Shown here one piece after another: positions 1 to 64,000 of a stretch of 64,000 nt of DNA. Source of the stretch: an uncultured bacterium. Lineage in GTDB: Bacteria; Bacillota_I; Bacilli_A; RFN20; CAG-826. A program made the translations under genes and the position numbers. Each line of letters begins with the position of its first letter. Within the stretch, counting starts at the first letter, position 1. The notes under the pieces are model-generated. The model saw only the letters and a list, made by a program, of their open reading frames with translations, was not told the origin of the DNA and searched no databases. The stretch covers positions 596,106 through 660,105 of the forward strand of contig CASDWE010000002.1 of assembly GCA_949284685.1 (NCBI GenBank), written 5' to 3'.

Positions 1-1
1 C

Positions 2-574
2 AATATTAATTGTCTACATAATGAAAAAAAATTATTTACATTAGCAAGATTAGATCTTAAACAAAAAAGATTAGATGTACTTATTAAAGCTTTTGATTTA
101 GTTTATCAAATACATCCTGAATACGTATTAGAAATTTATGGACGCGCAAATACAGAAGATGAGTATAAAGAAATTTTAGATATTATAAATTCCACTAGTG
201 CAAAAAATAATATAAGAATATTAAACCCTATTAAAAACGTTCATGAGAAAGTTAAAAACTATCGTGGTTTTATCTTAACTAGTGATTATGAAGGAATGAG
301 CAATGCATTGCTAGAGTGTTTTAGTTTAGGAATACCATGCATAAGCAGCGACTGGGATGGCGTTGAAGATGTTTTGACAAATAATGTTGATTCATTGATA
401 TATCACAGACAAGATATAACTCAATTAAAAAACTGTATTATTAAAATTATTGAAAACGATGTGTTTTGTGATGAAATCACTGCAAATGCCAAACAAAATT
501 GCAAAAAATTTGATAAAAATACTGTTATGAGCAAATATTTTGAAATTATAACTAAGGAAAAAAACAATGGATAA
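2..574 (+). CDS. GT4-family (GT1-fold) glycosyltransferase, C-terminal part; the 5' end lies outside the window
   Basis: The frame is open from nt 2 and reads ...VLEIYGRANTEDEYKEIL...GFILTSDYEGMSNALLECFSLGIPCISSDWDG, the typical GT4 C-terminal domain. It ends at the TAA at 572-574. Confidence 0.6.
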   Translation, partial: NINCLHNEKKLFTLARLDLKQKRLDVLIKAFDLVYQIHPEYVLEIYGRANTEDEYKEILDIINSTSAKNNIRILNPIKNVHEKVKNYRGFILTSDYEGMSNALLECFSLGIPCISSDWDGVEDVLTNNVDSLIYHRQDITQLKNCIIKIIENDVFCDEITANAKQNCKKFDKNTVMSKYFEIITKEKNNG

Positions 575-1331
575 CAATAAAGTTTCTATAATAACTCCGC
601 TTTACAATTGCGAGAAATACATAACCGATACATTTAATAGTGTCATTAATCAAACTTATAAAAATTGGGAATGGATAATTGTTGATGATTGTTCGAGCGA
701 TAATTCATTAAATTTGATAAAAAAATTAGCGAAAAATTATGAAAATATTAAGATAATTTCTCTTAAAAAAAATTCTGGTCCTTGTGTTGCTAGGAACAAA
801 GGATTAGATATAGCGACAGGTGATTATGTTTGTTTTTTAGATAGCGATGACATGTTAGATGCGACAATGTTTGAAAAGCAAATAAAATTTATTTCACAAA
901 ATGATTATGATATTGTTTACTGCTCATTTAGAAGACTGACTGATAAATCATGTTCAGATTATATCGTTCCAAAAATAAGTACTTATAAATCTATTTTAAA
1001 AGGTAATCCATTTTTTATAGGAGCGGTTATTTATAGATTAAAAACATTTAGCAAAGAAAGATTTAGGGAAGATTTATATCGTTCTAACGATCGTGAAGAT
1101 TATGCTTTTTGGCTATCTTTATTAAAAAAAGGATACATAGCTTACGCTAATCAGGAAGTTTTGTGTACATATCGAATTGTTAAAAATTCACGTTCCTCTA
1201 ATAAATTTAAAATGATTATTCCACAATGGCGAATTTATTTTAAAATTGAAAAATTAGGATTTTTTAAAAGTATTTATTATTTATTTTGCTGGGTTGTTTA
1301 TGGTTTAAAAAAATATAAAAATGTAAAATGA
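567..1331 (+). CDS. GT2-family glycosyltransferase
   Basis: The N-terminus reads SIITPLYNCEKYI...SVINQTY, followed by the DXD motif (LDSDD). There is an AAGGA ribosome-binding site (RBS) upstream. It overlaps the upstream GT4 gene by 8 nt, which suggests one operon. Confidence 0.7.
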   Translation: MDNNKVSIITPLYNCEKYITDTFNSVINQTYKNWEWIIVDDCSSDNSLNLIKKLAKNYENIKIISLKKNSGPCVARNKGLDIATGDYVCFLDSDDMLDATMFEKQIKFISQNDYDIVYCSFRRLTDKSCSDYIVPKISTYKSILKGNPFFIGAVIYRLKTFSKERFREDLYRSNDREDYAFWLSLLKKGYIAYANQEVLCTYRIVKNSRSSNKFKMIIPQWRIYFKIEKLGFFKSIYYLFCWVVYGLKKYKNVK

Positions 1332-1337
1332 TTTGAT

Positions 1338-2003
1338 TCATTTTGCACCCTTATGATTTAACACAGCAGGTATAGTTAAAAATATAAGTTTTAAATCGAA
1401 AAACAAACTTCTTTTTCTTAAATAGGCAAGTTCCATTTCTTGTCTTTTTCTATTTTTGTATGTGACATCGCTTCTTCCATAAGCTTGCCAATATCCAGTA
1501 AGTCCAGGTTTAACACTTAATAATGCATTTTGTTCCTCTTTTGTATAATTTGCATCTAATTCATTTCTTGCAACAGGGCGAGGTCCCACAAATGACATAT
1601 TTCCAATAAATATGTTAAACAATTGAGGCAATTCATCTAATGAAGTTTTTCTTAAGATTTTACCGATTTTGGTTATTCTTTTATCATTATCAATTTTTCG
1701 TTCAATTTTCCATTTTTCGATTTCTTCTTTTGACATATATTTTTCAATATTTGCTTCAGCATCAACATACATTGTGCGGAATTTATATACATTAATTTCT
1801 TTATGATTTCTTCCAACTCTTTTGTCTTTAAAAATAACTTTTCCTGGAGAATTTATAGCAATTAAAATAACAATTATTAAAAATAGAAAAGATAAAATAA
1901 TTATTGATAAAGTTGAAAATAAAATATCAAAAAATCTTTTAAAAAAATCATAAGTTTTTGATTTTCTAATATAAATTAAGTCAGCGTCCATTTTCTTTCC
2001 CAT
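1338..2003 (-). CDS. Bacterial sugar transferase, an undecaprenyl-phosphate hexose-1-phosphate transferase of the WbaP/CpsE C-terminal-domain type
   Basis: It has an N-terminal transmembrane (TM) helix, then KRFFDI...INSPGKVIFKDKRVGRN...YKFRTM...DELPQLFNIFIGNMSFVGPRP, the hallmark of this family. Confidence 0.75.
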   Translation of the reverse strand: MGKKMDADLIYIRKSKTYDFFKRFFDILFSTLSIIILSFLFLIIVILIAINSPGKVIFKDKRVGRNHKEINVYKFRTMYVDAEANIEKYMSKEEIEKWKIERKIDNDKRITKIGKILRKTSLDELPQLFNIFIGNMSFVGPRPVARNELDANYTKEEQNALLSVKPGLTGYWQAYGRSDVTYKNRKRQEMELAYLRKRSLFFDLKLIFLTIPAVLNHKGAK

Positions 2004-2231
2004 TTACAACATTTTCAAATTATACACAAATAAGTTTTATTTGCAACCATGGGTTACATATATTTATAGACATGTTGATATATTTATAAATTTTAATATA
2101 ATATTATCTGATTGGGGAGTAGCGTGACATATTTGTCGTCAATACGATATATTAAATATATCCGGCCATATGTGATAATATAGCAAGACCAAGTTACACA
2201 TTAATGCTTAATTATAAAGGAGTATTTCTTC

Positions 2232-5150
2232 ATGAGAAAAAAAGAAAAATCAAATAGTAGTTCACCTACTCAAAATAATAAAAAGATTGCTTATGAATCT
2301 TTAACAATAGAACAAACAAAGCAAGCTCTTTCAACTGATATTGATAAAGGTTTAACAAATGAAGAAGCGAAAGCAAGATTAGAAAAATATGGTCCAAATA
2401 AATTACAAGAAAAAAAGAAAAAAAGTTGGATAAGAATATTTTTTGAACAAATGAACAATCCAATGATTTTTGTTCTTTTTGCTGCGATTGGTGTTTGTAT
2501 AGCGGTTTCAATTTATGAAACAATCAATACAATGAATATTATAAATACTGGAGGAGAGGCTGCATTCGATTGGTTAGTAAATCATGGTTTTATTCTAGAA
2601 GGCACCGACTTTGATTCAAATTTAATTGGTCCCGCGAGTAGTCAAATCAACTGGTTTTTAGATATCGGGGATTGGTCTGATGTTATTATCATTTTAGCGG
2701 TCGTTTTATTAAATTCTATAATTGGTACTGTTCAAGAAGTTAAAGCTCAAACATCCTTAGAAGCTTTAAAAAAGCTGTCGTCACCAGAATCCACTGTTAT
2801 TAGAGGCGGGAAAAGATTTAAAGTTAAATCGTCTGATTTAGTTATTGGTGATGTAGTTATTTTAGAAGAAGGAGACACTATTGGAGCGGATTTACGTCTT
2901 GTTGAAGCTGTTAATTTAAAAGCAAACGAATCATCATTAACTGGTGAATCTGTTCCTGTTGATAAAGATTGTCAAATAACTTTTTCTAACGAAGTAGCAC
3001 TTGGTGACAAATGCAATATGGCTTTTATGTCCACTCCTGTTAGTTATGGTCGTGGTCGCGGTATTGTATGTGCAACAGGCATGAATACTGAAATAGGTAA
3101 AATTGCTACAGCATTAGATGAGGAAGAAGATAGCCAAACTCCACTTCAAAAAATATTAGCCAAACTATCAAAGTTCCTTGGTTTATTGACATTAGTAGTA
3201 GTAATTTTAGTTTTAATAGCAGATATTATTTGGATATTCGTTGATGGAAACGGAAGTAATATTGAATCCTGGATTGAAGCTATTTTATCTTCTATTGCAT
3301 TAGCGGTTGCTGCAATACCTGAAGGATTAGCTGCTGTTGTCACAATTGTTTTATCTATAGGTGTTAGAAAGATGACGAAAGTTAACACTATTGTTAGAAA
3401 ACTTCCGTCTGTTGAAACATTAGGTGCTGTTAGTGTTGTTTGTAGTGACAAAACTGGAACTTTAACTCAAAATAAGATGACCGTTTTAAAAGCTTATACA
3501 AACAATTCTTTCTATGTAAGTGAAGACTTTAATAAAGAAAATAAAGAAGAACATTTATTATTGTTAGCAAAAGGCATGTCGCTATGTAGTAACGCCACTG
3601 TTGATGAAGGATTGTATGGTGATCCTACTGAAATCGCTCTAGTGGCTTTTGCTAATGAATTTAATATGCGCAAAAAAGATTTAGAAAAAGCATTGCCACG
3701 TGTCGATGAATTGCCTTTTGATTCAGTTAGAAAAATGATGTCTACCAAACATAAAAAAGATGATAAAAAACACATCATTTTTACCAAAGGTGCGTTAGAC
3801 TCTATTCTTTCAAATACCTCATTTATTCTAGAAAATGGAAAAGAAAGAAAAATAACAAAACAAGATATTGATAAAATTTATGAAGTGAATTCCATGTATT
3901 CTAATGAGGCATTACGTGTATTGGCATTGGCTTATTCAAATAAAGAAACAATCGAAGAAAAAGATTTAATTTTTGTTGGTTTAGTGGCAATGATTGACCC
4001 CGCTAGACCTGAAGCAAAACCTGCAGTAAGTAAATTTAAAGGTGCTGGCATTGTGACAGTTATGATTACTGGCGACCATAAAGATACCGCTTTTGCTATC
4101 GCCAAAGAATTAGGAATAGTGGAAACAATTGATCAATGTGTAATGGGTAAAGAAATAGATGCTTTAACTTTTGATGAATTATGTGAAATTTGTAAAAAAA
4201 CTAGGGTTTTTGCAAGAGTTTCGCCAGAAAATAAGGTCCAAATTGTTAAAGCTTTCCAAGCAAATGGCAACATTTGTGCGATGACAGGTGATGGTGTTAA
4301 TGACGCTCCTTCTTTAAAAGCAGCAGATATTGGCATTGCAATGGGCATTACTGGAACCGATGTTGCTAAAGGTGCTGCTGATATGGTTTTAACCGACGAT
4401 AATTTTGCTAGCATTGAAAAAGCAGTAGAAGAAGGTCGAGGGATTTATGCTAATATCAAGAAAACTGTTATTTTCTTACTTTCTTCAAACATTGCAGAAG
4501 TATTAGCAATGTTTTTTATCATATGTATTGGCTTTCCCGCTCCATTAATTGCCATTCATTTGCTTTGGGTTAATTTAATTACTGACTCAACACCAGCAAT
4601 TGCACTAGGTATGGATGGAAAAGATAGCAATATCATGAAAGAAAAACCACGAGATCCAAAAGAAACTTTCTTTGCTCATGGCGGCCTTATTATTACTTTG
4701 GTTTATGGTGCAATACTAACTATTGCCGTACTACTTGCTTACTTTAGTTGTGCTTGGACGCATGGTGTATATGATTTTAATGGCATTAAAAATTTATATT
4801 CTGATAATCCTACAATTTTGCACGAAGCCCAAACAATGGCTTTTACGACCTTGGCGGTTGGAGAATTATTCCATATGGTTGGAATGTCAAATATCAAACA
4901 AAGTTTTGTTAGAATTTTCGCTAAGAAAAATTATATGATGTTAATCGCTTTTGTCGTTGGCATTGCTTTACAATTATTTGTTATTGAAACTCCAGGAGTT
5001 CAAGATGTTTTTAGTACCGCTAATCTTGATTGGAAAGAATGGTTGATTACTTGTTCGCTTTCTGTTATTCCATTAGTGGCACATGAATTAATTGTCTTTG
5101 GTATGTGGATTAAAAACAAAATTAAAAACAAAAAATTAAAAACAAATTAA
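2232..5150 (+). CDS. P-type cation-transporting ATPase of type IIA (Ca2+-ATPase-like)
   Basis: The phosphorylation motif CSDKTGTLTQN, MITGDHKDTA and the hinge GDGVNDAPSLKAADIGIAMG are all present, with multiple TM segments. An AAAGGAG RBS sits 8 nt upstream. Length is 972 aa. Confidence 0.85.
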   Translation: MRKKEKSNSSSPTQNNKKIAYESLTIEQTKQALSTDIDKGLTNEEAKARLEKYGPNKLQEKKKKSWIRIFFEQMNNPMIFVLFAAIGVCIAVSIYETINTMNIINTGGEAAFDWLVNHGFILEGTDFDSNLIGPASSQINWFLDIGDWSDVIIILAVVLLNSIIGTVQEVKAQTSLEALKKLSSPESTVIRGGKRFKVKSSDLVIGDVVILEEGDTIGADLRLVEAVNLKANESSLTGESVPVDKDCQITFSNEVALGDKCNMAFMSTPVSYGRGRGIVCATGMNTEIGKIATALDEEEDSQTPLQKILAKLSKFLGLLTLVVVILVLIADIIWIFVDGNGSNIESWIEAILSSIALAVAAIPEGLAAVVTIVLSIGVRKMTKVNTIVRKLPSVETLGAVSVVCSDKTGTLTQNKMTVLKAYTNNSFYVSEDFNKENKEEHLLLLAKGMSLCSNATVDEGLYGDPTEIALVAFANEFNMRKKDLEKALPRVDELPFDSVRKMMSTKHKKDDKKHIIFTKGALDSILSNTSFILENGKERKITKQDIDKIYEVNSMYSNEALRVLALAYSNKETIEEKDLIFVGLVAMIDPARPEAKPAVSKFKGAGIVTVMITGDHKDTAFAIAKELGIVETIDQCVMGKEIDALTFDELCEICKKTRVFARVSPENKVQIVKAFQANGNICAMTGDGVNDAPSLKAADIGIAMGITGTDVAKGAADMVLTDDNFASIEKAVEEGRGIYANIKKTVIFLLSSNIAEVLAMFFIICIGFPAPLIAIHLLWVNLITDSTPAIALGMDGKDSNIMKEKPRDPKETFFAHGGLIITLVYGAILTIAVLLAYFSCAWTHGVYDFNGIKNLYSDNPTILHEAQTMAFTTLAVGELFHMVGMSNIKQSFVRIFAKKNYMMLIAFVVGIALQLFVIETPGVQDVFSTANLDWKEWLITCSLSVIPLVAHELIVFGMWIKNKIKNKKLKTN

Positions 5151-5253
5151 CTAATATTGGTCAATAATTTGAAATTTGGTTCTAATTGATTACAAATTAT
5201 TCTTGCAATAAATACGTATTTAAATATAATATTATTTGCTGCGCTGCTAGAAC

Positions 5254-5330
5254 GCCGACTTAGCTCAATCTGGCAGAGCAACTGAATCGTAATCAGTAGG
5301 TTGTAGGTTCAATTCCTATAGTCGGCACCA
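5254..5330 (+). tRNA. tRNA-Thr, anticodon CGU as read by eye
   Basis: The acceptor stem gccgact/agtcggc pairs perfectly. D-loop agctcaatctggcagagc and T-loop gttcaattcc are present, and CCA is encoded. The anticodon loop reads aTCGTaa. Confidence 0.7.
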
Positions 5331-5348
5331 AAATTATTGACCAGCTAT

Positions 5349-5424
5349 GGATGTTTAGCTCAGCTGGGAGAGCACCTGTTTGACGTACAGGAGGTCGAGG
5401 GTTCGATCCCCCCAGCATCCACCA
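5349..5424 (+). tRNA. tRNA-Val, anticodon GAC
   Basis: The acceptor stem ggatgtt/agcatcc has one G-U pair. D-arm tagctcagctgggagagc, anticodon stem-loop cctgt-ttGACgt-acagg and T-loop ttcgatc are present, with an encoded CCA. Confidence 0.7.
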
Positions 5425-5464
5425 AATTATAAAAATACCGGTGTTCCGGTTTTTTTATACAAAC

Positions 5465-5535
5465 GCACCTGTAGTTCAATGGTAGAACGTTAGCTTCCCA
5501 AGCTGAATACGCGAGTTCGATTCTCGTCAGGTGCT
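5465..5535 (+). tRNA. tRNA-Gly. The anticodon was read as CCC, but UCC is not excluded
   Basis: The acceptor stem gcacctg/caggtgc pairs perfectly. D-arm gttcaatggtagaac resembles Gly tRNAs. The anticodon loop is ttCCCaa and the T-loop is ttcgatt. Confidence 0.6.
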
Positions 5536-5633
5536 CCGTCAAAATCTAAACATAAAGTTTTAGATAATTCCAAAATCATAAACTTTTTACTTTTTATGAA
5601 TTCAATTAAAATATTTTTGGAGGATACAATTAT

Positions 5634-6782
5634 ATGGTCAATAGAATAATTTTAAATGAAACAAGCTATCATGGTCGTGGTGCAATTTTAGAAATCGCTA
5701 ATGAAGCAAAGGCAAGAGGATTTAAAAAAGCGTTTCTTTGCTCGGATCCTGATTTATTAAAATTTCACGTCACGGATAAAGTTATTGATGTTTTAAAAAA
5801 CAATAATTTAGATTATGAAATTTATTCTGATATTAAAGCTAACCCAACAATTGAAAACGTTTTACATGGTGTCGAAACATTTCAAAAAAGTGGGGCTGAC
5901 TATATCATCGCTGTTGGTGGTGGATCTAGTATAGATACTGCAAAAGCGATAGGCATTATTGTTACAAATCCTGAATTTAAAGATGTTCGTTCTTTAGAAG
6001 GCGTAGCATCAACTAAACATCCTTGCATTCCTATTTTAGCTGTTCCTACTACAGCAGGAACCGCGGCGGAGGTAACTATTAACTATGTAATTACCGATGC
6101 ACAAAAGAAAAGAAAATTTGTTTGCGTGGATGTACATGATATTCCTATTGTAGCAATTATTGATCCTGAAATGATGGAAACAATGCCTAAAGGCTTGACT
6201 GCTGCGACCGGGATGGATGCATTAACACATGCAATCGAAGGTTATATAACAAACGCTGCCTGGGAAATGACTAATATGTTTCATCTAGAAGCTATTAGAT
6301 TGATTTCTAAACATTTAAGAGATGCTGTTTCTAACACAAAAGAAGGCAGAGATGGTATGGCTCTTGCTCAATACATTGCTGGAATGGGATTTTCTAATGT
6401 TGGATTAGGTATTGTCCATTCTATGGCGCATGCATTAGGTGCAGTATATGACACCCCGCACGGTGTTGCAAACGCTATTTTATTGCCAACAGTTATGGCT
6501 TTTAATGCTCCATGTACTGGTGAAAAATATCGTGAAATTGCGCGTGCAATGGGCGTGAAAGATGTCGATAAAATGAACCAAGAAGAATATAGAAATGCCG
6601 CTGTCTTAGCAGTTAGACAATTGGCACACGATGTTGGCATTCCAAGTGATTTAAAAAACATTGTTAAAGAAGAAGATTTAGATTTTTTATCTAATTCAGC
6701 TTATAACGATGCTTGTGCTCCTGGGAATCCACGCAAAGCATCTGTAGAAGAAATTAAAAATTTGTATAAATCATTAATGTAA
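5634..6782 (+). CDS. Iron-containing (group III) alcohol dehydrogenase, 1,2-propanediol oxidoreductase-like
   Basis: The nucleotide-binding motif GGGSSIDTAKAIG is present, with metal-binding His residues in HAIEGY and HSMAHALG. There is a GGAGG RBS. Confidence 0.8.
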   Translation: MVNRIILNETSYHGRGAILEIANEAKARGFKKAFLCSDPDLLKFHVTDKVIDVLKNNNLDYEIYSDIKANPTIENVLHGVETFQKSGADYIIAVGGGSSIDTAKAIGIIVTNPEFKDVRSLEGVASTKHPCIPILAVPTTAGTAAEVTINYVITDAQKKRKFVCVDVHDIPIVAIIDPEMMETMPKGLTAATGMDALTHAIEGYITNAAWEMTNMFHLEAIRLISKHLRDAVSNTKEGRDGMALAQYIAGMGFSNVGLGIVHSMAHALGAVYDTPHGVANAILLPTVMAFNAPCTGEKYREIARAMGVKDVDKMNQEEYRNAAVLAVRQLAHDVGIPSDLKNIVKEEDLDFLSNSAYNDACAPGNPRKASVEEIKNLYKSLM

Positions 6783-6816
6783 AATATTTATATTTTTTCT
6801 TTTTAAAATATAGTAT

Positions 6817-6859
6817 GCGGTGATTAATTATTATAAATAATTAACTCATCGCTTTTTTA
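6817..6859 (+). terminator. Rho-independent terminator
   Basis: The stem gcggtga...tcatcgc encloses an AT-rich, partly self-complementary loop and is followed by TTTTTT. It lies downstream of the alcohol dehydrogenase gene. Confidence 0.45.
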
Positions 6860-6946
6860 AATTAATTTATAATTTGTCTATATTTTTCATTTTCAATATT
6901 TTATAATGTTTTGTCAAATAAAGATTTTAAAAGGAGGATTTTTACA

Positions 6947-9900
6947 ATGTCTAAGAAGAAATTTTTGATTTTTTTGCCATTGGTAACATTAGCAATTACT
7001 GGTTGCAATGGCGATTCTTCTTCTAGTATTTTTTCATCTAGTGGTGGTGGAAGTTCAACAACTTCACAAACAACATCAACCACTACATCAACGTCGACTT
7101 CTACGTCAACATCTACATCGACTTCAACATCAACCACTACTGGTGGAGGTGGTACAACTTCAGAAATTACCCCAGAAGAATTATGGAATGCAGCATTAAA
7201 TCAAGACTACACTAATTCGACGACCTATACCATGGCGTCATCTAGTTCTGGTGATGGATATCCTGCTTATATCTATAATTATAATGGCTATAACATTGTT
7301 CACGATTATACCTATAATTACATGTATGGGGAAACTATTTACAATTATTATCATGATTATGAAGGTGTATCTCATCTATACTTTGAAGATGAAGGTAATG
7401 GTGATGCTTGGTTAAGTCTAGGTTATCATGATGCTCCTCTTGGAATTGAAAATAATTACTTTGATATTATGTATTTCCAAGAAGTGTTAAAAGAACTCGA
7501 TTATAGTAATGTCGAACCAGCATATATTGGTGGTTATTACATTACAGACACCGCAATTATGGAAGAACTTAATTATTCCATATTCATGTTTGAAGACCGC
7601 TACATTGAATATTGTTTTATTTCAATTGATGAAACTACTCAATTATTTGATTCCGTCATTGGATTTGTAAATTATGATGATGATCAAAATTATGTTGAAG
7701 CATCCTTTAGTGATATTGGTACGACAACATTTACTTATGCTACATTACCTCCAGAACCAAATGAAGAGAATGTTAGAACATACGCTGATTATAAAGGCGA
7801 AGATCCATGGGTTGAAACTCATGTTACATCTTTAACTTTATCAACTTTAGAACCTAATGCTTCTTTAACTCTTGATTTAGATGAAACATTGTTATTAAAA
7901 GTTGATTTTGCTCCAACAGACGCTAATACAATGTTATTGACTCCTCATTCAGATGATGAAAATGTTGTACTAATTGATTATGCAACTGAAACACGAACTT
8001 ATGAAGTTTATGGTTTGCACGAAGGAACAACAACTGTTTACATCGAAGATGAGGTAAGTGGTGTAATTTCTAATAAATTAACAATTACAGTTAATGGTGT
8101 TGCGCAACCTACTCGTGAAGATGTCGTTAATGATATCACATTTAAGTATATTTCGTTAACAGATGGAAGTATTGAATATACCGACAATGTTGTTGGTGCT
8201 GCACCTGTTGAATTTACACTTGATGATGGTGGAAATACCGATATTCGTGCTCATACAAATAATTCTGCATTAGAATTAGTTAGACCAAATGAAAGCGCAA
8301 TTTTATATTTTGAACCTGGTCAAGGTGGTGCAAATAATCCAGAAGCACATCTTGATATTGATATGTTAACAAATAGTGTTGATGGATTATCTTTCTACTA
8401 TGGATTAGAATTTGAAGATCATTATGCAAATATTAACTATCTCAGTGCTAAAGTTTATACTTCTACTGATGGAAGTGAATATACGTTAGCAGAAGATTTT
8501 ACTGATGAATATAAAGAAAATGTTTCACCATATAACATGTCTTTATACGAACTTAATTTCGACTCTTTAACTAGATATATTCGTATTGAATTTGATGTTA
8601 ATTTCATTGGCAAAAATGTTTGGACAGTTATTCAAGGTTTAAGACTTTATAAAACACCTTCAACTGATGTTTTAATGGAATCCGTTGAATTTAACGAATT
8701 TAATCAAACAATTTATGTCGATGATACTTTCCAAACTCCAATTACAGTTTTACCTGCTGACACAACTGATAAGAGCGTAACATTTACAAGTTCTGATGAA
8801 ACAGTTGTTCAAGTAGTGGATGCTGCTAATGGACAATTTAAAGCTTTAAAAGCTGGCACATCTATTTTGACTGTTAGTGCTAATCAAAATAAAGAATTAA
8901 CAGACACTCTATCTATCACAGTTAATGAGAAAATACCTGATGTTACATCTATTGAAATTACTAGTGAAAATGCATCTATGGAATGTGATCAAACTAGTGA
9001 TTTAACTGTTAATGTCGTGGCTAGACAACCTGATTTAACAGGATATTCGTTATCATTGAATGATAATACATTAGGTAGTATTGTATATGATGATTACAAC
9101 AATCCAAGTTTTCAAGCTAGAAAACCTGGGACAGTTGTAATTACTGCAACTAGCACAATTGATTCAACAAAATCCGACACCGTTTCTATTGAGATTACTC
9201 CAGTAATGGTTGATAACAATTCTTATGATAGTGCTACTTATGATTTAGAATCACCAGATGATTATTCTAAAGACTGGAATTATGAAGAAGTTACTGTTGC
9301 AAGTGCAAGATTAGTCAAAGCAAGCGATGATACTTTAGAAATGTTTGTTTCGGTCAATAATCAAGCAGAAGTTTCTTTCTATGCTTATTCATATTCATTT
9401 GGCGAACCAGTATATTTTAGAAGTTATGATGAAGATTTAGCTTTAGATGTTGAAGTTGAAACTTCATATGGTTCTATTTCCATTATGTCAGTGGATTATT
9501 CATGGGGACTATATATTATTCAAAGTGTTCCTGCTGAAGGTGTTGAGATTTTAGGCTTAGAGGAAGGATACACAGTTGGTGATACTATTGAACTTAGTGT
9601 TTCATTACTTCCTGATTACACTACTGATGCAATAACATCCGTTCAATGGACGATTAATGAAACTACTGTTGTCACAACAGAAGATACTCTTGATCATGAA
9701 ACATTAACATTAACTGCCAAAGAAGCAGGTAGTTGTACAGTTTCTGTTTTGGTTAATGGAGAATTCAATGCTGAAGCGACTATTAATGTTGTCGAAGCAG
9801 TTGAACCGGTCAGTATTCCTAGTGAATTTTATGGTACTTATACAGATGTTGATTGTATGATTGAATTAACTGTTGATTCTGATGGAATATATGTCATGGA

Positions 9901-10099
9901 ATATTCTCTTAGTATTTTTTCTCAATTTAGCGTAACATCATATGATGCTGAAACAAATACCGCTACTTTGGATGAACCTGAAGGAAATTATAATCTTAAA
10001 GTAGTGTTCTATGATACTGATGGCACAATTACTCTTGATATCACAATTTATAATTGGAGTGGCAGTGTTGAAGCAGAATACACTGGTTGTACACAATAA
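6947..10099 (+). CDS. Large surface lipoprotein with a Ser/Thr-rich linker and Tyr/Asp-rich beta-type repeats, possibly with Ig-like domains (1050 aa from the ATG)
   Basis: An AAAGGAGG RBS lies 10 nt upstream of the ATG at 6947. The track's 6911 start is a TTG upstream of that RBS. It has a signal peptide with lipobox LAITGC, a (ST)n linker, and YxYNY-rich repeats. Confidence 0.6.
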   Translation: MSKKKFLIFLPLVTLAITGCNGDSSSSIFSSSGGGSSTTSQTTSTTTSTSTSTSTSTSTSTSTTTGGGGTTSEITPEELWNAALNQDYTNSTTYTMASSSSGDGYPAYIYNYNGYNIVHDYTYNYMYGETIYNYYHDYEGVSHLYFEDEGNGDAWLSLGYHDAPLGIENNYFDIMYFQEVLKELDYSNVEPAYIGGYYITDTAIMEELNYSIFMFEDRYIEYCFISIDETTQLFDSVIGFVNYDDDQNYVEASFSDIGTTTFTYATLPPEPNEENVRTYADYKGEDPWVETHVTSLTLSTLEPNASLTLDLDETLLLKVDFAPTDANTMLLTPHSDDENVVLIDYATETRTYEVYGLHEGTTTVYIEDEVSGVISNKLTITVNGVAQPTREDVVNDITFKYISLTDGSIEYTDNVVGAAPVEFTLDDGGNTDIRAHTNNSALELVRPNESAILYFEPGQGGANNPEAHLDIDMLTNSVDGLSFYYGLEFEDHYANINYLSAKVYTSTDGSEYTLAEDFTDEYKENVSPYNMSLYELNFDSLTRYIRIEFDVNFIGKNVWTVIQGLRLYKTPSTDVLMESVEFNEFNQTIYVDDTFQTPITVLPADTTDKSVTFTSSDETVVQVVDAANGQFKALKAGTSILTVSANQNKELTDTLSITVNEKIPDVTSIEITSENASMECDQTSDLTVNVVARQPDLTGYSLSLNDNTLGSIVYDDYNNPSFQARKPGTVVITATSTIDSTKSDTVSIEITPVMVDNNSYDSATYDLESPDDYSKDWNYEEVTVASARLVKASDDTLEMFVSVNNQAEVSFYAYSYSFGEPVYFRSYDEDLALDVEVETSYGSISIMSVDYSWGLYIIQSVPAEGVEILGLEEGYTVGDTIELSVSLLPDYTTDAITSVQWTINETTVVTTEDTLDHETLTLTAKEAGSCTVSVLVNGEFNAEATINVVEAVEPVSIPSEFYGTYTDVDCMIELTVDSDGIYVMEYSLSIFSQFSVTSYDAETNTATLDEPEGNYNLKVVFYDTDGTITLDITIYNWSGSVEAEYTGCTQ
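7058..7143 (+). repeat. Coding low-complexity (ACN)n codon repeat encoding T/S-rich TSTSTSTSTSTS
   Basis: acaacatcaaccactacatcaacgtcgacttctacgtcaacatctacatcgacttcaacatca is visible in the sequence. It creates spurious antisense ORFs (6901-7137, 7008-7199). Confidence 0.6.
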
Positions 10100-10134
10100 T
10101 TAAAAGTAATTATCGTTACGAATCATCAATTAAA

Positions 10135-10160
10135 AGCGGTGACATATCATCGCTTTTTTA
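10135..10160 (+). terminator. Rho-independent terminator
   Basis: agcggtga-cata-tcatcgct is followed by TTTTTT. The stem sequence is the same as the terminator at 6817. Confidence 0.5.
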
Positions 10161-10220
10161 GTTTTACTATATTGACAAATTAAAACAGTTAATACAGAAT
10201 AAATATAAGGAATTTAATCT

Positions 10221-10688
10221 ATGAAAAATATAGTTTTTAAATTGCTTTTGTTAAATTGTACACTTATAAGTTTATCTTCGTGTTTAGCAATAGAAAAAAG
10301 AACTAACTTTGTAGTGCCGGGTGAATTTTATGGTGAGAATTTAGGCGTAACTTTCTATTTAAATATTAATAAAATTTCAAGAGATGATTTTGACGCTGCA
10401 GATGGATTAAATGTTTTAGAAGATTTTGCTAATCCTAATAATTATTATTCAATTGATTTTTATTACATTGATGATGACGATAATAAAATTAATTTGCCTT
10501 TCGAAAATTTTAAATATACGAGTACATCAATGCAGCCAGTTACATATATCGATGATTATAAAAATTATTTTACTCCAATGATTATGAATAAAAATGAGTT
10601 ATCAACTCAATTATTTGATAAATATTTTTATAGTATAGATTATAATAGATACAATTATGAATATTTTGTATATTTTAAGATGATATAA
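10221..10688 (+). CDS. Small lipoprotein, hypothetical
   Basis: It has a signal peptide and lipobox SLSSC, plus a VPGEFYGENLGVTFYL motif related to the C-terminus of the 6947 lipoprotein. There is an AAGGA RBS. Confidence 0.5.
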   Translation: MKNIVFKLLLLNCTLISLSSCLAIEKRTNFVVPGEFYGENLGVTFYLNINKISRDDFDAADGLNVLEDFANPNNYYSIDFYYIDDDDNKINLPFENFKYTSTSMQPVTYIDDYKNYFTPMIMNKNELSTQLFDKYFYSIDYNRYNYEYFVYFKMI

Positions 10689-10837
10689 TAAATTACTTTA
10701 AATTATAAATATGGCGTTTTTGCACTAATTTAAAAGAAATTTACGCAGTTTTTTGATTACTTAAAATTATTTTATAGTTATGTAAAGGCTTGTCGATAAA
10801 TATTTAAATTATATAATTATATATATTTGGAGGAATT

Positions 10838-11419
10838 ATGGAGCAAATAGATATTTCATTGTTTGATTGTATATTAGATAAAGACGAATATATTATTAAA
10901 ACAATTCGTCCAAACAAAAAAAGATATTGTCTCGTGAGTCAATTCGGTTATTTTATAAACTTTATTTTATTTTTTGTTATTGCAATCATTTTTTTAGTAT
11001 TGTCACTTAATAGCATCGTTGAAATGGGTTTCTTTTATGTTATTATCGGGTTAAGCGCTGCAATTTTGTTAGCGTTTATATGGAATATTATTTATGTATT
11101 AGTTAGCTATAAAAAAACATTTTATGCATGCACAAATAAAAGAATTATTATTCGTTCAGGATTTATTGGTGTTGATTTTAAAACCTTAGATATCAATATG
11201 ATTGGTACTATAAATGTTAATGTTTCATTTCTTGATAAGTTGATGAAAAAGAATACAGGTAGAATATCATTTGGTTCACAATCTTCACCAATGATTAATT
11301 ATCAAAATAATTACGTAAACAGCTTTGCTTTTGTTTGTCTTGATAATCCTTACGATTTGTATAAAGAAATTAAAGAAATTATTGATAGAGTTAAAAAGCA
11401 AGAAAAGGAGAAAAATTAA
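10838..11419 (+). CDS. Membrane protein with a bacterial PH (bPH_2 / YdbS-YdbT-like) domain
   Basis: Two TM helices are followed by YACTNKRIIIRSGFIGVDFKTLDINMIG...ISFGS, the typical bPH_2 pattern. There is a GGAGG RBS. Confidence 0.5.
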   Translation: MEQIDISLFDCILDKDEYIIKTIRPNKKRYCLVSQFGYFINFILFFVIAIIFLVLSLNSIVEMGFFYVIIGLSAAILLAFIWNIIYVLVSYKKTFYACTNKRIIIRSGFIGVDFKTLDINMIGTINVNVSFLDKLMKKNTGRISFGSQSSPMINYQNNYVNSFAFVCLDNPYDLYKEIKEIIDRVKKQEKEKN

Positions 11420-11421
11420 TT

Positions 11422-12228
11422 ATGTCAGAATGTAACCACGATTGTGAAAATTGCAGTCAAGATTGTGCTTCTAGAGAAAGTCAATCTTTAAAAGCTACTT
11501 TAAATGATGCTTCTCATATTAAAAAAACTATCGCTATTGTTTCGGGGAAAGGTGGCGTAGGTAAATCTTTAGTCGCTTCCTTATTAGCGGTCAGTCAAAA
11601 TCGCTTAAAGAAAGCAGTTGCGATTTTAGACGCTGATGTGACAGGTCCTTCAATTCCAAAATGTTTTGGTGTCCACGATCGTTTAGAAGGCGACGGTGAG
11701 TATATTTATCCATCTTTAAGTAAAAATAATATCAAATTGATAAGTGCCAACTTAATGATGGATGATGAAACCGAACCTATTATTTGGCGAGGACCTCTTA
11801 TTGCTAGTATGGTTAAGCAATTTTATAGTGATGTTAATTATGGCGATTTAGATTATTTATTTATTGATATGCCGCCAGGAACTGGCGATGTTTCTTTAAC
11901 TGTATTTCGATCATTAAATGTTGATGGAATTATTATTGTTACAACACCACAAGATCTTGTATCAATGATTGTTGAAAAAGCTATTAAAATGGCAAATATG
12001 ATGAATATTAAAGTTTTAGGTCTTGTAGAAAATATGTCATATGCCATTTGTCCTAAATGTGGAGAAAAGTTAGAAATATTTGGGCATAGTAAGGTTAATG
12101 ACGTGGCGAAAAAATATAACTTAGATATTTTAGCAAGAATACCAATTAATCAAAATTTAGCTAAATTATGTGATGAAGGAAAAATAGAGGAAGTTGAGCA
12201 AACATATTTTGAAAAAGTAAAATTATGA
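11422..12228 (+). CDS. Mrp/ApbC-family Fe-S cluster carrier ATPase
   Basis: The deviant Walker A IAIVSGKGGVGKS is present, followed by the CPxC region (ICPKCGE). The N-terminus is Cys-rich. There is an AAGGAG RBS. Confidence 0.8.
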   Translation: MSECNHDCENCSQDCASRESQSLKATLNDASHIKKTIAIVSGKGGVGKSLVASLLAVSQNRLKKAVAILDADVTGPSIPKCFGVHDRLEGDGEYIYPSLSKNNIKLISANLMMDDETEPIIWRGPLIASMVKQFYSDVNYGDLDYLFIDMPPGTGDVSLTVFRSLNVDGIIIVTTPQDLVSMIVEKAIKMANMMNIKVLGLVENMSYAICPKCGEKLEIFGHSKVNDVAKKYNLDILARIPINQNLAKLCDEGKIEEVEQTYFEKVKL

Positions 12229-13778
12229 GAAAACTATTTCGCTTTCTTTCGAGTAGATTTTTTTGGACTGCCTTGATTATTTTAATTGAGATTGGTTTAT
12301 TGTTTGTTTTTATTTTTGCACTGTCTAATTTGCATAAAAATATAGCTTTATATGTATATATTGCTATTGAAATCTTAAGTATATTTCAAATGATTTTTAT
12401 TATTTCCACGAATGGAAATATTGCTTATAAATTAGCGTGGGTATTTTTTGTTGGGGCTATACCTATCGTGGGATTTTTTTGTTATTTGATTTTTGGCAAT
12501 AAAAAAATTAGTAAACGACAAATTAAAAAAATAATGCCTATTTATATTTCTTTAAAAGATGCAAAATATGACACTAAGGCATTGGATTATGTTAAAAAGA
12601 ACAATCCTGACATTGGACATATTTTTGAATATCTTTATAAGCAAGGCGGAAACCCACCATTTGGCGATACGATTGTTAAATATTTTCCCCTTGGAGATAT
12701 CGCTTGGCCGATGATGTTAGAAAAACTCCAAAATGCTAAGCACTTCATTTTTATAGAATATTTTATTATCGCCTATGGTAAAATGTGGAATTCAATTTTA
12801 GCAATATTAAAACAAAAATCTATCGAAGGTTTAGATATTCGAATTATCTATGACGATTTTGGAAGTATAACAACACTTCCAAGTGATTTTGAACAGCGGA
12901 TGATAAATTTAGGCATTAAGTGTCATACGTATAATCGTTTTAAGCCTTTATTAGATGTCAAAATGAATAATCGTGATCATAGAAAGCTTTTAATAATAGA
13001 TGGTCATACTGGATTTACTGGTGGAATAAATATCGCGGATGAATATGTAAATTTAAAAATGCGTTTTGGGCATTGGAAAGATAACGCAATCATGCTAGTA
13101 GGGGAAGGAGTATGGGGATTAACCACAATGTTTTTAACTTTGTGGGATTTTCTTGATAATAGTCTGAGTGATTATAAAAATTTTTATTATGAAAAATACG
13201 CTAATGAACTTAGTAAACCAGTTAAAGAAAGCGGCTTTGTTCAACCATATAGCGATTTTCCTTTTGATAATGAAACCATTTCTCAAACGCTTTATATTAA
13301 TATTTTAATGCGTGCTAAAGATTATGTATTTATTACCACTCCTTATTTAATTTTATCTAACGAATTACAATTTGCTTTGACAAGTACAGCAAAGCAGGGT
13401 GTAAATGTTGTCGTTTTAACACCTCACATTCCCGATAAAAAATTAGTTTTCTCTGTAACGAGAAGCTATTATAGGAATTTATTAGAAGCAGGAGTAAAAA
13501 TTTATGAATATACACCAGGATTTGTCCATTCAAAAATGTTTATTTCTGATGACAAGGTCGCGGTAGTGGGTACCGCTAATTTAGATTATCGTTCTTTGTT
13601 TTTGCATATAGAAAATGGTGTTTTTATTTACGATAAGAAAGAAGTTTTGAATATGAAAAAAGATTTTCTAAATTCGTTAAAAGTTTCTCAACTATGGAAA
13701 CTTTCCGATTATAAGAAAATCAATATATTCAAAAGAATGTGGTGGTCATTTTTAAGATTGTTTGCCACTCTTATGTAG
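12225..13778 (+). CDS. cls: Cardiolipin synthase of the phospholipase D family
   Basis: N-terminal TM helices are present, with two HKD motifs (HRKLLIIDG... and HSKMFISDD). It overlaps the Mrp/ApbC gene by 4 nt. Confidence 0.8.
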   Translation: MRKLFRFLSSRFFWTALIILIEIGLLFVFIFALSNLHKNIALYVYIAIEILSIFQMIFIISTNGNIAYKLAWVFFVGAIPIVGFFCYLIFGNKKISKRQIKKIMPIYISLKDAKYDTKALDYVKKNNPDIGHIFEYLYKQGGNPPFGDTIVKYFPLGDIAWPMMLEKLQNAKHFIFIEYFIIAYGKMWNSILAILKQKSIEGLDIRIIYDDFGSITTLPSDFEQRMINLGIKCHTYNRFKPLLDVKMNNRDHRKLLIIDGHTGFTGGINIADEYVNLKMRFGHWKDNAIMLVGEGVWGLTTMFLTLWDFLDNSLSDYKNFYYEKYANELSKPVKESGFVQPYSDFPFDNETISQTLYINILMRAKDYVFITTPYLILSNELQFALTSTAKQGVNVVVLTPHIPDKKLVFSVTRSYYRNLLEAGVKIYEYTPGFVHSKMFISDDKVAVVGTANLDYRSLFLHIENGVFIYDKKEVLNMKKDFLNSLKVSQLWKLSDYKKINIFKRMWWSFLRLFATLM

Positions 13779-14184
13779 ATTTTTTAATTTTTTCTACAAG
13801 ATAGTTGATTATAGAACTTCTTCTAACAATTCCGATAAAATTGCCTAAATCATCATTTACAGGAACAAAGTTTTGATTAGAAATTAAATTAATAAGAGAA
13901 TCCATATCATTATTTATTGATATAGGTTTAATTTCTCTTGATGGCTTAACTTTACAAATGTTGATTTTTTCTGTTTTTTCAAAATCAAGACGATTATCTT
14001 TTAAATACCATAATAAATCCCCTTCAGAAATAGTTGTGATATATTTTCCTTTTTTTGAAAGAAGAGGAACCGCACTATAATGATGAAATTGCATTTTCTC
14101 TAAAGTTTGACGTATTGAATAGTCTTCTTCGACATATACAACACTTGATTTTGGAAGCAAAAAGAATAAAACGTTCATAAACAT
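13771..14184 (-). CDS. CBS-pair domain protein
   Basis: Two CBS-like segments are present: ...IRQTLEKMQFHHYSAVPLL... and ...GNFIGIVRRSSIINYL. Confidence 0.55.
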   Translation of the reverse strand: MFMNVLFFLLPKSSVVYVEEDYSIRQTLEKMQFHHYSAVPLLSKKGKYITTISEGDLLWYLKDNRLDFEKTEKINICKVKPSREIKPISINNDMDSLINLISNQNFVPVNDDLGNFIGIVRRSSIINYLVEKIKKST

Positions 14185-14813
14185 TCCTCCAATTCATTTA
14201 TATTATTTATTATTTTACAATTTATATCTTTTCTATTTTCTAAATAACCAAATCCATAATTAACTAATATACAATCAACATTACTATTTTTAGCAAATTC
14301 TAAATCAATTACACTATCGCCAACATATAAAACATCACTATTATTTAAATATAATTTTTGAATTACTGAAATCATCATTTCTTTATTTGGTTTTGTTTGT
14401 AATTTATTAGTTTGTCCTAATACAACATCAAATAAATTTGGATAAAACTTATTTATTAATAATGTGCAAATATCATTTGGTTTATTAGAAATTAATGCGA
14501 GTTTTGCACCCTTTTGTTTGATTTTTGCAAGAAAATCGAAAACCCCAGGATATGGTTTTGTGTACACATCAAAATGTGATAAATAATAATTTTTATAATC
14601 ATTATAGACAATATCAAACAATTCCAAACGTTTATCATCCATTGCATTTTTTATTAAATGATTAGAACCTAATCCTAAATAGGTCTGAATTGTTTTTTCA
14701 TCTTTTTGTAAAAATCCATGTTTTTTCAAAGAAAAATTAACTGCTTCAGTTATATCTTTTAACGTATTTAAAACAGTGCCATCTAAATCAAAAAAAACAG
14801 CTTTATATTTCAT
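14175..14813 (-). CDS. HAD-family hydrolase of the phosphoglycolate phosphatase/PGMB type
   Basis: Motif I FFDLDGTVLNT, motif II LISNK and motif III GDSVIDLEFA are present. Confidence 0.7.
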   Translation of the reverse strand: MKYKAVFFDLDGTVLNTLKDITEAVNFSLKKHGFLQKDEKTIQTYLGLGSNHLIKNAMDDKRLELFDIVYNDYKNYYLSHFDVYTKPYPGVFDFLAKIKQKGAKLALISNKPNDICTLLINKFYPNLFDVVLGQTNKLQTKPNKEMMISVIQKLYLNNSDVLYVGDSVIDLEFAKNSNVDCILVNYGFGYLENRKDINCKIINNINELEECL

Positions 14814-15910
14814 AAATTAAAACCTAAAACATCTATAATCATTTCTTTGTCAAGGCCACCGCCGTGATGACCAATAAAATGATTTTCATCGCGGCTAACA
14901 AACATCGCTTTATTTGAAATTGAAACTGCAAGGCAATCACCTAAAAATGATAATGCCTCATTGCTATATTTTGCATATCCAAATAAATTATTATTGATAA
15001 CTTCTTGCCTTGTATATAATTCAAAATCGCTAGAGAAATATTTATTAAACAATTTGATGAATTCTTCCTTTTTATTTTCTTTTATCTTAAAATTTGGAGA
15101 ACGAACTTCAAAACTTGGATGATAATATAAAGTCGATAAAAAATCTGGATAATCTTCTAAATAAATTGGCTCAATATTAATTTGACCATGATCGGCAATA
15201 ACAAAAATAGTAAATTCTGGATTATTTTTAGCAAATTGTTGGACTGTATCGTTTATGTTTTTAATATGATTTTTAACTTGAATAGAATCTACACCAAAAT
15301 CATGTGAATCATGGTCTGGATTAGTAAAATAAGCGTATGTAAATGTTGTTTCTTGTCTATTTGCTTTTTCTTGAACTTTTATTAATAATTCATCAAGAGT
15401 TTTTGGTCCACTTTTATCAACTGGATATTGGAAAACAGAAGAAGCAATTTCACAATTATTTGTTTTGTTTATTAATGTTGTAATTGATATATAAGGTTTA
15501 AGTTGTTTATATATTATTTCTTTATCGATAAACTCGTCCGTTTGACTATTTGCACCAGTAAATACATCAGCATTGACTTTGAAATCATCAAATGGTTGAG
15601 ACCAAGCCATATAACCTGTTTCACAAGGATATTTCCCACTTAATAAAGCAGTAGTAGCCGCTACTGTGGTAGGAGGAAAAGTAGATGTGATTGTTAATAT
15701 TTTATGTTTTAGCAAAAAACTAGAAACATCTTTATGAATATTTAATAAATAATCGCCCATTCCATCGCAAAGCAAAACGACTATTTTCTTTTTATCTTTA
15801 ATGATGTCAAAAAGAGAATCGATCTGTCTATGAAATGGTTTAACACCATATTTTTTCAAGAAAGTATTAGAGAAGTTTATCAAAGATAAATCTTTATCAA
15901 TCTTAAACAT
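14810..15910 (-). CDS. Alkaline-phosphatase-superfamily metalloenzyme, type I phosphodiesterase/nucleotide pyrophosphatase-like
   Basis: The metal-site motifs VVLLCDGMGDY and IADHGQI are present. It overlaps the HAD gene, forming a CBS-HAD-phosphatase operon on the minus strand. Confidence 0.55.
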   Translation of the reverse strand: MFKIDKDLSLINFSNTFLKKYGVKPFHRQIDSLFDIIKDKKKIVVLLCDGMGDYLLNIHKDVSSFLLKHKILTITSTFPPTTVAATTALLSGKYPCETGYMAWSQPFDDFKVNADVFTGANSQTDEFIDKEIIYKQLKPYISITTLINKTNNCEIASSVFQYPVDKSGPKTLDELLIKVQEKANRQETTFTYAYFTNPDHDSHDFGVDSIQVKNHIKNINDTVQQFAKNNPEFTIFVIADHGQINIEPIYLEDYPDFLSTLYYHPSFEVRSPNFKIKENKKEEFIKLFNKYFSSDFELYTRQEVINNNLFGYAKYSNEALSFLGDCLAVSISNKAMFVSRDENHFIGHHGGGLDKEMIIDVLGFNL

Positions 15911-15987
15911 AAATTAAATATAACATTATTTAATATAAATGTAAAAAAATAAGGCAATATTTTGTTAATGTATTATAATTTATATAC

Positions 15988-16063
15988 ACGCCAATAGCTC
16001 AATTGGATAGAGCATTAGACTTCGAATCTAACGGTTGCGGGTTCAAATCCTGTTTGGCGTGCC
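15988..16063 (+). tRNA. tRNA-Arg, anticodon UCG
   Basis: The acceptor stem acgccaa/ttggcgt pairs perfectly. D-arm agctcaattggatagagc, anticodon loop ctTCGaa and T-loop ttcaaat are present, with an encoded CCA. Confidence 0.7.
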
Positions 16064-16584
16064 ACTTGTTAAATAATATTTATGACTCTTATTAGTTATA
16101 GATTTTTTAATAAATAAAACTTTTTGTCATCAAACCACGTTTTAAATTTTGTATTTAACTTAGTATTTCCAAAATATGCATTAATTATATTTGTAAATAT
16201 AACCACAAACATATAAAAATGGTTGTGATAAGAAGTTCGATTAACAAAATGTTCTTTCACAAGCTTTCAAAAAACTGCAAGATTTCTACATTTAAAGACG
16301 CTATGAAATTATTAATGATAGAAAAACATTCTTGCAAGGCGGCATCTTATTCAAACAAGTATGATTTTGCTCACGATATACGATTTGAAGATGTGTTGCG
16401 TGCAATATTAAAAGTTATAAAAAATTATAACGAGTGGTAAGAATCAAAATATATAGAGAATTAAAACTAGTTTTTAATTTAAAATTTTTTAATAGTTTTT
16501 GTGAAAGCATGTGTTTTACCATGCAACTAAAACATTTATTTTTTTATTGTGTGTGAATATAATATAATCATCTTATAGATAGCG

Positions 16585-17457
16585 ATGACAATTACGAATA
16601 AGAAAGAATGTTTGTTTTTGGGTTTAATAGTTGTTTTTGACTTTATCATTTTTCTTATTTTTTCTCTTGTAACGTTATACACAAACGTCAATTATAATTC
16701 GTTATTTTTTACTCATTTTTTCTTTGTTATATTCTCATTAATTGCTTTTTTAATTTTGTTGTTTTTTGCTAAAGAAAGACACCGGGGATATATTTTTCAA
16801 ACAATTATTGCATCAGCGGTATTACTGATATTTTTAATAGGTTATTTAATTGATGATTTTTCTATCAGTGGTATAAATTTTCAAATTTTAGCACTTTCTA
16901 ATTCGTTTGTAATTTCATTAATCATCAAAGTTCAAATTCTAATTAATTTAATAATTGAGTATTTTTTAAAACCTATTTCTAAAACTTTTTCTCATTTAGC
17001 TTTATCTCTTATCTCTATATTTGGATTTGTTATTGAAATTTTAGCATTTGGTTTAATTTTTTCATTAATGTTAGGTGGAAATGAAACCAATTCTATAACC
17101 ATTAAATTATTTTTATATGTACTTGTCCTTATTAATATTTTAAGTGTTTTTTCTATTTCTACGATATTGAATGAAATTTATTTAGATAAGAAAATTTTAA
17201 ATATTATCTTGAATGTAACCATGTCATTAAGTGTATTTGTTATTATGATGAATGTATATTTAGCAATGGAAAGAATTTTGTTTGGACCAATTTCCGCTGA
17301 TAGTATTGGTGAGGCACTAGGAAATGGCATAGCGTTGATGGTTTATGTTGGTATTATATTAGTTCCAGCAATTTTGTTTGCAGTAGCACAATTTGTTTTG
17401 ATAATTATTGCATTAATTAAAAGTATTAAAGAAAAAAGCAATCATGTTAATGAATAG
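16585..17457 (+). CDS. Polytopic membrane protein, hypothetical
   Basis: The 290-aa ORF has at least 7 hydrophobic helices. No RBS is recognisable. Confidence 0.4.
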   Translation: MTITNKKECLFLGLIVVFDFIIFLIFSLVTLYTNVNYNSLFFTHFFFVIFSLIAFLILLFFAKERHRGYIFQTIIASAVLLIFLIGYLIDDFSISGINFQILALSNSFVISLIIKVQILINLIIEYFLKPISKTFSHLALSLISIFGFVIEILAFGLIFSLMLGGNETNSITIKLFLYVLVLINILSVFSISTILNEIYLDKKILNIILNVTMSLSVFVIMMNVYLAMERILFGPISADSIGEALGNGIALMVYVGIILVPAILFAVAQFVLIIIALIKSIKEKSNHVNE

Positions 17458-17483
17458 TTTTCGCAATTTACTTTGGTAAAAGA

Positions 17484-18773
17484 TTGTTCGATAATATAAA
17501 TATGAAAAAAATATTTCCTTTCATTAGCATTTTAATTCTTAGTTTAACAACATCTTGTGCAAATCAAGTTAATTATCAAGTGTTGAGTGCACCTTATGAC
17601 AAAAGTCAATATAGCGAACTGACTAAAAATAAATTTTCTTATGAAACTTTAATTAATAGCACAAATAGTTTTGCTAATAAATTCATGGATGCAATATACG
17701 ATGGTGATAGCAATGATAATTTAGTTATTTCTCCTATATCGATTTATACCTCATTAGCGTTATCTAGTGCTATTACAAATGGAAACACCAAATCAGAAAT
17801 TTTATCCGCTTTAGGTGTTGACTATGATGTCTTGTTAGAAAGCTTTGACGATTTGTATTTCAAATTAAATAGCATTTATGATGAGGGAATGATATCATTA
17901 AGCAATTCTCTTTGGATAAATCAAAATATTGATGTTAAGAAAAATTGTTTAGATGTTTTAGGAAATAATTTTTTAACTCACTCTTTTTATGTTGATTTTG
18001 TCAATAACACAAAAGGAGCAATACAGGCGATTCATGACTTTGTTTTTGAAAAAACAAACGGCTTAATTGACAAATATTATGCTTTAGATTCTTTTACATC
18101 ATTAGTAATATTAAATACGCTGTATTTAAAAGATACATGGAATATTTTTGGTGAAGATTTAAATTACACTAATGAGACATATTCCTTTGTTGATTCAAAA
18201 GGAAATGTCACAAACAAACAATTTATTTCTCCAAAATATAATCTTGGAAGAACATATGATAATGGGAACTTTAAAACATTTTATTCTACAACCGAAAACG
18301 GATTTAAAATTGATTTTATTGTTCCTAATGATGGATATTCAATACAAGATGTTTTTAACAAAGAAACTTTAGATATCTTAGATAATGTAGAATACACGAT
18401 TACAAACGATGAAGAAATGCTTAGATACAACACAAGTTGTGTGTTTCCAGAATTTCACGCTGAATATGATCAAGATATTAAAGGCATTTTGTGTGATGAA
18501 TTTAATATTGTAGATTTTTTCTCTAGCCAATGCGATTTATCAAGTTTAACAAATGGTGGTGGAAGTTGTTCTTCAGTGATACATACTGTTAATTTAACTG
18601 TCGATAAATCTGGTATGTTAGGTGCAGCAGCAACTGCACAAATTATATCCACTAGTCCTGGCCCAGATGGATATACCGATGTATATGAACATTTTGTAGT
18701 AGACAAATCTTTTGGCTATGTTATTTCAAGAAATAATATAAAATTATTTTGTGGTGTAATAAATAATATTTAA
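17484..18773 (+). CDS. Serpin (serine protease inhibitor), lipoprotein form
   Basis: It has a signal peptide and lipobox LTTSC. The serpin N-terminal region VISPISIYTSLALSSAIT is present. The hinge GMLGAAATAQII matches the serpin hinge GTEAAAAT. The C-terminal FVVDKSFGYVISRNNIKLFCGVIN matches the FxxDxPFxFxI...LFxG pattern. Confidence 0.75.
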   Translation: MFDNINMKKIFPFISILILSLTTSCANQVNYQVLSAPYDKSQYSELTKNKFSYETLINSTNSFANKFMDAIYDGDSNDNLVISPISIYTSLALSSAITNGNTKSEILSALGVDYDVLLESFDDLYFKLNSIYDEGMISLSNSLWINQNIDVKKNCLDVLGNNFLTHSFYVDFVNNTKGAIQAIHDFVFEKTNGLIDKYYALDSFTSLVILNTLYLKDTWNIFGEDLNYTNETYSFVDSKGNVTNKQFISPKYNLGRTYDNGNFKTFYSTTENGFKIDFIVPNDGYSIQDVFNKETLDILDNVEYTITNDEEMLRYNTSCVFPEFHAEYDQDIKGILCDEFNIVDFFSSQCDLSSLTNGGGSCSSVIHTVNLTVDKSGMLGAAATAQIISTSPGPDGYTDVYEHFVVDKSFGYVISRNNIKLFCGVINNI

Positions 18774-18782
18774 GGAGAGAAT

Positions 18783-19304
18783 ATGTTAAACGAAATTATA
18801 AATAATATTATCTTGCGTCGTAGTTGTCGTTCGTTTTTAAATAAGCCAATTTTAAAAGATGAATTAGATCAAATTCTTCTTGCTGGAACTTACGCTCCTA
18901 GCGGTAGGGGTGCTCAATCTCCTGTAATTGTTGCTATTACTAATCCTGATGAACGAAACCTTGTTAGTAAACTTAATGCTCAAATATTAAATTCTCATAA
19001 TGATCCCTACTATGGTGCACCATATATCATTCTTGTTTTAGCAGATAGTAATATTAATACATATATTGAAGACGGTAGTTGTGCTTTAGAAAATATGATG
19101 TTAGCAGCAACATCTTTAGGAATAGGAAGTTGTTGGATACATCGTGAGCGAGAAATGTTTGAAACCGAACAAGGAAAACAACTTTTAAAAAAGTGGGGTC
19201 TTTCCGAATCTTTAAAAGGGGTTGGTAGTCTAGCCATTGGCTATCCAAAAGAACTTAAGACAGAAGCAAAACCTCGCAAATCGGATTATATTAAAATTAT
19301 TTAG
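18783..19304 (+). CDS. Nitroreductase-family protein
   Basis: RRSCRSF...AGTYAPSG...SCW is typical of the FMN nitroreductase fold. There is an AAGGAG RBS. Confidence 0.7.
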   Translation: MLNEIINNIILRRSCRSFLNKPILKDELDQILLAGTYAPSGRGAQSPVIVAITNPDERNLVSKLNAQILNSHNDPYYGAPYIILVLADSNINTYIEDGSCALENMMLAATSLGIGSCWIHREREMFETEQGKQLLKKWGLSESLKGVGSLAIGYPKELKTEAKPRKSDYIKII

Positions 19305-20622
19305 ACTTTAATTTTTCTTTAATTTCTTTTATTTGTTTTAGACGTTCTTTATATCTAATTTCTAATCCTTCTTCACTAGGATGATAATATATTTTATTTT
19401 TTAAAGAATCTGGTAAACATTGCATGTTCGCCATTTTTTCTTTTGTGTCGTGAGCATAAACATAACCTTTTCCATATCCTAAATTTTTCATTAATGAAGT
19501 TTCAGCATTTCTTATCACCAATGGGACAGGTTCGTCTAGCATATTTAAAGCGTCTTCTTTTGCTAAATTATATGCAACTTCCATTGAATTTGATTTTGGA
19601 GACATTGCCATATATGTAACAGCGTGAGTTAAAATAACATTGCATTCTGGCATCCCTAAATAGTGGCAGGCTTGATAAGCATCTACAGCGATTGATAATG
19701 CCTTAGAATCAGCAAGACCAATATCTTCACTAGCAAAACGAATTATTCTTCTTGCAATATATAATGGATCTTCTCCAGACTCTAACATTCTGGCTAACCA
19801 ATATATCGCAGCGTCTGGATCTGAATTTCTCATCGACTTATGTAAGGCACTTATCAAGTTATAATGTTCTTCTCCTTTTTTATCATATAAGAAAGTTTTT
19901 TTAGAAGTGCATTGCTCTATATTGTTTTTATCAACTAAAATAGAGCCATCGCTTTTAACTTTCCCATTTAAAATTGCCATTTCTAAGGTGGTAAGAGCAT
20001 TTCTTGCATCTCCATTTGAAAATAATGCAATTGCATTTAATAATTCTTTAGAAATATTTATTTTTTGATTTCCGTAACCATTTGGACTTTTAAGAGCGTT
20101 TTGCAAAATTTCTAAAATATCATCAGTAGATAATTGATTTAATACAAATACTTTACAGCGAGATAAAAGCGCAGAATTCACTTCAAATGAAGGATTTTCT
20201 GTTGTTGCACCTATCAATATTATGCTCCCTTTTTCTACATATGGTAAAAAAGCATCTTGCTGAGCCTTGTTAAAGCGATGTATTTCATCCACAAACAAAA
20301 TAGTTTTTTCACCAAACTGTCTATTTTTTTCCGCTTCTTCCATAACGTTTTTTATTTCTTTTATGCCAGATGTTACAGCACTAAAATCAATAAAATGAGC
20401 TTTGGTTTTATTTGCTATTATTCTTGCAAGTGTTGTTTTGCCAACACCTGGCGGACCCCAAAATATCATCGACCCGACATTATCGCTTTCGATAATATTT
20501 CTTAAAACTTTGCCTTTACCTAAAAGATGTTTTTGTCCGATAAAATCTTCTAAAGTATTTGGTCTAAGTCTTGCCGCTAAAGGCTGCGAATCTATTTTTT
20601 CAAATAAATTAATTTGTTCCAT
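19297..20622 (-). CDS. rarA: Replication-associated recombination protein A (MgsA/RarA AAA+ ATPase)
   Basis: Walker A GPPGVGKTTLA, Walker B ILFVDEIHRFNKAQQD and the C-terminal MgsA helical domain are present. Confidence 0.85.
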   Translation of the reverse strand: MEQINLFEKIDSQPLAARLRPNTLEDFIGQKHLLGKGKVLRNIIESDNVGSMIFWGPPGVGKTTLARIIANKTKAHFIDFSAVTSGIKEIKNVMEEAEKNRQFGEKTILFVDEIHRFNKAQQDAFLPYVEKGSIILIGATTENPSFEVNSALLSRCKVFVLNQLSTDDILEILQNALKSPNGYGNQKINISKELLNAIALFSNGDARNALTTLEMAILNGKVKSDGSILVDKNNIEQCTSKKTFLYDKKGEEHYNLISALHKSMRNSDPDAAIYWLARMLESGEDPLYIARRIIRFASEDIGLADSKALSIAVDAYQACHYLGMPECNVILTHAVTYMAMSPKSNSMEVAYNLAKEDALNMLDEPVPLVIRNAETSLMKNLGYGKGYVYAHDTKEKMANMQCLPDSLKNKIYYHPSEEGLEIRYKERLKQIKEIKEKLKSK

Positions 20623-20624
20623 AT

Positions 20625-21338
20625 TTAGGCAAATTTTTCAGCGGTTTCTATGGCAACTTCAATCATTTTAGCTAAACCAAGTTGTCTTTGTTCACTAGTC
20701 AATTTTTCTTTTTTTATAAAATGATCTGTTACAGTTAAAATACAAAGTGCTCTTTTTTTGTATCTCATAGCGGTGGTGTAAAGAGCGTATGATTCCATTT
20801 CAACGCCCATAACATTTAATTTGGCCCATTTTTTCCAAAGATTAGGATCTTCATCGTAAAATACATCTGCACTTAAAATTTGTCCTACATGCAATGGCAT
20901 ATTTTTCTTTTTTAATATTTCGTATGCTTGTAAAGTTAATTCAAAGTCGCTTGCTGCACTTAATTGCGGAACATCGTATTGTTTGTACCAATTTGAATCT
21001 GTAGAGGCACTAGAACATAATAAAACGTCAAATAAGTTGATATTGTCTTGATACGCTCCACAGGTACCAACTCGAATAATTGTTTCAACATTATAAGATG
21101 TATATAGTTCATGACAATAAATACCAATTGATGGTATACCCATACCAGAAGCCATAACTGATATTAATTTGTTATTTTTTGTATATCCAGTATATCCTAG
21201 TATTCCACGAACTGAATTTACTTGCTTATAGTCGTGTAAAAATGTTTCCACTATCCACTTAGCGCGAAGAGGATCTCCTGGCATTAGGACTACTTTTGCA
21301 AAATCATTTTCTAAAGCATTAATATGAGGTGTTGGCAT
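20625..21338 (-). CDS. deoD: Purine nucleoside phosphorylase, DeoD type
   Basis: MPTPHINA...VVLMPGDPLRAKWIVETFL...GMGIPSIGIYCHEL...GTCGA matches DeoD closely. An AAGGAG RBS lies 8 nt upstream of the ATG at 21338. The track's 21386 start is upstream of that RBS. Confidence 0.8.
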   Translation of the reverse strand: MPTPHINALENDFAKVVLMPGDPLRAKWIVETFLHDYKQVNSVRGILGYTGYTKNNKLISVMASGMGIPSIGIYCHELYTSYNVETIIRVGTCGAYQDNINLFDVLLCSSASTDSNWYKQYDVPQLSAASDFELTLQAYEILKKKNMPLHVGQILSADVFYDEDPNLWKKWAKLNVMGVEMESYALYTTAMRYKKRALCILTVTDHFIKKEKLTSEQRQLGLAKMIEVAIETAEKFA

Positions 21339-21402
21339 AATATGATCTCCTTTATTTGTAATTAAATTATACTTTATTTTCTTCAATATATCATCATATT
21401 AT

Positions 21403-21798
21403 TTGTATAATAATCACATGGAAAAAGCATTTAAATTAACATTAATAGATTATCGACTCCTGCAAATTATATTACAACTCAACGATGTGAATTTGACCTC
21501 TAATAGATATGGAGTATATTGCATCGCAAAAGGCATAATAAATAATGAAACTGAAATGTTAAAAAATAATTCTTATTTTGGTACCATAAAAAGTTCTTCT
21601 CAAAAACAAATTTCGCTTCGTTTAATTAAATTACATAAAGCAAAACTTATTGAAAATTTATACATAGAAAAATATAACGATACGTTTTTAAAAATTACAA
21701 ATTTAGGTGAAGAAAGGGTAGAGAATTATTTTTCAAAACATAAAAATACAGTTGCAAAACCTAAACAAAACAAACAAAATATTGTTTTTTTAAAATAA
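21403..21798 (+). CDS. Hypothetical protein, possibly a winged-helix DNA-binding protein
   Basis: The 131-aa ORF is divergent from deoD. It has no firm motif. Confidence 0.3.
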   Translation: MYNNHMEKAFKLTLIDYRLLQIILQLNDVNLTSNRYGVYCIAKGIINNETEMLKNNSYFGTIKSSSQKQISLRLIKLHKAKLIENLYIEKYNDTFLKITNLGEERVENYFSKHKNTVAKPKQNKQNIVFLK

Positions 21799-21915
21799 TT
21801 TTTTTCAAAATCTTTGCAAAACTTGATTATTATTTTTTAAAACACCAATTTTGTTCATTTTTTATACAAATTTGCATTGTTTTTTGTTACTATAATTTAG
21901 GGAGAAATTCTTTTT

Positions 21916-22725
21916 ATGAATTTTATTTGGGACACAATAAACGAGCCTTATGGTGCTGATTTAGGTAACATTATTTTAGATATCATTATCATTACTTTGA
22001 TATATGGTCTTTTGTTTTTTATTTTTGTGAAAGCTATTAAAAGAAAATCGGGTTATATACTTTTAGGTATTTCTTTTGGCTTAACGATTTTGTCTTATAT
22101 TTTCTCTTTACAATTGGCACTTATTGTCGTTTCAGCTATAACTTCTTGTTTGGTTGCAGTTATGCTTTTTGCTAATATTGGCGACTTACGTTATTACATT
22201 GCTAATCCTTTTAAAAGAGCCAATCCAAAATCGAATAAAAATCATGTTGAAAAAATATTTGATAGACACGCTACTTATCAAATTATTGATAGTACTGTAA
22301 AAGCTTTATCAAAAGCTAAAATTGGTGCTTTAATGACTTTTGAAAGACAAACACTACTTGACGATTTTTGCAAAAATGGCGTTAAAATTGACGCTCCAAT
22401 TAGTCAAGAATTATTAATGACTATTTTTTATCCTGGCACTAGACTTCATGATGGGGCAGTTATTATTCATGGTGATATGATTAAGTCTGCTGCGGTATTT
22501 TTTACTCCATCAACAAAAGCGTTTACCAATAAATATGGTTCAAGACATCGTGCTGCTATTGGAATTAGCGAAGTAAGTGACTCGGTGACTATTGTTGTAA
22601 GTGAAGAAACTGGTCGTATTTCTTTTGCTGTCAATGGACAAATAGAATCAGTCACTAGTGAAAACTTTTTAAGAGTATTTGAAAATTATATGATTGATTA
22701 TGAAAACTCCACAGAAGAAGAATAA
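21916..22725 (+). CDS. cdaA: Diadenylate cyclase CdaA (DisA_N domain, c-di-AMP synthase)
   Basis: Three N-terminal TM helices are followed by the DAC-domain motifs DGAVIIHGDMIKSAAVFFTP...SRHRAAIGISEVSDSVTIVVSEETG. There is a GGGAG RBS. Confidence 0.8.
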   Translation: MNFIWDTINEPYGADLGNIILDIIIITLIYGLLFFIFVKAIKRKSGYILLGISFGLTILSYIFSLQLALIVVSAITSCLVAVMLFANIGDLRYYIANPFKRANPKSNKNHVEKIFDRHATYQIIDSTVKALSKAKIGALMTFERQTLLDDFCKNGVKIDAPISQELLMTIFYPGTRLHDGAVIIHGDMIKSAAVFFTPSTKAFTNKYGSRHRAAIGISEVSDSVTIVVSEETGRISFAVNGQIESVTSENFLRVFENYMIDYENSTEEE

Positions 22726-24049
22726 ATATTTTGGCACTGATGGAATTAGATTAAATGCCTATATGTTTGATAGGCATTTTTGTTTTTCAATAGGAAAATT
22801 TCTTGGCAATTATAATAATAAAAAAAACAAAATTTTGATTGCTCGTGATACTAGAGAAAGCGGAGAGCAGATTCTAAATGATATTTCTGATGGACTTTAT
22901 TCTAGCGGGGCAGAAATTTATAATTTAGATATTTCAACTACTCCTTCGATGTCTTATTTATTACAAGAAGAAAAAAAATTTGATTTTGGAATAATGATTA
23001 GTGCATCACATAATTCATATACAGATAATGGAATAAAAATTTTCTCAAAAGATGGAAGAAAAATCAGTGACGACTTGGAATTTGCGATTGAAGAATATAT
23101 TAATAATAATAAAAATAATTCTTCGATTAATTATTATGATAAGAAATACATTTATTCATCAAAAAAATTATTAAAAGATTATATTATCTTCCTTTCAGAA
23201 AAATATAAGTTTAATAATTCCTATAACATTCTTATCGATTGTGCTCATGGAAGCACATCCTTATTTGCTAAAACATTGTTTAAGGAACACTTACATCAAA
23301 ATGTTAAAATAATTAATGCCGATTACAATGGAAAAGATATTAATAAAGACTGTGGATCAACACATATAGATTGCTTAATCAATCATATTAAAGAAGGAAA
23401 TTATGATGTCGGTTTTAGTTTTGATGGTGATGGAGATAGATTAATTTGTGTAACAAAAAAAGGTATTGTTTGTGATGGTGATTTTCAACTATATTTGAAC
23501 GCTAAATATTTAAAAGATTGCAATAGATTAAGTAATAATCAAATTGTTCTTACTAGCATGTCAAATAATGGTTTGAAGTATGATTTAGATAATATTAATG
23601 TTTCTTATGTAACTGTTGATGTAGGTGATAAATATGTTGAAAAGGCTCTCGCTGATTTTAATTTAAATCTTGGTGGAGAGCAAAGCGGACATATTATTCA
23701 TTATGATGATTTGTGTACTGGCGATGGACTTTTAAGCGCTATTTACATGCTAAATATAATTTCTTATTATAACGCTAGTTTAGATGATTTAATTGAGGAT
23801 TTGCACATTTTTCCACAGATTTTGCACAATATTAAGGTAAATAACAAACGCGAAAACTATAAAAAAATTATTTCTGATACCCGTATAAAAAAAATATTAA
23901 AAGAAATTAAATATAATGAGAAATTGCTCATTAGAGAAAGCGGCACCGAACCTTTAATTAGGATAACAGTTTCCTCTATTGATTCTAAACGTTGTCATGA
24001 AATATTAAATAAGGCTATAACAATTATTAATGAAATAATTCAATCGTAA
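22694..24049 (+). CDS. glmM: Phosphoglucosamine mutase
   Basis: FGTDGIR, the phosphoserine loop SASHNSYTDNGIK and GDGDR are present. It overlaps the 3' end of cdaA, keeping the conserved cdaA-glmM synteny without an intervening cdaR. Confidence 0.8.
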   Translation: MIMKTPQKKNKYFGTDGIRLNAYMFDRHFCFSIGKFLGNYNNKKNKILIARDTRESGEQILNDISDGLYSSGAEIYNLDISTTPSMSYLLQEEKKFDFGIMISASHNSYTDNGIKIFSKDGRKISDDLEFAIEEYINNNKNNSSINYYDKKYIYSSKKLLKDYIIFLSEKYKFNNSYNILIDCAHGSTSLFAKTLFKEHLHQNVKIINADYNGKDINKDCGSTHIDCLINHIKEGNYDVGFSFDGDGDRLICVTKKGIVCDGDFQLYLNAKYLKDCNRLSNNQIVLTSMSNNGLKYDLDNINVSYVTVDVGDKYVEKALADFNLNLGGEQSGHIIHYDDLCTGDGLLSAIYMLNIISYYNASLDDLIEDLHIFPQILHNIKVNNKRENYKKIISDTRIKKILKEIKYNEKLLIRESGTEPLIRITVSSIDSKRCHEILNKAITIINEIIQS

Positions 24050-24474
24050 ATTTCCTTAACTTGTCTAATGTCCCTTAATTCTACTCCAATTTTTTGCAAA
24101 TTAATTTTAAGGTAATCAAAATTTATATCATCTTTTAAAAGTGTTATTTCATTTATAAATCCATCAACAGTTTTTTTAGAATAATAAAACATTTTAGGAT
24201 CATTTATGTCGTATGTTATTTCAGCTTTTTTTCCATTATTTAAGCGAAAAGTTTTTTTGTTATTTTTTAAATGATAATAGGCAACTCTACGATAAACAAA
24301 CGGCCAGAAAAAGTACCATCCTTCATAATAGCAATTATAAAATTCTTGCATTTTTTCGATAATGATTACTGAATTTTTTTTGACACGATAAATACATGCG
24401 ATGAAAAATATGATAATCCCAATTACAAAGGCACAAATAACAGATATCAAAATGACAATATCTTCTTTACTCAT
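24040..24474 (-). CDS. Hypothetical membrane-anchored protein
   Basis: The 144-aa ORF has one N-terminal TM helix. It is convergent with glmM. Confidence 0.35.
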   Translation of the reverse strand: MSKEDIVILISVICAFVIGIIIFFIACIYRVKKNSVIIIEKMQEFYNCYYEGWYFFWPFVYRRVAYYHLKNNKKTFRLNNGKKAEITYDINDPKMFYYSKKTVDGFINEITLLKDDINFDYLKINLQKIGVELRDIRQVKEIYD

Positions 24475-24570
24475 ATGAAGATATTATAATAATTTTTTTA
24501 AAAATTGCGTATCTTTTATAATTAAAATCTTTTATTATCATTTTCTCACTATTATATTTATAATAAATAT

Positions 24571-25179
24571 ATGGATTCAAAAGAAATTTATGATTTTTTA
24601 ATCAAAGTTCAATCAATTGCAAAAATTGGTTTAGTTTACAGCAAAGACCCATATGCAATTTCAAACTATCAGGAAATTAATAATTTAACTTTAAGGTTTT
24701 TAGAAGATTTTGAAAATATAAAGCTTAATCGTAACAATTATTTTAAAAGAGACGTTTATCCCACTCCAAACATTTCTGTTAGGACCATCATTTTAAATAA
24801 TGATAAAACAAAGGTTTTAATGGTTAGAGAAAAAAAAGATGAATCATTTTCATTGCCAGGTGGGTGGTGTGATCTATACGATTCACCTAGTGAAGCAGCA
24901 AAAAAAGAATGTCTTCAAGAAGCTGGTGCAAACGTAGAAATTATTCGTCTTGTCGGCATATTAAATCGAACGCCATTTAAACAAAAAACAAGCGTCCCTG
25001 AATATGTAATTGTATTTTTAGCTAAATTGAATGGTGAATTAGTGGAACATGAATATGAAACTGATGGAATATTTTTCTTTGATATTGACAATTTGCCGAC
25101 ATATTGTGATAAAGTATCTCTACCTGAAATTAAAAAAATGTTGCATGCCGCAATAAATAACGAAACGATTTTTGATTAA
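24571..25179 (+). CDS. NUDIX hydrolase
   Basis: The Nudix box GGWCDLYDSPSEAAKKECLQEAGANVE is present. Confidence 0.7.
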   Translation: MDSKEIYDFLIKVQSIAKIGLVYSKDPYAISNYQEINNLTLRFLEDFENIKLNRNNYFKRDVYPTPNISVRTIILNNDKTKVLMVREKKDESFSLPGGWCDLYDSPSEAAKKECLQEAGANVEIIRLVGILNRTPFKQKTSVPEYVIVFLAKLNGELVEHEYETDGIFFFDIDNLPTYCDKVSLPEIKKMLHAAINNETIFD

Positions 25180-25194
25180 ACGAAAGGAAACATT

Positions 25195-25851
25195 ATGCCT
25201 ATTACACTTGTTGATTTAGATCCTATCCAAATTACGTTTATTATAGTTGTTCCAATTATTGTTATTTTTATTGTATTCATTTTGTTATATAAACCGATAA
25301 TGCGCAAAATATATCGAAAAAAATTTAAAGATTTATATGGCAAAAAAATTTATAAAATTGCTCTATACGAAGATTTTTATTTAATAAATGATTTTATATT
25401 TAGTTATGAAGATACTAAAAACGCTAAAATTGATCATGTTTTATTTGGCGATAAGTTTATTTATCTAATAAATGATTATTATTACAATGGTTCGCTTGTT
25501 GGAAATGTTGATAATCAATCGTTAATTCTTGTTTCTCCAAACAATACTAAATCATACGCTGACAATCCTTTAAATGATAGCAAACTCATATTGAAAAGAT
25601 TATCTTTAATAACCAATATTGATTCTTCTCTTATGATAGGAATATCTTTAGTCAATGATGAATGTGCTATTGATATTGAGCAAACTAGCAAACAATTTTA
25701 TTTAATACAAGCTAGCAATCTTTCAAAACTAATAAAAGCCATCGAGTCTAGACCAATTCAACAAATAAATGCTGATCAATTACAAATTGTTGTTAAAGAA
25801 TTAGATAAATTTAATCGAAGAGGTAAACGTCGTGCTAAAAAATCTTCTTAA
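25195..25851 (+). CDS. Membrane-anchored NERD-domain (nuclease-related) protein, tentative
   Basis: An N-terminal TM helix is followed by IDHVLFGDKFIYLINDYYYNGSLVG, which resembles the NERD core. There is an AAAGGA RBS. Confidence 0.4.
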   Translation: MPITLVDLDPIQITFIIVVPIIVIFIVFILLYKPIMRKIYRKKFKDLYGKKIYKIALYEDFYLINDFIFSYEDTKNAKIDHVLFGDKFIYLINDYYYNGSLVGNVDNQSLILVSPNNTKSYADNPLNDSKLILKRLSLITNIDSSLMIGISLVNDECAIDIEQTSKQFYLIQASNLSKLIKAIESRPIQQINADQLQIVVKELDKFNRRGKRRAKKSS

Positions 25852-26854
25852 GGTATCTTTTTTAAATTTTAAAAAGAATATACTTTATTTTATATTTTTA
25901 TCATTAATTTTAGTTTTGTGTGGAGCAGTAACTTTTTCACTTGATTTGATTGGTTTTGGAATCGGAACACTAATCGTTTTTCCGTTTTTATTTATGCCGG
26001 TAGTGTTTGCGATTCAAGTAGCTATTTTTGGTTTCCGTCAAGATGCAAATCCCAATTGGCGTTTATTTTTTAGATTTTTTTCATCATATTTTAAATCAAC
26101 ATTTCGAGGTTGCTATCGTTTTATATTGTCTGCAGCTTTCGGAATAATATTGTTTAGTATTTTTTCTACTATTTTTTCATTTATATCTGAATCAATTTGC
26201 TTAAGTATTTTTCCAAATTTTTCACAACAATTAGAGGAAGTGATGAATAGTATATATAATGGAAACGTTGAAGATGTAATGTCTTTGATAAATAATGATG
26301 AAATACGCACCTGTTTTTATATTGCTTATTTACCTAGTATTGGAATAGGTGCTATTGGAGCTTTTGTTAGCATGTCATTTAATTCATTTTATATTTATTT
26401 TAGAATACAAAATTCAAGATTTGCTCCTCAATATAGCAAGGTGGTATATAGAGTTGCCAAAAATAAAATAAGAAAAAATCTTATTAAAGAATATTGGTCT
26501 TTAAATTGGCCTTTATATCTCTTATTTGTAGCTGGTTTTGTTGGTGGAACATGCTGCAGTTTTTATCTAGATTATAATTTTTATTATGCAATTAGTTTTG
26601 CTATTATTTTCGCTATTGTAGCGATGATATTTTATTTACCAATGTATTTTTCTAATATGGAAACTATATATTTATCGCACCAAGAAACATTTTTAAGTGC
26701 TCCTAATATTGCTAGGGAAATGATGATGAACAATTTACAGAATCAAATTAATATTATGAATCAGAATTTGCATGATTTAGAAAAGCAAAAAGATGAATTT
26801 AATTCCAAAGAAAAAAACGAAAATGGAAATGATGTAGATAATAAAGACTCATAA
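25832..26854 (+). CDS. Polytopic membrane protein with an acidic coiled-coil tail, hypothetical
   Basis: The 340-aa ORF has multiple TM helices. It overlaps the previous gene by 20 nt. Confidence 0.35.
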   Translation: MLKNLLKVSFLNFKKNILYFIFLSLILVLCGAVTFSLDLIGFGIGTLIVFPFLFMPVVFAIQVAIFGFRQDANPNWRLFFRFFSSYFKSTFRGCYRFILSAAFGIILFSIFSTIFSFISESICLSIFPNFSQQLEEVMNSIYNGNVEDVMSLINNDEIRTCFYIAYLPSIGIGAIGAFVSMSFNSFYIYFRIQNSRFAPQYSKVVYRVAKNKIRKNLIKEYWSLNWPLYLLFVAGFVGGTCCSFYLDYNFYYAISFAIIFAIVAMIFYLPMYFSNMETIYLSHQETFLSAPNIAREMMMNNLQNQINIMNQNLHDLEKQKDEFNSKEKNENGNDVDNKDS

Positions 26855-26913
26855 TACTATTTTCTATTATTTTTCTAAAATAATATGCTAAAATATATTG
26901 GCTTTCGGTTTAA

Positions 26914-26938
26914 AATAAAAAACCTAGGTCTACCTAGG
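26914..26938 (-). terminator. Rho-independent terminator for the minus-strand tRNA-Gly
   Basis: The palindrome cctagg-tcta-cctagg is followed, on the minus strand, by TTTTTTATTTT. Confidence 0.5.
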
Positions 26939-26949
26939 ATGTCGTCATC

Positions 26950-27023
26950 TGGAGCAGGTGACGAGAATCGAACTCGCATAACTACCTTGGCAAGGTAGTG
27001 TTCTACCACTGAACTACACCTGC
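26950..27023 (-). tRNA. tRNA-Gly, anticodon GCC
   Basis: The reverse complement reads gcaggtgtagttcagtggtagaacactaccttGCCaaggtag...ttcgattctcgtcacctgctcca. The acceptor stem gcaggtg/cacctgc pairs perfectly. Confidence 0.75.
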
Positions 27024-27092
27024 ATTACAGCGTGTATTATTATAATCAAAGTAAATTTAACTTTCAATAATTATTTTAAGGAGTTTAAAAAA

Positions 27093-28751
27093 ATGATTAC
27101 ATCAAAACAATTAGCGGATCTTATTTTTCCTGAAGTAACTAAAACAATTGATGATTTAGAAAAACTTTTTCCAAGTAGAAATCTTCCACAAGATGCGGAA
27201 GTAACGCGTTTTGCACCTTCTCCTACTGGGTTTTTGCATACTGGAAGTTTATTTACTTCAATGATTTGTCAAAAATTAGCAAAACAAACAAATGGTGTTT
27301 TTTATATTCGTTTAGAAGATACAGATACTAAAAGGGAAATTCAAGGGTCTGGAGAAAAATTGTTAGAAGAAATGAAACAATTTAATATCGTTCCAAATGA
27401 AGGCTATTTTGGTTCACATCAAAAGGGAGATTATGGTCCATATATTCAAAGCCAACGTTCTGAAATTTATAAAATCTGTATTAAATACCTTTTACAGCAA
27501 GGATTAGCGTATCCATGTTTTTGTTCAAGCAAAGATATTGAAGAATTAAGAACTGTTCAAGAAGCAAATAAAATATTGCCGGGATATTATGGACCATATG
27601 CAAAATGTCGAAGTCTTTCTCTTGATGAAGCTTATGGAAAAATTAAAAATAATGAACCATTTGTAATTAGATTTAAGTCAAGTGGAAATCATAATAATAA
27701 AATTAAAGTCGATGATTTAATTCATGGAACTTTTTCAATCGCAGAAAACGATCAAGATATTGTCATTTATAAATCAGATGGCCTTCCCACATATCATTTT
27801 GCTCATGTTTGTGATGATCATTTTATGCATACAACGACAGTAATACGTGGGGAAGAATGGATTTCATCACTACCAATTCATTTGCAATTATTTAAAGCAA
27901 TGAATTGGCAACCCCCAAAATACGCTCACGTGCCAGTAATCATGAAAGTTGATGAAAATGGTAACAAACGTAAATTATCAAAAAGAAAAGACGCTGAAGC
28001 AGCAGTTAGTTATTTTTTAGATGATGGTTATCCAAGCGAAGCACTTATCATGTATTTGATGACAATCGCTAATTCTAATTTTGAAGAATGGATTTTTGAA
28101 CACGATTTTAAAAATATGGAAGAATTTGAATTTTCATTTAGTAAAATGTCATTAGATGGTGCCTTGTTTGATATAAATAAATTACAGTTCTTCGCTCGCG
28201 AAATTTTGGCTAGAAAAACAAAACACGAAATGTTATTAATGGCTTTAGATTTTGCCAATAAACACGATCAAAATCTTTTATATCACATTAATTTAAATCA
28301 TGAATATTTTGAAGAAATAATGAATATAGAAAGAGAAGTAGAAAAACCAAGAAAAGATTATTATAAATTTGGTAACATGTTAGATTATATTGGATTTTTC
28401 TACCATGATTTATATGATGTTAATATTGATATTAATTTGTTTAATCAAAATATTGATAAAACGATTATTAAAAATGTTTTGTTGGATTTAAAAAAACTAG
28501 ATTTTAGCAAACCTCAAAATGAATGGTTTGAACAAATGAAAGAAATTGCCTCAAAACATAATTTCGCTTCCTCAAATAAAGAATATAAGCAAAACAAAGA
28601 TATGTATGTAGGGCAAGTAGGCGATGTTGCAGAAATGTTAAGAATAACTTTGTGCAATCGAAAAAACGCTCCTAATTTATATTGCGTGATGGTAGTTTTG
28701 GGCAAAAACGAAGTTATGCGTCGTATTGATAAAATCGTGACTTTGTTGTAA
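27093..28751 (+). CDS. gltX: Glutamate--tRNA ligase
   Basis: The class I HIGH motif reads RFAPSPTGFLHTGSL, and KLSKR is the KMSKS motif. There is an AAGGAG RBS. Confidence 0.85.
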   Translation: MITSKQLADLIFPEVTKTIDDLEKLFPSRNLPQDAEVTRFAPSPTGFLHTGSLFTSMICQKLAKQTNGVFYIRLEDTDTKREIQGSGEKLLEEMKQFNIVPNEGYFGSHQKGDYGPYIQSQRSEIYKICIKYLLQQGLAYPCFCSSKDIEELRTVQEANKILPGYYGPYAKCRSLSLDEAYGKIKNNEPFVIRFKSSGNHNNKIKVDDLIHGTFSIAENDQDIVIYKSDGLPTYHFAHVCDDHFMHTTTVIRGEEWISSLPIHLQLFKAMNWQPPKYAHVPVIMKVDENGNKRKLSKRKDAEAAVSYFLDDGYPSEALIMYLMTIANSNFEEWIFEHDFKNMEEFEFSFSKMSLDGALFDINKLQFFAREILARKTKHEMLLMALDFANKHDQNLLYHINLNHEYFEEIMNIEREVEKPRKDYYKFGNMLDYIGFFYHDLYDVNIDINLFNQNIDKTIIKNVLLDLKKLDFSKPQNEWFEQMKEIASKHNFASSNKEYKQNKDMYVGQVGDVAEMLRITLCNRKNAPNLYCVMVVLGKNEVMRRIDKIVTLL

Positions 28752-28774
28752 TATCATAAAGACAACAAGTCAAT

Positions 28775-28849
28775 GGCCCCATGGTCAAGAGGTTAAGACG
28801 AGACCCTCTCAAGGTCTAATCCCGAGTTCGATTCTCGGTGGGGTCGCCA
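28775..28849 (+). tRNA. tRNA-Glu, anticodon CUC as read by eye
   Basis: The acceptor stem ggcccca/tggggtc has one G-U pair. The Glu-type D-arm tggtcaagaggttaagac is present. The anticodon arm is agacc-ctCTCaa-ggtct and the T-arm is ccgag-ttcgatt-ctcgg, with an encoded CCA. Confidence 0.65.
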
Positions 28850-29120
28850 TCATTTGAATATTGTAAAAATTATTTTAGACAGTTATAGATTAAAAGAAAT
28901 GGCTGATTATATAAATAGAAAAAAGATATTTAATTTTTTAGCAGGAGAATTTTCGAAAGTTAAAGATGGGGAAAATTAAAAAAATATTAACATTTTAAAT
29001 TGATATTTCCCAAGCTCAAGAATGTTCATATTAATCTTAATTATTTTTAAAATGGTGTGGAAGTCATAGGTTAAAATGCAGCTGGTATATTTAATTTTGA
29101 TGAACTTTACTCATAATTAT

Positions 29121-29176
29121 TAGTTTTTCTCTCATTTTGTGTTATAATTTATGGGAAAGAGGTTGAATATGAGAGA
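29121..29176. repeat. Inverted-repeat module ttctctcat-N32-atgagagaa spanning the Fic promoter and start codon
   Basis: The left arm tagtttttctctcatttt (29121-29138) and right arm atatgagagaa (29166-29176) enclose an extended -10 (TGtTATAAT, 29140-29148). A second copy flanks the 3' end of the gene. Confidence 0.45.
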
Positions 29177-30218
29177 ATTTGATTATAGTAAACTAAAATA
29201 TAAATCTTGGAATAATGAAATACTTCTTAAGGTAGCAAATATTCATGAAGCAAAGGGAAAACAAGAGCTATATTTGGCTCAAAAACCTGATGATTTGAAT
29301 AGATTAGTTGAAATTGCTAAAATACAAAGTACTGAAGCAAGTAATGCAATAGAAGGAATTAGAACAACTGATTCAAGATTAAAACAACTTATAAACGAAA
29401 AGACTACTCCAAAAAATAGAAACGAAAAAGAAATAGCAGGATATAGAGATGCATTATCAACTATTCACGATAGTTTTGAATATATTCCATTAACGCCTAA
29501 TTATATTTTACAATTACATTCTATTTTATGTTCTCATAATGATGAAGTTAATGATGGTGGGAAATTTAAAAATGTCCAAAATTATATAAGTACAACTGAT
29601 GAAAAAGGTAATAGTTATACTTTATTTACCCCGCTTTCACCATTTGAAACTCCTTTCGCAATTAAAAATTTATGTGATGAATATAATAAGGCGGCAGAAA
29701 AAAAAGAAGTTGATCCACTTATTTTAATCCCCATTTTTATTCATGATTTTTTATGTATACATCCATTTAATGATGGTAATGGAAGAATGTCTAGGTTACT
29801 TACAACTTTACTTTTATATAAATCTGGATATTATGTTGGAAAATATATTTCTTTAGAAGCAAAAATATCAAAGATAAAAGATTTATATTATGATGCCTTG
29901 TTCGATTCTCAACATGGATGGCACGAAGGAAATGATAATCCAACCCCATTTGTTAAATATTTACTAAGCATTATTGAGATGGCCTATGATGATTTTGAAC
30001 AACGAGTAAAACTAATATCTAAAAAGCTGTCTGCATATGAACTGGTTGATAATGCAATTAAGCAAAAACTTGGCAAAATTACAAAATCTAATATTGCGGA
30101 ATTATGCCCAAGTTTATCTATTAGCGCTATTGAAAAAGCAATGGCTAAAATGGTAGAGGAAGGAAAACTTGAAAAACAAGGTTCTGGTAAAACAACATAT
30201 TACATAGTGAAATTATAG
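29169..30218 (+). CDS. Fic/Doc-family protein (AMPylation/adenylyltransferase fold)
   Basis: The canonical Fic motif HPFNDGNGRMSRLL is present. A GAAAGAGG RBS lies 6 nt upstream of the ATG at 29169. The track's 29151 start is in the same frame. Confidence 0.8.
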   Translation: MREFDYSKLKYKSWNNEILLKVANIHEAKGKQELYLAQKPDDLNRLVEIAKIQSTEASNAIEGIRTTDSRLKQLINEKTTPKNRNEKEIAGYRDALSTIHDSFEYIPLTPNYILQLHSILCSHNDEVNDGGKFKNVQNYISTTDEKGNSYTLFTPLSPFETPFAIKNLCDEYNKAAEKKEVDPLILIPIFIHDFLCIHPFNDGNGRMSRLLTTLLLYKSGYYVGKYISLEAKISKIKDLYYDALFDSQHGWHEGNDNPTPFVKYLLSIIEMAYDDFEQRVKLISKKLSAYELVDNAIKQKLGKITKSNIAELCPSLSISAIEKAMAKMVEEGKLEKQGSGKTTYYIVKL

Positions 30219-30270
30219 TTTCTCTCATTTGACATAATATTTTACGAGAAATTTTTTAAAAATGAGAGAA
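30218..30270. repeat. Second copy of the inverted-repeat module (ttctctcattt-N26-aaatgagagaa), immediately after the Fic stop codon
   Basis: tagtttctctcattt (30218-30232) and aaatgagagaa (30259-30269) repeat the motif seen at 29121-29176. Confidence 0.45.
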
Positions 30271-30563
30271 CCACCTCATAAAAGTACGATATGTCTGATA
30301 TAAACTTAGAAAATTTCTAGGTGTATCCAGACTTTTTTAATTTATATCCCCATCAAAACAGCTTTGAGATCTCCATATGGTGAGAAGGGTACGGGGTGAG
30401 CCACAAGGCCAAGATTGGCGGGCAAAGAAGAATACTATGGGAAATATCGATAAAACCTCAACTTTATATAGGGGTTGCAAAGTTGGCAAGGGGGTTGCGC
30501 TTTATAACTAGGGGTCGCAACCGCATTAAAATAGGTATTCTTGTCCATACGATATAAAAATAT

Positions 30564-30599
30564 AAACTTGAACAGAAAATAACTAGTTCAAGTTTTTTA
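30564..30599 (+). terminator. Rho-independent terminator, possibly bidirectional
   Basis: acttgaac-agaaaataacta-gttcaagt has an 8-bp perfect stem and is followed by TTTTTT. It is preceded by an A-run. Confidence 0.55.
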
Positions 30600-31004
30600 T
30601 CAATTAGTGGATAATTTAAACGTGTACGTATCTTTAAAAAGATTGTTTTATTCGATAAACTTTAATACAAGTTGTTAAATTCACAGCTTAGGATTGGAAG
30701 GTTTTTTATGTCTCACATCAATTAATTAAAGAATCATAGAAGTTTTAACAATAAATTAGAGTTTAACATCGAAAATAGGTCTATTTAAAGGAATTAAAAA
30801 GTAGCATAACGAACTGAGTATAAACAAGAGATGTAAAACAAGAAAAATCATATATTTAATATTTTTATCAAAAAAAAGCTTGATAATTATGATTCTTTTG
30901 TTATTCGTTTTAAAAATATTTGATGTTAATAATTTAAATTATCATAAAGACACGAATTAGATTGCTATAGCAAATAAAATACATATAAATTTAAATAAAA
31001 TCAC

Positions 31005-31026
31005 TGCAAAACTGACTTATTTTGTG
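31005..31026 (+). promoter_or_regulatory. Conserved upstream motif TGCAAAACTGACTTATTTT (copy 1), about 25 nt upstream of an extended -10 (TGaTAAAAT, 31046-31054)
   Basis: A near-identical 19-mer recurs at 38292-38310 upstream of another envelope-protein gene. Confidence 0.35.
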
Positions 31027-31088
31027 TACTCTTTTTCAAATATTTGATAAAATATTTAAGTCAGAAAAAATGAAAGGAGTGACAATTA

Positions 31089-33688
31089 ATGGAGAAAAAA
31101 TCTTTTTTATTTTTAGCGGTAGTTTTTTCGCTTCTTCTTGCTGGATGTAATAATGTTGATAATACATCTAGCGAGAATTCATCTACAACAAGTGTTGGTG
31201 GTAGTTCATCTTCTTCAAGTGAAGTTAACGTTAATCCACCATCATTTTTATTAGGTAAATTTTATGCTCCTACTGGAATACTTACCGTAAACGAAAAAGA
31301 AGCTGTTTTAGATGATTTAACTTTATCTTATATTGATTATGATGAAGCCGAAGAAATATTATATTTAGAAAATTTTAATGGCGGAGATGCATATCGTTTA
31401 TATCTTTCTAACAGTGAAAAAATGGAAGTCATTTTAGATATTCAAAATGGAGAAAATTTTGAAATTATTGATACTTTTATGCCAGATATCACTCAATTTG
31501 TAGGTACATACACTGCGTATGGTGATTCTAGTCCTTATAATATTCCTATCGTTATTACAGATGAATATGTTAGTGATTTAGATACCTTTACGGTTAATCA
31601 ACCACTTTATTCTTATGGTCTTATGATAATGATTATTACTATGTATCAACATATTTTGCATATATCGATGGTGAATTAAAAACAATGATCGACATCTTAG
31701 ATTACGAAGATGATTATCTTTATTATTCTTGCTATTTGACTATCAATAATGGGATTGCTTCGCTTTATGATGTTCTTTATGATAGCGAAGCATATTATGC
31801 TGATCTATCATTTGTATATGGGACTTATTTTGTTGATGATAATAAAACTTTATCGTTTGAATATTCTCCAGTTTATGATGAAAACACATGGGAATATTCT
31901 ATTAACTCAGAATTGATGATTGATGGAGAATCGTTCAACATTGAACTTATTTATGATAATGGTTCTTATCTAAAAATTTATAATGACAGCAGAGAAGCAC
32001 TTCTTCAATCTACCGCTTATGGATTAAAGTGGATTGAAAATAATAAAATTAACTATTATCCGTATAATACTCTTGAACATTTGGTTGGGACATATAAAAA
32101 TGAAGTTGGTTTTGTATATAGTTTTCAACTCGACAATGCGAATTTAATTGATGGAACACTTCTAATTAACAATCAGCAAAATGAATTCGAAGTAGTTATT
32201 TTTGAAGATAAATTAGGCATTTCGACCCATGTTGATGGATATAATGAAAATGTTGTATTTATCGAATTTAAAACAAATATATCTATAGAAATGTATGCAA
32301 ATGAATCTTTTTCCTATTTAATTAATTACGATGCTTTTTTAGAAGCTTTCCAACGAACTTATTTTCAAATTGTTTATACATCAAATGGATCCATAGTTCA
32401 TTTTTATAATGTTGATTCTAATTTAACATTAAGTTCTAATAATCAAACTTTTGAAGGATATTTTAAATATAATCCAAGAGAAGATTATCCAAAACTTGTT
32501 TATTCTGATTGGTCGATAAGTGTTATCGATTATGAAAATAAAATATTTGCTATGACTAATAACATCGATGGAAAAATAAAGTATTTATTTGATATATCTT
32601 TTTTTGATAATCTAGATAACAAAGATTACACTAACGGAAAAGAAAAAATATCTTTTATTTATGATAACGAGAAAATTAATTTAGATTATAAAAATGAAAA
32701 TCTTTCTTTTGTTTTAATTCCCATTTATGATGCATATTCTTTTTCGTATTTAATTGCTGTTGATTTTGAACTTGCTGGTGAGTATTTAGAATTAATTTAT
32801 TCTGAAGGTGGGCAATGGACAGAATATATTTTGGAAAACGAACAATATATTGCAAATGATAGTTATATTCCACTTGATACATTTAACAAATTAGTTGGCG
32901 TATATAAATATGAAGGACAATATGGTGTCGAAGGTTTCGAACTTACTAGCGATGGTCATTTTTACGCTGATACCTTAAATGAAAAAGGTGATGGATTAAT
33001 TTATCATCAAGAAATGGAATATCAATTACAAATGTATCCTCTTGGTAATGGTGAAGTTTCTCCTGTTATTTCCTTTTATTATGATGGAATGTGGATTAAT
33101 TGTTATTTTGAAGATTATTCTTTACTTGTCGTTGAAACTAGGTATGTAAGAGAAGAATTATTTAATTATAGTGGTATTTATGTCGATTCAACTAACACTA
33201 GCATAATTGCTATTTACCAAAACAAAATAATGATTAATGGAGTAGAAGCATTAATTAACAACATTAAAATTGTAGATGATACATTAAATATTGAAGTGAC
33301 AATAAATGGTGAAATATCAACAATTATACTATCAACTGTCGATGGAGTTAAAAAGATAACATATAACGATATTGAACTAATTTTAAATGATGTTAATTAT
33401 AGTTCATTTGTTGGTACTTATACCGATGAAAGTGGCAACACTTATACATTTGATAACCATTATGGATTAGGTGGTATTATTAACGGATTTGAACTAACCT
33501 ACACATCTGTCTCAAGTGGATTGCCAACAGTGTATACTGATTTTACTGTCATATTAATGAACGGACATATTACTTTAAAATTCAGTGGTATAAGCGAAAC
33601 TTATTATTTAGAAATGACCGATACTGGAGTTATAGCATCGCTTGAAAGTAGCATTCCTCTTCCACCCCCACCTCCACCAGTAGGATAG
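31089..33688 (+). pseudogene. Tyr/Asp-rich surface lipoprotein gene interrupted by a -1 frameshift near 31615-31640 (fragments 31089-31679 and 31685-33688)
   Basis: The first ORF has a signal peptide and lipobox LLAGC and ends after the out-of-character tail LMIMIITMYQHILHISMVN. The second ORF lacks a signal peptide. Its frame is open upstream of its ATG as ...SYDNDYYYVSTYFAYIDGELK, the same composition as the rest. The shift maps to a CTTATGgtCTTATG direct repeat. Both parts carry FVGTYT-type repeats. Confidence 0.45.
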
Positions 33689-33757
33689 TGCTTCAAATCT
33701 GAATGATAAAAATTTATAATTTGAAAAATCAAATTATTAATTTAAAATATTTATGAT

Positions 33758-35539
33758 ATGGTAAAACTAACTAATGTATTTTTGCTTTCGGTTGAATGGT
33801 TTAATACCTCACACCCATATTTTTATTTAGTTATCATTTTAGGTATTTTTATCATTGCATTATTAGCATATTTTATTATTTCTTTTTCATATGGAAAATC
33901 AGTAGTGCATCGTTATACTACAAAAATCAAAAACGAATCAAATACATTAAGAATATTTTCTATTGATGTTAAAAATGGTGTCGTAAAATATTTTGATCGT
34001 GTTGATATGAAAAATAAAAAAACTATTAATATGAGCGAGTTTTATAATTTTTTCAACGCCACTGATGTTGATAAAATTAAAAATTGGTTTGCTGATATCT
34101 CTTCACAAAAAGAAGATATTACTCCTTATTTAGAAGTTCAAAGTATTAGCGATACCGACACCGAATTGAATTTCTTTTCACTTTTAAAACTTATTTCTTT
34201 TCACAAAAAACAAAATGTTATTCATTTAGAAATGCAAACATTAAAGTATCTTTCAGTTAACACCAGTGAAAAAACCAAAAAGAAACTAATATCAAACACT
34301 ATTGTTAATATGTCCACTATAAAAATAATTATCGAAAATAACAAATCATTAAAAGGTTTTACTTTTTCTTTACGATTCACTTATGTTAATCAACTAGCAT
34401 TTGCAGAAAGCGAAGAAGAAAGATTGATGCTTTTAAAAATTAAAAATAGTGTTTATCCATATGCAAAAGATAAAAAACATCCTAGATATTTGTGCGAGGT
34501 TAATGCTTCTGAAATATTGATATTTGATTTAAAATTAACTGATAAAAAGGATGCTTACCAATTAGCATTATCATTATCAAATACCATTCATAAGGTTATG
34601 TTGCTAAATGATTTTAGTCGTTATTTTAAATTGACTATTGGTATTGTCCAAAATAATAAGTTTTATCAAGATTTTAATAATATTGTTAAAAGTGCTCAAG
34701 AAGCATCATTTATAGCAATAAATGAAAATAGAGAAATATGTTTTTACGAAAAAAATGTTGTCAAAGAATTAAACGAAGAGAAAAACAAAGAATTAATTGA
34801 TTCTTTAATTCGTGATGATAAAATCCGGTATTTGTTTCGTCCAATAGTGGACGTTAAAGGTAAAAAAGTTTTGGGATATATCGAATCTATTAAAACGTAT
34901 GGAGCGTCTTTTTCTTCTTATAATGAGATGATGAAATACGCTCACACGTGTCATAAAGATCGCGAATTATTCGCGGTCGTTGCTAAAAATGTTATACCAA
35001 GATACGCTGATGAAAATCCACGACCTAAATCATTATTATTTTTTCCTGTCTCTATTTTAGATTTTGAAAACATTCAAACAATTTTGCCACAAATAACAAG
35101 AATTGATAAAGTTCACTTGGTTTTGATTTTTGAAGAACAAGAAATTTCTCAAACATCATCTCATTTAAAAGAGTTGATGAATTCTTTATCTACTTTAAAA
35201 TTACTTGGCTATGAATTAGCACTTTCTATGATGGATAAAAATTTACTATTAGATGTAAATTTCTATAAAATTTTTGATTATTTTATTGCCGGAACCTCAA
35301 TGACTGGTGAATTAAAGAAAAATAATTTGACTCGATTATCTTTAAGAGCTTTGATTGAATCATTATTAAAATTTAAAAAACCAATTATCGCTACTGGTCT
35401 AGAAGGTTGGCAATCTGTTGAATTGATGGTTAAAAGTGGTGTAAACTTTGTTTCTAGTGAAGCTATATCACCTTCAAGTGAGATGATATTGCCAGTCGAA
35501 AAGAAAAAATTTGAAAAATTGATAGATTTTATTAAATAA
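33758..35539 (+). CDS. Membrane-anchored protein with a C-terminal degenerate EAL-like (c-di-GMP phosphodiesterase-fold) domain
   Basis: An N-terminal TM helix is present. The C-terminal half reads YLFRPIVDV...GYIESIKTY...(EAL to ESI)...KIFDYFIAG...TGLEGWQSVELMVKSGVNFVSSEAIS, in the order of EAL-domain blocks. Several catalytic signatures look degenerate. Confidence 0.4.
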   Translation: MVKLTNVFLLSVEWFNTSHPYFYLVIILGIFIIALLAYFIISFSYGKSVVHRYTTKIKNESNTLRIFSIDVKNGVVKYFDRVDMKNKKTINMSEFYNFFNATDVDKIKNWFADISSQKEDITPYLEVQSISDTDTELNFFSLLKLISFHKKQNVIHLEMQTLKYLSVNTSEKTKKKLISNTIVNMSTIKIIIENNKSLKGFTFSLRFTYVNQLAFAESEEERLMLLKIKNSVYPYAKDKKHPRYLCEVNASEILIFDLKLTDKKDAYQLALSLSNTIHKVMLLNDFSRYFKLTIGIVQNNKFYQDFNNIVKSAQEASFIAINENREICFYEKNVVKELNEEKNKELIDSLIRDDKIRYLFRPIVDVKGKKVLGYIESIKTYGASFSSYNEMMKYAHTCHKDRELFAVVAKNVIPRYADENPRPKSLLFFPVSILDFENIQTILPQITRIDKVHLVLIFEEQEISQTSSHLKELMNSLSTLKLLGYELALSMMDKNLLLDVNFYKIFDYFIAGTSMTGELKKNNLTRLSLRALIESLLKFKKPIIATGLEGWQSVELMVKSGVNFVSSEAISPSSEMILPVEKKKFEKLIDFIK

Positions 35540-35551
35540 AGAGGTGTGATT

Positions 35552-36991
35552 ATGAAAGAAAACAATGTAATTAAAAACGAATCGATAACTAGACAAGAAG
35601 ATGATTTTGCACAATGGTATACTGATGTTTGTTTAAAGGCAGAATTAATGGATTATAGTGATGTTAAAGGATTTATTATTTATCGTCCATACGGATATGC
35701 TTTATGGGAAAATATCAAAAACTATTTAGATATGCGTTTTAAACAAACCGGACATGAAAATATTTATATGCCTTTGGTCATTCCAGAATCTTTATTCAAT
35801 AAAGAAAAAGAACATGTTGAAGGTTTTGCACCAGAAACATTAATCGCAACAATCGGTGGTAAAAATAAATTAGAAGATCGTTTAATTATCCGTCCAACAT
35901 CAGAAGTTTTATTTTGCCAGCATTACGCAAAAGTTATTTCTTCATATCGTGATTTACCAAAAAAATATAATCAGTGGTGTTCGGTTGTCCGTTGGGAAAA
36001 AACTACTCGTCCATTTCTAAGAGGCAGTGAATTTTTATGGCAAGAAGGACACACTATGCATTTAACAGAACAAGAGGCAAGACACGAAACATTATCTATG
36101 TTGGAAATATACGATGAGTTAGGTAAAGATATTTTAGCCATACCTTTTGTTAAAGGCAAAAAGACTGATAAAGAAAAATTTGCCGGCGCATTAGAAACTT
36201 ATTCCATTGAAGCTTTAATGCCAGATGGAAAAGCTTTGCAAAGTGGGACGACCCATTATTTTGGTCAAGGATTTGCAAAAGCATTCAATGTTTCTTATCA
36301 ATCAAAAGAAGGCAAATTAGAGACTCCATATCAAACATCATGGGGCGTCTCAACAAGATTAATTGGATCAATTATTATGGTTCATGGTGATGATAATGGT
36401 TTGGTATTGCCACCTTATGTTGCGCCTATTCAAGTTGTTATTATACCAATCGCACAACAAAAACCAAATGTCTTACCAGAGGCAAGAAAAATATATGAAT
36501 TGTTAACTAAACATAATATAAGAGTCAAAATTGATGAAACTGATAAAACACCAGGGTATAAGTTTGCGGATTGGGAAATGAAAGGTGTTCCATTGCGTTT
36601 AGAAATTGGTCCTAGGGATATTGAAAATAATCGTTGTGTTCTAGTTAAACGAAACACACAAGAAAAAATAACAGTTAATCAAGATGATTTGTTAAATCAG
36701 GTCGATTTGTTATTAAAAACAATTCATCGAGAAATGTATCAAAAAGCTTATCAATTCCTTTTAGAACATATTACAGAAGTTCATTCATTAGATGAATTAA
36801 AACAAGTAGTGGATAGAGGTGGATATGCAAAAATGATGTGGTGTGGGGATGAGGACTGTGAAAACAAAATTAAAGAATTAACAACCGCGACCGCAAGATG
36901 CATGCCATTTAATCAGCAAGAATTTGATGATGTATGTCCAATATGTGGCAAAAAAGCCAAAAAAGTTGTTTTATTTGCTAAAGCATATTAA
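35552..36991 (+). CDS. proS: Proline--tRNA ligase (archaeal/eukaryote-like type with a C-terminal zinc-binding domain)
   Basis: Class II motifs are present, with a C-terminal CxxC...CPICGK Zn ribbon. An AAAGAGG RBS lies 7 nt upstream of the ATG at 35552. The track's GTG at 35546 sits too close to that RBS. Confidence 0.85.
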   Translation: MKENNVIKNESITRQEDDFAQWYTDVCLKAELMDYSDVKGFIIYRPYGYALWENIKNYLDMRFKQTGHENIYMPLVIPESLFNKEKEHVEGFAPETLIATIGGKNKLEDRLIIRPTSEVLFCQHYAKVISSYRDLPKKYNQWCSVVRWEKTTRPFLRGSEFLWQEGHTMHLTEQEARHETLSMLEIYDELGKDILAIPFVKGKKTDKEKFAGALETYSIEALMPDGKALQSGTTHYFGQGFAKAFNVSYQSKEGKLETPYQTSWGVSTRLIGSIIMVHGDDNGLVLPPYVAPIQVVIIPIAQQKPNVLPEARKIYELLTKHNIRVKIDETDKTPGYKFADWEMKGVPLRLEIGPRDIENNRCVLVKRNTQEKITVNQDDLLNQVDLLLKTIHREMYQKAYQFLLEHITEVHSLDELKQVVDRGGYAKMMWCGDEDCENKIKELTTATARCMPFNQQEFDDVCPICGKKAKKVVLFAKAY

Positions 36992-37040
36992 ATATTATTG
37001 CTAAAAATTGTCTATTTATGGTAATATAAATAGGCTTTGT

Positions 37041-37131
37041 GGAGCAATACCCAAGTTGGTGAAGGGGCGTCCCTGCTAAGGACGTAGGTCGGGTAACTGG
37101 CGCGAGAGTTCGAGTCTCTCTTGCTCCGCCA
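37041..37131 (+). tRNA. tRNA-Ser, anticodon GCU
   Basis: The acceptor stem ggagcaa/ttgctcc pairs perfectly. The anticodon arm is cgtcc-ctGCTaa-ggacg. A long variable arm and a T-arm are present. It is 91 nt with an encoded CCA. Confidence 0.75.
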
Positions 37132-37142
37132 AATAGCAAATT

Positions 37143-37166
37143 ATCTAGGCTGTGCCTAGATTTTTA
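37143..37166 (+). terminator. Rho-independent terminator after tRNA-Ser
   Basis: atctaggc-tgt-gcctagat is followed by TTTTTATT. Confidence 0.5.
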
Positions 37167-37392
37167 TTATAAATGTTTTCTATAATTATTCTCATATATC
37201 ATCATTAACAGCTAAACCTTAAAAAATTAAAGGTAAAAAATAATTGGATTAAATCATTTCTGAACATAATGAAGTATATTTTTCCTATGATAATGATAAT
37301 AAAATATACAAAATTGGTGGATTTGTTTTGTATTTTTGGCAATAAAAATAAAATATTTTGAATGTTTTATTTAATGTAATAAAATTAAAAAC

Positions 37393-38244
37393 ATGAGAGC
37401 AATCTTTGTTTATAATCCTAGTAGTGGTACACAAAAAATTAGTAACAAATTAGACTATATTGTCGATAAATTAATGATGGTTTTTGCAGTAGTGGATGTT
37501 TATCAATCAAAAGATAGAGAAGATTTTATAAACATTTGCAAAAAAGCTTGTGGTGTGTATGATTCTTTAATATTTGCGGGCGGGGATGGCACTTTTAATA
37601 TGGTTGTAAACGCCTTGGCTAATGAAGATAACCCACCAACTCTTGGCATTATTCCGACTGGTACAATAAACGATGCAGCAAAAAATTTCTCGATAAGAAA
37701 AAATGTAAAAAAAGCAGTGAATATTATTTTAAAACAACATGTGAAAAATTTTGATATAGGAAAAATTAATGATAAATATTTTGTATTTGCCGCTGCAATA
37801 GGGGCATACGCTGATATACCATTAATTACATCACCTAAATCAAAAAAGAAGTTAGGCCCGCTTGCATATTATTTTAAAGCTCTTCCTAAATTATTTAAAA
37901 TAAAAAAAATCGAAGGAGAAATATTGATAGATAACGAAAAATTAATTCACTATAAAACTCCTTTTATATTAATTTTAAACTCCACTCATATGGGGGGATT
38001 TAAAATAAATCCAAAAAGCAATATTAATGATGGCAAATTTGATTTATTTATGACAAAACCCGAACCATTTAATGGAATATTAAGTTATTTATTTTTTAAA
38101 AAAAGATTGCAACATTATCTTGTCAATAATTTGAAAATTGATGTTAAAATTAATGATTATTGGGATATCGATGGTGAAAAAGGGCCTCAAAATAGTGTTG
38201 AAATATCCCTAATACGCGACAAATTTCGTATATATGGAAAATAA
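37393..38244 (+). CDS. Diacylglycerol-kinase-family lipid kinase (YegS/DgkB-like)
   Basis: The DAGK catalytic domain motif GGDGT is present, with a conserved PxGTxND segment (IPTGTINDAA). Confidence 0.7.
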   Translation: MRAIFVYNPSSGTQKISNKLDYIVDKLMMVFAVVDVYQSKDREDFINICKKACGVYDSLIFAGGDGTFNMVVNALANEDNPPTLGIIPTGTINDAAKNFSIRKNVKKAVNIILKQHVKNFDIGKINDKYFVFAAAIGAYADIPLITSPKSKKKLGPLAYYFKALPKLFKIKKIEGEILIDNEKLIHYKTPFILILNSTHMGGFKINPKSNINDGKFDLFMTKPEPFNGILSYLFFKKRLQHYLVNNLKIDVKINDYWDIDGEKGPQNSVEISLIRDKFRIYGK

Positions 38245-38291
38245 ATATTTGGATTTTGCGGGTTTTTTTGGATGTAATTTCTTAAAATGCT

Positions 38292-38310
38292 TGCAAAATT
38301 GACTTATTTT
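38292..38310 (+). promoter_or_regulatory. Conserved upstream motif TGCAAAATTGACTTATTTT (copy 2), upstream of the 38381 gene
   Basis: This is the same 19-mer as at 31005-31026, with one mismatch. It contains a TTGACT -35-like hexamer. Confidence 0.35.
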
Positions 38311-38380
38311 TTAAAAATTATAGCAATTCCACTGAAATTATATTAAAATTGTTTTAGATTATATAGTAGGAGGATTTCTT

Positions 38381-40078
38381 ATGAAAAAGGCCTTAGGTGT
38401 TTTTACAATTTTAGAGGGAATATCGCTAGTAGTTTGGATTGTAATTCTTTTGTGTACTTTTGCATTTGCGGGTACTGGTACGGATTATTTGACATCGTTA
38501 GTTGATTTCTTTAGACCATTTGGTAATGTTTTTGCCAATTTAGGATCAATAGGCAATCCGAGTGTTTATGGTACTTATGGGTATGTCACACTTGTTTTGT
38601 TTGTAATTTTCTTAGTTTTAGTTTTATTATGGATTATCTTACTTGGTGTTAAGAAAAAACCAATTTATTTATCTTTCTTACCAATTGTTTTATTAGGTCT
38701 ATTTCCATTATTGTGCACTGTAGCAAACTTTGATGCATTCTTATCAATGTTTACTAATGGTATGACTCAAGAAACTATTGTTGGATTGGTAATATATTCT
38801 CTTTTATTTGCTTATGCTGTTTTAATAACTCTGTTGTTTGTAGTATTTTATATTTTGGGACTTGCCAATATTTTAAAACGTGTACCAACGAGCGAAACCA
38901 AAGAACTTCCAGTCGATGGAGATGCTGCAGTTGATGCTTCTTATCCTTATTCAACTGTTGAAGCACCCGCAATGTCTGTTGAAGAACCTACACCAGAACC
39001 TGCTCCTACATATGTTGAAGGAGTTGAACCAGAAGGCGAGCCTGCTCAACACGTTGATGAAACCAATGAACCTACACCAGAACCTGCTCCAACTCCTGCT
39101 CCGGAATCTGTTGGTATTAATGGAAATAATTTAGATGCACAGACTCTTGCACAAGCTATACGCGATGCAGTTCGTGATATAGTTAGAGATGAATTAGCAC
39201 GTGCTGAATTAAATAAACCGCATTCTGTTCCAACCAATTCTAATTCCACCATCACTGGTGCTACATTTGGTGGTCCTCTAGTGGTTCAATATTTTAATGG
39301 TGGTATAAATTCTGTTCCTGCACCAGAACCAAAACCTGTTGAACAGCCTGTTCAAAAAGAAGAGAAAAAATGTGAAGAGGAAGTTAAGGAAGAAAAAGTG
39401 GAAGAGGTTAAGGAAGAACCTGTAGTTGAAGAGCCAACACCAGAACCAACACCAGAACCTGAACCTATAGTTGAACCAGAACCAATTGTTGAAGAACCTG
39501 TTGTTGAACCAGAACCCGAACCCGTGCCTGATGAACCAACACCAGAACCTGTAGTTGAAGAGCCAATTGTTGAACCTGTAGTCGAACCAGAATCAACACC
39601 AGAACCAGTTGTTGTAGAGGAAAAACCACAAAAAGTTTATGAAAGAATATCTTTCATTGATCGTATGATTGATGCTGATAAAGATATGCAGGATAATTAC
39701 AATATTTTGAAAAATGAAATATTGTCATATGGTGTTAAATCTAGAGTTAGTAATTCTGGCGACACATTTAGATTACATAAGAAAACTTATGCTAAAATTA
39801 CAATTGCTGGCAAATCATTAAAATTATACTTTGCACTAGATCCAAAGGATTATGAAAATTCTACCATGCCAGTTCAAGATGCTGGTCATAAAGGAATTTA
39901 TGCTGAAATCCCATTAGTGTTCAAAGTTAGATCTGAATTATCTATGCGAAGATGTAAAGATTTAATTCAAACAGTTATGGAAAAAGATCACTTAGAACAA
40001 GGTGAAATACTTGATGTAAATTGGATTGAAGATTTAAAATCTATCGCCTTAGAAAAAGATAAAGAAGAGGACGATTAA
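38381..40078 (+). CDS. Membrane protein with a long Pro/Glu-rich (EPxPEP) repeat stalk and a C-terminal globular domain, hypothetical
   Basis: There is a GGAGG RBS. Five TM helices are followed by TPEPAP/EPVVEEP repeats (roughly nt 38980-39630) and a conserved-looking 140-aa C-terminus. Confidence 0.5.
   Translation: MKKALGVFTILEGISLVVWIVILLCTFAFAGTGTDYLTSLVDFFRPFGNVFANLGSIGNPSVYGTYGYVTLVLFVIFLVLVLLWIILLGVKKKPIYLSFLPIVLLGLFPLLCTVANFDAFLSMFTNGMTQETIVGLVIYSLLFAYAVLITLLFVVFYILGLANILKRVPTSETKELPVDGDAAVDASYPYSTVEAPAMSVEEPTPEPAPTYVEGVEPEGEPAQHVDETNEPTPEPAPTPAPESVGINGNNLDAQTLAQAIRDAVRDIVRDELARAELNKPHSVPTNSNSTITGATFGGPLVVQYFNGGINSVPAPEPKPVEQPVQKEEKKCEEEVKEEKVEEVKEEPVVEEPTPEPTPEPEPIVEPEPIVEEPVVEPEPEPVPDEPTPEPVVEEPIVEPVVEPESTPEPVVVEEKPQKVYERISFIDRMIDADKDMQDNYNILKNEILSYGVKSRVSNSGDTFRLHKKTYAKITIAGKSLKLYFALDPKDYENSTMPVQDAGHKGIYAEIPLVFKVRSELSMRRCKDLIQTVMEKDHLEQGEILDVNWIEDLKSIALEKDKEEDD
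39300..39630 (+). repeat. Coding Pro/Glu-rich tandem repeats (PEPTPEPEPIVEPEP...) inside the 38381 gene
   Basis: Reiterated gaaccagaaccaacaccagaacct-type codon blocks are visible. They generate spurious ORFs on other frames (38775-38972 and 39046-39255 on the minus strand, 38880-39134 on the plus strand). Confidence 0.55.
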
Positions 40079-40103
40079 TTCCTCATTGAAAAGCAAATTA
40101 GTT

Positions 40104-40133
40104 AAGGGTGCATTGAAGTGCATCCTTTTCTTT
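40104..40133 (+). terminator. Rho-independent terminator
   Basis: aagggtgca-ttgaag-tgcatcctt is followed by TTCTTT. Confidence 0.5.
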
Positions 40134-40328
40134 AATAATTGGTTGCACTAGATTATACTATTTGTATGATAAACCGTAATTTTGATTTAGAACCACGTGG
40201 TGAAAATGAGCCCAAATATAATCCAAATAACAAAACTGATAAAAAATTAGTGACAATTTTATCAATAGTTGCTGGTTTGTTTGTGTTAATTGCTATCGGC
40301 TGTTTTTTGATTTACTATTTTTTATTTT

Positions 40329-41252
40329 ATGTCAATTAATAAATATTTGAATAAACATCTTCCTTTAAATTTTGATTTATCTAATAAAATTTTTGTTATA
40401 ACTGGTGCTAATTCAGGCATTGGTTATGAGTTAGCAAAATTATTTGCTAATTATAATGCTACTATCGTATTTGCGTGTCGCAATAAAGAAAAAGCAAGTA
40501 ATGCTATCAATAATTTAAAAAAAATATATATGAATGCAAAATTTGCTTACTTGTATTTAGACCAAAGCAGCTTGGAAAGTGTTGATGAATTTGTTAATCA
40601 ATTGTTTTTATTATATCCAAATTTTGATTCATTAATTTTAAACGCAGGCATTTTATTTGCTGATCCGGATAGTAAAACAAAAGATGGATTTTATTTAGTT
40701 AATGGAACAAATTTTATTGGTATATATTATTTGATTAATAAATTAAATCAATTAATCTCTTCAAGTAATGTATCTTGCAAACATAAAATTATTTTTCAAG
40801 GTTCTTTTATGACAATGTTTTCAAAATATAAAAAAGGAGCATTATCTAATAAAAATAGCCATGGTTTTAAAGCATATAATATTTCTAAACTTGGTGTTGA
40901 ATCTATTTTTTATAATTTTGTCAAAAACAATAGTGACACGAATATGGTGTATGCATTAGCTGAACCAGGTGCTTGCAAAAGCAACATTTATCATAACTTG
41001 AATAAAATTTTAATTCCTATTGCTGATTTATTTATGTCAGTATTTTTTCATAGTACTGAAAAAGGTGCTTTGCCTGCTTTTATGTTAGCGGCAAACCCAA
41101 ATATTAAAAATGGAGATATACTTATTCCTCGTGGTATATTGTCATTAAGTGGCTTTCCTAAAAAAGGTAAAGTAAGAAAAAAAGTAAAAAGAAATTACTT
41201 AACTATACTTAATGAAGCAGAAGATCTTTTAAATTCTAAATATAATTTATAA
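40329..41252 (+). CDS. Short-chain dehydrogenase/reductase (SDR) family oxidoreductase
   Basis: The Rossmann motif ITGANSGIGYELAK and catalytic YxxxK (YNISK) are present. Confidence 0.7.
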   Translation: MSINKYLNKHLPLNFDLSNKIFVITGANSGIGYELAKLFANYNATIVFACRNKEKASNAINNLKKIYMNAKFAYLYLDQSSLESVDEFVNQLFLLYPNFDSLILNAGILFADPDSKTKDGFYLVNGTNFIGIYYLINKLNQLISSSNVSCKHKIIFQGSFMTMFSKYKKGALSNKNSHGFKAYNISKLGVESIFYNFVKNNSDTNMVYALAEPGACKSNIYHNLNKILIPIADLFMSVFFHSTEKGALPAFMLAANPNIKNGDILIPRGILSLSGFPKKGKVRKKVKRNYLTILNEAEDLLNSKYNL

Positions 41253-41755
41253 ACAATATCGCATACTTCTTCAATTGTGTGATTTTCCGTATTTACTATT
41301 CCATCAGCGTTAGTTAATTTACTCATTGAAAATTCTTGTTTATCTTTAAAAATTCTTTCTTTTGCATCTTCTATTTTGTCGCCTCTAAATATCATTCTTT
41401 CATATCTTGTTTTTTCGCTTGCCAATAATACAATTGCAAAAATATTTTTATTTTTAATTTTTTTATATGCATTTAAACCTTTTGGATCGACTACGACACA
41501 TTTATTATCTGCAATTTGATCTTTTCTCGACCCATAATAGTTCCCGTTATATATGGTATATTCAACAAACAAATCTTTTTTTATCATTTCTTTAAACAAA
41601 TCAGAAGAAATAAAAAAATAATCTTTTCCATTGACTTCGCCTTGTCTTTTTTTGCGCGTAGTGGTGGTAATAATTTTTTTAATACCATATTTTTGCGCTA
41701 ATAATTTAGCAACTTCTGTTTTTCCACTAGCACTAGCACCTACTAATACAATCAT
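41195..41755 (-). CDS. gmk: Guanylate kinase
   Basis: The P-loop GASASGKT is present. TTTRKKRQGEVNGKDYFFIS matches the GMP-binding signature TTRxxRxGExxGxDYxFV. It is convergent with the SDR gene and overlaps its 3' end. Confidence 0.7.
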   Translation of the reverse strand: MIVLVGASASGKTEVAKLLAQKYGIKKIITTTTRKKRQGEVNGKDYFFISSDLFKEMIKKDLFVEYTIYNGNYYGSRKDQIADNKCVVVDPKGLNAYKKIKNKNIFAIVLLASEKTRYERMIFRGDKIEDAKERIFKDKQEFSMSKLTNADGIVNTENHTIEEVCDIVYKLYLEFKRSSASLSIVK

Positions 41756-41853
41756 ACAAATATTATCTAATATTAAAATATTTAATTAAAGGAAATAAAT
41801 TATATTTTTAGTCAAATTAGATATTTCCACCTATAAGTAATTAAGGAGGGAAT

Positions 41854-42171
41854 ATGTTAGACATCAAATATGCATCTTTAAATAATAAAGAAAAAATAAA
41901 ACTTATTGCCAAACAATACGGAACGAGTTATCACCGATATGCGAGCAATACTTCCACTTATTCAGACATATATTTTATAAATGTTTTAAATAAAGCATTT
42001 GATCAATTAGACGACAAAGGAAAAATGTATATTAATAACATTTATTTTTTGCAACAAAACGCCAAATGGTGGAAAAACATTTATCCAAAATCTACTTATT
42101 ATAGGTTGAAAAACAAATATTTAAATCAATTTATTAAAAATGTGGAGGAAATATATGACACCTATTGTTAA
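41854..42171 (+). CDS. Hypothetical protein, first gene of the pilus-like operon
   Basis: There is a GGAGGG RBS. The 105-aa product has no recognisable motif. Confidence 0.3.
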   Translation: MLDIKYASLNNKEKIKLIAKQYGTSYHRYASNTSTYSDIYFINVLNKAFDQLDDKGKMYINNIYFLQQNAKWWKNIYPKSTYYRLKNKYLNQFIKNVEEIYDTYC

Positions 42172-43159
42172 AATCGCTTCTTTGTTAGCAATCTCGTTTT
42201 CTAGTTTATTTTCGCCAATTCAAGAACAAACAATTTATGTAACAGTTGATAAATTCGGGCCATTTTATCGTAATCAAGATGTTAGAGTGAATATCAAATT
42301 AGAAAGTAAAAGTCGTTATGAAGATTTGATAGTTGATTTATATTACAATATTGATGCAAACGATGACTATTTTTTAGTTGCCAGCAGCGGTTATATTGAT
42401 ATAGAACCAAATATTGCAACTATCACCGATATTAAGGTTCCAACATATTTGTTCCAACATTTTAATCCGATTAATTTTGAAATTAGAGTAACAAGAGATG
42501 CAACATATCAATTTCTTACAACTGTTCCTTTTAGATTGTATGAAGGCAAAGAATATCAAATCGATATACAAACATTAAAAAACTCTGAATCGATTTATAA
42601 TCCACCAAGAACAACTATTAGTATATTAAATAATGAAGTTTTTTATAGAGACAGTGACCAATTAAGTTTTAAAAGATTTTCTGAAAGTTTTGTTGAAGAA
42701 TATTATCATAGACTAACTTTTGGAAATAAATTTTTCTTCAATTATTATTCCAAAGCCAACATTATATATGACGATATATTTTTGATATTTAATGATAAAG
42801 AAAACTTATTTCCTTATCTTGCTGATGATACTAGAACAGTCAAAATAAGATTAAAAGCTGTTCAAAGTGGCACAAATTATATTCACACATTGGCTTTAAA
42901 TGAAGAAACACTTTTTGTAGATCCTACAACTTTACAAATGTCGAGAACAAAAAGAAATAACTATGTGAAAACAAATTATTTTTACTTGCCAGTTAACGGA
43001 AAATCTCTTTTTGAAACATATGATTTAATAATATATTTTAAAGGTTTGGGTCAAGGTGGTTTCGATTATTATTATTTGACAAATTATATGGCATCAAAGT
43101 CAATTATTGGAAATTGTTCATCTTCACAATTTTGTATAGTAGGAGGTATATATGATTAA
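42155..43159 (+). CDS. Secreted protein in the pilus-like operon, hypothetical
   Basis: A GGAGG RBS lies 6 nt upstream of the ATG at 42155. It has a Sec-type signal peptide, MTPIVKIASLLAISFSSLFSPIQ. Confidence 0.4.
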   Translation: MTPIVKIASLLAISFSSLFSPIQEQTIYVTVDKFGPFYRNQDVRVNIKLESKSRYEDLIVDLYYNIDANDDYFLVASSGYIDIEPNIATITDIKVPTYLFQHFNPINFEIRVTRDATYQFLTTVPFRLYEGKEYQIDIQTLKNSESIYNPPRTTISILNNEVFYRDSDQLSFKRFSESFVEEYYHRLTFGNKFFFNYYSKANIIYDDIFLIFNDKENLFPYLADDTRTVKIRLKAVQSGTNYIHTLALNEETLFVDPTTLQMSRTKRNNYVKTNYFYLPVNGKSLFETYDLIIYFKGLGQGGFDYYYLTNYMASKSIIGNCSSSQFCIVGGIYD

Positions 43160-43553
43160 CGCCTTCATAGCAATGATTGTTTGTGTCATGTCTTTTCAAA
43201 TATTTACTACGACATATCAATTAAGCGGAATTAACAAGACTCTTATAAATATGCCTAAATCTATCATAGAAAATTCTATTCCATTAGAGGGTGAAGAAAA
43301 TAATTTTATTCCAACAATTGATAAAACGCTATTACAAGAAAATGCAAACGAATATTTTAAGAAAAATTTATCTAGATATACAAACGAATATAAATTGCAG
43401 TACTTATTTTATGATAAAGATACAAATCGACCATGCATTATTAAAAATTGCAGTGGTGTAAGAATTACTTTGACTTGCAAAATTTTACAAATTTTTAATT
43501 ATAGTCAAACAATGTATTACGAAATTATAAAAGGAGATTTATGGACAGCTTAA
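43152..43553 (+). CDS. Small protein with an N-terminal hydrophobic segment (possible pseudopilin/pilus accessory protein)
   Basis: There is a GGAGG RBS. The N-terminus is MINAFIAMIVCVMSFQIF. It overlaps its neighbours. Confidence 0.3.
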   Translation: MINAFIAMIVCVMSFQIFTTTYQLSGINKTLINMPKSIIENSIPLEGEENNFIPTIDKTLLQENANEYFKKNLSRYTNEYKLQYLFYDKDTNRPCIIKNCSGVRITLTCKILQIFNYSQTMYYEIIKGDLWTA

Positions 43554-44545
43554 AAGTATATGATTTTATTAAAAATTCTTTTTTAAAACCTTTAATATTA
43601 GATGAGGATGTAACAGATATTTCTTATAATGGGAAAGATATATATTATCAAAACAATATTTTTGGTCGGAAAAAATACGATTTAGAAATAAGTTTAAATG
43701 ATGTTTATGATTTTTTACGACAAATAGCAAATTTATGCGAACAATATTTTTCGATTGCACATCCTATTTTAGATATATCAATACGCAATATACGATTAAA
43801 TGCGACATATTTTTCAATCGCACGAGTCGACTATGAAAAATCATTATCATTTTCAATAAGAATCGCTAGAGACAACTTAAATATTGATAGCAAAACATTT
43901 ATGTCTGATATTTGCCGTCAATTCCTTGTTGATTTAGTTCAATCAAAGTCATCCATCATTATATGCGGGCAAACATCATCAGGAAAAACTCAATTACAAA
44001 AATATTTGATTCGGCACTTATTACCAAATACTAGGGCAATTATCATTGATAATGTTTTGGAATTAAATGACTTAACTCAATGCAATGAATTAGATATTAC
44101 ATGTTGGCAATATGATGATTTAAAAGACAATATGACACTTAAAGTACTAATAAAAAACGCTTTAAGAAATAATCCAGATTATCTTGTATTAGCGGAATCA
44201 CGTGGAGAAGAAATGTTTGATATTATTAACGCTTCTTTATCTGGATGTCCTATAATTACAACAATACATAGTCATGATATTAAATCAATAATAGATAGAA
44301 TGGTGTCTCTTTCTTTACTTTGTGATAAAAAAATTACAGCCGAGTACGTTAAAAACAATATCTATCAAAATATCCATTATTTTGTTTTTGTAAATGTTAT
44401 AACAACAAAAAATGAAATGATTGAAAGATTTGTAGAAAAAATAGCGTACTTATCTAATGATGGATCTTTACAAATTATTTATGAAAAAAATAAAAAAGAA
44501 AATGATTTGACAAGACATAGAAAAATGTTAGGAGAATTAAGATGA
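43541..44545 (+). CDS. Type II/IV secretion-system ATPase of the CpaF/TadA/VirB11 (T2SSE) family
   Basis: Walker A ICGQTSSGKTQL is present. Asp box/Walker B DYLVLAESRGEEMFD and His box PIITTIHSHD are present, in the same block order as CpaF. There is an AAGGAG RBS. Confidence 0.7.
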   Translation: MDSLKVYDFIKNSFLKPLILDEDVTDISYNGKDIYYQNNIFGRKKYDLEISLNDVYDFLRQIANLCEQYFSIAHPILDISIRNIRLNATYFSIARVDYEKSLSFSIRIARDNLNIDSKTFMSDICRQFLVDLVQSKSSIIICGQTSSGKTQLQKYLIRHLLPNTRAIIIDNVLELNDLTQCNELDITCWQYDDLKDNMTLKVLIKNALRNNPDYLVLAESRGEEMFDIINASLSGCPIITTIHSHDIKSIIDRMVSLSLLCDKKITAEYVKNNIYQNIHYFVFVNVITTKNEMIERFVEKIAYLSNDGSLQIIYEKNKKENDLTRHRKMLGELR

Positions 44546-45255
44546 AAAAAATAATACTAGTAGACATAACAATTGTTTTTGTTGTCGGATTATCTAGTTA
44601 CTTATGTACAGATAATTTGTATTTAATGTGTGGTGTCATATTTATATTTGCTTTGTATTTATTTATTGTTTTTAACAGGATGTATAAAAAACAACTATCA
44701 AATATAAACCGCTACCACGAATGCTTTAATTTTATGAACGATTACATTGTGTCATTAAACACTAATCAATCTCTTTTAGGTGCATTTGCCGCTATTCAAA
44801 ATAATTTTTCAAAAGAATTAGATATAGAAATTGAGGGAGTTAAAGACACTGATATTATTCAAAAAATTGAATATTTGCAGGGTTATTTTCCATTTCATGT
44901 ATATTTTTTATTTTGTCAAATTATCAAAATATACGATAAACAAGGTGGCAATATTTTAAACATGTCTTCTTATTTAATTAAACAGGCTAGAAGCGTTGAA
45001 GAATATATCGATACAACTGAAAAATATAGGTCACAAAAAATAATTGAAATAATAATATTATGGTCTTGTTGCCTTTTAATTTTAATTTTTATAAGATTTG
45101 GTCTAAATCAATTTTTTAGCACCATAAAAAACAATCTTATCTATGTCATTTTCGTCGGCGCTTTTTATCTTTTCCTTCTTTTATTTATTCATATGAGTGG
45201 GTTAGTATTATTCAAATTTGATGTGCGGGGGTTTGTTAAAAATGAAAAAAATTAA
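44542..45255 (+). CDS. TadB-like inner-membrane platform protein (single T2SSF-type domain), tentative
   Basis: The 237-aa protein has an N-terminal TM helix plus two C-terminal TM helices. It is translationally coupled to the ATPase by a 4-nt overlap. Confidence 0.45.
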   Translation: MKKIILVDITIVFVVGLSSYLCTDNLYLMCGVIFIFALYLFIVFNRMYKKQLSNINRYHECFNFMNDYIVSLNTNQSLLGAFAAIQNNFSKELDIEIEGVKDTDIIQKIEYLQGYFPFHVYFLFCQIIKIYDKQGGNILNMSSYLIKQARSVEEYIDTTEKYRSQKIIEIIILWSCCLLILIFIRFGLNQFFSTIKNNLIYVIFVGAFYLFLLLFIHMSGLVLFKFDVRGFVKNEKN

Positions 45256-45910
45256 AAATTATTTAGAATCATTAAACTTGTCTTTTAAGAAAGAAATTTT
45301 GCTATTTATCATTTGCAATTTATTGTGTATTGCCATTGTATTAGTGGTATCCATTATCTCTAAAAATTATTTATTTTTTATTGTCGGAATTTTGTTAAAT
45401 ATCGGAATAAATATTTCTTTAATAATGCGATATTCGTATATTAAAAGTAACATTATTAAAAATCATGAAAGCGAATTTGTTTACTTTATTCAATATTTAG
45501 AGATTTTTTTATCCAATAAATATAATGTTTATTCATCATTTTTAGCAGTCAAAGAATACATGAGTGATTGGATGCAAAATAGAATAGATGAGTTAATCAA
45601 CGATATAGATAAAGATAAAAGCATAAATCCATACATTAATTTTGCTAAAAATTTTAAGGCTCCTGTAGTTAGTAACGTTATGATGAATATTTATCAAATG
45701 GTAAACGAAGGAGAAGACGAGATGCGTTTGCAACAATTTGATCTATTATTTGTTAAATATTTTGAAAATTATCAAGAAATTCGAATTGACAAAAGAAAGA
45801 AAAATCTTGACAATTTATCAATTTATCCACTTATAGGTGCGGGGATTATAACAATTATTTTAATTTTAGGAGTTGTAATAATTATGGAGGATATGATTAA
45901 TGTCTTATAA
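45242..45910 (+). CDS. TadC-like inner-membrane platform protein, tentative
   Basis: A GGGGG RBS precedes the ATG at 45242. The track's 45218 start is a TTG. The TM topology is similar to the TadB-like gene. Confidence 0.45.
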   Translation: MKKIKNYLESLNLSFKKEILLFIICNLLCIAIVLVVSIISKNYLFFIVGILLNIGINISLIMRYSYIKSNIIKNHESEFVYFIQYLEIFLSNKYNVYSSFLAVKEYMSDWMQNRIDELINDIDKDKSINPYINFAKNFKAPVVSNVMMNIYQMVNEGEDEMRLQQFDLLFVKYFENYQEIRIDKRKKNLDNLSIYPLIGAGIITIILILGVVIIMEDMINVL

Positions 45911-46241
45911 GATATCTTTAATTTTATCAATGGTATTTGTAGCTATGTTTTTCTTGCTTGGTATTGATTTTATTGGTCTTCAATTTGCATATACTGAATT
46001 AGATCAAAAAGCTATTACTATTAGTTATTTAATAGCACAAAACGGCAATCTTTTACCAAGTTTTATTAACAGAATAGAAATTACATATGATGTTGAATTT
46101 GTTTGTAACACAAATTGTACGCCTGCTTTTGGCGATGTTGTTGAGTTTACATTAATTGATGAGTTTAATCCGATAGTGATAAGCAATGACACTATCGATG
46201 TCTCCATTAAACGAACATCAATTATTGGATATTATGATTAA
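45900..46241 (+). CDS. TadE-like pseudopilin-type protein, tentative
   Basis: The 113-aa protein has one N-terminal TM helix (ISLILSMVFVAMFFLLGIDFIG) followed by a beta-rich domain. There is a GGAGG RBS. Confidence 0.3.
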   Translation: MSYKISLILSMVFVAMFFLLGIDFIGLQFAYTELDQKAITISYLIAQNGNLLPSFINRIEITYDVEFVCNTNCTPAFGDVVEFTLIDEFNPIVISNDTIDVSIKRTSIIGYYD

Positions 46242-46256
46242 AGAAGGAGGGATGCT

Positions 46257-46439
46257 ATGTCAGAAATAAAAGGACAACTTTTGGGTATATTGCTTGTCCT
46301 TGCAATTTTTGGAACAGTAGCCGGAACATTAACCACTGTATTTTCATCTTTAGCAGAAGATGTTGAAAGTGAAGTTTCTGGTCTAAATAGTTCACTAAAA
46401 AATTCTAACGTCTTAGAAAAAGAATTATTACATTATTAA
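46257..46439 (+). CDS. Flp/pilin-like small hydrophobic protein, tentative
   Basis: The 60-aa product reads MSEIKGQLLGILLVLAIFGTVAGTL. A Gly lies before the hydrophobic helix. A canonical Flp GxxxxEY or ComGC FTLIE motif is absent. There is a strong AAGGAGGG RBS. Confidence 0.3.
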   Translation: MSEIKGQLLGILLVLAIFGTVAGTLTTVFSSLAEDVESEVSGLNSSLKNSNVLEKELLHY

Positions 46440-46445
46440 AACTTT

Positions 46446-46480
46446 AGGAGGATTAATCACCAAGTCCTCCTTTATTTTTT
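46446..46480 (+). terminator. Rho-independent terminator closing the pilus-like operon
   Basis: aggagga-ttaatcaccaag-tcctcct is followed by TTTATTTTTT. Confidence 0.55.
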
Positions 46481-46543
46481 CTAGACTATTTTATTTTTTT
46501 TAATATAATTGAATTGATTTAAATAAAAAGAGGGAATTTATTT

Positions 46544-46771
46544 ATGGAAAATGTAGCAGATAAAATTCGAAAAATAATTACAAAACATGTAGATATTACA
46601 AATGCAAAAGAGGACACACCTCTTTCAGAATTAGATATCGATTCGCTTGATTTAGTGGAAGCGATGATGGAAATCGAAGAAGAATTTAACATTGAATTTG
46701 ATAATGATGAAATATTGAATTTAAAATGCTTTAACGACATTGTCAGCGTTGTTGAAAACAAATTAAAATAA
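46544..46771 (+). CDS. acpP: Acyl carrier protein
   Basis: The phosphopantetheine attachment site DIDSLDLVEAMMEIEEEF (Ser in the DSLD motif) is present. There is an AGAGGG RBS. Length is 75 aa. Confidence 0.8.
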   Translation: MENVADKIRKIITKHVDITNAKEDTPLSELDIDSLDLVEAMMEIEEEFNIEFDNDEILNLKCFNDIVSVVENKLK

Positions 46772-46848
46772 TTTATTCAGTTTTATTTATAAAAATGTTT
46801 GCTTTAAAAACATATATATGCTAATATTTTTGTTGCGTTAAAACGCAC

Positions 46849-46924
46849 GCCTACTTAGCTCAGTCGGTAGAGCTATCGGCTGTTAACCGATCGGTCGTGG
46901 GTTCGAGTCCCTCAGTAGGCGCCA
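46849..46924 (+). tRNA. tRNA-Asn, anticodon GUU
   Basis: The acceptor stem gcctact/agtaggc pairs perfectly. The anticodon arm is atcgg-ctGTTaa-ccgat and the T-loop is ttcgagt, with an encoded CCA. Confidence 0.75.
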
Positions 46925-46929
46925 ATTTT

Positions 46930-47006
46930 GGCCCGTTGGAGAAGTGGCTTAACTCATATGCCTTTCACGCATACACTCATGGGTTCGAATCCCGTACGGG
47001 TCACCA
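46930..47006 (+). tRNA. tRNA-Glu, anticodon UUC
   Basis: The acceptor stem ggcccgt/acgggtc has one G-U pair. The anticodon arm is tatgc-ctTTCac-gcata and the T-loop is ttcgaat, with an encoded CCA. Confidence 0.75.
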
Positions 47007-47019
47007 TTAGAAAGATACT

Positions 47020-47050
47020 CGCTAGAATTGTAATGATTCTAGCGTTTTTT
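47020..47050 (+). terminator. Rho-independent terminator after the tRNA-Asn/tRNA-Glu pair
   Basis: cgctagaat-tgtaatg-attctagcg has a 9-bp perfect stem and is followed by TTTTTT. Confidence 0.55.
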
Positions 47051-47274
47051 CATTATTCATAGGCATTTTTATTACTTTTTATAAGTTTTAAATATCTATG
47101 AAGTAGAATTTTTGACTTTAATACATATCAAAAATGCAAAAATGTGATACAATAAAAGCATTATTTAATGATAAGTTTTTATTTGAATTAACTATTGACG
47201 TTATCTTTAATATGTAATAAATGCCTGATTTCAAATAATAATTATTATTGAAGGAAAGATTGATTGACTAATTT

Positions 47275-48237
47275 ATGACTCAAGACGAAAAATTGATATA
47301 TTTAAATGAAATTGTTAAAAATAATTTTACAAGTGAATATAAGGGCCCTTTAATTTTGTATAAATATAGACCATTTGATGAGTATACTTTTGAAATGCTA
47401 GATAATGATTATATTTTCTTGTGTCCAGCCGAAAAAGAAGATGATGAAACTGAGTGCTTAACTACAACGAATCTTAATGAAATGTTAGATCCTAAGACTG
47501 GTAATTTATCAAAAAAATACTTAAATAAAATCGTTAGTTTGATAAAACCTAGTTCAACCGATAAGAATTATGAAATTGCTAAAGATAAAGTTTTTGAAAT
47601 TGCTGATAAAGAAGGTACTAATCCAATAATTTTTAATAAAGATTTTGCTATAGAACTTAAAAAAATGGCACCAGAAGGTACAGATGTTGGTCCAATAATA
47701 AAGGCAATTGAAAACATACCAGAAATGCTTAATAAGCCGGAAATGAGCAAAACTCTTGAACCAGCCTTCAAATTAGCAATTGATGCAAGAAAGAAAATTG
47801 GTATATGTTCATTAGCTGAAACAAATAATATAGATTATATGTGGAAGAATTACGCTCAAGAATCTTCTGGCTATTGTATTGAATATGACTTAAATGATTA
47901 TGAACTAGTAAAGAATATTTTACCTGTTATTTATCAAGATGAAAGAGAAACTAATATAATAGTTCAGTTTACAGGCACTATGCTAGGCTTACTTATATGT
48001 GCTATCAGCAAAGGATTAATACCTGCAGATGCGTCACACTTTATTAGATTATTCTTAACAAAATATAAGAAGTGGGAATATCAAAATGAGTGGAGATATA
48101 TAGGTAGTGCTAATGACAAGCCTAAGGCTCCAAAAGTAAAAACAATTTACTTAGGAAAGAATGTTACTGCTGAGAACGAAATAGAAATGAGAAAATATGC
48201 AGCTTTAAAGAGCATACCAGTTATAAAACTTAATTAG
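47275..48237 (+). CDS. DUF2971-like protein (defence-island associated), tentative
   Basis: The N-terminal region LILYKYRPFDEYTFEMLDNDYIFLCPAEKEDDETE resembles the ...lyKYrs...N-DpfE signature of the DUF2971 family. Confidence 0.45.
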   Translation: MTQDEKLIYLNEIVKNNFTSEYKGPLILYKYRPFDEYTFEMLDNDYIFLCPAEKEDDETECLTTTNLNEMLDPKTGNLSKKYLNKIVSLIKPSSTDKNYEIAKDKVFEIADKEGTNPIIFNKDFAIELKKMAPEGTDVGPIIKAIENIPEMLNKPEMSKTLEPAFKLAIDARKKIGICSLAETNNIDYMWKNYAQESSGYCIEYDLNDYELVKNILPVIYQDERETNIIVQFTGTMLGLLICAISKGLIPADASHFIRLFLTKYKKWEYQNEWRYIGSANDKPKAPKVKTIYLGKNVTAENEIEMRKYAALKSIPVIKLN

Positions 48238-48249
48238 GGAGGAAAGGCT

Positions 48250-49410
48250 ATGAAAATCCATAATATTCATATACATTTTGATTTTGGAAACTGTCTTGTG
48301 ATAAGAAACGATACTCCATTGCTTGATTGTTATCAAATCCAAAAAGATAATGCTAATGCAGCATTAATTGATAAAATTGAAAAAGAAACAAGTGGTAAGT
48401 TTGTATATTTCTTAATTGATATAAATCAAGCAAAGAACGTAAAAAGAAATATTTATATTGGAAAAACAAACAGCTTGATGAATCGAATTATCAGTCATAG
48501 AAAGAATAAAGACTGGTGGAATACGATTATCGTATTTGGTAACAAGTATTTATCTTCAGATGACATAGATGCTATTGAAAAGCTTCTTATTGAGGAATAT
48601 GAAAATTCTGATCTTTATACAATCAAAAATGATGTGGGATCTAATGCTAAATTAAGTGAGCAACATAATGATTATAGAGAATACATTGTTGATATTATGG
48701 ATTTTCTATCTTATGGAGTTACTAAAACTGTCATTACTCCTGAGACTAAAACTAATCAAGTGGTTATTCAAACAGCTGCTCAACCATTATCTAATTCTAG
48801 TAGACAAGAATCATTTAAATTTTCAATGTTAGATATAAAACCTGGTGAGATACTTTCATTTATTAACAATGATAAAGTAACTTGCGAAGTTGTTGATGAT
48901 AAGAATGTTAAATATAAAGGGAAGTTATATTCTTTAAGTTCTTTGGCAAAAGAATTATTGAATACTAATGTTCCTAAAAGAGGAACTGATTATTTTTTAT
49001 ATAAAGGTAAGACTTTAAGAGTTTTAAGAGATGAAAAGAATGGAATACAAGTTTCTGATGTTGAAAAAACTAATAATTGGATTATTTCTTGTAATAAAGA
49101 GTTCTATGATTTAGATAATGCATTAAACGAAATGAAAATTATTGATTTTAAACAAAATGCTAATGTTGAAGCTGGTAGTAAAGTATATATTTATTCATCA
49201 GGTGAAGATAAAAAATTAGTTTATATAACTGAAGCTGTTGTAGTTAATAAACCAGAACAGACTATAAATGACGATAAATATATAAAGAATAAGAGTGGTT
49301 ATGCTGATTCTAATAGATACATGGAACTTAAGCTAGTAAAAAAACTCGAATCTGATAAATTATCATTATCTGATTTAAAGAAAAATGGACTTAGAGGTAA
49401 CTTGCAATGA
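48250..49410 (+). CDS. GIY-YIG nuclease-family protein with a C-terminal extension (DUF4357-like), tentative
   Basis: FVYFLIDIN...NIYIGKTNSLMNRIISHRKN fits the GIY...YIG...R...H spacing. There is a GGGAGG RBS. Confidence 0.5.
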   Translation: MKIHNIHIHFDFGNCLVIRNDTPLLDCYQIQKDNANAALIDKIEKETSGKFVYFLIDINQAKNVKRNIYIGKTNSLMNRIISHRKNKDWWNTIIVFGNKYLSSDDIDAIEKLLIEEYENSDLYTIKNDVGSNAKLSEQHNDYREYIVDIMDFLSYGVTKTVITPETKTNQVVIQTAAQPLSNSSRQESFKFSMLDIKPGEILSFINNDKVTCEVVDDKNVKYKGKLYSLSSLAKELLNTNVPKRGTDYFLYKGKTLRVLRDEKNGIQVSDVEKTNNWIISCNKEFYDLDNALNEMKIIDFKQNANVEAGSKVYIYSSGEDKKLVYITEAVVVNKPEQTINDDKYIKNKSGYADSNRYMELKLVKKLESDKLSLSDLKKNGLRGNLQ

Positions 49411-49481
49411 CCTTGTAGAGTCCCTGTTGAATTACAAGCATATATAGATTTTATTATTAAGTAGAAAGGTGGTGAGACGAT

Positions 49482-51149
49482 ATGTCTTTATTTAAAGAAA
49501 AACCGATATTATTTGAAACAATGTACTTCAAAGGTGGAGATTATGCAGGTGCTTTCTTTTTAAAGAATGTCGTTGACAATCTTTCTTATATTGAAACAAC
49601 TTTATCTTCGTTTGATTACTCAATTAATTCTATTGAAGATTTGTTTGATTTTTTGTGGTTGTCAGACTTTATAGAGATGGCAAATGAATTAGATATATTT
49701 AAAATCGATGAGGATATTAAAACAAGAATTCGTAATCTTGCTGATTCTATATATACTAATCCAAAAGAGTTTATAAAGTTTATTAATAATGATCCTGAAT
49801 TGGTTTTTACAAAACAAAATATTAATAAACCAATGTATTGGCATCTTTACTTACCGAGAATGTTAAATCTATGCTTTAACAAATATTCAACATCATTGAG
49901 ACAAAATGTTTTTGACTTCATAGAAGAAAATCTATATTTGAATGTATTATCATCATTTGATGAGTACCAAAAGTATTATCTAAAACATAAAGAATCATTT
50001 AAAAAGTTATTTAATTCTTTGAAAGAAACCAGACCATTTGATGACCAGATTTATAAAAACTTTTTATTAAAAAAGAATGATATTATAGATCTCGAATTCT
50101 TAAAAGAACAAGCCACATTTATATGTGAAAGAGCATATGATGAAATAATAAAAATGGGGTTAGATTCAGAAAATAAAGAAATTATGCAAGCAGTTAATTT
50201 TTTTGATGAATATTATGAACTTGCTCGTTTTTATAAACTTAAATGTGCAAATAAATATAGTGCCTATAAACCAAAAATAGAAAAAGTGTTAAATGATTAC
50301 ATTGTTAAGCATGGTCAACATATGGATTTTGGTCCTATAGATTTAAAACCAGCGCTAGATATTTTTGAAAAATCAGATGATGTATATAGATTTTTTCAAC
50401 TAACACATAGCATGAAAGATGATAAATACTATAACAATTTAAATAATGTATTTGAAACTACTCCGCCTGATGGTTTATCAGAATTATTTCCACCGAGAGG
50501 TAAAGTTGGTAGTGAGAATTATCCTATCTATAGACAGGATCATATTGATTTATATCTTTCGATTAATTCGAGTATTTTAAATATGATAATAGTTCATCCA
50601 AAGTTATCTGTTGATTTTTCGAATTATATCGGTGCAATCTGCTCTCATGTTCAAACTAACTATTTTGATGATCAAATCAATATTTTCAAAGAAATCGGTG
50701 GAAGTTATGAGATGATTAGTAATCTTTATATGCTTAGAACAAAGAAGCAGAGTGACTCTTTATTGTATAAAGCATTATGTAACGGATGCTGTGTAAATTT
50801 ATGTGGAACCATTGAAAAGATACTAAGAAATATAATAATTAAAGAAGAATCAGACAATGTTTACATTGATGAAAGTAAACTCACATTAGGTCAAATTTTT
50901 AAAAGAACGCATAATTTATCATCAATTTCAAATGGTATTAAATACTATTTAAAATACATATTAATGACTGATGAAGAGACTTCACCAATAAAAGAAAAAA
51001 GACCAGGTAGGGATATAAGAAATTGGCAGATGCATAACGCAAATGATAAGTATGATAAAACAAGTTATCAATTATGCGTTGAACTATTCTATTTAACTAT
51101 ATCTCTTGTAGTTGATTTAGTTGTAGTATCGTTAAAATACGACGAGTAG
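49482..51149 (+). CDS. Hypothetical protein with a C-terminal HEPN-like Rx4H motif
   Basis: The 555-aa product has a C-terminal ...RPGRDIRNWQMHNANDKYD... (R-x4-H) motif, similar to the motif in the 58195 gene. Confidence 0.4.
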   Translation: MSLFKEKPILFETMYFKGGDYAGAFFLKNVVDNLSYIETTLSSFDYSINSIEDLFDFLWLSDFIEMANELDIFKIDEDIKTRIRNLADSIYTNPKEFIKFINNDPELVFTKQNINKPMYWHLYLPRMLNLCFNKYSTSLRQNVFDFIEENLYLNVLSSFDEYQKYYLKHKESFKKLFNSLKETRPFDDQIYKNFLLKKNDIIDLEFLKEQATFICERAYDEIIKMGLDSENKEIMQAVNFFDEYYELARFYKLKCANKYSAYKPKIEKVLNDYIVKHGQHMDFGPIDLKPALDIFEKSDDVYRFFQLTHSMKDDKYYNNLNNVFETTPPDGLSELFPPRGKVGSENYPIYRQDHIDLYLSINSSILNMIIVHPKLSVDFSNYIGAICSHVQTNYFDDQINIFKEIGGSYEMISNLYMLRTKKQSDSLLYKALCNGCCVNLCGTIEKILRNIIIKEESDNVYIDESKLTLGQIFKRTHNLSSISNGIKYYLKYILMTDEETSPIKEKRPGRDIRNWQMHNANDKYDKTSYQLCVELFYLTISLVVDLVVVSLKYDE

Positions 51150-51184
51150 TCTTGCATTTGTTTTTTATATTAATGAGGTAGAAT

Positions 51185-51901
51185 ATGAAATCATTGAATG
51201 AAATAAAGTTATCTATAATAGATGAATTATCTAAGAACAAAGCGTATGATTTACCAAATATATGTTCTGCACTAGGGTTGGAAGATGGTACTGAAAACGA
51301 AGCCTATAATAGTAAAAGAATGTATGTGAGTAAACGAATTAATCATCTTTCTAAAGTTGAAATAAATAAATTACTATATGCAATGAAAGAAAATTTTGAT
51401 ATTGACCTATTACCAGAAGAAAACTGTAACTTTGATAATCTAAAAAAAGTCTCTGAAGAAATAAATAGTGACTATATAAATGTACAAATAGAATTAATGA
51501 AAAAATTTCAAAAAGAAAATCCAACAGAGGCTATTGGTAAAGCGAAGGAACTTTTAGAAACTATTTGTAAAACCATTTTAAAAAGATTAAATATAGAATT
51601 CGATGAATCATGTGAAATCCAAGCCTTAGCAAAAGCAACTTATAAAGCCTTGAAATTATCTCCAGATGAAGTAAAGGATGGCCCTTTATCTCAAACAATA
51701 AAACAAATATTAGGTGGATTGAATAGTATTTCAAGTGGTTTGGCTAGTTTGAGAAACTCTTATGGAAGTGGACATGGCAAGGACGAAAGTTATAAGGGGC
51801 TTCCAGAAAGATATTCAAAGTTAGCAATTGGAAGTGTATCTACACTAGTGGTGTTTCTATGGGAAACAATGCTATATCAAATTGATAAAAATCAAGAGTA
51901 A
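51185..51901 (+). CDS. Abi_C-like abortive-infection protein (HEPN superfamily), tentative
   Basis: The C-terminal ...SSGLASLRNSYGSGHGKD... fits the Abi_C pattern R-N-x5-H-G. There is a GAGG RBS. Confidence 0.5.
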   Translation: MKSLNEIKLSIIDELSKNKAYDLPNICSALGLEDGTENEAYNSKRMYVSKRINHLSKVEINKLLYAMKENFDIDLLPEENCNFDNLKKVSEEINSDYINVQIELMKKFQKENPTEAIGKAKELLETICKTILKRLNIEFDESCEIQALAKATYKALKLSPDEVKDGPLSQTIKQILGGLNSISSGLASLRNSYGSGHGKDESYKGLPERYSKLAIGSVSTLVVFLWETMLYQIDKNQE

Positions 51902-52132
51902 ATAATTGTAGTGATTTTATTCTTAAACTTGCATTTAGTAGAAACTAATGGAATAAGTATGTTAAAACCTGTCGTTTGGGTGAAAAAAATAACATTAGCA
52001 AATTTAAGGTCAAATAACTGTAGAGTTATTGTAGGTTCAGTAAATTGATAAAATAACTCTTTTGTTATATAATTATACCGATAATCTAAAGTACCAGAAA
52101 GTTGAGGAAGGGCTCAAAGGAGGTACTTGTGT

Positions 52133-52363
52133 ATGGATTATCAAAAAGCCATATTAGATAAAGAAGCAACAAGTATTAAACTTAGGTCCCTTAGAATCAA
52201 AGCTAATCTAACACATGATAGACTAGCTGCATTACTTCAACTAAACACACCTCGTGTGATTTATGATTGGGAATGTGCAAAGAAGATGCCTAATGTTGAA
52301 AACTTGTATAATCTGGCTCTAATATTTAATATGAAAATGGAGGATTTACTTGTGACCAAGTAG
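52133..52363 (+). CDS. XRE-family helix-turn-helix transcriptional regulator
   Basis: The HTH_3 core LRSLRIKANLTHDRLAALLQLNTPRVIYDWECAKKMPNVENLYNLALIF is present. An AAGGAGG RBS lies 9 nt upstream of the ATG at 52133. The track's 52127 start is a TTG. Confidence 0.7.
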   Translation: MDYQKAILDKEATSIKLRSLRIKANLTHDRLAALLQLNTPRVIYDWECAKKMPNVENLYNLALIFNMKMEDLLVTK

Positions 52364-52672
52364 ATCCTTCTTTTTTATTTTTGAACTATAGTACATTTTT
52401 TATTCCTGGATTTATTGTTAAAATAATAACAGTATCTATGAATATGTCCGTTGATATTGAAATAAATTTCAATAATGTGATATAATTATATAAAGATACA
52501 TATGCAGGTTCTGAAACAGTGGAGTAAGAACTTTACCTATATGAAATGTTGGAACAAATCCTATGGTTGGGATATACCATATGAGGAGTAAACCAATAGT
52601 TAAAAGCTAATTTTCAAGAGTGGTATTGCGTGTCTAAACAAAATAACATAATAAGAGGAAGAATGTTATTGA

Positions 52673-52708
52673 AGTGGCGATAGGCTAATACCTACCGTCA
52701 CTTTTTTG
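52673..52708 (+). terminator. Intrinsic terminator (attenuator-like) at the end of a ~370-nt leader, 7 nt upstream of the operon RBS
   Basis: agtggcgatagg-ctaata-cctaccgtcact forms a 12-bp stem with one G-U pair and one mismatch, followed by TTTTTTG. The AAGGAGG RBS and the ATG at 52731 follow. Confidence 0.5.
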
Positions 52709-52730
52709 TATATAAGGAGGTGTCAATAAC

Positions 52731-53660
52731 ATGAAAAAGAAAAGCAAAGTCATCGGTAAAGACTATGATAAATTAGAAAAAGATAATAGATTCGATCAGA
52801 TTGATTATTATGGTCTTATTGCTAAAGATGGCAGAATTAAAATTGACACAAAGAGATATAAAAAATTCTTTACTATTCCTGATACTAAAATAGAAAGAAG
52901 ACAATCTGTTTATTACCTTCCAACAAAGCAACATAGATCCGATTATAAATGTAATTGGTTCAGAGATTTGTTAGCAGGTTATAAACAATTGTGGTTTAGA
53001 GAATATAAAAGTTTTATTGATAGCATTAAGACACCAAAGCAAGTAGAAGATAGTGCGAGATTAGATTATTTAGCTGATGGTGTTCTTGAGTACGATGAAG
53101 CTAATGCAAAAGCATTTATTGCAGGTATGAAAAGAAGTGCTGACTATAAAGTGATTATTAAATCTTTATATGCTCAATTCTTCCATCAAATGATGTCTAG
53201 CATTGATGCTTTATGTTTAAAGATGTTAACTGCCTGTGGTTATAAAGAAGAAGATTATACTAAGAAACAATTTGATATTTATATTCAAGGTTTGCAAGGT
53301 AATAATGCATTATCATTCAGACAATACGATAATTATCAATTATATGATAGAGCATTTACTGTTTGGAACTTCCTAAAGCATAACTCTCTTAGATCATATA
53401 AGATCTTGAAGCAATGGTATCCTAAAATGGTATGGGATCCAGAAGAGAAATATCAAAATGGTGAATCTGCACTTACTGTTGTTAAATTAGATGAGAAATT
53501 CATCTTAGATTGTATTGATAACTTACATTTATTCTTTGATGAATTATGTGCGAGAGCTTTTGGTGAAAATGCTGATGATGCACAATGGGATTATGATGAT
53601 TACTTCTTAGACGTCGTACAAGATGAAATAGATGTTATTGTTAATCCACTAGGTATATAG
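52731..53660 (+). CDS. Hypothetical protein, first gene of the helicase operon
   Basis: The 309-aa product has a strong AAGGAGG RBS and no recognisable catalytic motif. Confidence 0.45.
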   Translation: MKKKSKVIGKDYDKLEKDNRFDQIDYYGLIAKDGRIKIDTKRYKKFFTIPDTKIERRQSVYYLPTKQHRSDYKCNWFRDLLAGYKQLWFREYKSFIDSIKTPKQVEDSARLDYLADGVLEYDEANAKAFIAGMKRSADYKVIIKSLYAQFFHQMMSSIDALCLKMLTACGYKEEDYTKKQFDIYIQGLQGNNALSFRQYDNYQLYDRAFTVWNFLKHNSLRSYKILKQWYPKMVWDPEEKYQNGESALTVVKLDEKFILDCIDNLHLFFDELCARAFGENADDAQWDYDDYFLDVVQDEIDVIVNPLGI

Positions 53661-53672
53661 GAGGGCGGAAGA

Positions 53673-56600
53673 ATGGCATATTTATTTCTATCTTTTACTG
53701 ACAGATTGAATAATGGTTCTAATTTTAAAAGTGAATTATATAATCAATCTCTAACTGAACAATTTGAATATATCCAAAAAAGAATCCCTCTTGAAAGACA
53801 AGTTAGTAGCTTTAGATCATTTATAGAAGAATGCTTTACTACAGGAATGATGAAGAAATATTACATTTCTTGCCCTAACTTCTTAAGAGAAAAAGAATCT
53901 TCAAAAAGTGGTAAAGTGCAATATCTTGATAATGTAGTTGTACGTCCAGAATTAACTTTATCAATGAGAAAAGTGTTACCTGATAATCAAAACATAATTC
54001 TTATCGGTAAGATTGTAGAAGGTGGCAAACAAAAACATTTAGAGGTAAAAGGGATACAATTAATAGATTCCTCTATGTCTTCACCTAATGATATTGTTAT
54101 TTCTGCAGCTGCATGTAATTCATTTTCTGAAGAAAAAAGAGCAAGCATGTATGGTGGTACATTTGCTGTTAACATATGGTCGGTTCCAAATGTTCCTTAT
54201 GAAGATACTGTATTTACACCTAATTTTGTATATGAACTAATTCAATCATGCTGGACTGTATCTAAGCCAGAGCAAATTAGACAATCTTATGATATTTGGA
54301 ATAAATACATTGAATTTAGAAAGTACTATCTTCAAGAACAATCAAAGCGTAATTTTAAATTAGATAGAGCTATGTTTGTTGAAGCATATGCCGTCAATAG
54401 AAAAGACTACAAAAAGAATGCTTCAATTTATGATGAATATCTACTTGATGGACGAGATGAGTTTAAATGGGGAGATATGATTGTTTTATCTGAAAAGATA
54501 GAAGATGCTGAAGAATTCCCACTTATTAGATTAGATATTGAAAGAAATAGAAAAGCTTTTAATGAAGCTAAAGTTACAAAACGTGGAAAATTAGTTAATG
54601 AAGAAGAACGTAAGATTCGTTCATTATCTAGTGATAATGTATTTATTACTGCTATTGATCCTGAAAGTAAATCACAGCATAACGATAGACAGGTTACTTT
54701 TGGTGAATTATTAAATGCTGGATATGCATTAGGTGATAGATTTAAAATTGTTTCTTATGATATCGAACCTACTGAGCATTTAGAAGAATTAGATCAAGTA
54801 TATACAAAAGATATTGATAACTCATATAAAAATATAGATGCTAAGTTTGAAAAGATTATTAAAGAAGAAGTAAAACAAGCAGTTACTTTATATGAAAAAG
54901 AATTAAATAAACAAGCTAAAGAAAGAATTGATTCTTATAAAAATGAACTAGATAGTTCTTTAGAACAAGATGTTTTAGAAAATAAAGATAAAAATATTAT
55001 TAGTTTAATTGATAAAAAGAAAAAAGAAATTGAAGCTAATGTTAAAAAGAATAATAAACAAGATAAAAAAGAAAAAGATAATGAATATGCATTAAGAATA
55101 AAAGCGTTAATTGAAGATGAAATATCTAAAATTGATGTCAAGTCATATTATGTTGAAAGAAATTCTAAATTATTACAAGATAATGCGAATAAGATTGAAG
55201 TTGAACTAAAGAGATTATTGGCACAGTATGAAGTAAAAAAGAATTCTGAAATTACTAACAAATATAAAGATGATGTTAGAAATGAAAAGATTAAATCAAA
55301 AGAAGAACTTGATGCTAAGTTAAAGTCTGATAAAGAAAAAGCAATTGAAGAAGAAACAATTATTAGATTCTCGTTATATTTTAGATTAGGTGATTCTAAT
55401 AATTTTATTTCTGATAAGCAAAAAAAGGTTGTAGATTCTTGTGAATATATTGTTTATGATAATCGTGCTGAAAAGGCAAAGATATCAAGACAAGAAGCAG
55501 CTTTAGATAATTTCTATTCTGGATATGTTAAGAATCCATATCTTTCAACATATCTTTTTAATCCTGAAGAATTAGATACTGTTAAAGCTGAACCTAGCGA
55601 TTGGATATGGTATTTAGATTCTCTTAATGAAAAGCAAAAAGAGGCTGTAAGAAAAGCAGTTTCAAGTAACGGTATATTCTTACTTCAAGGTCCTCCAGGA
55701 ACTGGTAAAACACAAGTAATTGCTGAAACAGTAGCTCAGTTAATTAAAAAAGGTAAGAAGGTATTAATTTCATCAGAAACTCATAAGGCAATTGATAATG
55801 TATTTGAAAGATTACCTAAGATTGCTGAAATTGTACCTATTAGATTAATTCCTTCTAATAATGATAAAAAGAAAGAAAACGAATATGATCCAAAATTCCT
55901 AGTAGATAATTTCTATTTAAATATTTCTTCTAATATGAAGAAAGCTGTTAATAGATATAAGAATTTTGAAAAGAACAAAATAGAATTTGCTGAAAACTTT
56001 GATAAATTAAAGTTGGCAAAAGCCAAAATAGAAAAATCTCAAAAGGTTTTAGATAAGGCTAACGAAGAAATCAAAAAGTTTGAAGACAATGCTAAAGACA
56101 TTAATTCTAAGATATCAGTATTAAATGATAAAAAGGACTTGGTCAGAATTGATATTGATATCTTAAGAAGAACTAAACGTCATATTGAAAATGATAATTT
56201 GAGACCTGATGAAGATGTAAAGGTTGACTTGATTGTTGATGTAAGAAAGAAACTAGAACCTTTATTTGAAAAAGATGTTTATATCGATGATGATTTAGGC
56301 CAATTATTAAAAAATATTAATTTAATTAAAAATGATGAAATAGAACGTGAGTTAGCAGTCATTAATCCTGAATCCAATAAAACTATTCTTGAAGTTAAGA
56401 AAAATGATTTAAAGGCTGAATTAAATAAATATGTTGATGAATTGGGAGACATTATTAATCCTAATAATGAAGAAAAAGTTGAAGAAATTAAAAATGAATT
56501 AAGAAAGGTTTTAAAAGAACTTAAGGCTGAATCAGTTGACATATCTTTAAGCGATTTAAAACTTAATAAGATTTTTAATTATTCATATTTAGTTGCTAAT

Positions 56601-58202
56601 ATTTCTCTAATTCCAGAAGTTATTAGAACTGTAAAAGATAGAATTATTGAGATTAAATCTTCAACGATAGAAGTTCTTAATAAAGAATTACGTACTATTG
56701 AAGATAAACAAGCAGAACTAGATAAAGAAATAGATTCATTAAAGCAACAAATAAAAGTAATTAATGAAAATATTATTGATATTCAAGAAAGAAATGATGT
56801 TAAAGATATTCAAGAAGCTAAATACAAGCTTGAGAATGATTTAATAAAATTCTTTAAAGATTTTGAAATTGCTGAACCATATAGAGATGTAGATGAAGGT
56901 CTAAAGATTATTAAACGTAAATGGTCTGAGCTTGAAGATGATTTCCAAGCGAAAGAACAAGAAAATAGAGAAAAAATACCTATGTATGAAAAGATCGCAA
57001 ATTACATCACTAGTGAAGATGTAATTGAAGAAGATAGAAAGGTATTTACTAAAGACTTGTTTGAAAATGCTAATGTATTTGGTATTACATGTACATCTAA
57101 CGATAGATTCAGTGGAAGAAATGTTGATGCATTATCTGAATATAATATCGATGAGATTGATATTAAGTCTGTAGGTATTGATGTAGTTATTATTGACGAA
57201 GTTTCTAAATCAAGTTTTATAGATTTATTGATACCTATTCTTTATGGTAAAACAGTTATTCTAGTTGGAGACCATAGACAATTACCTCCAATGTATGAAT
57301 TCTCAAAATTAAGAGATGATGATTTTGAAGGATTAGATGAGACAATTATTAATAAAGAAATTAATAAAGAGTTCACTAAATTGTATGAAGAGTGTTTCTT
57401 CAAAACTCTATTTGAAAGAATACCAGATAGTTATAAAACTATGTTAGTTCAACAATATAGATGTCATGAACATATTATGAATGTATTTAACCATTTCTAT
57501 AAAGGCGAATTAAAACTAGGTTTTGCAGGTCAAAACAATAATAAACATCATAATGTTAAATTACTATCAAATGGTAGAAATATTATCGAACCAGATAAAC
57601 ATATTTATTTTGTTGATTGTAAGCAAAATGAAACGCATGAAGCTGATTCAACATCTATGTACAATACTGGTGAAGCTAGAGTTGTAGTTGAATTAATCAG
57701 AAAATTAAATACATACTTTAAATCGCATCCTGAACTTGAAAAGTTAAGCATTGGTGTTATTTGTACTTACGGAGACCAAGCTAGAAAAGTAAAAGAATTA
57801 CTTAAGAGTGAAAAGGTTAAAACTGATGCATTTAAAACTGACGTTGAAAAGATGATAGTCTCTACAGTCGATGATTTCCAAGGCGATGAAAGAGATATTA
57901 TTATCTTGACTACAGTTAGAAATCCTGAGAATCCAAAAAGAAGTAATCCTGGATTCATCTTGGCTTATCAAAGAATTAATGTTGCCTTATCTAGAGCTAG
58001 AAGAATGCTTGTTATGGTAGGTAATAGAAAATACCTAGAAGAAAAAGGTGTGATAGATCTACCAGATGTCTATGGTCGTGTTGGTAAAGAGCAACGAAAC
58101 TTTAGAGTTTATGAAGAAATCCTATCTACTATTGAACGATATGGTAAGGTCATTGAGGATATTGATGTATTAGATGATAAGGAGGCGAGAATAAATGGAT
58201 AA
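53673..58202 (+). CDS. Giant Upf1/DNA2-like superfamily-1B helicase (1509 aa) with an unassigned ~640-aa N-terminus and a ~500-aa Lys/Glu coiled-coil insertion
   Basis: Motif I is LLQGPPGTGKTQ and motif II is VVIIDEVSKSSF. VGDHRQLPPM is motif III and QYRCHEHI is motif IV. VSTVDDFQGDERDIIILTTVR and YQRINVALSRARRMLVMVGN are motifs V and VI, the AAA_11/AAA_12 architecture. There is a GGAGGG RBS. Confidence 0.8.
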   Translation: MAYLFLSFTDRLNNGSNFKSELYNQSLTEQFEYIQKRIPLERQVSSFRSFIEECFTTGMMKKYYISCPNFLREKESSKSGKVQYLDNVVVRPELTLSMRKVLPDNQNIILIGKIVEGGKQKHLEVKGIQLIDSSMSSPNDIVISAAACNSFSEEKRASMYGGTFAVNIWSVPNVPYEDTVFTPNFVYELIQSCWTVSKPEQIRQSYDIWNKYIEFRKYYLQEQSKRNFKLDRAMFVEAYAVNRKDYKKNASIYDEYLLDGRDEFKWGDMIVLSEKIEDAEEFPLIRLDIERNRKAFNEAKVTKRGKLVNEEERKIRSLSSDNVFITAIDPESKSQHNDRQVTFGELLNAGYALGDRFKIVSYDIEPTEHLEELDQVYTKDIDNSYKNIDAKFEKIIKEEVKQAVTLYEKELNKQAKERIDSYKNELDSSLEQDVLENKDKNIISLIDKKKKEIEANVKKNNKQDKKEKDNEYALRIKALIEDEISKIDVKSYYVERNSKLLQDNANKIEVELKRLLAQYEVKKNSEITNKYKDDVRNEKIKSKEELDAKLKSDKEKAIEEETIIRFSLYFRLGDSNNFISDKQKKVVDSCEYIVYDNRAEKAKISRQEAALDNFYSGYVKNPYLSTYLFNPEELDTVKAEPSDWIWYLDSLNEKQKEAVRKAVSSNGIFLLQGPPGTGKTQVIAETVAQLIKKGKKVLISSETHKAIDNVFERLPKIAEIVPIRLIPSNNDKKKENEYDPKFLVDNFYLNISSNMKKAVNRYKNFEKNKIEFAENFDKLKLAKAKIEKSQKVLDKANEEIKKFEDNAKDINSKISVLNDKKDLVRIDIDILRRTKRHIENDNLRPDEDVKVDLIVDVRKKLEPLFEKDVYIDDDLGQLLKNINLIKNDEIERELAVINPESNKTILEVKKNDLKAELNKYVDELGDIINPNNEEKVEEIKNELRKVLKELKAESVDISLSDLKLNKIFNYSYLVANISLIPEVIRTVKDRIIEIKSSTIEVLNKELRTIEDKQAELDKEIDSLKQQIKVINENIIDIQERNDVKDIQEAKYKLENDLIKFFKDFEIAEPYRDVDEGLKIIKRKWSELEDDFQAKEQENREKIPMYEKIANYITSEDVIEEDRKVFTKDLFENANVFGITCTSNDRFSGRNVDALSEYNIDEIDIKSVGIDVVIIDEVSKSSFIDLLIPILYGKTVILVGDHRQLPPMYEFSKLRDDDFEGLDETIINKEINKEFTKLYEECFFKTLFERIPDSYKTMLVQQYRCHEHIMNVFNHFYKGELKLGFAGQNNNKHHNVKLLSNGRNIIEPDKHIYFVDCKQNETHEADSTSMYNTGEARVVVELIRKLNTYFKSHPELEKLSIGVICTYGDQARKVKELLKSEKVKTDAFKTDVEKMIVSTVDDFQGDERDIIILTTVRNPENPKRSNPGFILAYQRINVALSRARRMLVMVGNRKYLEEKGVIDLPDVYGRVGKEQRNFRVYEEILSTIERYGKVIEDIDVLDDKEARING

Positions 58203-60327
58203 GTTTAAATTAGAAACTTCTATGCAATTTCCATTCTTTAAATTGAATGAACTTGCTATATATTCAGAAGTTAAAAAGCCTAGTGGTGTAGCCTATATTT
58301 TACTAGTACTTATCAGTGAGTCAAAAAATAAAAATGATAGATTATCTAAAGTGCTAGAGAATTTTGGTATACCTAAATCTTTACATTATATTTTTGCTGA
58401 TAATGTTCAATACCTTATGAATCAGGGAATACTAGAAGAATTTAACTTTTACAAAACTGAATTTGATAGTTATCTTATAGGATCATTTCAATTTACTTCA
58501 AAAGGTAAAAAAATATTTGCAGAAGAATCTATTCCTACAGGTGTTAATAAAGAATTAAAGGTTGCAGTCTTTTATGATATTGCAATGAATGCATTATCTT
58601 TAAAAATGGATGTTGATTTAGATCCTAAACCATTAATGGACTGTGCAATTACACCTGAATTTATGAATTCATTTAAATGTGAAAAGAATGTAGAAAATTT
58701 CTTAAACCTTCAAAAAGGTAAAGGAATAGGCATAAAGAAAGAAGAAATAATTACTAGCGTAGAGTTATTAAATCAAGAAAATTGGATTGGAAAATATGAT
58801 TGTGACATGAATATCAAAGGCGATGATATAGAAATCAAATTTGATGAAGCGTTACTACAAAAATTCTTTGATGCTAATTACAATCAAGAAATGGTTAATT
58901 TAGCCATATCATATAAAAACAAGTTCAAGTTTAAATCTTCTTTTAAAGATAATCTAAAACTAAGTAGTTATGGTTTTGATAGAATTGCTGGAATTATTAT
59001 TCCAAAAGAAATTGATGATGTGTTAAAGCAAAAAAATCAATTATTACTTACAAAAGGTAATTATAAAACTTCAAATGGTTATATGGTTACTAGTGCTGAT
59101 TCACTTGCTGGATTTGATGATACAATTGAATTCATACAAGTTGATATGCATGATTCGATTTATGCATATATTCCAGGCAACTTTAATTTTAATAATAGTA
59201 TATTTGGAACTATTACAATTCCTTTGGCTGTTAAAATTAAACTAACTGATGAGGAATTGAAAAATGTTATTAGACCATATGTACTTTCTTTATCTTCATA
59301 TAGCGAAGATAACTTTAGAGAGCTTGTTAAGGTAACAAATATCACTGATGACTTAAAGTTAGCAAAAGAGATTATTGAAGGTTATGTTAATAAAAATGCA
59401 GAAAGCAATATTGTCTTGTTAAATGAAATGAAGCCATATGCAATATCTAATGGTGGTATTTCAAATATCTATAGAGAGCTATTAGAAAAGAACTATAACA
59501 ATTATATGGATAATTTAACTGAAGACAATCTTGAAACAGCATTAAAGATAACTGCTTCAGTTCCTAAATTCCTAAATATTCCAAATAAGGACGTTTTATC
59601 TAAAATCTTTAAGAATGTAAAGGCTAGAAGTGAATTGAAGATTTATGAAACTTTAGTAAATAAAGGATTTGATAAATCACTAGTTGTTCTATATGTTAAC
59701 CCAGTAAATGAAATACTTAAGTTGAGAGATTCTGAAGAGAAGAGTCTTATTGATTTAATTAATTATGATGATGCTTTGGAAGAAATGAAACGCATAACAA
59801 ATATAAGTGATTATAAGAGTTATTTGTATGATGAAGAAAAGATAAATCATAATGAATTTAAAACAAATTATAACAAAGCATTCAATCTTCAAAAGAATAT
59901 TTTAGTGTTTAAAAATGGCAATGAAGCATTATTTGCAAATTATGATGGTTTTATGAAGCTGTTCTCTACAATTAATGATGATATTAATATGGTTGAGTCA
60001 GCTCTTAAAAATCCTAATAATCTGAAACTAGATTTAATTGAAAAGAAAATATCTAGTGGTGAATATCAATTTGTATTTGTTAATCTATCTGCAAAATTAG
60101 AAACAATTCTTAAAAACAAGTATAAATTAGAAGGTAAATTATCTGACATGCTAAATGATGCAAGATCTAATGGTATAATCGATAAAAAGATTGTCAGTGA
60201 TTTGCATGATTTTAGAGATAACAGAAATGCAAATGTTCATCCTGAAGATAGAACGTCTAACTATGATGCAAATGATCTCAGAAGATGGGCAAAAGAAATC
60301 TTTGATTTGGAGGTGAAAAAGAAATGA
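58195..60327 (+). CDS. Hypothetical 710-aa protein with a C-terminal HEPN-like (DUF4145-type) Rx4H motif
   Basis: The C-terminal ...LHDFRDNRNANVHPEDRTSNYD... (R-x4-H) is present. There is an AAGGAGG RBS. It overlaps the helicase gene by 8 nt. Confidence 0.45.
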   Translation: MDKFKLETSMQFPFFKLNELAIYSEVKKPSGVAYILLVLISESKNKNDRLSKVLENFGIPKSLHYIFADNVQYLMNQGILEEFNFYKTEFDSYLIGSFQFTSKGKKIFAEESIPTGVNKELKVAVFYDIAMNALSLKMDVDLDPKPLMDCAITPEFMNSFKCEKNVENFLNLQKGKGIGIKKEEIITSVELLNQENWIGKYDCDMNIKGDDIEIKFDEALLQKFFDANYNQEMVNLAISYKNKFKFKSSFKDNLKLSSYGFDRIAGIIIPKEIDDVLKQKNQLLLTKGNYKTSNGYMVTSADSLAGFDDTIEFIQVDMHDSIYAYIPGNFNFNNSIFGTITIPLAVKIKLTDEELKNVIRPYVLSLSSYSEDNFRELVKVTNITDDLKLAKEIIEGYVNKNAESNIVLLNEMKPYAISNGGISNIYRELLEKNYNNYMDNLTEDNLETALKITASVPKFLNIPNKDVLSKIFKNVKARSELKIYETLVNKGFDKSLVVLYVNPVNEILKLRDSEEKSLIDLINYDDALEEMKRITNISDYKSYLYDEEKINHNEFKTNYNKAFNLQKNILVFKNGNEALFANYDGFMKLFSTINDDINMVESALKNPNNLKLDLIEKKISSGEYQFVFVNLSAKLETILKNKYKLEGKLSDMLNDARSNGIIDKKIVSDLHDFRDNRNANVHPEDRTSNYDANDLRRWAKEIFDLEVKKK

Positions 60328-61412
60328 GCCAGCAAGTAACTGTTGATTACCAAGGTGTATCTATTCAAGTGCAAGCTAAATGTGATACAGCTGTTCATTC
60401 GCTATGTCAAATAGATAAAGTGCTTGATAGAATACATAAAACAGCAGATAAGCTAGAAACATCAAAAGTAAAAGAATATGAAGCTTATTTGCAAAAATCC
60501 AAGGAAACAATCAAAGAAAAGATTGAAGCGTTTAAGAAGACTCTAGAAAAATATAAAGAAGCTAGGGCTTATTCGGTTAATAATCATCAACCAGATTATC
60601 AACAATTCATTAATTTTACTAATAAAGTTCAAGCTGAATCACAAGAATTAATTAGAACAGTAAATGAGTTAACTGGTTCTAAACTTGCAGTAATTGATCA
60701 GATGATTGATGAAGGATTATTAAATGCTGGACAAGAAACTACTCAAGCTATGCTTGATAAATTACATGGTGTTATTTCGATTTCAGATGATGTTTTATTA
60801 AAGATTAATAGTATAGAAGATGTTTCATTAAGAGAATTAGCTTATAGAGAAATTCTTAAAAATGATAAACTTAGTTTTGATGAAGCAATTACTAAAGCAC
60901 AAGAAGAATATGATGTTCTCTTAGGTAAACAAACAAAGAAAGTTATTCAAGAATATAAAGAAGAACTTACTGCTAAGGGTATTACTGTTGAAGAATTAGA
61001 TAAAGCTAAATCTATTGATGAAGCTAATGCTATTGCTAATGAAGCAATTACTGATGAAACAGTAAGAAAAGAAACTTTAAAAGTTATTATTAAAGCAATC
61101 AAAGATAGAGGATTCATTGTTGATACAAAGAAGAATCTTAAAATCGATAAAGAAAGAAATATTGTTAAGCTTGTTGCATTAAAGGCATCTGGACAAATGG
61201 CTGAATTTGAAATTCAACTTAATGGTAAGTTTATGTACCACTTTGATGAATATGAAGGTCATGCATGTAAGAAAGATATAGAACCATTCTTAGAAGATTT
61301 AAAGAATATCTACGATATCAATATTCTTCATGAAGAAGTAACGTGGGAAAATCCAGATAAGATTCAAACTCAAAAATATCAATACATAAACAAAAATAAG
61401 GGTACTAATTAG
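60324..61412 (+). CDS. Hypothetical coiled-coil protein (362 aa), possible partner of the downstream ClpB-like ATPase
   Basis: There is a GGAGG RBS and a 4-nt overlap with the upstream gene. It has no catalytic motif. Confidence 0.4.
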   Translation: MSQQVTVDYQGVSIQVQAKCDTAVHSLCQIDKVLDRIHKTADKLETSKVKEYEAYLQKSKETIKEKIEAFKKTLEKYKEARAYSVNNHQPDYQQFINFTNKVQAESQELIRTVNELTGSKLAVIDQMIDEGLLNAGQETTQAMLDKLHGVISISDDVLLKINSIEDVSLRELAYREILKNDKLSFDEAITKAQEEYDVLLGKQTKKVIQEYKEELTAKGITVEELDKAKSIDEANAIANEAITDETVRKETLKVIIKAIKDRGFIVDTKKNLKIDKERNIVKLVALKASGQMAEFEIQLNGKFMYHFDEYEGHACKKDIEPFLEDLKNIYDINILHEEVTWENPDKIQTQKYQYINKNKGTN

Positions 61413-61423
61413 GAGGTAAACAT

Positions 61424-63238
61424 ATGTCTTTACAAAATAGTTTTAATAAAATCAGAAGAAATGCTGGAATTAAAAAATGTGTCATGATTGATGGCAATGT
61501 TGGTGACGTTTATTTAAATGAAAAAAATAATATCGTCACATTAAGAGAATATCTTGAAGCAATGTTCAAAGATATGGATTATCAAGACATTGTTTACTGG
61601 GATAGAGTTGAAGGTGCAACTGGTGCAATTGATAAGCTTACTTTAACAGATGAAGTTGAAGTAGAAGGTGATGCATATGATTTAGGTGATGAAGAAGAAA
61701 CACCTAAAGCACAACAAGGCTTATTTAAATCACCAGCTGAAATCTTAAATGTTGTTTATAAGAATGTAATTGATAAAAAGAAAAAAGTAGCTTTTATTAT
61801 CAATTGGTCTGAATATTTATTCAGTGTTAATGGGTTAAGCGATGATGAAAGACAAAATATTACTTTATTAGGTAAAGCTCTAAAGGATAGAAAAGTAGAT
61901 TATTTAAACACTGACTGCAACGAAAGTGTTGTTGTCATTATTTTAAATAAAGCGTCTGGATTACCATTATCTTTCTATCAAGGAAATCCTGAAGTTGAAA
62001 TTGTAACATTACAAAAACCAGATAGAGAAGAAAGAAAACAAATGATTCAAAAGATAGAAGATTCATTTGAAGTTAGATTAAAATCTGGTACTAGCTCATT
62101 GCTTGATAATGAAAATATCGATTGTATTGATATGCTTGAAGATTTCACTAATCGTGAGATTATTCAATTATCAAGAATGTCTAGAAAAGAAGATAAGATG
62201 ACTTTTGATAAGTTATTCTATTTATTCAAATATGGTGAAAAAGAAAATCCATGGGAAAAATTAGAACAATCTAGAGTTAAGAATATCAAAAAAGAATTAT
62301 CTGACAGAGTTATAGGTCAAGAAGAAGCAATTGATAAAATTGAAAAGACTGTTGTTAAAGCATATATGGGTTTAACAGGCCTTCATAAAACTTCATCTAG
62401 ATCAATGCCAAAAGGTGTATTCTTCTTTGTTGGTCCTACTGGTGTAGGTAAAACTGAGCTTTCAAAGGCTTTAGCTAAATTCTTATTTGGTGATGAACAA
62501 GCTTGTATTAGATTTGATATGTCTGAATATGCTCAAGAGAATAGTGATCAAAAATTAATTGGTGCAGCTCCTGGATATGTTGGATATGAAGAAGGTGGCC
62601 AATTAACTAATGCAATTAAAGAACATCCATTCTCAGTTGTATTATTTGATGAAATTGAAAAGGCTGCAAAACCTAATCCACGTATTCTAGATATTTTCTT
62701 ACAAATTCTAGAAGATGGTCGTTTAACAGATTCTAAAGGTGAAACTGTATACTTCAGCGACACAATTATAGTATTCACATCTAACTTGGGTGCTAACCAA
62801 GTTCAAGCATCATCTGATAAAGAAGGTGTAGCAAAAGAATTCATTAAGATTGTAAAAGATTACTTTGATAATGAATTAAAGAGACCAGAATTATTAGGAC
62901 GTATCGGATACAATAATATCGTTCCATTTAATTTCATTCAAGATAGAGATTTCCAAGTTAAGATTTGTAAGAACAAACTAAAACCAGTTATCAGGGGAAT
63001 AGAAGAAAAATATAAACTTGAATTGGAATTTGAGAAAGAATTGGAAGCTATCGAATATATCTTAAAAGCTGTAGATTCATCTAAAGGTGGTCGTGATATT
63101 TTAAATGCTATCAATGATAGATTATTAGATCCACTAGCAATGTTCTTATTTGAAAATAAAGATGAATTACGTTCTTTAAAAGGAAGCAGAATTATTACAA
63201 AGGTAACAAAAGATGGATTCAGCTTTGACTTCGATTAA
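61424..63238 (+). CDS. ClpA/ClpB-D2-like AAA+ ATPase with an unassigned ~300-aa N-terminal domain
   Basis: RVIGQEEAI...FFFVGPTGVGKTELSKALA...LIGAAPGYVGYEEGGQLT...VVLFDEIEKAAKPNPRILDIFLQILEDGRLTDSKG...VFTSN is the canonical ClpB second nucleotide-binding domain, with sensor and D2-small domain. There is an AGGAGG RBS. Confidence 0.75.
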   Translation: MSLQNSFNKIRRNAGIKKCVMIDGNVGDVYLNEKNNIVTLREYLEAMFKDMDYQDIVYWDRVEGATGAIDKLTLTDEVEVEGDAYDLGDEEETPKAQQGLFKSPAEILNVVYKNVIDKKKKVAFIINWSEYLFSVNGLSDDERQNITLLGKALKDRKVDYLNTDCNESVVVIILNKASGLPLSFYQGNPEVEIVTLQKPDREERKQMIQKIEDSFEVRLKSGTSSLLDNENIDCIDMLEDFTNREIIQLSRMSRKEDKMTFDKLFYLFKYGEKENPWEKLEQSRVKNIKKELSDRVIGQEEAIDKIEKTVVKAYMGLTGLHKTSSRSMPKGVFFFVGPTGVGKTELSKALAKFLFGDEQACIRFDMSEYAQENSDQKLIGAAPGYVGYEEGGQLTNAIKEHPFSVVLFDEIEKAAKPNPRILDIFLQILEDGRLTDSKGETVYFSDTIIVFTSNLGANQVQASSDKEGVAKEFIKIVKDYFDNELKRPELLGRIGYNNIVPFNFIQDRDFQVKICKNKLKPVIRGIEEKYKLELEFEKELEAIEYILKAVDSSKGGRDILNAINDRLLDPLAMFLFENKDELRSLKGSRIITKVTKDGFSFDFD

Positions 63239-63767
63239 GTTTAATGTAGCATATATAAAATTATGTACTAAAACTGAAGGTCCATATAAGAGATGCTGTA
63301 TTTGGTTTCAAGGATGTAACATTAATTGTAGAGGATGTTGTAATAACGATTTACAACCATTAGTTCCAAATCATATAGTTACATTAAAAGAACTTATCGA
63401 TATAGTTAAAGAAGCTAAAGATAAGTTTGATATAGAAGGTATAACTCTTAGTGGTGGTGAACCTTCTTTACAAACTGGTTTAAAATTCTTCAATAATGAA
63501 ATTCATAAATTAGGATTAGGAATTATTATGTTTTCAGGAAAAAATAAACAACTTCTTGACAAAGAACTAGTTGAATCTGTTGATTTATTAATAGATGGTC
63601 CATTTATTGAAGAACAACTTGATGATAAAAGAGTTTTATTAGGTTCTAAAAATAAACGATTATCTTTTATTACTGATAGATATAAAAAAGAAGAAAATTA
63701 TTTCAATAATCCTATAGCTATAGAAGAAGTAACAGCTGAGGATTATATCTTCATAAATGGAGACTGA
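63213..63767 (+). CDS. Small radical-SAM / 4Fe-4S activase-like protein (NrdG/QueE-like)
   Basis: The cluster motif FQGCNINCRGC is CX3CX2C. ITLSGGEP (SAM-binding) is present. The 184-aa size is typical of NrdG-type activases. Confidence 0.7.
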   Translation: MDSALTSIKFNVAYIKLCTKTEGPYKRCCIWFQGCNINCRGCCNNDLQPLVPNHIVTLKELIDIVKEAKDKFDIEGITLSGGEPSLQTGLKFFNNEIHKLGLGIIMFSGKNKQLLDKELVESVDLLIDGPFIEEQLDDKRVLLGSKNKRLSFITDRYKKEENYFNNPIAIEEVTAEDYIFINGD

Positions 63768-63769
63768 TT

Positions 63770-64000
63770 ATGGATAAAAAGAGAATAGAAAGTGAAATGA
63801 GAGAATTAGAACTTAAAATTCATTATCATTTCAATGACATATCTTGGCTTGCTAAAGCTATGGGTTCTATAAAAGTACCTGTTCCAGGTCAAGGAAAGAA
63901 TGGTTCTGAATATTCTAATGAAGGCTTGGCTACTGTTGGTGATACTATATTAAAATCAGTTATTGCTGATAAGTTTTATAGAGAAGGAATAAGAACCAAA
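63770..64000 (+). CDS. Divergent RNase III-like protein, N-terminal 77 aa; the gene continues beyond the window
   Basis: LELKIHYHFNDISWLAKAMGS...SEYSNEGLATVGDTILKSVIADKFYREG aligns with the RNase III N-terminal LxxxLGYxFxDxxLLxxALTHxS...NERLEFLGDAxLxxVVxxxLY. The ERLEFLGD signature has diverged to EGLATVGD. The ATG is 2 nt after the radical-SAM stop. Confidence 0.6.
   Translation, partial: MDKKRIESEMRELELKIHYHFNDISWLAKAMGSIKVPVPGQGKNGSEYSNEGLATVGDTILKSVIADKFYREGIRTK

What the first reader, a model, noticed from the sequence alone, without database searches (positions are those of the whole stretch)
52731..64000. Candidate undescribed multi-gene defence operon: giant SF1 helicase, HEPN protein, ClpB-like AAA+ ATPase, small radical-SAM protein and RNase III-like protein
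Seven or more genes run on one strand, all tightly coupled with strong GGAGG RBSs. The gaps are 12, -8, -4, 11, -26 and 2 nt. They are a 309-aa unknown, a 1509-aa Upf1/DNA2-like helicase, a 710-aa protein with a C-terminal Rx4H motif, a 362-aa coiled-coil protein, a ClpB-D2-like ATPase with a novel N-terminal domain, an NrdG-like radical-SAM protein, and a divergent RNase III. The operon sits in a tRNA-adjacent island. It follows an XRE regulator and a terminated leader. I do not recognise this combination as any catalogued system. Radical-SAM plus RNase III coupled to a ClpB-like ATPase and an SF1B helicase would be new. The window ends inside the operon, so more components may follow.
Basis: partly seen in the sequence, partly recalled or inferred. 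Interest (0 to 1): 0.85.

Follow-up and report, generated by a model that had tools for sequence, protein, structure and literature searches.

The report
Five-gene helicase, RNase, radical-SAM cassette
A tightly packed operon beside tRNA genes belongs to a widespread but unnamed five-gene cassette (RNA helicase, RNA-cutting enzyme, helical protein, protein-unfolding ATPase, small radical-SAM enzyme) that most likely defends bacteria against viruses by a mechanism nobody has yet studied.

Summary
Seven co-directional, tightly coupled genes lie at 52731-64000, and the operon ends with gene 7 just past the window. Five of them form a conserved core: a UPF1-like helicase, a protein ending in a HEPN domain, a helical protein with a small C-terminal domain, a ClpB-D2-like AAA+ ATPase, and a PflA/NrdG-like radical-SAM protein. 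These five occur in the same order in 62 of 80 genomes sampled, with partner identities down to 22-40%. Proteobacterial plasmids carry the same cassette with a PIN domain in place of HEPN.

The 309-aa first gene and the RNase III-like last gene are exchangeable accessories. So is the front end: an XRE repressor, an operator-like palindrome, a promoter, and a newly found structured leader RNA that ends in a terminator. Near-identical copies of these accessories flank a quite different operon elsewhere.

The helicase-nuclease pair resembles Mokosh MkoA/MkoB and CoCoNuT CnuH/CnuE. The system lacks the PLD nuclease and the McrBC pair that define those families. PADLOC, NCBIfam, Pfam and the literature searches name no such system.

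My verdict is a probable RNA-targeting anti-phage system: a new variant of a known kind. Function is untested, and the role of the unfoldase/radical-SAM module is unknown.

The parts
52127..52363 (+). XRE-family HTH regulator (78 aa). Part of an exchangeable front-end module.
   Evidence: Pfam HTH_3, 2.6e-06. Found upstream of the leader RNA in 40 of 45 metagenome loci.
52339..52370 (+). Terminator-like hairpin at the end of the XRE gene.
   Evidence: 14-pair stem followed by a T-run.
52382..52395 (+). Operator-like imperfect palindrome TGAACTATAGTACA, upstream of the operon promoter. It is a perfect TGTACCnnnGGTACA in L021/L072. Inferred to be the XRE binding site.
   Evidence: Conserved block in the alignment of 11 loci. 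The sequence was read. Binding is inferred.
52457..52486 (+). Sigma-70-type promoter of the operon: TTGAAA, 18-nt spacer, TG-extended TATAAT.
   Evidence: 11 of 12 hexamer matches. The position is conserved in A8.
52493..52636 (+). Structured core of a conserved leader RNA (7 helices). Matches no Rfam family.
   Evidence: RNAalifold: 17 of 42 pairs with compensatory changes. Covariance model R1 hit 55 loci at E 1e-23 to 1e-35. On 43 distinct sequences, 98.6% of cells are paired and 16 of 36 pairs changed on both sides; 0 of 500 shuffles reached this, and slid controls gave 34-44% paired. No credible Rfam hit.
52674..52707 (+). Intrinsic-terminator-like hairpin of the leader (GTGGCGATAGG / CCTACCGTCAC plus TTTTTT), immediately before the g1 ribosome-binding site.
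   Evidence: Read. The stem sequence differs between loci but pairing is kept. The hairpin is present in the minimum-free-energy fold.
52731..53660 (+). g1, a 309-aa accessory protein of unknown fold with an invariant WNFLKHN motif. It travels with the XRE gene and the leader RNA.
   Evidence: No Pfam, PADLOC, NCBIfam or PDB match. Invariant residues in A14. Lies downstream of the RNA in 43 of 45 loci. An 89%-identical copy precedes an unrelated operon in L128.
53673..58202 (+). g2, a UPF1-like SF1 helicase (1509 aa). Walker A is at residue 673 and Walker B at 1173, with a charged insertion of about 335 aa between them. The N-terminal 650 aa are unassigned.
   Evidence: AAA_11/AAA_12. PADLOC MkoA 3e-93, over the helicase part only. 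PDB hits to IGHMBP2, Sen1, Dna2 and Upf1. Motifs.
58195..60327 (+). g3, the predicted effector (710 aa). An N-terminal region similar to the N-termini of the PIN-variant protein and of MkoB, a helical middle, and a C-terminal HEPN RNase domain.
60324..61412 (+). g4 (362 aa): a helical bundle plus a small alpha/beta C-terminal domain (about residues 262-342). Invariant G290 sits at a hairpin tip, and G312-x-x-C315 is invariant.
   Evidence: AlphaFold2 model, pLDDT 77.6. Invariants are shared with the proteobacterial homologues. Weak match to DUF2997. Weak fold match to the spermine synthase N-domain / AdoMetDC.
61424..63238 (+). g5 (604 aa): a ClpB/ClpC D2-like AAA+ unfoldase. It has Walker A and B, the GYVG pore loop, sensor-1, RPEL and GGR motifs, and no ClpP-docking tripeptide. 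The family-specific N-terminal domain (1-280) has no P-loop.
   Evidence: AAA_2, 2.6e-51. ClpE, ClpC and ClpB at about 1e-58 to 1e-55. Motifs. N-domain has no PDB sequence relative.
63213..63767 (+). g6 (184 aa): a small radical-SAM protein of the glycyl-radical-activase type (PflA/NrdG-like).
   Evidence: Fer4_12, 8.6e-23. NrdG 2e-17 and PflA 8e-15, both below curated cut-offs. PDB PflA 1.3e-11. C35, C39, C42 and GGEP are invariant in 51 sequences.
63770..64000 (+). g7: the first 77 codons of a 166-aa RNase III-domain protein with no dsRBD detected. An accessory gene and the last gene of the operon.
   Evidence: The full protein, from L001:10558-11058, hits Pfam Ribonuclease_3 at 3e-06. Immediately downstream of g6 in 9 of 80 genome loci. 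A 96%-identical copy ends the different operon in L128.

Best explanation
The block is one member of a widespread, so far unnamed conflict (anti-phage or anti-plasmid) cassette with five core genes.

Shown:
- A UPF1-like SF1 helicase with a long insertion between Walker A and Walker B (g2) is always followed by a protein whose N-terminus is conserved. Its C-terminus carries an RNase domain: HEPN in Bacillota, PIN in Proteobacteria (g3).
- These are followed by a helical protein with a conserved small C-terminal domain (g4).
- Next comes a ClpB-D2-like AAA+ ATPase with all the motor motifs looked for by pattern search (g5).
- Last is a small PflA/NrdG-like radical-SAM enzyme with an intact cluster motif (g6).

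Inferred:
- As proposed for the Mokosh MkoA/MkoB and CoCoNuT CnuH/CnuE pairs, the helicase surveys RNA, or RNA-DNA intermediates, of an invader. It then licenses the tethered RNase, which degrades RNA and stops the infection, probably at the cost of the cell.
- The g4-g5-g6 trio is a conserved control or activation module. The radical-SAM enzyme most likely acts on a protein substrate. g4, with its invariant hairpin glycine and its G-x-x-C motif, is the best candidate. The unfoldase would remodel or thread a component of the complex.

In this lineage expression is gated in two steps. An XRE repressor with an operator-like palindrome comes first. A 215-nt structured leader RNA then ends in a terminator just before g1. 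g1 and the RNase III-like g7 are exchangeable accessories.
For: - Core synteny: 116 species genomes encode a g5 relative. In 62 of the 80 loci fetched, g2-g3-g4-g5-g6 are all present in the same order. Partner identities go down to 36, 22, 30, 63 and 39%. Most of the incomplete loci end at a contig edge.
- Effector swap: five proteobacterial genera carry helicase, PIN protein, g4 homologue, AAA_2 ATPase and Fer4_12 protein in the same order on plasmids.
- Active sites are kept: HEPN R-N-x3-H invariant, CX3CX2C and GGEP invariant, helicase and AAA+ motifs present.
- Link to known defence proteins: MkoA 3e-93; the PIN protein's N-terminus hits MkoB at 1e-05; the g3 N-terminus aligns to it; the CnuH/CnuE description in PMC11090510 fits.
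- Defence-type context: an AbiJ-like Abi_C protein lies upstream. Flanks in other genomes include C5-methylases, WYL, AAA_14-DUF4143, PDC-S01, mad2 and RmrA. A pVip plus kinase pair sits next to the Acinetobacter copy, and ArdA and an integrase lie near the Moellerella copy.
- The 3' slot varies and is filled by nucleases: RNase III, DEDDh exonuclease, NERD/UvrD helicases.
- Phyletic spread is patchy across phyla, with g5 at 63-100% identity.
Against: - No experiment supports any of this; defence is inferred from context and domain content.
- Flanks also contain many housekeeping genes.
- The helicase match to MkoA covers only the helicase core.
- The g3 to MkoB link is a chain of two weak matches: E 1e-05, and hhalign probability 71%.
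- Nothing shows what the radical-SAM enzyme acts on.
- g4 has no significant match to glycyl-radical proteins. Its hairpin lacks the G-[YF] that, as I recall the signature, follows the radical glycine.
- The cassette occurs in strict aerobes (Acinetobacter, Polaromonas). That argues against an oxygen-labile glycyl radical.
- The g4-g5-g6 trio occurs without a helicase or RNase in at least four loci (L045, L049, L051, L057; L035 keeps only a g4 remnant with g5 and g6). The two halves may therefore be separable.
Confidence: 0.6

Rival explanations
1. Two or three independent neighbouring systems rather than one: a Mokosh/CnuHE-like helicase-RNase pair, a separate g4 / AAA+ / radical-SAM trio, and stand-alone accessory nucleases that merely share a defence island and a promoter.
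For: The trio occurs alone in L045, L049, L051 and L057 (L035 keeps only a g4 remnant with g5 and g6). A different operon (L128) has its own AAA ATPase, DUF2997 protein and Fer4_12 radical-SAM set. CnuH/CnuE pairs exist with other partners. L016 lacks g6.
Against: The five genes stay together in the same order, with overlapping or near-touching reading frames. This holds in 62 of 80 Bacillota-type loci and again in Proteobacteria, where every protein has diverged to about 20-40% identity. Such persistence is not expected for unrelated neighbours.
Confidence: 0.15
2. Not immunity: a selfish addiction or stress module, or an RNA-quality-control operon. On this view helicase, RNase, unfoldase and radical-SAM enzyme act on host RNA-protein complexes.
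For: UPF1-like helicases and ClpB-type ATPases have housekeeping roles. Plasmid carriage fits an addiction module. Many flanking genes are metabolic.
Against: Distribution is patchy and horizontally spread. The cassette is absent from E. coli complete genomes by a DNA search with the g4-g6 part of the Moellerella copy. HEPN and PIN are swapped, the 3' slot holds varying nucleases, and known defence genes lie adjacent. No NCBIfam housekeeping model is matched above its cut-off.
Confidence: 0.12
3. A plain member of an already catalogued system (Mokosh type I, CoCoNuT type II/III, Dodola or PDC-M37) that the first reader failed to recognise.
For: MkoA 3e-93; DolB 1e-20; PDC-M37B 1e-33. The CnuH/CnuE-like architecture fits.
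Against: Defining partners are missing. There is no PLD nuclease or kinase domain (Mokosh), no McrB/McrC pair (CoCoNuT), and no DolA or PDC-M37A hit. g3 and g4 match no PADLOC or NCBIfam model. All hits to named proteins cover only the generic NTPase cores and lie far below curated cut-offs.
Confidence: 0.08
4. Part of a prophage or ICE replication or maintenance module.
For: Seven IMG/VR contigs carry a g5 relative, one of them 100% identical. Some proteobacterial copies lie near integrases on conjugative plasmids.
Against: The GenBank phage collection has no hit with the g4 marker. The most frequent Pfam families among 147 non-redundant flanking proteins include no phage structural, terminase or replication family. 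The window's upstream neighbours are housekeeping genes (ProRS, DAG kinase, guanylate kinase). Flanks differ from genome to genome.
Confidence: 0.03

Closest known systems
CoCoNuT type II/III systems and their relatives: the CnuH helicase + CnuE effector pair (Bell et al. 2024, eLife, PMC11090510)
   Same: A UPF1-like SF1 helicase with a large helical or coiled-coil insertion after Walker A. It is followed, often with overlapping frames, by a protein with an N-terminal wHTH-like region, a helical linker and a C-terminal nuclease: HEPN with RxxxxH, or PLD or Vsr in other types. RNA targeting is predicted. The pair is combined with an AAA+-class motor and coiled-coil partners.
Mokosh type I (MkoA + MkoB; Millman et al. 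2022, preprint 10.1101/2022.05.11.491447)
   Same: COG1112/UPF1-like helicase: the PADLOC MkoA model hits at 3e-93. The gene-2 N-terminus of the PIN variant hits the MkoB N-terminus at 1e-05. The hypothesis of recognising phage RNA is the same.
   Different: Mokosh is defined by a PLD nuclease, and in type I by a Ser/Thr kinase domain in the helicase gene. Neither is present. This cassette has HEPN or PIN instead, plus three extra conserved genes.
Dodola (DolB) and candidate system PDC-M37 (PADLOC)
   Same: A ClpB-like AAA_2 ATPase in a defence-system context: DolB 1e-20, PDC-M37B 1e-33.
   Different: The matches cover only the AAA_2 core (g5 residues about 205-462). No DolA or PDC-M37A partner was found among the neighbours.
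Glycyl-radical-enzyme activases PflA and NrdG
   Same: Small size, an N-terminal CX3CX2C followed by N, an EGP..R loop before it, and a GGEP motif. These are the best PDB and NCBIfam matches.
   Different: Scores are about half the curated cut-offs (63.5 against 126 bits for NrdG). No glycyl-radical enzyme is encoded nearby. The cassette occurs in strict aerobes.
Radical-SAM-containing defence systems (prokaryotic viperins; Ophion; HXS)
   Same: A radical-SAM enzyme is essential in an anti-phage system. This is reported for Ophion in preprint 10.1101/2025.09.30.679545. HXS uses an rSAM-matured protein effector, according to the PMC13128918 abstract.
   Different: g6 is not a viperin: the NCBIfam viperin model scores 22 bits against a cut-off of 180. 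Partner genes differ entirely from Ophion (PHP, PRTase) and from HXS.

Membership tests
Mokosh type I | RNA helicase of the COG1112/UPF1 type | tested here: met
   PADLOC MkoA 3.1e-93, but only profile positions 678-1100 of 1112. PDB hits to Upf1, IGHMBP2 and Sen1.
Mokosh type I | Partner protein with a PLD-family nuclease | tested here: not met
   g3 has no PLD hit in Pfam or PADLOC. Its C-terminus is HEPN. The proteobacterial variant has PIN_4.
Mokosh type I | Ser/Thr kinase domain in the helicase gene | tested here: not met
   No kinase family among the Pfam hits of g2 at E <= 0.01.
CoCoNuT type II/III | CnuH: UPF1-like helicase with a helical insertion after Walker A | tested here: met
   Walker A at residue 673 and Walker B at 1173. 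AAA_11 is split in two stretches, and the charged segment 815-1150 lies between them.
CoCoNuT type II/III | CnuE: elongated wHTH fused to a C-terminal HEPN (RxxxxH) | tested here: inconclusive
CoCoNuT type II/III | McrB-type GTPase (CnuB) and McrC homologue (CnuC) | tested here: not met
   The only AAA+ protein is of the AAA_2/ClpB-D2 type. The NCBIfam McrB model scores E 0.0043, 15.8 bits against a cut-off of 637. No McrC-like gene is in the operon.
Dodola | DolA together with DolB | tested here: not met
   DolB 1.1e-20 on the AAA core of g5. No DolA hit for any neighbour.
HEPN ribonucleases | Four-helix HEPN fold with an Rx4-6H motif | tested here: met
Hsp100/Clp D2-type AAA+ unfoldases | AAA_2 module with Walker A/B, pore-loop tyrosine, sensor-1, arginine finger, sensor-2 and a D2-small domain | tested here: met
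   PF07724 2.6e-51 and PF10431 1.8e-03. GPTGVGKT, VLFDEI, GYVG, TSN, RPEL and GGR found. ClpE/ClpC/ClpB at about 1e-58 to 1e-55. It is below every NCBIfam equivalog cut-off, so it is not ClpB, ClpA or ClpV itself.
Glycyl-radical-enzyme activases (PflA/NrdG) | CX3CX2C radical-SAM cluster motif and family-level score | tested here: inconclusive
   The motif and GGEP are invariant. The NrdG model scores 63.5 bits against a cut-off of 126.1, and PflA 54.9 against 231.75.
Glycyl-radical-enzyme activases (PflA/NrdG) | A cognate glycyl-radical protein. Its glycine loop signature, recalled from memory, is R-V-x-G-[YF]. | tested here: inconclusive
   No glycyl-radical enzyme is in the operon. g4 has an invariant hairpin [KR]-x-[SA]-G-x-x-A-x-F, but the residue after G is not aromatic. 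Fold searches did not return glycyl-radical proteins.
RNase III | RNase III catalytic domain; dsRBD in the classical enzymes | tested here: inconclusive
   PF00636 scores 28.4 bits against a cut-off of 27. PF14622 scores 26.5, below its cut-off of 35. No dsRBD hit, and only 166 aa. By eye, the first signature acidic residue and the GD are kept, while the second glutamate is replaced by alanine (sequence).
Prokaryotic viperin (pVip) | Viperin-family radical-SAM protein | tested here: not met
   PADLOC pVip 7.7e-07 over the cluster region only. NCBIfam viperin 22.3 bits against a cut-off of 180.

The most novel reading that the evidence does not exclude
The PflA/NrdG-like enzyme g6 installs a radical, or a radical-derived covalent modification, on a protein of the system. 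The invariant hairpin glycine G290 or the G-x-x-C315 motif of g4 is the best candidate. The ClpB-like unfoldase would present or reset that protein. This chemical switch would arm the helicase-tethered RNase. It would make the cassette the first immune system controlled by a protein-directed glycyl-radical-type activase. It would also give a function to the DUF2997-like domain, which recurs next to small radical-SAM genes in a second operon type (L128).
Probability: 0.12. Interest if true: 0.9.

Novelty: new variant of a known kind. Interest (0 to 1): 0.68.

Why it matters
If it is a defence system, it adds a new functional layer to the Mokosh/CoCoNuT-type helicase-nuclease immune modules. That layer is an Hsp100-type protein unfoldase together with a glycyl-radical-activase-like radical-SAM enzyme. 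Neither activity has a known role in these systems.

The cassette is common in gut and rumen anaerobes. The close g3 homologue P0232 alone was seen on 58 contigs. The g4 family has about 400 clusters at 50% identity.

A PIN-bearing version sits on plasmids of cultivable Proteobacteria, including an Acinetobacter plasmid named pNDM1_010055. That version makes the system experimentally tractable.

The conserved structured leader RNA that gates the operon is a candidate new cis-regulatory RNA class for immune genes. The sharing of near-identical front-end and back-end modules between unrelated operons is a clear example of modular exchange in defence islands.

Tried and rejected
I therefore used shallower alignments of database hits at 62-96% identity. 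The N-terminal 250 residues of the g3 model are of low confidence.
- Profile searches of g3, g4, g1 and the g5 N-domain against PDB sequences found nothing useful.
- Comparing the g5 N-domain profile with the D2 profile returned only a trivial overlap of the input sequences.
- Longer g4 relatives (450-656 aa) have no Pfam domain that might explain the C-terminal domain.
- Six literature searches for the gene combination found no description. A further search pairing Mokosh with radical SAM also found none. The Ophion system and the vWA-MoxR systems contain radical-SAM enzymes but are unrelated.
- No copy was found in E. coli complete genomes by a DNA search with the g4-g6 part of the Moellerella copy. 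None was found in GenBank phages with the g4 marker.
- I looked for strain-level presence or absence of the island via upstream housekeeping genes. Only the same genome came back.
- Rfam gave no credible family for the leader.
- I considered a leader peptide in the leader RNA and rejected it, because the short ORF is not conserved in A9.

Full report
**1. What is in the window**

Seven genes lie on the + strand at exactly the coordinates given:

| Gene | Coordinates | Length |
|---|---|---|
| g1 | 52731-53660 | 309 aa |
| g2 | 53673-58202 | 1509 aa |
| g3 | 58195-60327 | 710 aa |
| g4 | 60324-61412 | 362 aa |
| g5 | 61424-63238 | 604 aa |
| g6 | 63213-63767 | 184 aa |
| g7 | from 63770 | cut by the window end |

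The spacings are 12, -8, -4, 11, -26 and 2 nt. GGAGG-type ribosome-binding sites precede g1-g5; those before g6 and g7 are weaker.

A protein identical to g6 was found on eight metagenome contigs. These show that g7 is 166 aa long. They also show that the operon ends there: a gap of about 650 nt follows, and then an AAA_14/DUF4143 gene.

The island starts after tRNA-Asn and tRNA-Glu at 46849-47006. Upstream of the tRNAs are housekeeping genes: ProRS, DAG kinase and guanylate kinase. Between the tRNAs and the operon lie a DUF2971 protein, two proteins of unknown function, an AbiJ-like Abi_C (HEPN) protein and an XRE regulator.

**2. The proteins**

- **g2** is a UPF1-like SF1 helicase. It hits AAA_11 and AAA_12, and its best solved relatives are IGHMBP2, Sen1, Dna2 and Upf1. 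Walker A is at residue 673 and Walker B at 1173, with a charged insertion of about 335 residues between them. It hits the PADLOC MkoA model at 3e-93, but only over the helicase core.
- **g4** is a helical bundle with a small alpha/beta C-terminal domain. No library names it.
- **g5** is an Hsp100 D2-type AAA+ ATPase. It matches ClpE, ClpC and ClpB at about 1e-58 to 1e-55. It has Walker A and B, the GYVG pore loop, sensor-1, RPEL and GGR, and no ClpP-docking tripeptide. Its 280-residue N-terminal domain has no P-loop and no relative among solved structures.
- **g6** is a small radical-SAM protein closest to the glycyl-radical activases. It matches NrdG at 2e-17 and PflA at 8e-15, both below curated cut-offs, and PDB PflA at 1.3e-11. 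CX3CX2C and GGEP are invariant in 51 sequences.
- **g7** has a marginal but consistent RNase III domain and no dsRBD hit.

**3. Conservation**

A scan of one genome per species found 116 genomes with a g5 relative, and 80 loci were fetched. In 62 of those, g2-g3-g4-g5-g6 are all present in that order. Identities to the window proteins go down to 36, 22, 30, 63 and 39% respectively. Most of the 18 incomplete loci end at a contig edge.

Real exceptions are few:
- L045, L049, L051 and L057 have the g4-g5-g6 trio with no helicase or HEPN gene detected in the upstream sequence held. L035 keeps only a remnant g4 match next to g5 and g6.
- L016 lacks g6.

The hosts are mostly gut, rumen and digester Bacillota: RF39-type Bacilli, Acholeplasmataceae and Clostridia. 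A few bins are labelled Bacteroidales, Helicobacteraceae, Spirochaetaceae or Planctomycetota.

The g4 family is a good marker for the cassette. It has 407 representatives at 50% identity with E <= 1e-3, among 1.84 billion proteins.

**4. Variable slots**

The gene upstream of the helicase takes one of two main forms. One is a g1-type protein (16 of the loci analysed). The other is a 175-aa protein with a highly conserved N-terminal HTH and a coiled coil (16 loci).

The gene downstream of g6 also varies:
- RNase III-like in 9 loci;
- a DEDDh exonuclease in 7;
- a family of large proteins in 4 loci; of the two scanned, one is a NERD-UvrD and the other a DEAD+UvrD helicase;
- a trypsin-LRR protein in 1;
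- or nothing linked.

g1 and g7 are therefore accessories, not core genes.

**5. A second lineage with a different RNase**

The g4 C-terminal domain also hits plasmids of Acinetobacter, Polaromonas, Moellerella, Photobacterium and Leisingera. In the four loci inspected, the same five-gene order is found:
- a helicase (AAA_11/AAA_12; MkoA 9e-96);
- a 700-820-aa protein with a C-terminal PIN_4 domain;
- a g4 homologue;
- an AAA_2 ATPase;
- a Fer4_12 radical-SAM protein.

The records give these proteins only generic product names.

The g4 C-terminal invariants are shared across both lineages: G290, A293, F295, G301, Y305, F307, Y310, G312, C315 and D318.

The N-terminus of the PIN protein hits the N-terminus of PADLOC MkoB at 1e-05. 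It also aligns with the g3 N-terminus (hhalign E 3.6e-05, probability 71%).

Replacing HEPN by PIN on a conserved scaffold is what one expects of an exchangeable RNase effector in a conflict system.

**6. Context**

I took 147 non-redundant proteins flanking the cassette in other genomes. Among them are PDC-S01, WYL, HTH_VI, mad2, RmrA, C5 methylases and AAA_14-DUF4143, alongside ordinary metabolic genes. The most frequent Pfam families include no phage structural, integrase or replication family.

The Acinetobacter copy lies next to a viperin-plus-kinase pair. The Moellerella copy lies near ArdA and an integrase.

The GenBank phage collection has no match to the g4 marker. A DNA search with the g4-g6 part of the Moellerella copy found no match in E. 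coli complete genomes. Seven IMG/VR contigs carry a g5 relative. I did not examine whether those are real viruses.

**7. Comparison with known systems**

*Mokosh* is defined by a COG1112 helicase plus a PLD nuclease, with a kinase domain in the type I helicase gene. Only the helicase criterion is met here.

*CoCoNuTs.* Bell et al. (PMC11090510) describe UPF1-like helicases with a coiled-coil insertion after Walker A (CnuH). [quoted passage not shown] In CoCoNuTs the pair is joined to McrBC homologues. g2+g3 fit the CnuH/CnuE description. The McrBC part is absent. In its place are g4, a ClpB-like ATPase and a radical-SAM enzyme, which that paper does not mention.

*Other hits.* DolB and PDC-M37B match only the AAA core of g5, and their partner proteins are absent. 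The NCBIfam helicase hits (PLuB, ProA, Hhe) and the viperin hit to g6 are all far below their cut-offs. Six literature searches for the combination found nothing, and a search pairing Mokosh with radical SAM found nothing either.

I therefore file this as a new variant of the helicase-nuclease class of defence systems, not as a member of any named one. A caveat applies: the PADLOC copy dates from 2023, and DefenseFinder could not be run.

**8. Mechanism**

*Shown:* the gene set, its conservation, and the intact catalytic motifs.

*Inferred from the families:*
- The helicase tracks along invader RNA or RNA-DNA intermediates.
- It controls the HEPN or PIN RNase encoded by the overlapping next gene.
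- RNA cleavage aborts the infection.

The g4-g5-g6 trio is the unexplained part. g6 resembles enzymes that abstract a hydrogen from a glycine of a protein substrate. g4 carries an invariant glycine at a predicted beta-hairpin tip, in the motif [KR]-x-[SA]-G-x-x-A-x-F. It also carries a G-x-x-C motif that aligns, weakly, with DUF2997 (hhalign E 0.0015, probability 17%). g5 has everything a substrate-threading motor needs.

My working model is that g6 modifies g4 or another subunit, and that g5 remodels the complex as an arming or resetting step. I give this about 0.2. The cassette's presence in strict aerobes argues against a classical oxygen-labile glycyl radical. A small-molecule product, as made by viperins, is not excluded.

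**9. The regulatory front end**

The XRE gene has its own promoter and terminator. After it come three elements:
- a conserved palindrome at 52382-52395;
- a strong promoter at 52457-52486;
- a leader of about 215 nt that ends in a hairpin plus T-run at 52674-52707, directly before the g1 ribosome-binding site.

The leader is far better conserved than the proteins around it, and it has a multi-helix structure supported by covariation:
- 17 of 42 pairs show compensatory changes in 10 sequences.
- After a metagenome scan added 45 loci, 43 distinct sequences were available. On these, 98.6% of cells are paired and 16 of 36 pairs changed on both sides. None of 500 shuffles reached this, and slid controls gave 34-44% paired.

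That alignment was fitted to the model, which favours the structure. The slid controls and the independent MAFFT/RNAalifold result support the structure independently.

Rfam has no matching family.

The RNA always sits between XRE (40 of 45 loci) and g1 (43 of 45 loci). The model does not hit any locus of the 175-aa-HTH type. The leader is either a transcription attenuator or riboswitch-like element, or a stable RNA that works with g1. These tools cannot tell the two apart.

**10. Module exchange**

In L128, L107, L102 and L122 the same XRE-RNA-g1 front end precedes a different operon. The genes below are those of L128: unknown proteins of 388, 139 and 124 aa; a classical AAA ATPase (IetA-like, 533 aa); unknown proteins of 727 and 247 aa; a 70-aa DUF2997 protein; a Fer4_12 radical-SAM protein; and an RNase III-like protein.

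Its g1 is 89% identical to the window's g1, and its RNase III is 96% identical to g7. Its radical-SAM protein is only 30% identical to g6.

Two things follow:
- The front-end and back-end genes are recently exchanged modules.
- The combination 'AAA+ ATPase + DUF2997-like element + small activase-like radical-SAM enzyme' recurs in two otherwise unrelated operons. That argues it is a functional unit.

**11. Verdict**

The interpretation as an uncatalogued, co-conserved multi-gene defence candidate is largely right, with three corrections: the conserved unit is five genes, it ends inside the sequence we can see, and it is built on the known CnuH/CnuE (Mokosh-like) pair.

Confidence levels:
- Conserved functional cassette: high.
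- Defence function: about 0.7.
- RNA-targeting mechanism: about 0.5.
- Role of the radical-SAM/unfoldase module: low.

Noticed in passing
window 52493-52707 (also L010, L013, L014, L017-L019, L021, L022, L024, L064, L072, L091-L135): A conserved, structured leader RNA of about 215 nt. It has seven helices with strong covariation and a 3' terminator hairpin, and it always lies between the XRE gene and g1. It matches no Rfam family. It is a candidate new cis-regulatory RNA, or an RNA component that works with g1.
   Followed up: yes
L128:168-9514 (also L107, L102, L122): The same XRE / leader RNA / g1 front end (g1 89% identical) and the same RNase III-like last gene (96% identical) frame a completely different operon. 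That operon has unknown proteins of 388, 139 and 124 aa, an IetA-like AAA ATPase (533 aa), unknown proteins of 727 and 247 aa, a DUF2997 protein (70 aa) and a Fer4_12 radical-SAM protein (190 aa, 30% identical to g6). It is probably another uncatalogued system.
   Followed up: partly
L087:2161-11880, L088:1930-11841, L089:2930-12883, L090:3070-12777: Proteobacterial plasmids carry the five-gene cassette with a PIN_4 domain instead of HEPN in gene 2. They include Acinetobacter pNDM1_010055, Polaromonas pPNAP02, and Moellerella and Photobacterium plasmids. All product names in the records are generic. In Acinetobacter a viperin-like radical-SAM protein plus nucleotide kinase pair lies directly downstream.
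   Followed up: partly
L049:8866-12461, L051:2898-6495, L057:9200-12365, L045:2396-4763, L035:10115-12362: The g4 / ClpB-like / radical-SAM trio (a g4 remnant in L035) occurs without any helicase or HEPN gene detected in the upstream sequence held. The MAG with L049 also holds a full cassette that lacks g6 (L016). This hints that the trio can act in trans or on its own.
   Followed up: no
window 47275-51901: Between the tRNA genes and the XRE gene lie four more island genes. They are a DUF2971 protein (47275-48237), unknown proteins of 386 aa and 555 aa, and an AbiJ-like protein with an Abi_C (HEPN) C-terminus (51185-51901; PADLOC AbiJ 4.5e-15). They are probably separate defence genes.
   Followed up: partly
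L041:1505-2029 and 15 other loci (e.g. L007:1616-2137): In half of the loci with an identifiable 5' gene, a 175-aa protein replaces XRE + RNA + g1. It has a nearly invariant N-terminal HTH and a coiled coil, and its gene abuts the helicase gene (gaps 0-27 nt in 15 of 16 loci). It is probably an alternative regulator or adaptor.
   Followed up: partly
L020:2187-9922; L022:2270-6772: In L020 (labelled Malacoplasma) g2 and g3 are broken into several ORFs under genetic code 11. In L022 g2 is split into 932 + 582 aa. The cause could be decay, assembly errors, or a different genetic code in L020.
   Followed up: no
L136-L142 (IMG/VR contigs): Seven contigs classed as viral in IMG/VR carry a g5 relative. 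One of them (53.7 kb) is 100% identical to the window's g5. I did not check whether these are true prophages or misclassified defence islands.
   Followed up: no

Follow-up and report, generated by a model that had tools for sequence, protein, structure and literature searches.

A conserved, mobile five-gene cassette around a Upf1-family helicase resembles an undescribed RNA-targeting defence system

The window, a stretch of 64,000 nucleotides from an uncultured bacterium, carries near its end five genes on the forward strand, encoding a helicase, its partner B710, C362, D604 and E184 (Table 1). Their starts and stops overlap or are close-set, indicating that the five genes form one operon. 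The cassette comes after tRNA genes and genes for DUF2971, GIY-YIG-like and Abi_C/AbiJ-like proteins. Nucleotide homology to two related loci (L006 and L019) begins at ~51895, which makes the 76-aa HTH ORF the first gene of the shared block. The leader that precedes U309 ends in a hairpin and U-run (~52674-52706) directly before the U309 ribosome-binding site, and its predicted RNA fold had a z of -2.4 versus shuffled sequences.

Table 1 Features of the locus (nt, positions in the window; aa, positions in the protein)
Feature	nt	Strand	aa	Remarks
Promoter-like site	52045-52073			11/12 score
Small ORF, XRE-type HTH regulator	52134..52364	+	76 aa	sequence reading; equivalent L005 gene has PF01381 HTH_3
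Terminator-like hairpin after the HTH ORF	52339-52370
Putative promoter-like site	52457-52486	+		extended -10
Promoter-like site plus leader	52457..52730	+		leader ~240 nt
U309, variable accessory gene	52731..53660	+	309 aa	12-nt gap to helicase
Helicase, MkoA/CnuH-like Upf1-family SF1B enzyme	53673..58202	+	1509 aa	ATG start
Helicase N-domain	53673..54827	+	1-385	family-specific
First charged helical (coiled-coil-like) region	54828..55367	+	386-565	from composition
Conserved pre-helicase linker; first RecA1 part with motifs I, Ia	55368..55922	+	566-650; 651-750
Motif I / Walker A			673-680	GPPGTGKT
Charged helical insertion in RecA1, between motifs Ia and II	55923..57002	+	751-1110	~360 aa
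Remaining RecA1 plus RecA2, motifs II-VI	57003..58199	+	1111-1509
Motif II / Walker B			1172-1176	VIIDE
Motif III			1199-1206	GDHRQLPP
Motif IV			1261-1265	QYRCH
Motif V			1398-1408	TVDDFQGDERD
Motif VI			1433-1444	QRINVALSRARR
B710, effector partner of helicase	58195..60327	+	~710 aa	8-nt overlap with helicase stop
B710 N-terminal MkoB/CnuE-type domain	58210-58710	+	~6-172
B710 C-terminal HEPN RNase (predicted)	60079-60276	+	629-694	R677-N-x3-H682 plus R674 invariant
C362, uncharacterised protein	60324..61412	+	~362 aa	4-nt overlap with B; helical bundle aa 1-260, small conserved alpha/beta C-domain
D604, two-tier AAA+ protein	61424..63238	+		AAA_2 2.6e-51
E184, small radical-SAM enzyme, NrdG/PflA activase type	63213..63767	+		Fer4_12 8.6e-23
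Short RNase III-domain gene, start only	63770..64000	+		MDKKRIESEM...NEGLATVGD; cut by window end

The 1509-aa ORF described in an earlier note on this DNA is real and begins with ATG. Pfam searches detected AAA_11 (1.4e-28) and AAA_12 (2.5e-43), and sequence matches of the helicase core in the PDB included IGHMBP2, Sen1, Dna2 and Upf1 (E ~1e-20 to 1e-23; Upf1, 1.8e-20). The core residues of the SF1B motifs were invariant across 23 homologues with 55-90% identity, and these motifs were still the best-conserved blocks in 27 sequences reaching down to ~26% identity. These results bear out the earlier note's description of an intact Upf1/DNA2-like SF1B helicase; the Walker A lysine that it singled out is present in GPPGTGKT, but is residue 679 rather than 678. 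In the homologue alignments, R606, G617, N621, P622 and F629 of the linker were also invariant. The proposed kinship with MkoA was confirmed by a PADLOC match of the helicase part (PDLC03920, 3.1e-93), and the Moellerella helicase matched the PADLOC MkoA at 7e-102.

The N-terminal region, previously described as ~640 aa of one piece, includes a separate charged helical region (aa 386-565) that is not part of the N-domain (aa 1-385). Only four residues of the N-domain were invariant (Q30, N87, G112 and W209). PDB and Pfam searches with this domain returned no significant solved-structure match and no Pfam match, the PADLOC search of the helicase returned no Nhi match, and the homologue alignments contained no conserved acidic or D-ExK constellation at the N terminus. 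The suggestion that the N terminus is a nuclease effector is thus not supported. The block SAAACNSFSEEKRASMYGGTFAVNIWSVP (SAAACNSF..., aa 144-172), which had appeared conserved, falls where the N-terminal region varies most (mean identity over aa 151-180, 0.30 in close and 0.17 in distant homologues), and the putative D...E-x-K arrangement in YDEYLLDGRDEFKWGD (aa 253-268) was not conserved in the alignments. A role in binding or sensing is probable for the N-domain, whose first alpha/beta half may be RelE-like.

The first charged region consists of 48% K/E/R/D with zero P or G across 180 aa, and the AF2 model has a long helix starting at aa 367, at the end of the model. The second (aa 751-1110) consists of 42% K/E/R/D and 2.8% P+G with a raised 3.5-residue periodicity, and it was kept by all helicase homologues, proteobacterial ones included. 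A ~500-aa coiled coil between motifs I and II had been proposed; Walker A and Walker B are indeed 492 aa apart and are separated by a very large helical insertion, but the charged insertion itself measures ~360 aa. We describe it as coiled-coil-like on the basis of composition, periodicity and the family description of CnuH, which is reported to carry a large insertion of helices following its Walker A motif (PMC11090510).

The neighbouring genes had been thought to fit neither Nhi nor MkoA systems, a view that overlooked the overlapping downstream gene for the nuclease partner and the three further genes co-inherited with the helicase-B pair (C, D and E). B710 is a predicted nuclease partner of the helicase: its MkoB/CnuE-type N-domain is followed by a long central stretch and, at the C terminus, by a HEPN domain that is a predicted RNase. 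DUF4145, which belongs to HEPN (PMC3710099), was detected in 16 of the 20 members of the B family, and HEPN forms the C terminus of B in the window and in ~75 other loci; a partner gene of the B type follows the helicase gene in every case. At the profile level, the B N-domain matched the N-domains of PIN-type partners in hhalign (93.9%, E 1.5e-7); the homology between the helicase N-domains of HEPN- and PIN-type cassettes was less strong (78.8%). The Acinetobacter PIN partner matches MkoB over its N-terminal 190 aa. B710 itself had no match to the MkoB model in PADLOC, and its link to MkoB is transitive, through the PIN-type partners. With an RNase partner beside the helicase, the cassette follows the layout of Mokosh type I and CnuH/CnuE, in which helicase and effector are separate proteins, and not the single-chain layout of Nhi.

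The invariant residues of C362 include G290 and C315, and its C-terminal half is conserved in the proteobacterial cassettes. The N-terminal tier of D604 (aa 1-280) is a degenerate AAA-like domain whose profile weakly matched the AAA domains of paraplegin, Vps4-like proteins and Rpt3 (E ~0.01). An intact ClpB-D2-like ATPase makes up the second tier, which has Walker A (GPTGVGKT) and Walker B (DEIEK) motifs, a pore loop (GYVGYEEGG) and the D2-small domain; D604 matched ClpB TIGR03346 at 1.7e-75, with a score far under the family cutoff. D604 also partially matched DolB of Dodola (DolA plus ClpB-like DolB; 1.1e-20) and PDC-M37B of the PADLOC candidate PDC-M37 (1.1e-33), in both cases over the common ClpB-D2-type AAA+ core only. 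It differs from both in its extra degenerate N-terminal tier, and no DolA or PDC-M37A homologue was found among the neighbours scanned with PADLOC. E184 resembles the NrdG/PflA activases in size, in its Fer4_12/Radical_SAM domains and in its Cx3Cx2C and GGE motifs, with Cx3Cx2C and GGEP conserved in 61 sequences; its NrdG match (2.1e-17) scored 63.5 bits versus a cutoff of 126. Matches to the pVip models of prokaryotic viperins were weak, and E184 is much shorter. Glycyl-radical chemistry is the usual job of NrdG/PflA-type enzymes. Inspection of the cassette proteins revealed neither an NrdD/PflB-type substrate nor a canonical RVxG[FYW] glycine loop. A glycyl-radical role also sits poorly with the presence of the sister cassette in strict aerobes such as Acinetobacter and Polaromonas.

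The genes on either side of the cassette vary. U309 had no match in Pfam, PADLOC or NCBIfam and was found in 18 loci, where its divergence was uncoupled from that of the helicase (rho -0.48); in one example, U309 shows 90% identity although the helicases share 37%. Elsewhere the same slot is filled by a 170-aa HTH plus coiled-coil protein. The RNase III gene is a clade-specific sixth gene, with full-length orthologues (166-172 aa, PF14622/PF00636) in loci L001, L005, L006, L016, L019 and L023.

A single scan of 185,579 species genomes yielded 79 distinct loci. The gene order helicase-B-C-D-E was found in nearly all loci with sufficient downstream DNA, and in 52 of the 79 all five genes were full length in this order. 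Divergence of the downstream genes followed that of the helicase (Spearman rho: B, 0.93; C, 0.89; D, 0.97; E, 0.77). Occurrence was patchy, covering Bacillota, Bacteroidota, Campylobacterota, Spirochaetota, Planctomycetota, Pseudomonadota and methanogenic archaea. The five-gene set recurs on five plasmids from alpha-, beta- and gammaproteobacteria, where PIN_4 takes the position of HEPN; a copy of the cassette lies at 178,826-188,779 of Moellerella pW18-2-a, and every record inspected among the ten listed plasmids with full-length D belongs to a five-gene cassette. Large serine recombinases lie beside the cassette in 15 of 71 loci, whereas any other flank gene recurs in six at most; BrxL adjoins it in 4 loci, and the plasmid cassettes are near ArdA, integrases and IS elements. 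The orthologues thus occupy defence-island and mobile contexts, and not the core-genome context that the earlier note had set against its own reading. As judged from these comparisons, the cassette is conserved and horizontally mobile. Some archaeal and Faecalibacterium relatives consist only of the helicase and a B-like protein, and the HEPN motif of the latter is unconserved, so that the RNase is no constant feature of the wider family. Plasmids of Aulosira (PLD) and Aliarcobacter carry related helicases followed by one effector gene.

Of the modules described so far, Mokosh MkoA/MkoB and CoCoNuT CnuH/CnuE come closest. Mokosh type I consists of the MkoA helicase and the PLD nuclease MkoB, and its defence is lost in helicase ATPase and PLD mutants (preprint 10.1101/2022.05.11.491447). 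The cassette shares the homologous helicase core, the order of helicase and then separate nuclease, and the MkoB-type partner N-domain. However, its nuclease is HEPN or PIN without PLD, its helicase has a family-specific N-domain of its own and lacks the Ser/Thr kinase domain, and it has three additional obligatory genes (C, the ClpB-like ATPase and the radical-SAM enzyme). UPF1-like CnuH helicases are typically followed by a gene for CnuE, a wHTH-coiled-coil-nuclease protein (HEPN, PLD or Vsr) predicted to form a complex with CnuH, and the pair is computationally predicted to be a module of type II/III CoCoNuT systems (PMC11090510). The cassette, compared with CnuH/CnuE by description only, lacks the McrB-like GTPase (CnuB), McrC (CnuC) and TerY-P, and instead has the ClpB-D2-like AAA+ protein, C and the radical-SAM enzyme. 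Neither ClpB nor radical SAM is mentioned in that paper, and we found the ClpB/radical-SAM association described nowhere in the literature.

Taken together, the five-gene cassette has the appearance of a hitherto undescribed defence system against RNA, a multi-enzyme form of helicase-nuclease immunity. On balance we favour the view that the helicase serves as both ATP-driven motor and sensor in a mobile conflict system of several genes that acts on RNA and is most likely directed against phages or plasmids. We infer RNA as the substrate solely from the predicted RNase partners; Upf1-family helicases such as Dna2 and Nhi also act on DNA. The helicase would translocate 5'->3' along foreign, aberrant or ribosome-associated RNA, while its N-domain and two long helical arms hold and regulate partner B. 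Recognition of a target might then allow helicase activity to license the partner RNase. The HEPN active site is normally formed by dimerisation. Cleavage of RNA would block the invader or arrest the cell, and in the clade of the window the short RNase III could add dsRNA cleavage. The C-D-E trio may be a second, co-evolving module, in which the least speculative role for D would be that of a hexameric unfoldase that remodels either the helicase-RNase complex or a substrate protein, C being the adaptor or substrate of D. E may supply a SAM-derived radical step on protein, nucleotide or RNA, the chemistry not being deducible from sequence.

The cassette could instead be a divergent two-gene system of the Mokosh type I or cnuHE type, with C, D and E as an independent neighbour system or cargo. 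The MkoA-like helicase, the MkoB-linked partner N-domain, the two-gene archaeal and Faecalibacterium relatives and the single-effector relatives of Aulosira and Aliarcobacter plasmids are consistent with this. It is nevertheless unlikely, because the order of C, D and E and their overlapping or adjacent frames were constant in 52/52 full-length loci and in the five proteobacterial plasmids despite the effector swap; these genes also co-diverge with the helicase (rho 0.77-0.97), which the upstream gene does not, and all inspected records among the ten listed plasmids with full-length D proved to be five-gene cassettes. It appears very improbable that the helicase combines nuclease and helicase in one chain, as Nhi and Dna2 do, with the N-terminal 640 aa as a PD-(D/E)xK-type DNA nuclease directed at phage replication intermediates. 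Dna2 is among the PDB matches of the helicase core, and this large protein has an uncharacterised N terminus, but the D...ExK is unconserved beside the four N-domain invariants, neither a nuclease family nor Nhi emerged from Pfam, PDB or PADLOC, aa 386-565 form a charged helix and not a globular domain, and dedicated RNase partners are present.

A housekeeping or stress role in RNA quality control, such as Upf1-SMG6-like surveillance or ribosome rescue with a disaggregase, is improbable. In combining a Upf1-like helicase and an endonuclease of the PIN_4 or HEPN type, the cassette parallels the pairing of Upf1 with the PIN domain of SMG6 (PF13638) in eukaryotic nonsense-mediated decay. The helicase family is the same, and the PIN_4 endonuclease of the proteobacterial version is functionally analogous. 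This is an analogy only; the cassette lacks the CH domain and Upf2/3 partners and lies in a mobile prokaryotic context. ClpB-type ATPases are chaperones, and a connection of tmRNA and the ribosomal A-site with the N-domains of CnuH has been proposed (PMC11090510). Against this, the cassette is rare (79 loci in 185,579 species genomes), patchy in its phyletic spread and flanked by mobile elements (recombinases, IS, plasmids); it has Abi/BREX neighbours with no conserved core-genome context, and it combines effector domain swaps with shuffling upstream genes, as is typical of conflict systems. We give a similarly low probability to a toxin-antitoxin-like addiction or abortive-toxicity module that stabilises its carrier element, in which the RNase is a toxin restrained by the ATPases. 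HEPN and PIN domains are common as toxins (PMC3710099), the cassette is tied to serine-recombinase elements and plasmids, and an HTH regulator lies upstream; however, known addiction modules need far less than five large genes that co-evolve, one of them encoding a 1500-aa helicase. The addiction reading is compatible with defence by abortive infection.

To characterize the helicase (HEL, 1509 aa), its sequence was searched against Pfam and the PDB. Pfam returned AAA_11 (1.4e-28) and AAA_12 (2.5e-43), and the PDB sequence search returned IGHMBP2, Sen1, Dna2, and Upf1 (E ~1e-20 to 1e-23), with all matches confined to the two RecA-like parts; the similarity to Dna2 was restricted to aa 1168-1455 and the motif I region. 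The two RecA-like domains carry motifs I, Ia, II, III, IV, V, and VI, as in SF1B Upf1-like enzymes, which are ATP-dependent 5'->3' translocases or unwinding enzymes on RNA or ssDNA: Walker A is GPPGTGKT (673-680, with lysine K679), Walker B is VIIDE (1172-1176), and motifs III to VI are GDHRQLPP, QYRCH, TVDDFQGDERD, and QRINVALSRARR. The motif residues were invariant in 23 homologues (55-90% identity), and the reading of this protein as a Upf1/DNA2-like SF1B helicase with its motifs present, made in an earlier note on this DNA, was borne out. By inspection, motif Ia has H704, at a position that is N in Upf1. The same note had placed a coiled coil of ~500 aa between Walker A and Walker B. The gap is indeed 492 aa long, but the charged helical insertion, judged to be a coiled coil from composition and periodicity, covers only 360 aa of it (~aa 751-1110; 42% K/E/R/D, raised 3.5-residue periodicity). 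Likewise, part of what had been described as a 640-aa N-terminal region is a second charged helix without P or G (aa 386-565).

The remaining N-domain was then compared among homologues. In a set of 23 N-domains whose identity fell as low as 16%, only Q30, N87, G112, and W209 were invariant, and R91, K126, G127, T182, R356, and P366 were nearly so. Of the blocks that had seemed conserved from the sequence alone, aa 151-180 proved to vary more than any other part of the N-terminal region, and the putative D...ExK arrangement (aa 253-268) varied freely. No nuclease domain was found in the helicase by Pfam or PDB profile search, and a PD-(D/E)xK or other nuclease in its N-terminus was rejected on conservation together with the lack of a family or structure match. 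The suggested likeness to an Nhi-type N-terminal nuclease fusion likewise fell away, with no conserved catalytic constellation, no nuclease-family match, and no match to Nhi in PADLOC. A profile of aa 1-390 had no match among PDB sequences and, in 5.8 billion proteins, matched only fragments of the same family. An exhaustive search of 1.84 billion cluster representatives with the N-domain HMM gave 167 matches, all of them either fragments or proteins of 1250-1770 aa with the domain at the extreme N-terminus, indicating that the N-domain is exclusive to this helicase family. A RelE-like fold in this domain is a lead rather than a result; CnuH helicases are reported to begin with a RelE/colicin D-like "RTL" domain (PMC11090510), which makes the lead somewhat stronger. 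The N-terminal features expected of type II/III CoCoNuT helicases also include an SmpB-like OB domain.

The gene order downstream of the helicase was identical in the two homologues that were looked up first. When one genome from each of 185,579 species was scanned, 79 distinct loci emerged, and an ORF/BLAST script found the order helicase, B (~710 aa), C (~362 aa), D (~604 aa, AAA_2), and E (~184 aa, radical SAM) in practically all loci whose downstream DNA was long enough; all five genes were full length in 52 loci. The genes of this cassette are inherited together: identity to the window proteins tracked helicase identity, with Spearman rho values of 0.93 for B, 0.89 for C, 0.97 for D, and 0.77 for E. 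In the window, HEL/B, B/C, and D/E overlap by 8, 4, and 26 nt, a gap of 11 nt separates C from D, and E lies 2 nt from the next gene, so that the cassette fits a single operon. In the window's clade alone, E is followed by a short RNase III gene (window copy from 63770 to 64000, cut by the window end; L001, a homologous locus, 20189-20689). This enzyme has no dsRBD and carries NEGLATVGD in place of the canonical ERLEFLGD, with the second glutamate of the signature changed to alanine, in which it resembles the Mini-III enzymes.

The C-terminus of B matched DUF4145 (PF13643) in 16 of 20 diverse members, the window copy (B710) scoring 24.0 bits against a cutoff of 23.1. R674 and R677-N678-x3-H682 were invariant in all 20 members, and B710 has the Rx4-6H motif that HEPN RNases carry in a four-helix domain. 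DUF4145 is a HEPN family (PMC3710099), and by sequence the C-terminus of B710 is a HEPN domain, predicted to be an RNase. In a Planctomycetota MAG, B is 979 aa long and its C-terminal ~190 residues, where HEPN lies, match the profile twice (L063 15559-18498), and a weaker second copy was seen at another locus (L083 7254-9893). These tandem HEPN domains recall the two-HEPN CnuE of type III-A CoCoNuTs.

The window copy of C (C362) had no relative in Pfam or the PDB. Most of its invariant residues lie in the C-domain and include G290, at the tip of a predicted hairpin, and C315. A DUF1257/DUF2997 fusion was considered for C362 and rejected: DUF2997 was matched by one of 21 members (E 0.005), and the resemblance was visual only. 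D604, the window copy of D, has an intact ClpB-D2-type AAA+ module with a D2-small domain (Walker A GPTGVGKT, Walker B DEIEK, pore loop GYVGYEEGG, sensor-1 TSNLG). Its conserved 280-aa N-domain has no P-loop, and a profile of this N-domain gave weak matches to classical AAA domains (E ~0.01), suggesting a degenerate first AAA tier. The similarity of D to McrB in NCBIfam was at the generic AAA level (E 0.0043, 15.8 bits against a cutoff of 637). E184, the window copy of E, contains Cx3Cx2C and GGEP, with NrdG/PflA-type activases as best matches at scores below the family cutoffs. Like the activases, it is a small protein with Fer4_12 (8.6e-23) and Radical_SAM domains, the Cx3Cx2C cluster motif, and the SAM-binding GGE motif, and FQGCnxxCxGCcN and sGGEP were conserved in 61 E sequences.

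Activase-type enzymes normally make glycyl radicals, and the canonical substrate glycine loop is RVxG[FYW]. A glycyl-radical role of E, which this kinship would predict, is opposed by the occurrence of the sister cassette, a proteobacterial plasmid form, in strict aerobes, and by the cassette proteins, in which inspection found no canonical glycine loop. Two candidate sites were rejected: W-D/N-R-V-x-G-x-S/T-G in D lacks a small residue and an aromatic flanking the glycine, and [KR]-x-[SA]-G290 in C (KASG), at the predicted hairpin tip, departs from the canonical motif.

A tblastn search against plasmids showed that full-length relatives of D604 (37-46% identity) lie on the plasmids that carry the best helicase matches. 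The sister cassette was present on five plasmids, from Moellerella, Polaromonas, Acinetobacter, Leisingera, and Photobacterium, and its annotated order is an "AAA domain-containing protein" (1284-1631 aa), a "PIN domain-containing protein" (~620-820 aa), a hypothetical protein (~370 aa), an "AAA family ATPase" (~620 aa), and a "4Fe-4S single cluster domain-containing protein." Pfam placed PIN_4 at the C-terminus of the second protein, where B710 has HEPN; the effector is swapped between the two cassette types. HMM or BLAST comparison showed homology between them in the helicase core including its insertion, in C over its C-terminal half, in D over its full length, and in E. The N-terminal ~170 aa of B are homologous between them (hhalign 93.9%, E 1.5e-7), and the helicase N-domains are probably homologous too, judging from profile alignment (hhalign 78.8%, E 1.7e-5). 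The Acinetobacter PIN protein matched MkoB of PADLOC over its first 190 residues, indicating that the B family combines an MkoB-type N-domain with a different nuclease. A minimal two-gene form was found in a more distant group, from Methanomethylophilaceae and Thermoplasmata archaea and a Faecalibacterium MAG (L077, L080, L081, L082, and L084); it consists of a helicase with the same N-domain and a B-like protein (~365-700 aa), with no conserved HEPN motif in the C-terminus of the latter and no C, D, or E.

Several other plasmid features were also recorded. The Acinetobacter pNDM1_010055 cassette is directly followed by a second, small trio of genes, which encode an AAA ATPase (173 aa), a radical-SAM protein (328 aa), and a hypothetical protein (162 aa) (L089 11718-13700), and an additional radical-SAM gene lies upstream of the Photobacterium cassette (L091 1-478). 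An Aulosira laxa plasmid (L087 8245-14524) encodes a 1478-aa related helicase with a ~600-aa insertion, mis-annotated as "IF-2 domain," followed by a PLD protein as single effector, a Mokosh-like arrangement. On an Aliarcobacter plasmid (L088 7834-12094), a 927-aa related helicase is followed by a 491-aa uncharacterized protein as single effector, and this pair sits between a Qat system and a dGTPase.

Two named systems were weighed as homes for the cassette. Mokosh combines a COG1112 helicase with a PLD nuclease, type I MkoA having a kinase domain (10.1101/2022.05.11.491447). The helicase is clearly related to MkoA, whose PADLOC model (PDLC03920, 3.1e-93) it matched in two stretches, the best at aa 1020-1490, and B710 shares its N-domain type with the N-terminus of MkoB indirectly, being homologous to the PIN-type partners and through them to MkoB. 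However, the PLD partner of Mokosh type I is absent from the cassette, B710 having HEPN instead and matching no MkoB model in PADLOC at E <= 0.01, and the helicase matched no kinase family in Pfam at E <= 1, in contrast to the Ser/Thr kinase-bearing MkoA. In CnuH, the UPF1-like helicase of the CoCoNuTs, Walker A is followed by a large helical insertion; CnuE, encoded downstream of it, combines a nuclease (HEPN, PLD, or Vsr) with an elongated wHTH and a coiled coil, and a CnuH-CnuE complex that targets RNA has been predicted (PMC11090510). Set beside this published description, the helicase resembles CnuH of types II and III in its insertion after Walker A (492-aa gap, 360-aa charged helical stretch), and B resembles CnuE in its C-terminal HEPN domain. 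CnuH/CnuE is the closest architecture that we found. CoCoNuTs are, however, defined by homologues of McrB (the GTPase CnuB) and McrC (CnuC) (PMC11090510), which the cassette lacks; Pfam and NCBIfam found no McrC or DUF2357 in it. There is no mention of ClpB or of radical SAM in the CoCoNuT paper.

PADLOC 2.0 and NCBIfam 20 contain no models for B, C, or the cassette. The match of the helicase to the NCBIfam "PLuB system helicase-like protein" was at the level of the helicase core (171 bits against a cutoff of 999), as were those to ProA and Hhe, far below cutoff; neither the window neighbours nor the Moellerella proteins matched the PLuB models, and the name was absent from the literature searched. 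The combination of radical SAM, ClpB, HEPN or PIN, Upf1, and anti-phage activity was also absent from that literature, outside which lie many subscription papers, and a prior description is possible. Because these comparisons and searches yielded no such system, we file the cassette as a new variant of the helicase-nuclease (Mokosh/cnuHE-like) systems, as a member of neither. The alternative that the earlier note had named, a housekeeping repair helicase with a Dna2/AddAB-type domain in a core-genome context, did not fit either, since no conserved core-genome neighbourhood was seen among the loci compared, the flanks are mobile or defence-related, and the helicase has no nuclease domain; that of Dna2/AddAB-type enzymes is of the PD-(D/E)xK type, with an Fe-S cluster in Dna2 and AddB.

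We lean, by a modest margin, towards reading the cassette as a conflict system built on the helicase-RNase pair; any specific role of C, D, or E is put forward with much less confidence. In such a system, the helicase, as sensor and motor, would translocate on RNA and bind B through the N-domain and the helical arms, and its activity would license the HEPN or PIN RNase. D could work as a hexameric unfoldase for which C is an adaptor or a substrate, and E, the weakest point of the scheme, would perform a SAM-radical step. Mokosh and CnuH/CnuE-type helicase-nuclease pairs are widespread, and we know of no established mechanism for them. The cassette offers a compact natural experiment, with one helicase scaffold on which the RNase warhead can be exchanged (HEPN or PIN, joined in one clade by RNase III), and with a minimal two-gene archaeal form next to an expanded form in which an unfoldase (ClpB-like) and a radical-SAM enzyme (activase-type) are obligatory. 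If the cassette is defensive, the immune repertoire would gain non-viperin radical-SAM chemistry and protein unfolding, and Upf1-endonuclease RNA surveillance would acquire an experimentally accessible prokaryotic counterpart. The Moellerella, Acinetobacter, and Photobacterium plasmid copies are directly testable in standard hosts.

A bolder and rather unlikely extension is a new kind of immunity, in which the RNA-surveillance helicase-RNase pair would be mechanistically coupled to AAA+ unfolding and radical-SAM chemistry. E might, for example, install a radical or a modification on C (G290/C315) or on RNA or a nucleotide, after which D might unlock the RNase or act on a viral or ribosomal target by threading or remodelling it. 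If true, this would be the first defence system to join a ClpB-type unfoldase with an activase-type radical-SAM enzyme, and it would be conserved from Mollicutes-like Bacillota to both Proteobacteria and the methanogenic archaea, the HEPN and PIN warheads being interchangeable.

The gene just upstream of the helicase occurs in two unrelated forms, a 309-aa protein without a family (U309) and a 170-aa HTH and coiled-coil protein. Both were exchanged between cassette clades independently of the helicase clade; U309 was ~90% identical where the helicase was 37% identical (rho -0.48). This gene may be a swappable regulator or an anti-anti-defence module. In a 90%-identity protein collection, U309 was clustered under a 1540-aa helicase representative; BLASTP found no similarity between the two, and the grouping probably reflects an artefact in some assemblies, of clustering or of gene fusion. 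The closest loci share nucleotide homology with the window from ~51895 onwards, right after the Abi_C gene, indicating that the transferred unit begins with a small HTH ORF (52134-52364) and U309. The leader of the U309/helicase operon, which lies behind a strong promoter-like site, folds better than its shuffles (z = -2.4) and ends, just before the ribosome-binding site, in a hairpin and U-run (GUGGCGAUAGG-CUAAUA-CCUACCGUCAC-UUUUUU, ~52674-52706), suggesting a candidate attenuator. Rfam gave no match in this leader and, within the window, matched only tRNAs.

Coordinates of the helicase ORF and of the features upstream of it (window positions unless a locus is named)
Feature	Coordinates	Strand	Remark
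tRNA-Asn and tRNA-Glu	46849-47006		upstream of cassette
DUF2971 gene	47275-48237		upstream of cassette
Weak GIY-YIG-like gene	48250-49410		upstream of cassette
555-aa protein, no family	49482-51149		upstream of cassette
Abi_C/AbiJ-like HEPN gene	51185-51901		directly upstream of transferred unit
5' leader of U309/helicase operon	52457-52730		promoter-like site 11/12, extended -10
Upstream gene	52731-53660; L049 5303-6232; L067 9050-9979; L001 9460-9972		U309 or 170-aa form
Helicase ORF	53673-58202	+	ATG start, 1509 aa

The region from 46849 to 51901 looks like a tRNA-associated defence island with several independent insertions. The cassette was found in hosts of at least seven phyla from both prokaryotic domains, and searches of phage and E. 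coli collections returned no full-length relative. Its context is mobile and of defence type: ArdA, integrases, and IS elements occur close to the plasmid copies, and a large serine recombinase, the sole widely recurring flank gene, was present in the flanks of 15 of 71 loci from different clades. BrxL, the Lon-like protease of BREX, was encoded a few kilobases upstream in four loci, which belong to different clades (L006, at 4865-6883, L044, L056, and L065), suggesting that the cassette is recurrently co-located with BREX.

Follow-up and report, generated by a model that had tools for sequence, protein, structure and literature searches.

Dodola, the described defence system built on a ClpB-like protein, is a self-contained two-gene system in which DolA, carrying DUF6414, is paired with the ATPase DolB. 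Mokosh type I, which is apparently RNA-centred, combines a large SF1 Upf1-like helicase of the MkoA family with a nuclease-bearing partner, the PLD protein MkoB. Among Clp/Hsp100 unfoldases, ClpB/Hsp104 has two active nucleotide-binding domains, an N-domain and a coiled-coil M-domain, and the ClpP partners ClpA, ClpC and ClpE carry a ClpP-docking loop in their D2 domain. To our knowledge, it is from viperins that the use of radical SAM chemistry against phages has so far been known. Here we analysed a window of 64,000 nt of DNA from an uncultured bacterium, in which two adjacent genes, for proteins of 362 and 604 aa, encode neighbouring subunits of a mobile five-gene cassette that probably constitutes an RNA-directed system against phages or mobile elements. 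The gene set of this cassette is not described in the defence libraries and literature searched.

Both open reading frames reported in the earlier note were confirmed, one of 362 aa at 60324-61412 (hereafter gene C) and the other of 604 aa at 61424-63238 (the Clp-like ATPase gene), and they belong to a transcription unit of seven genes, all on the forward strand, whose limits were placed on the basis of a promoter-like site, a terminator and gene junctions made of 4-26-nt overlaps or 11-13-nt gaps. The promoter-like site (TTGAAA-18-TG-TATAAT, 52457..52486, forward strand; positions 1034-1063 of locus L001, whose numbering is converted to that of the window by adding 51423) is a consensus match only, with 11 of 12 positions matching, and is separated from the first operon gene by a leader of ~240 nt for which Rfam returned nothing above threshold, only noise. 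This first position is variable: in the window it is occupied by gene A (52731..53660, 309 aa), which is without a recognisable domain, found no match in Pfam, PADLOC, NCBIfam or PHROGs, and is kept in L083 and L091, with unrelated genes substituting for it in L092, L093 and L096. The last gene starts at 63771 and is cut by the window end at 64000; its full sequence (L001 12347-12847, 166 aa) encodes an RNase III-like protein (Ribonuclease_3 3e-06, 28.4 bits, above the gathering score of 27) with intact catalytic motifs NEGLATVGD and HDPYIEAMVGA, their acidic residues kept, and no dsRNA-binding domain, resembling Mini-III. The gene is found in L091, L092, L094 and L095 and is missing from L090 and from every plasmid cassette; the operon terminator lies downstream of it, outside the window (L001 13011-13035). 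Upstream of the operon, a small Xre-type HTH gene (52133..52363, forward strand, 76 aa; Pfam HTH_3 at 2.4e-06) has its own promoter-like site (L001 622-650) and terminator (L001 916-947); a homolog also precedes the same operon in L083, and the gene may encode a regulator of the operon. Pfam and PADLOC scans also revealed an AbiJ-like gene upstream of the operon in the window.

Across the few dozen loci sampled, five genes form a core of fixed order, encoding an MkoA-family SF1 helicase, protein B, protein C, the Clp-like ATPase and an NrdG-like radical SAM enzyme, to which the lineage of the window has added the variable first gene and the mini RNase III. The order is repeated in L083, L090 and L091-L096, and on plasmids of Photobacterium, Polaromonas, Moellerella (six records), Acinetobacter and Leisingera. 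The plasmid-encoded helicases match that of the window at 1e-56 to 1e-75, the ATPases at 1e-116 to 1e-157 and the radical SAM enzymes at 1e-26 to 1e-37, and, as judged from sequence comparison, every slot of the plasmid cassettes is homologous to the gene of the window in that slot. The distribution is patchy, spanning Mollicutes-like Bacillota, Clostridia and Alpha-, Beta- and Gammaproteobacteria. Neighbours of the cassettes include integrases, transposases, ArdA and toxin-antitoxin genes. An Acinetobacter plasmid with NDM-1, pNDM1_010055, carries one cassette at 9.1-18.3 kb, and others are borne by conjugative plasmids of Moellerella; on the Moellerella plasmid pW18-2-a the cassette lies at 178.8-188.8 kb. 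In the complete genomes of E. coli, nothing matched the Moellerella cassette at the DNA level. The plasmids, the integrase neighbours and the defence-island-like region in the window all indicate a cassette that moves horizontally.

The helicase gene (53673..58202, forward strand) encodes an SF1 Upf1/IGHMBP2-like protein of 1509 aa and of the MkoA family (AAA_11 1.4e-28, AAA_12 2.5e-43), with an N-terminal region of ~650 aa of no known kind and a long helical insert. The PADLOC MkoA model matches its helicase core at 3.1e-93 (312 bits) and the helicase of the Photobacterium cassette at 7.9e-93. Gene B (58195..60327, forward strand, 710 aa) encodes an N-terminal scaffold and a C-terminal domain matching DUF4145, a member of the HEPN superfamily (residues 629-694, nt 60079-60276; 4e-05, 24.0 bits against a gathering cut-off of 23.1). 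The match includes an RNANVH motif, whose outer residues are R677 and H682, and RNxxxH is conserved across three divergent homologs, those of L083 and L090 among them; the conserved Rx4-6H motif and the all-helical make-up of this C-terminal part identify it as a HEPN domain and a putative RNase. In the B proteins of the proteobacterial plasmids, a PIN domain (PIN_4) at the same C-terminal position takes the place of the HEPN domain, and the N-terminal half of B aligns with these PIN proteins over 335 columns (hhalign, 86%).

The strength of the MkoA matches, together with a pairing of helicase and nuclease as in Mokosh type I, would also fit a Mokosh subtype built around an indispensable MkoA-family helicase, with the RNase of B standing in for MkoB and with C, the ATPase and the radical SAM enzyme as accessories specific to the lineage. 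We consider such a subtype rather unlikely. The operon has no MkoB/PLD gene, as no protein encoded in it matched MkoB or PLD in Pfam or PADLOC and the MkoC match covers only the helicase core; moreover, C, the ATPase and the radical SAM gene are conserved across phyla as much as the helicase. Furthermore, the ATPase and the radical SAM enzyme also occur in the company of helicases of unrelated kinds (DUF4011, Hhe/ProA-like) or of HerA/FtsK ATPases, and hence form a core module and are not accessories.

In agreement with the earlier note, the C-terminal half of the 604-aa protein (residues 278-604, 62255..63238, forward strand) is a complete, active Clp/Hsp100-type D2 AAA+ module with a small domain and a GYVG pore loop, and the catalytic and pore-loop residues, which include E410 of Walker B and Y385 of the pore loop, are invariant in the family. 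This ATPase family comprises at least 59 clusters at 50% identity. The N-terminal part (residues 1-277, 61424..62254, forward strand) had been taken for a novel domain; it does lack a Walker A motif (GNVGD), but AlphaFold models of moderate confidence predict an alpha/beta core with a helical lid and hence a degenerate AAA+ tier (pseudo-D1). The ClpP-docking loop [LIVM]G[FL] is missing from the ATPase of the window and from 47 of 49 family members and is present in the ClpC and ClpE controls. Searching genome contigs with an alignment of the full-length ATPase recovered 80 loci, six of them from the true family and the rest corresponding to housekeeping Clp D2; a profile search with the N-domain returned mostly fragments, and cultured phage genomes contained no match to it.

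The D2 domain is closest to those of ClpE, ClpC and ClpB. This proximity would fit a function outside immunity, in which the ATPase would be a housekeeping or stress-proteostasis Clp paralog, the operon would serve RNA processing or quality control, or the cassette would act as a plasmid-addiction or competition module. RNase III, HEPN/PIN domains and Upf1-like helicases also serve normal RNA metabolism, and the plasmid location is also compatible with an addiction module. However, the ATPase scores far under every housekeeping equivalog cut-off, matching only positions 552-849 of the ClpB model TIGR03346 with 255 bits against a cut-off of 1232, and it has no ClpP loop, N-domain or M-domain; it is a distinct family found in mobile, defence-like contexts. 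The patchy spread over Bacillota, Clostridia and Proteobacteria, the plasmids and integrase or transposase neighbours, and a HEPN-to-PIN swap accompanied by variable accessory genes, as is typical of conflict systems, likewise argue against a function of this kind, which we regard as unlikely.

The radical SAM gene (63213..63767, forward strand) overlaps the ATPase gene by 26 nt and encodes an NrdG/PflA-like (glycyl-radical-activase-like) enzyme of 184 aa (Pfam Fer4_12 8.6e-23, Radical_SAM 1.8e-10). Its best family matches are NrdG and PflA, the former at 2.1e-17 with 63.5 bits, under the equivalog cut-off of 126, and the CX3CX2C cluster motif, with cysteines C36, C40 and C43, and the GGEP SAM motif are kept in eight homologs. 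Radical SAM genes were located at 23-24 of 29 ATPase-family loci, whereas of 74 housekeeping Clp loci a single one has such a gene within 10 kb. In nearly every case the radical SAM gene is fused in register with that of the ATPase. The two genes are also adjacent in unrelated operon types (L003, L007, L008, L089, L102, L104, L106 and L111), and in the 'kinase-type' operons (L102, L111, L007 and L008) they are accompanied by Ser/Thr kinase, PP2C, FHA, vWA and DUF4011 helicase genes. The radical SAM enzyme is nonetheless not obligatory, since the code-4 Mollicutes loci L103 and L105 keep a helicase-X-Y-ATPase arrangement without it, and the ATPase relatives in L004-L006 have neither a radical SAM gene nor a helicase. 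Most likely it acts on a protein substrate handled by the ATPase, or else it makes a modified nucleotide. In an eLife 2020 paper on conflict systems, the only mention of a radical SAM enzyme concerns another system, of the FtsH-vWA type.

The product of gene C, which the earlier note had called a coiled-coil protein, is modelled by AF2, with moderate confidence, as helical bundles followed by a conserved C-terminal alpha/beta domain (residues ~233-350, nt 61020-61373) with the motifs GF, YxGxxCxxD and WxNPD. Its family comprises 245 clusters and has no Pfam domain. The proposal that the 362-aa and ATPase genes are functional partners gains support from the finding that C homologs immediately precede the ATPase gene across phyla, as in L102 (2e-25) and in the five plasmid genera (1e-19 to 1e-25; hhalign 99.8%). 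For the upstream neighbours of the ATPase gene in L004, L087, L007 and L008, which form a family of their own, no C-like link was detectable. The YxGxxCxxD loop of the conserved domain contains an invariant Gly-x-x-Cys, formed by G312 and C315, and the canonical glycyl-radical motif (RVxG[FWY]) is absent from all operon proteins. It is conceivable, though quite improbable, that the radical SAM enzyme is a protein-radical activase with C as its substrate, presented or remodelled by a dedicated Clp-like unfoldase; an oxygen- or radical-dependent self-cleavage, for example, could then free the HEPN or PIN RNase. If C were such a substrate, the cassette would be the first case of immunity in which a radical on a protein, glycyl or thiyl, acts as the switch or the executor.

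For the five-gene cassette as an RNA-directed defence system, the function and mechanism that we infer from gene content and domain architecture are as follows. The helicase would serve as a nucleic-acid sensor or motor, and the HEPN or PIN domain of B, joined in the operon of the window by RNase III, would supply the RNA-cleaving effectors. The ATPase would assemble into a hexamer of two tiers, in which the pseudo-D1 ring is structural and the D2 ring is active, equipped with a pore loop and devoid of ClpP docking. By threading or remodelling a partner, most likely the C protein or a B-C complex, it would switch the nuclease on. C is favoured as this partner because it is the constant upstream neighbour of the ATPase.

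The proposal in the earlier note that the two genes form a Dodola-like DolA/DolB pair, even when recast as a Dodola variant within a larger operon with the 362-aa protein as a divergent DolA and the ATPase as DolB, is highly improbable and already close to refuted: the PADLOC models DolB and PDC-M37B do match the ATPase (1.1e-20 and 1.1e-33), but neither the 362-aa protein nor any operon neighbour matched DUF6414 or DolA in Pfam and PADLOC at E<=0.1, nor did the plasmid C proteins, and the genes are not a stand-alone pair. The DolB model gives 72 bits for the ATPase of the window, where the match is confined to the AAA core (model positions 116-280 of 375), 57-65 bits for other family members and 102-113 bits for ClpE, ClpC and ClpB controls, and PDC-M37B gives 115 bits against 117-158 for housekeeping Clp proteins; because the housekeeping ClpE, ClpC and ClpB score higher, both matches reflect generic Clp-D2 similarity. 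PDC-M37B is a PADLOC candidate that at times duplicates Dodola calls (PMC11811056). Membership in PDC-M37 itself was rejected, as only the B model, on which housekeeping Clp proteins score higher, is matched, and no operon protein matched an A model in PADLOC. The earlier note had tied rejection of its proposal to a 362-aa protein without DUF6414 and an ATPase grouping with housekeeping ClpC/ClpE paralogs; the former was observed, and the latter was not. Its fallback suggestion, that a Clp-type unfoldase within a larger operon serves immunity in a way unrelated to Dodola, agrees with the evidence.

Should the cassette be a defence system, it would add a widespread and plasmid-borne type with two ingredients rare in prokaryotic immunity, a dedicated protein unfoldase of the Clp class that bears a pseudo-ATPase ring and a glycyl-radical-activase-like radical SAM enzyme, and the C-terminal part of C would be defined as a new conserved domain. 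The replacement of HEPN by PIN on the shared B scaffold provides a clean natural experiment in effector exchange, and the cassette links MkoA-type helicases to effectors beyond PLD nucleases. The proteobacterial plasmid cassettes, including those of the NDM-1 Acinetobacter and conjugative Moellerella plasmids, are directly clonable.

Compared to Dodola, the cassette likewise places a Clp/Hsp100 D2-type ATPase next to a protein of no known function in a defence-context operon. It differs in being a seven-gene unit with a five-gene core conserved across phyla, in lacking DUF6414, in adding a helicase, an RNase and a radical SAM enzyme, and in the pseudo-AAA+ first tier of its ATPase, which is no nearer to DolB than ordinary ClpB, ClpC or ClpE. 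With Mokosh type I it shares the large MkoA-family helicase (~1e-93), a nuclease-bearing partner and an apparent focus on RNA, but its nuclease is a HEPN or PIN domain on another scaffold instead of PLD/MkoB, and its C, Clp-like ATPase and radical SAM genes have no counterpart there. The partners of the ATPase and radical SAM enzyme in the kinase-type operons recall TerY-P or kinase-phosphatase-vWA conflict modules and Hhe/ProA-type DUF4011 helicases, although the helicase of L008 scores only 501 bits where the ProA cut-off is 1500; the cassette of the window contains none of the kinase, PP2C, FHA, vWA or DUF4011 genes. Like the stand-alone unfoldases ClpB/Hsp104 and ClpV, the D2 module of the ATPase keeps the full set of catalytic motifs along with a Tyr pore loop and a small domain and, in contrast to ClpA, ClpC and ClpE, lacks the ClpP-docking loop, and on these grounds it is predicted to work as a hexameric threading motor; the protein does not, however, have the two active nucleotide-binding domains, N-domain and M-domain of ClpB/Hsp104. 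The radical SAM enzyme resembles NrdG/PflA and pVip in its small size, its N-terminal GxGxR...W/FxxGCx3Cx2C signature and its GGEP motif, although it falls under both the NrdG and PflA equivalog cut-offs, has no glycyl-radical enzyme encoded nearby and matches prokaryotic viperins only generically (27-31 bits). Unlike the genes for NrdG, PflA and viperins, the radical SAM gene of the cassette is coupled almost always to a gene for a Clp-like ATPase.

The two open reading frames described in the earlier note, gene C (362 aa, 60324-61412) and the ATPase gene (604 aa, 61424-63238), are both present as claimed on the + strand. The start codon of C overlaps the stop of the preceding 710-aa gene, B, in an ATGA, and the 11-nt gap between C and the ATPase gene contains a strong Shine-Dalgarno sequence. 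The Clp second nucleotide-binding domain assigned to the C-terminal half of the ATPase was also borne out: residues ~278-580 form a Clp/Hsp100 D2 module (Pfam AAA_2, 2.6e-51) including the small domain. NCBIfam ClpB, ClpV and ClpA models align at second-domain positions only, and PDB matches to ClpE, ClpC and ClpB (1e-58 to 1e-53) extend through the small domain. The 54 full-length family members show little or no variation in Walker A (GxxGxGKT), Walker B (DE), sensor-1 (TSN), the sensor-2 Arg and the GYVG pore loop. The [LIVM]G[FL] ClpP-docking loop, present in ClpC and ClpE controls, is absent from the D2 of 47 of 49 members, and the ATPase should therefore be a stand-alone threading or remodelling motor resembling ClpB or ClpV, rather than a protease partner.

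Dodola is described as consisting of two genes, dolA and dolB, with a ClpB-like domain in DolB (PMC11514479), and the earlier note had raised the possibility that C and the ATPase constitute such a pair. Neither Pfam nor PADLOC detected DUF6414 or DolA in the 362-aa protein, or in any remaining operon protein, at E<=0.1. The ATPase does match DolB (72 bits) and PDC-M37B, an unpublished candidate (115 bits), in PADLOC, but ClpE, ClpC and ClpB controls from unrelated genomes score higher (102-113 and 117-158 bits, respectively), and these housekeeping proteins outscore the relatives of the ATPase on both models as well. Both matches are thus non-specific, and the Dodola reading was rejected.

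What survives of the proposed pair is the partnership itself. A clear C homolog lies directly upstream of the ATPase gene in an otherwise different operon (L102, 2e-25), and the upstream neighbours of the ATPase at four further loci match the C-terminal domain of C with moderate confidence (64% for L005/L106 and 73.5% for L103/L105; E 3-7e-5), indicating that the two genes are partners across taxa. The C family is small, comprising 245 unannotated clusters of uniform length. In an AF2 model (pLDDT 75), C begins with a strand followed by helical bundles and ends in an alpha/beta domain; fold searches returned nothing specific. Conservation sits in the C-terminal ~110 residues, where an alignment of eleven sequences, spanning Mollicutes-like bacteria and the Alpha-, Beta- and Gammaproteobacteria, shows no variation at the following positions: E, R, GF, A, G, A.F, G, F, Y, G..C..D, L, Y and W.N-PD. 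On sequence grounds, this region is a new domain, not DolA.

The N-domain of the ATPase (residues 1-277), which had been termed novel, indeed has no match in sequence libraries, but it is common to a large family: an exhaustive search over representatives clustered at 50% identity recovered at least 59 clusters of ~600-670 aa aligning from the first 40 residues to past residue 570. A lone 310-aa ORF (L085/L086, 10001-10933), 55% identical and adjoining a WYL-domain regulator, corresponds to the N-domain only and represents either a remnant or a pseudo-AAA+ domain in independent use.

Longer public contigs carrying the identical ATPase protein supplied the part of the locus that lies past the window end. 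The operon runs from a promoter-like site (52457-52486) to a terminator beyond the window (13011-13035 of the longer contig L001), and encodes, in order, A (309 aa, no domain), an SF1 helicase (1509 aa; AAA_11, AAA_12; PADLOC MkoA 3.1e-93), B, with a C-terminal DUF4145/HEPN-type domain whose RNANVH conforms to an RNxxxH kept in divergent homologs, C, the ATPase, an NrdG/PflA-like radical SAM enzyme (rSAM; 184 aa; Fer4_12 8.6e-23; CX3CX2C and GGEP conserved), whose gene overlaps that of the ATPase by 26 nt, and an RNase III-like protein (166 aa) that retains the catalytic acidic residues and lacks a dsRBD. The ~240-nt untranslated leader (52487-52730) ends in an imperfect hairpin and T-run (~52674-52712) immediately before the ribosome-binding site; this element could be an attenuator or small RNA, and Rfam returned nothing significant for the leader. 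Upstream lies a small HTH gene that has a promoter and a terminator of its own and, beyond it, an AbiJ-like gene (51185-51901; Abi_C 6.6e-26) and other island-type genes following tRNA-Asn and tRNA-Glu, namely a DUF2971 gene (47275-48237) and two unknown ORFs, so that the flank (46849-52363) looks like a defence island. One of these ORFs (555 aa, 49482-51149) carries, by eye only, a C-terminal HEPN-like Rx4H motif (RNWQMH).

The helicase-B-C-ATPase-rSAM order is kept in eight relatives (L083, L090 and L091-L096), with C identity of at most 61%. Among these, gene A is variable and the RNase III gene is found in most, being absent from L090, where an integrase follows the cassette. L091-L096 are six IMG/VR contigs catalogued as viral, each with the full operon; since the L091 ATPase is 100% identical to that of the window (residues 1-604), whose 722-kb scaffold carries tRNA and aminoacyl-tRNA synthetase genes, these may be proviruses, islands or misclassified host DNA. 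Using only the ATPase N-domain as query, tblastn matched 12 plasmids, including seven conjugative ones, and none of the cultured phages. The five-gene set recurs with its order unchanged on plasmids of Photobacterium, Polaromonas, Moellerella, Acinetobacter and Leisingera, where PGAP annotates the helicase as 'AAA domain-containing protein' (1270-1630 aa), B as 'PIN domain-containing protein' (620-820 aa), C as a hypothetical protein (~370 aa), the ATPase as 'AAA family ATPase' (~615 aa) and the rSAM as '4Fe-4S single cluster domain-containing protein' (~200 aa). All five are homologous to the window genes: the helicase (E 1e-56 to 1e-75), the N-terminal half of B (86% probability over 335 columns), C (E 1e-19 to 1e-25; hhalign 99.8% over the C-terminal domain), the ATPase (E 1e-116 to 1e-157, full length) and the rSAM (E 1e-26 to 1e-37). 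The plasmid B proteins carry a C-terminal PIN_4 where window B has HEPN, a predicted RNase-for-RNase swap on a common scaffold that is typical of conflict systems. Right after the cassette, Acinetobacter plasmid pNDM1_010055 (L110, 11718-13700) encodes a 173-aa 'AAA family ATPase', a 328-aa 'radical SAM protein' and a hypothetical gene, which may be a further ATPase and radical SAM module.

Beyond this cassette, the ATPase gene adjoins a similar rSAM gene in operons that encode many signalling and conflict domains: FHA-rSAM-ATPase-PP2C (L003), ATPase-rSAM-[kinase fused to Hhe/ProA-like helicase]-450 aa (L007 and L008, Pseudomonas and Bradyrhizobium), C-ATPase-rSAM-SHOCT-vWA-vWA-PP2C-kinase-SF1 helicase (L102), rSAM-ATPase-kinase-HerA/FtsK-like (L104), rSAM-X-ATPase-WD40 (L106) and, on a Clostridia plasmid, DUF4011 helicase-kinase-X-FHA-rSAM-ATPase-PP2C-kinase (L111). 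Degraded copies occur at L087, L088 and L089; on the Ottowia caeni chromosome (L087, 10001-17248) the ATPase is in three fragments, separated from the rSAM and kinase genes by an opposite-strand ilvD gene. Overall, the rSAM gene is found at 23-24 of 29 distinct ATPase-family loci, mostly overlapping the ATPase gene or a few nt away, compared with one of 74 housekeeping Clp loci having such a gene within 10 kb. It is missing at L004-L006 and at L103 and L105, the latter two retaining helicase-X-Y-ATPase. The ATPase relatives at L103 (8001-9830) and L105 (8001-9899) share 35-37% identity, and their ORFs are intact only if TGA encodes Trp, indicating that these hosts use genetic code 4.

Taken together, the parts centre on RNA (a helicase of the Upf1/MkoA type, a mini RNase III and a HEPN or PIN domain), and we propose that the system defends by targeting RNA, possibly through abortive infection. 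Sensing or engagement of foreign nucleic acid would fall to the helicase and RNA cleavage to B, joined in the window lineage by RNase III. The ATPase, in which the first ring is predicted to be structural, the D2 ring is active and bears a Tyr pore loop, and the ClpP loop is missing, would most plausibly thread or remodel another protein; the best candidate for this partner is C, because its gene invariably adjoins that of the ATPase, and remodelling of a B-C complex would provide a simple switch. The rSAM is closest to protein-radical activases, and no operon protein carries a canonical glycyl-radical motif; it might target a non-canonical protein site, the invariant YxGxxC loop of C being a speculative candidate, or generate a small-molecule product, as viperins do.

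PADLOC v2, PHROGs and NCBIfam (June 2026) hold no specific models for B, C or these ATPase and rSAM families, and full-text searches of the open-access literature turned up no account of the gene set. Like Dodola, the system has a Clp-D2 ATPase, but it lacks DolA; like Mokosh, it has an MkoA-family helicase, but it lacks an MkoB or PLD nuclease. From its predicted components we class it among helicase-nuclease defence operons, within which its putative unfoldase and radical SAM core is, for a modest sample of loci and the open-access literature, unprecedented.
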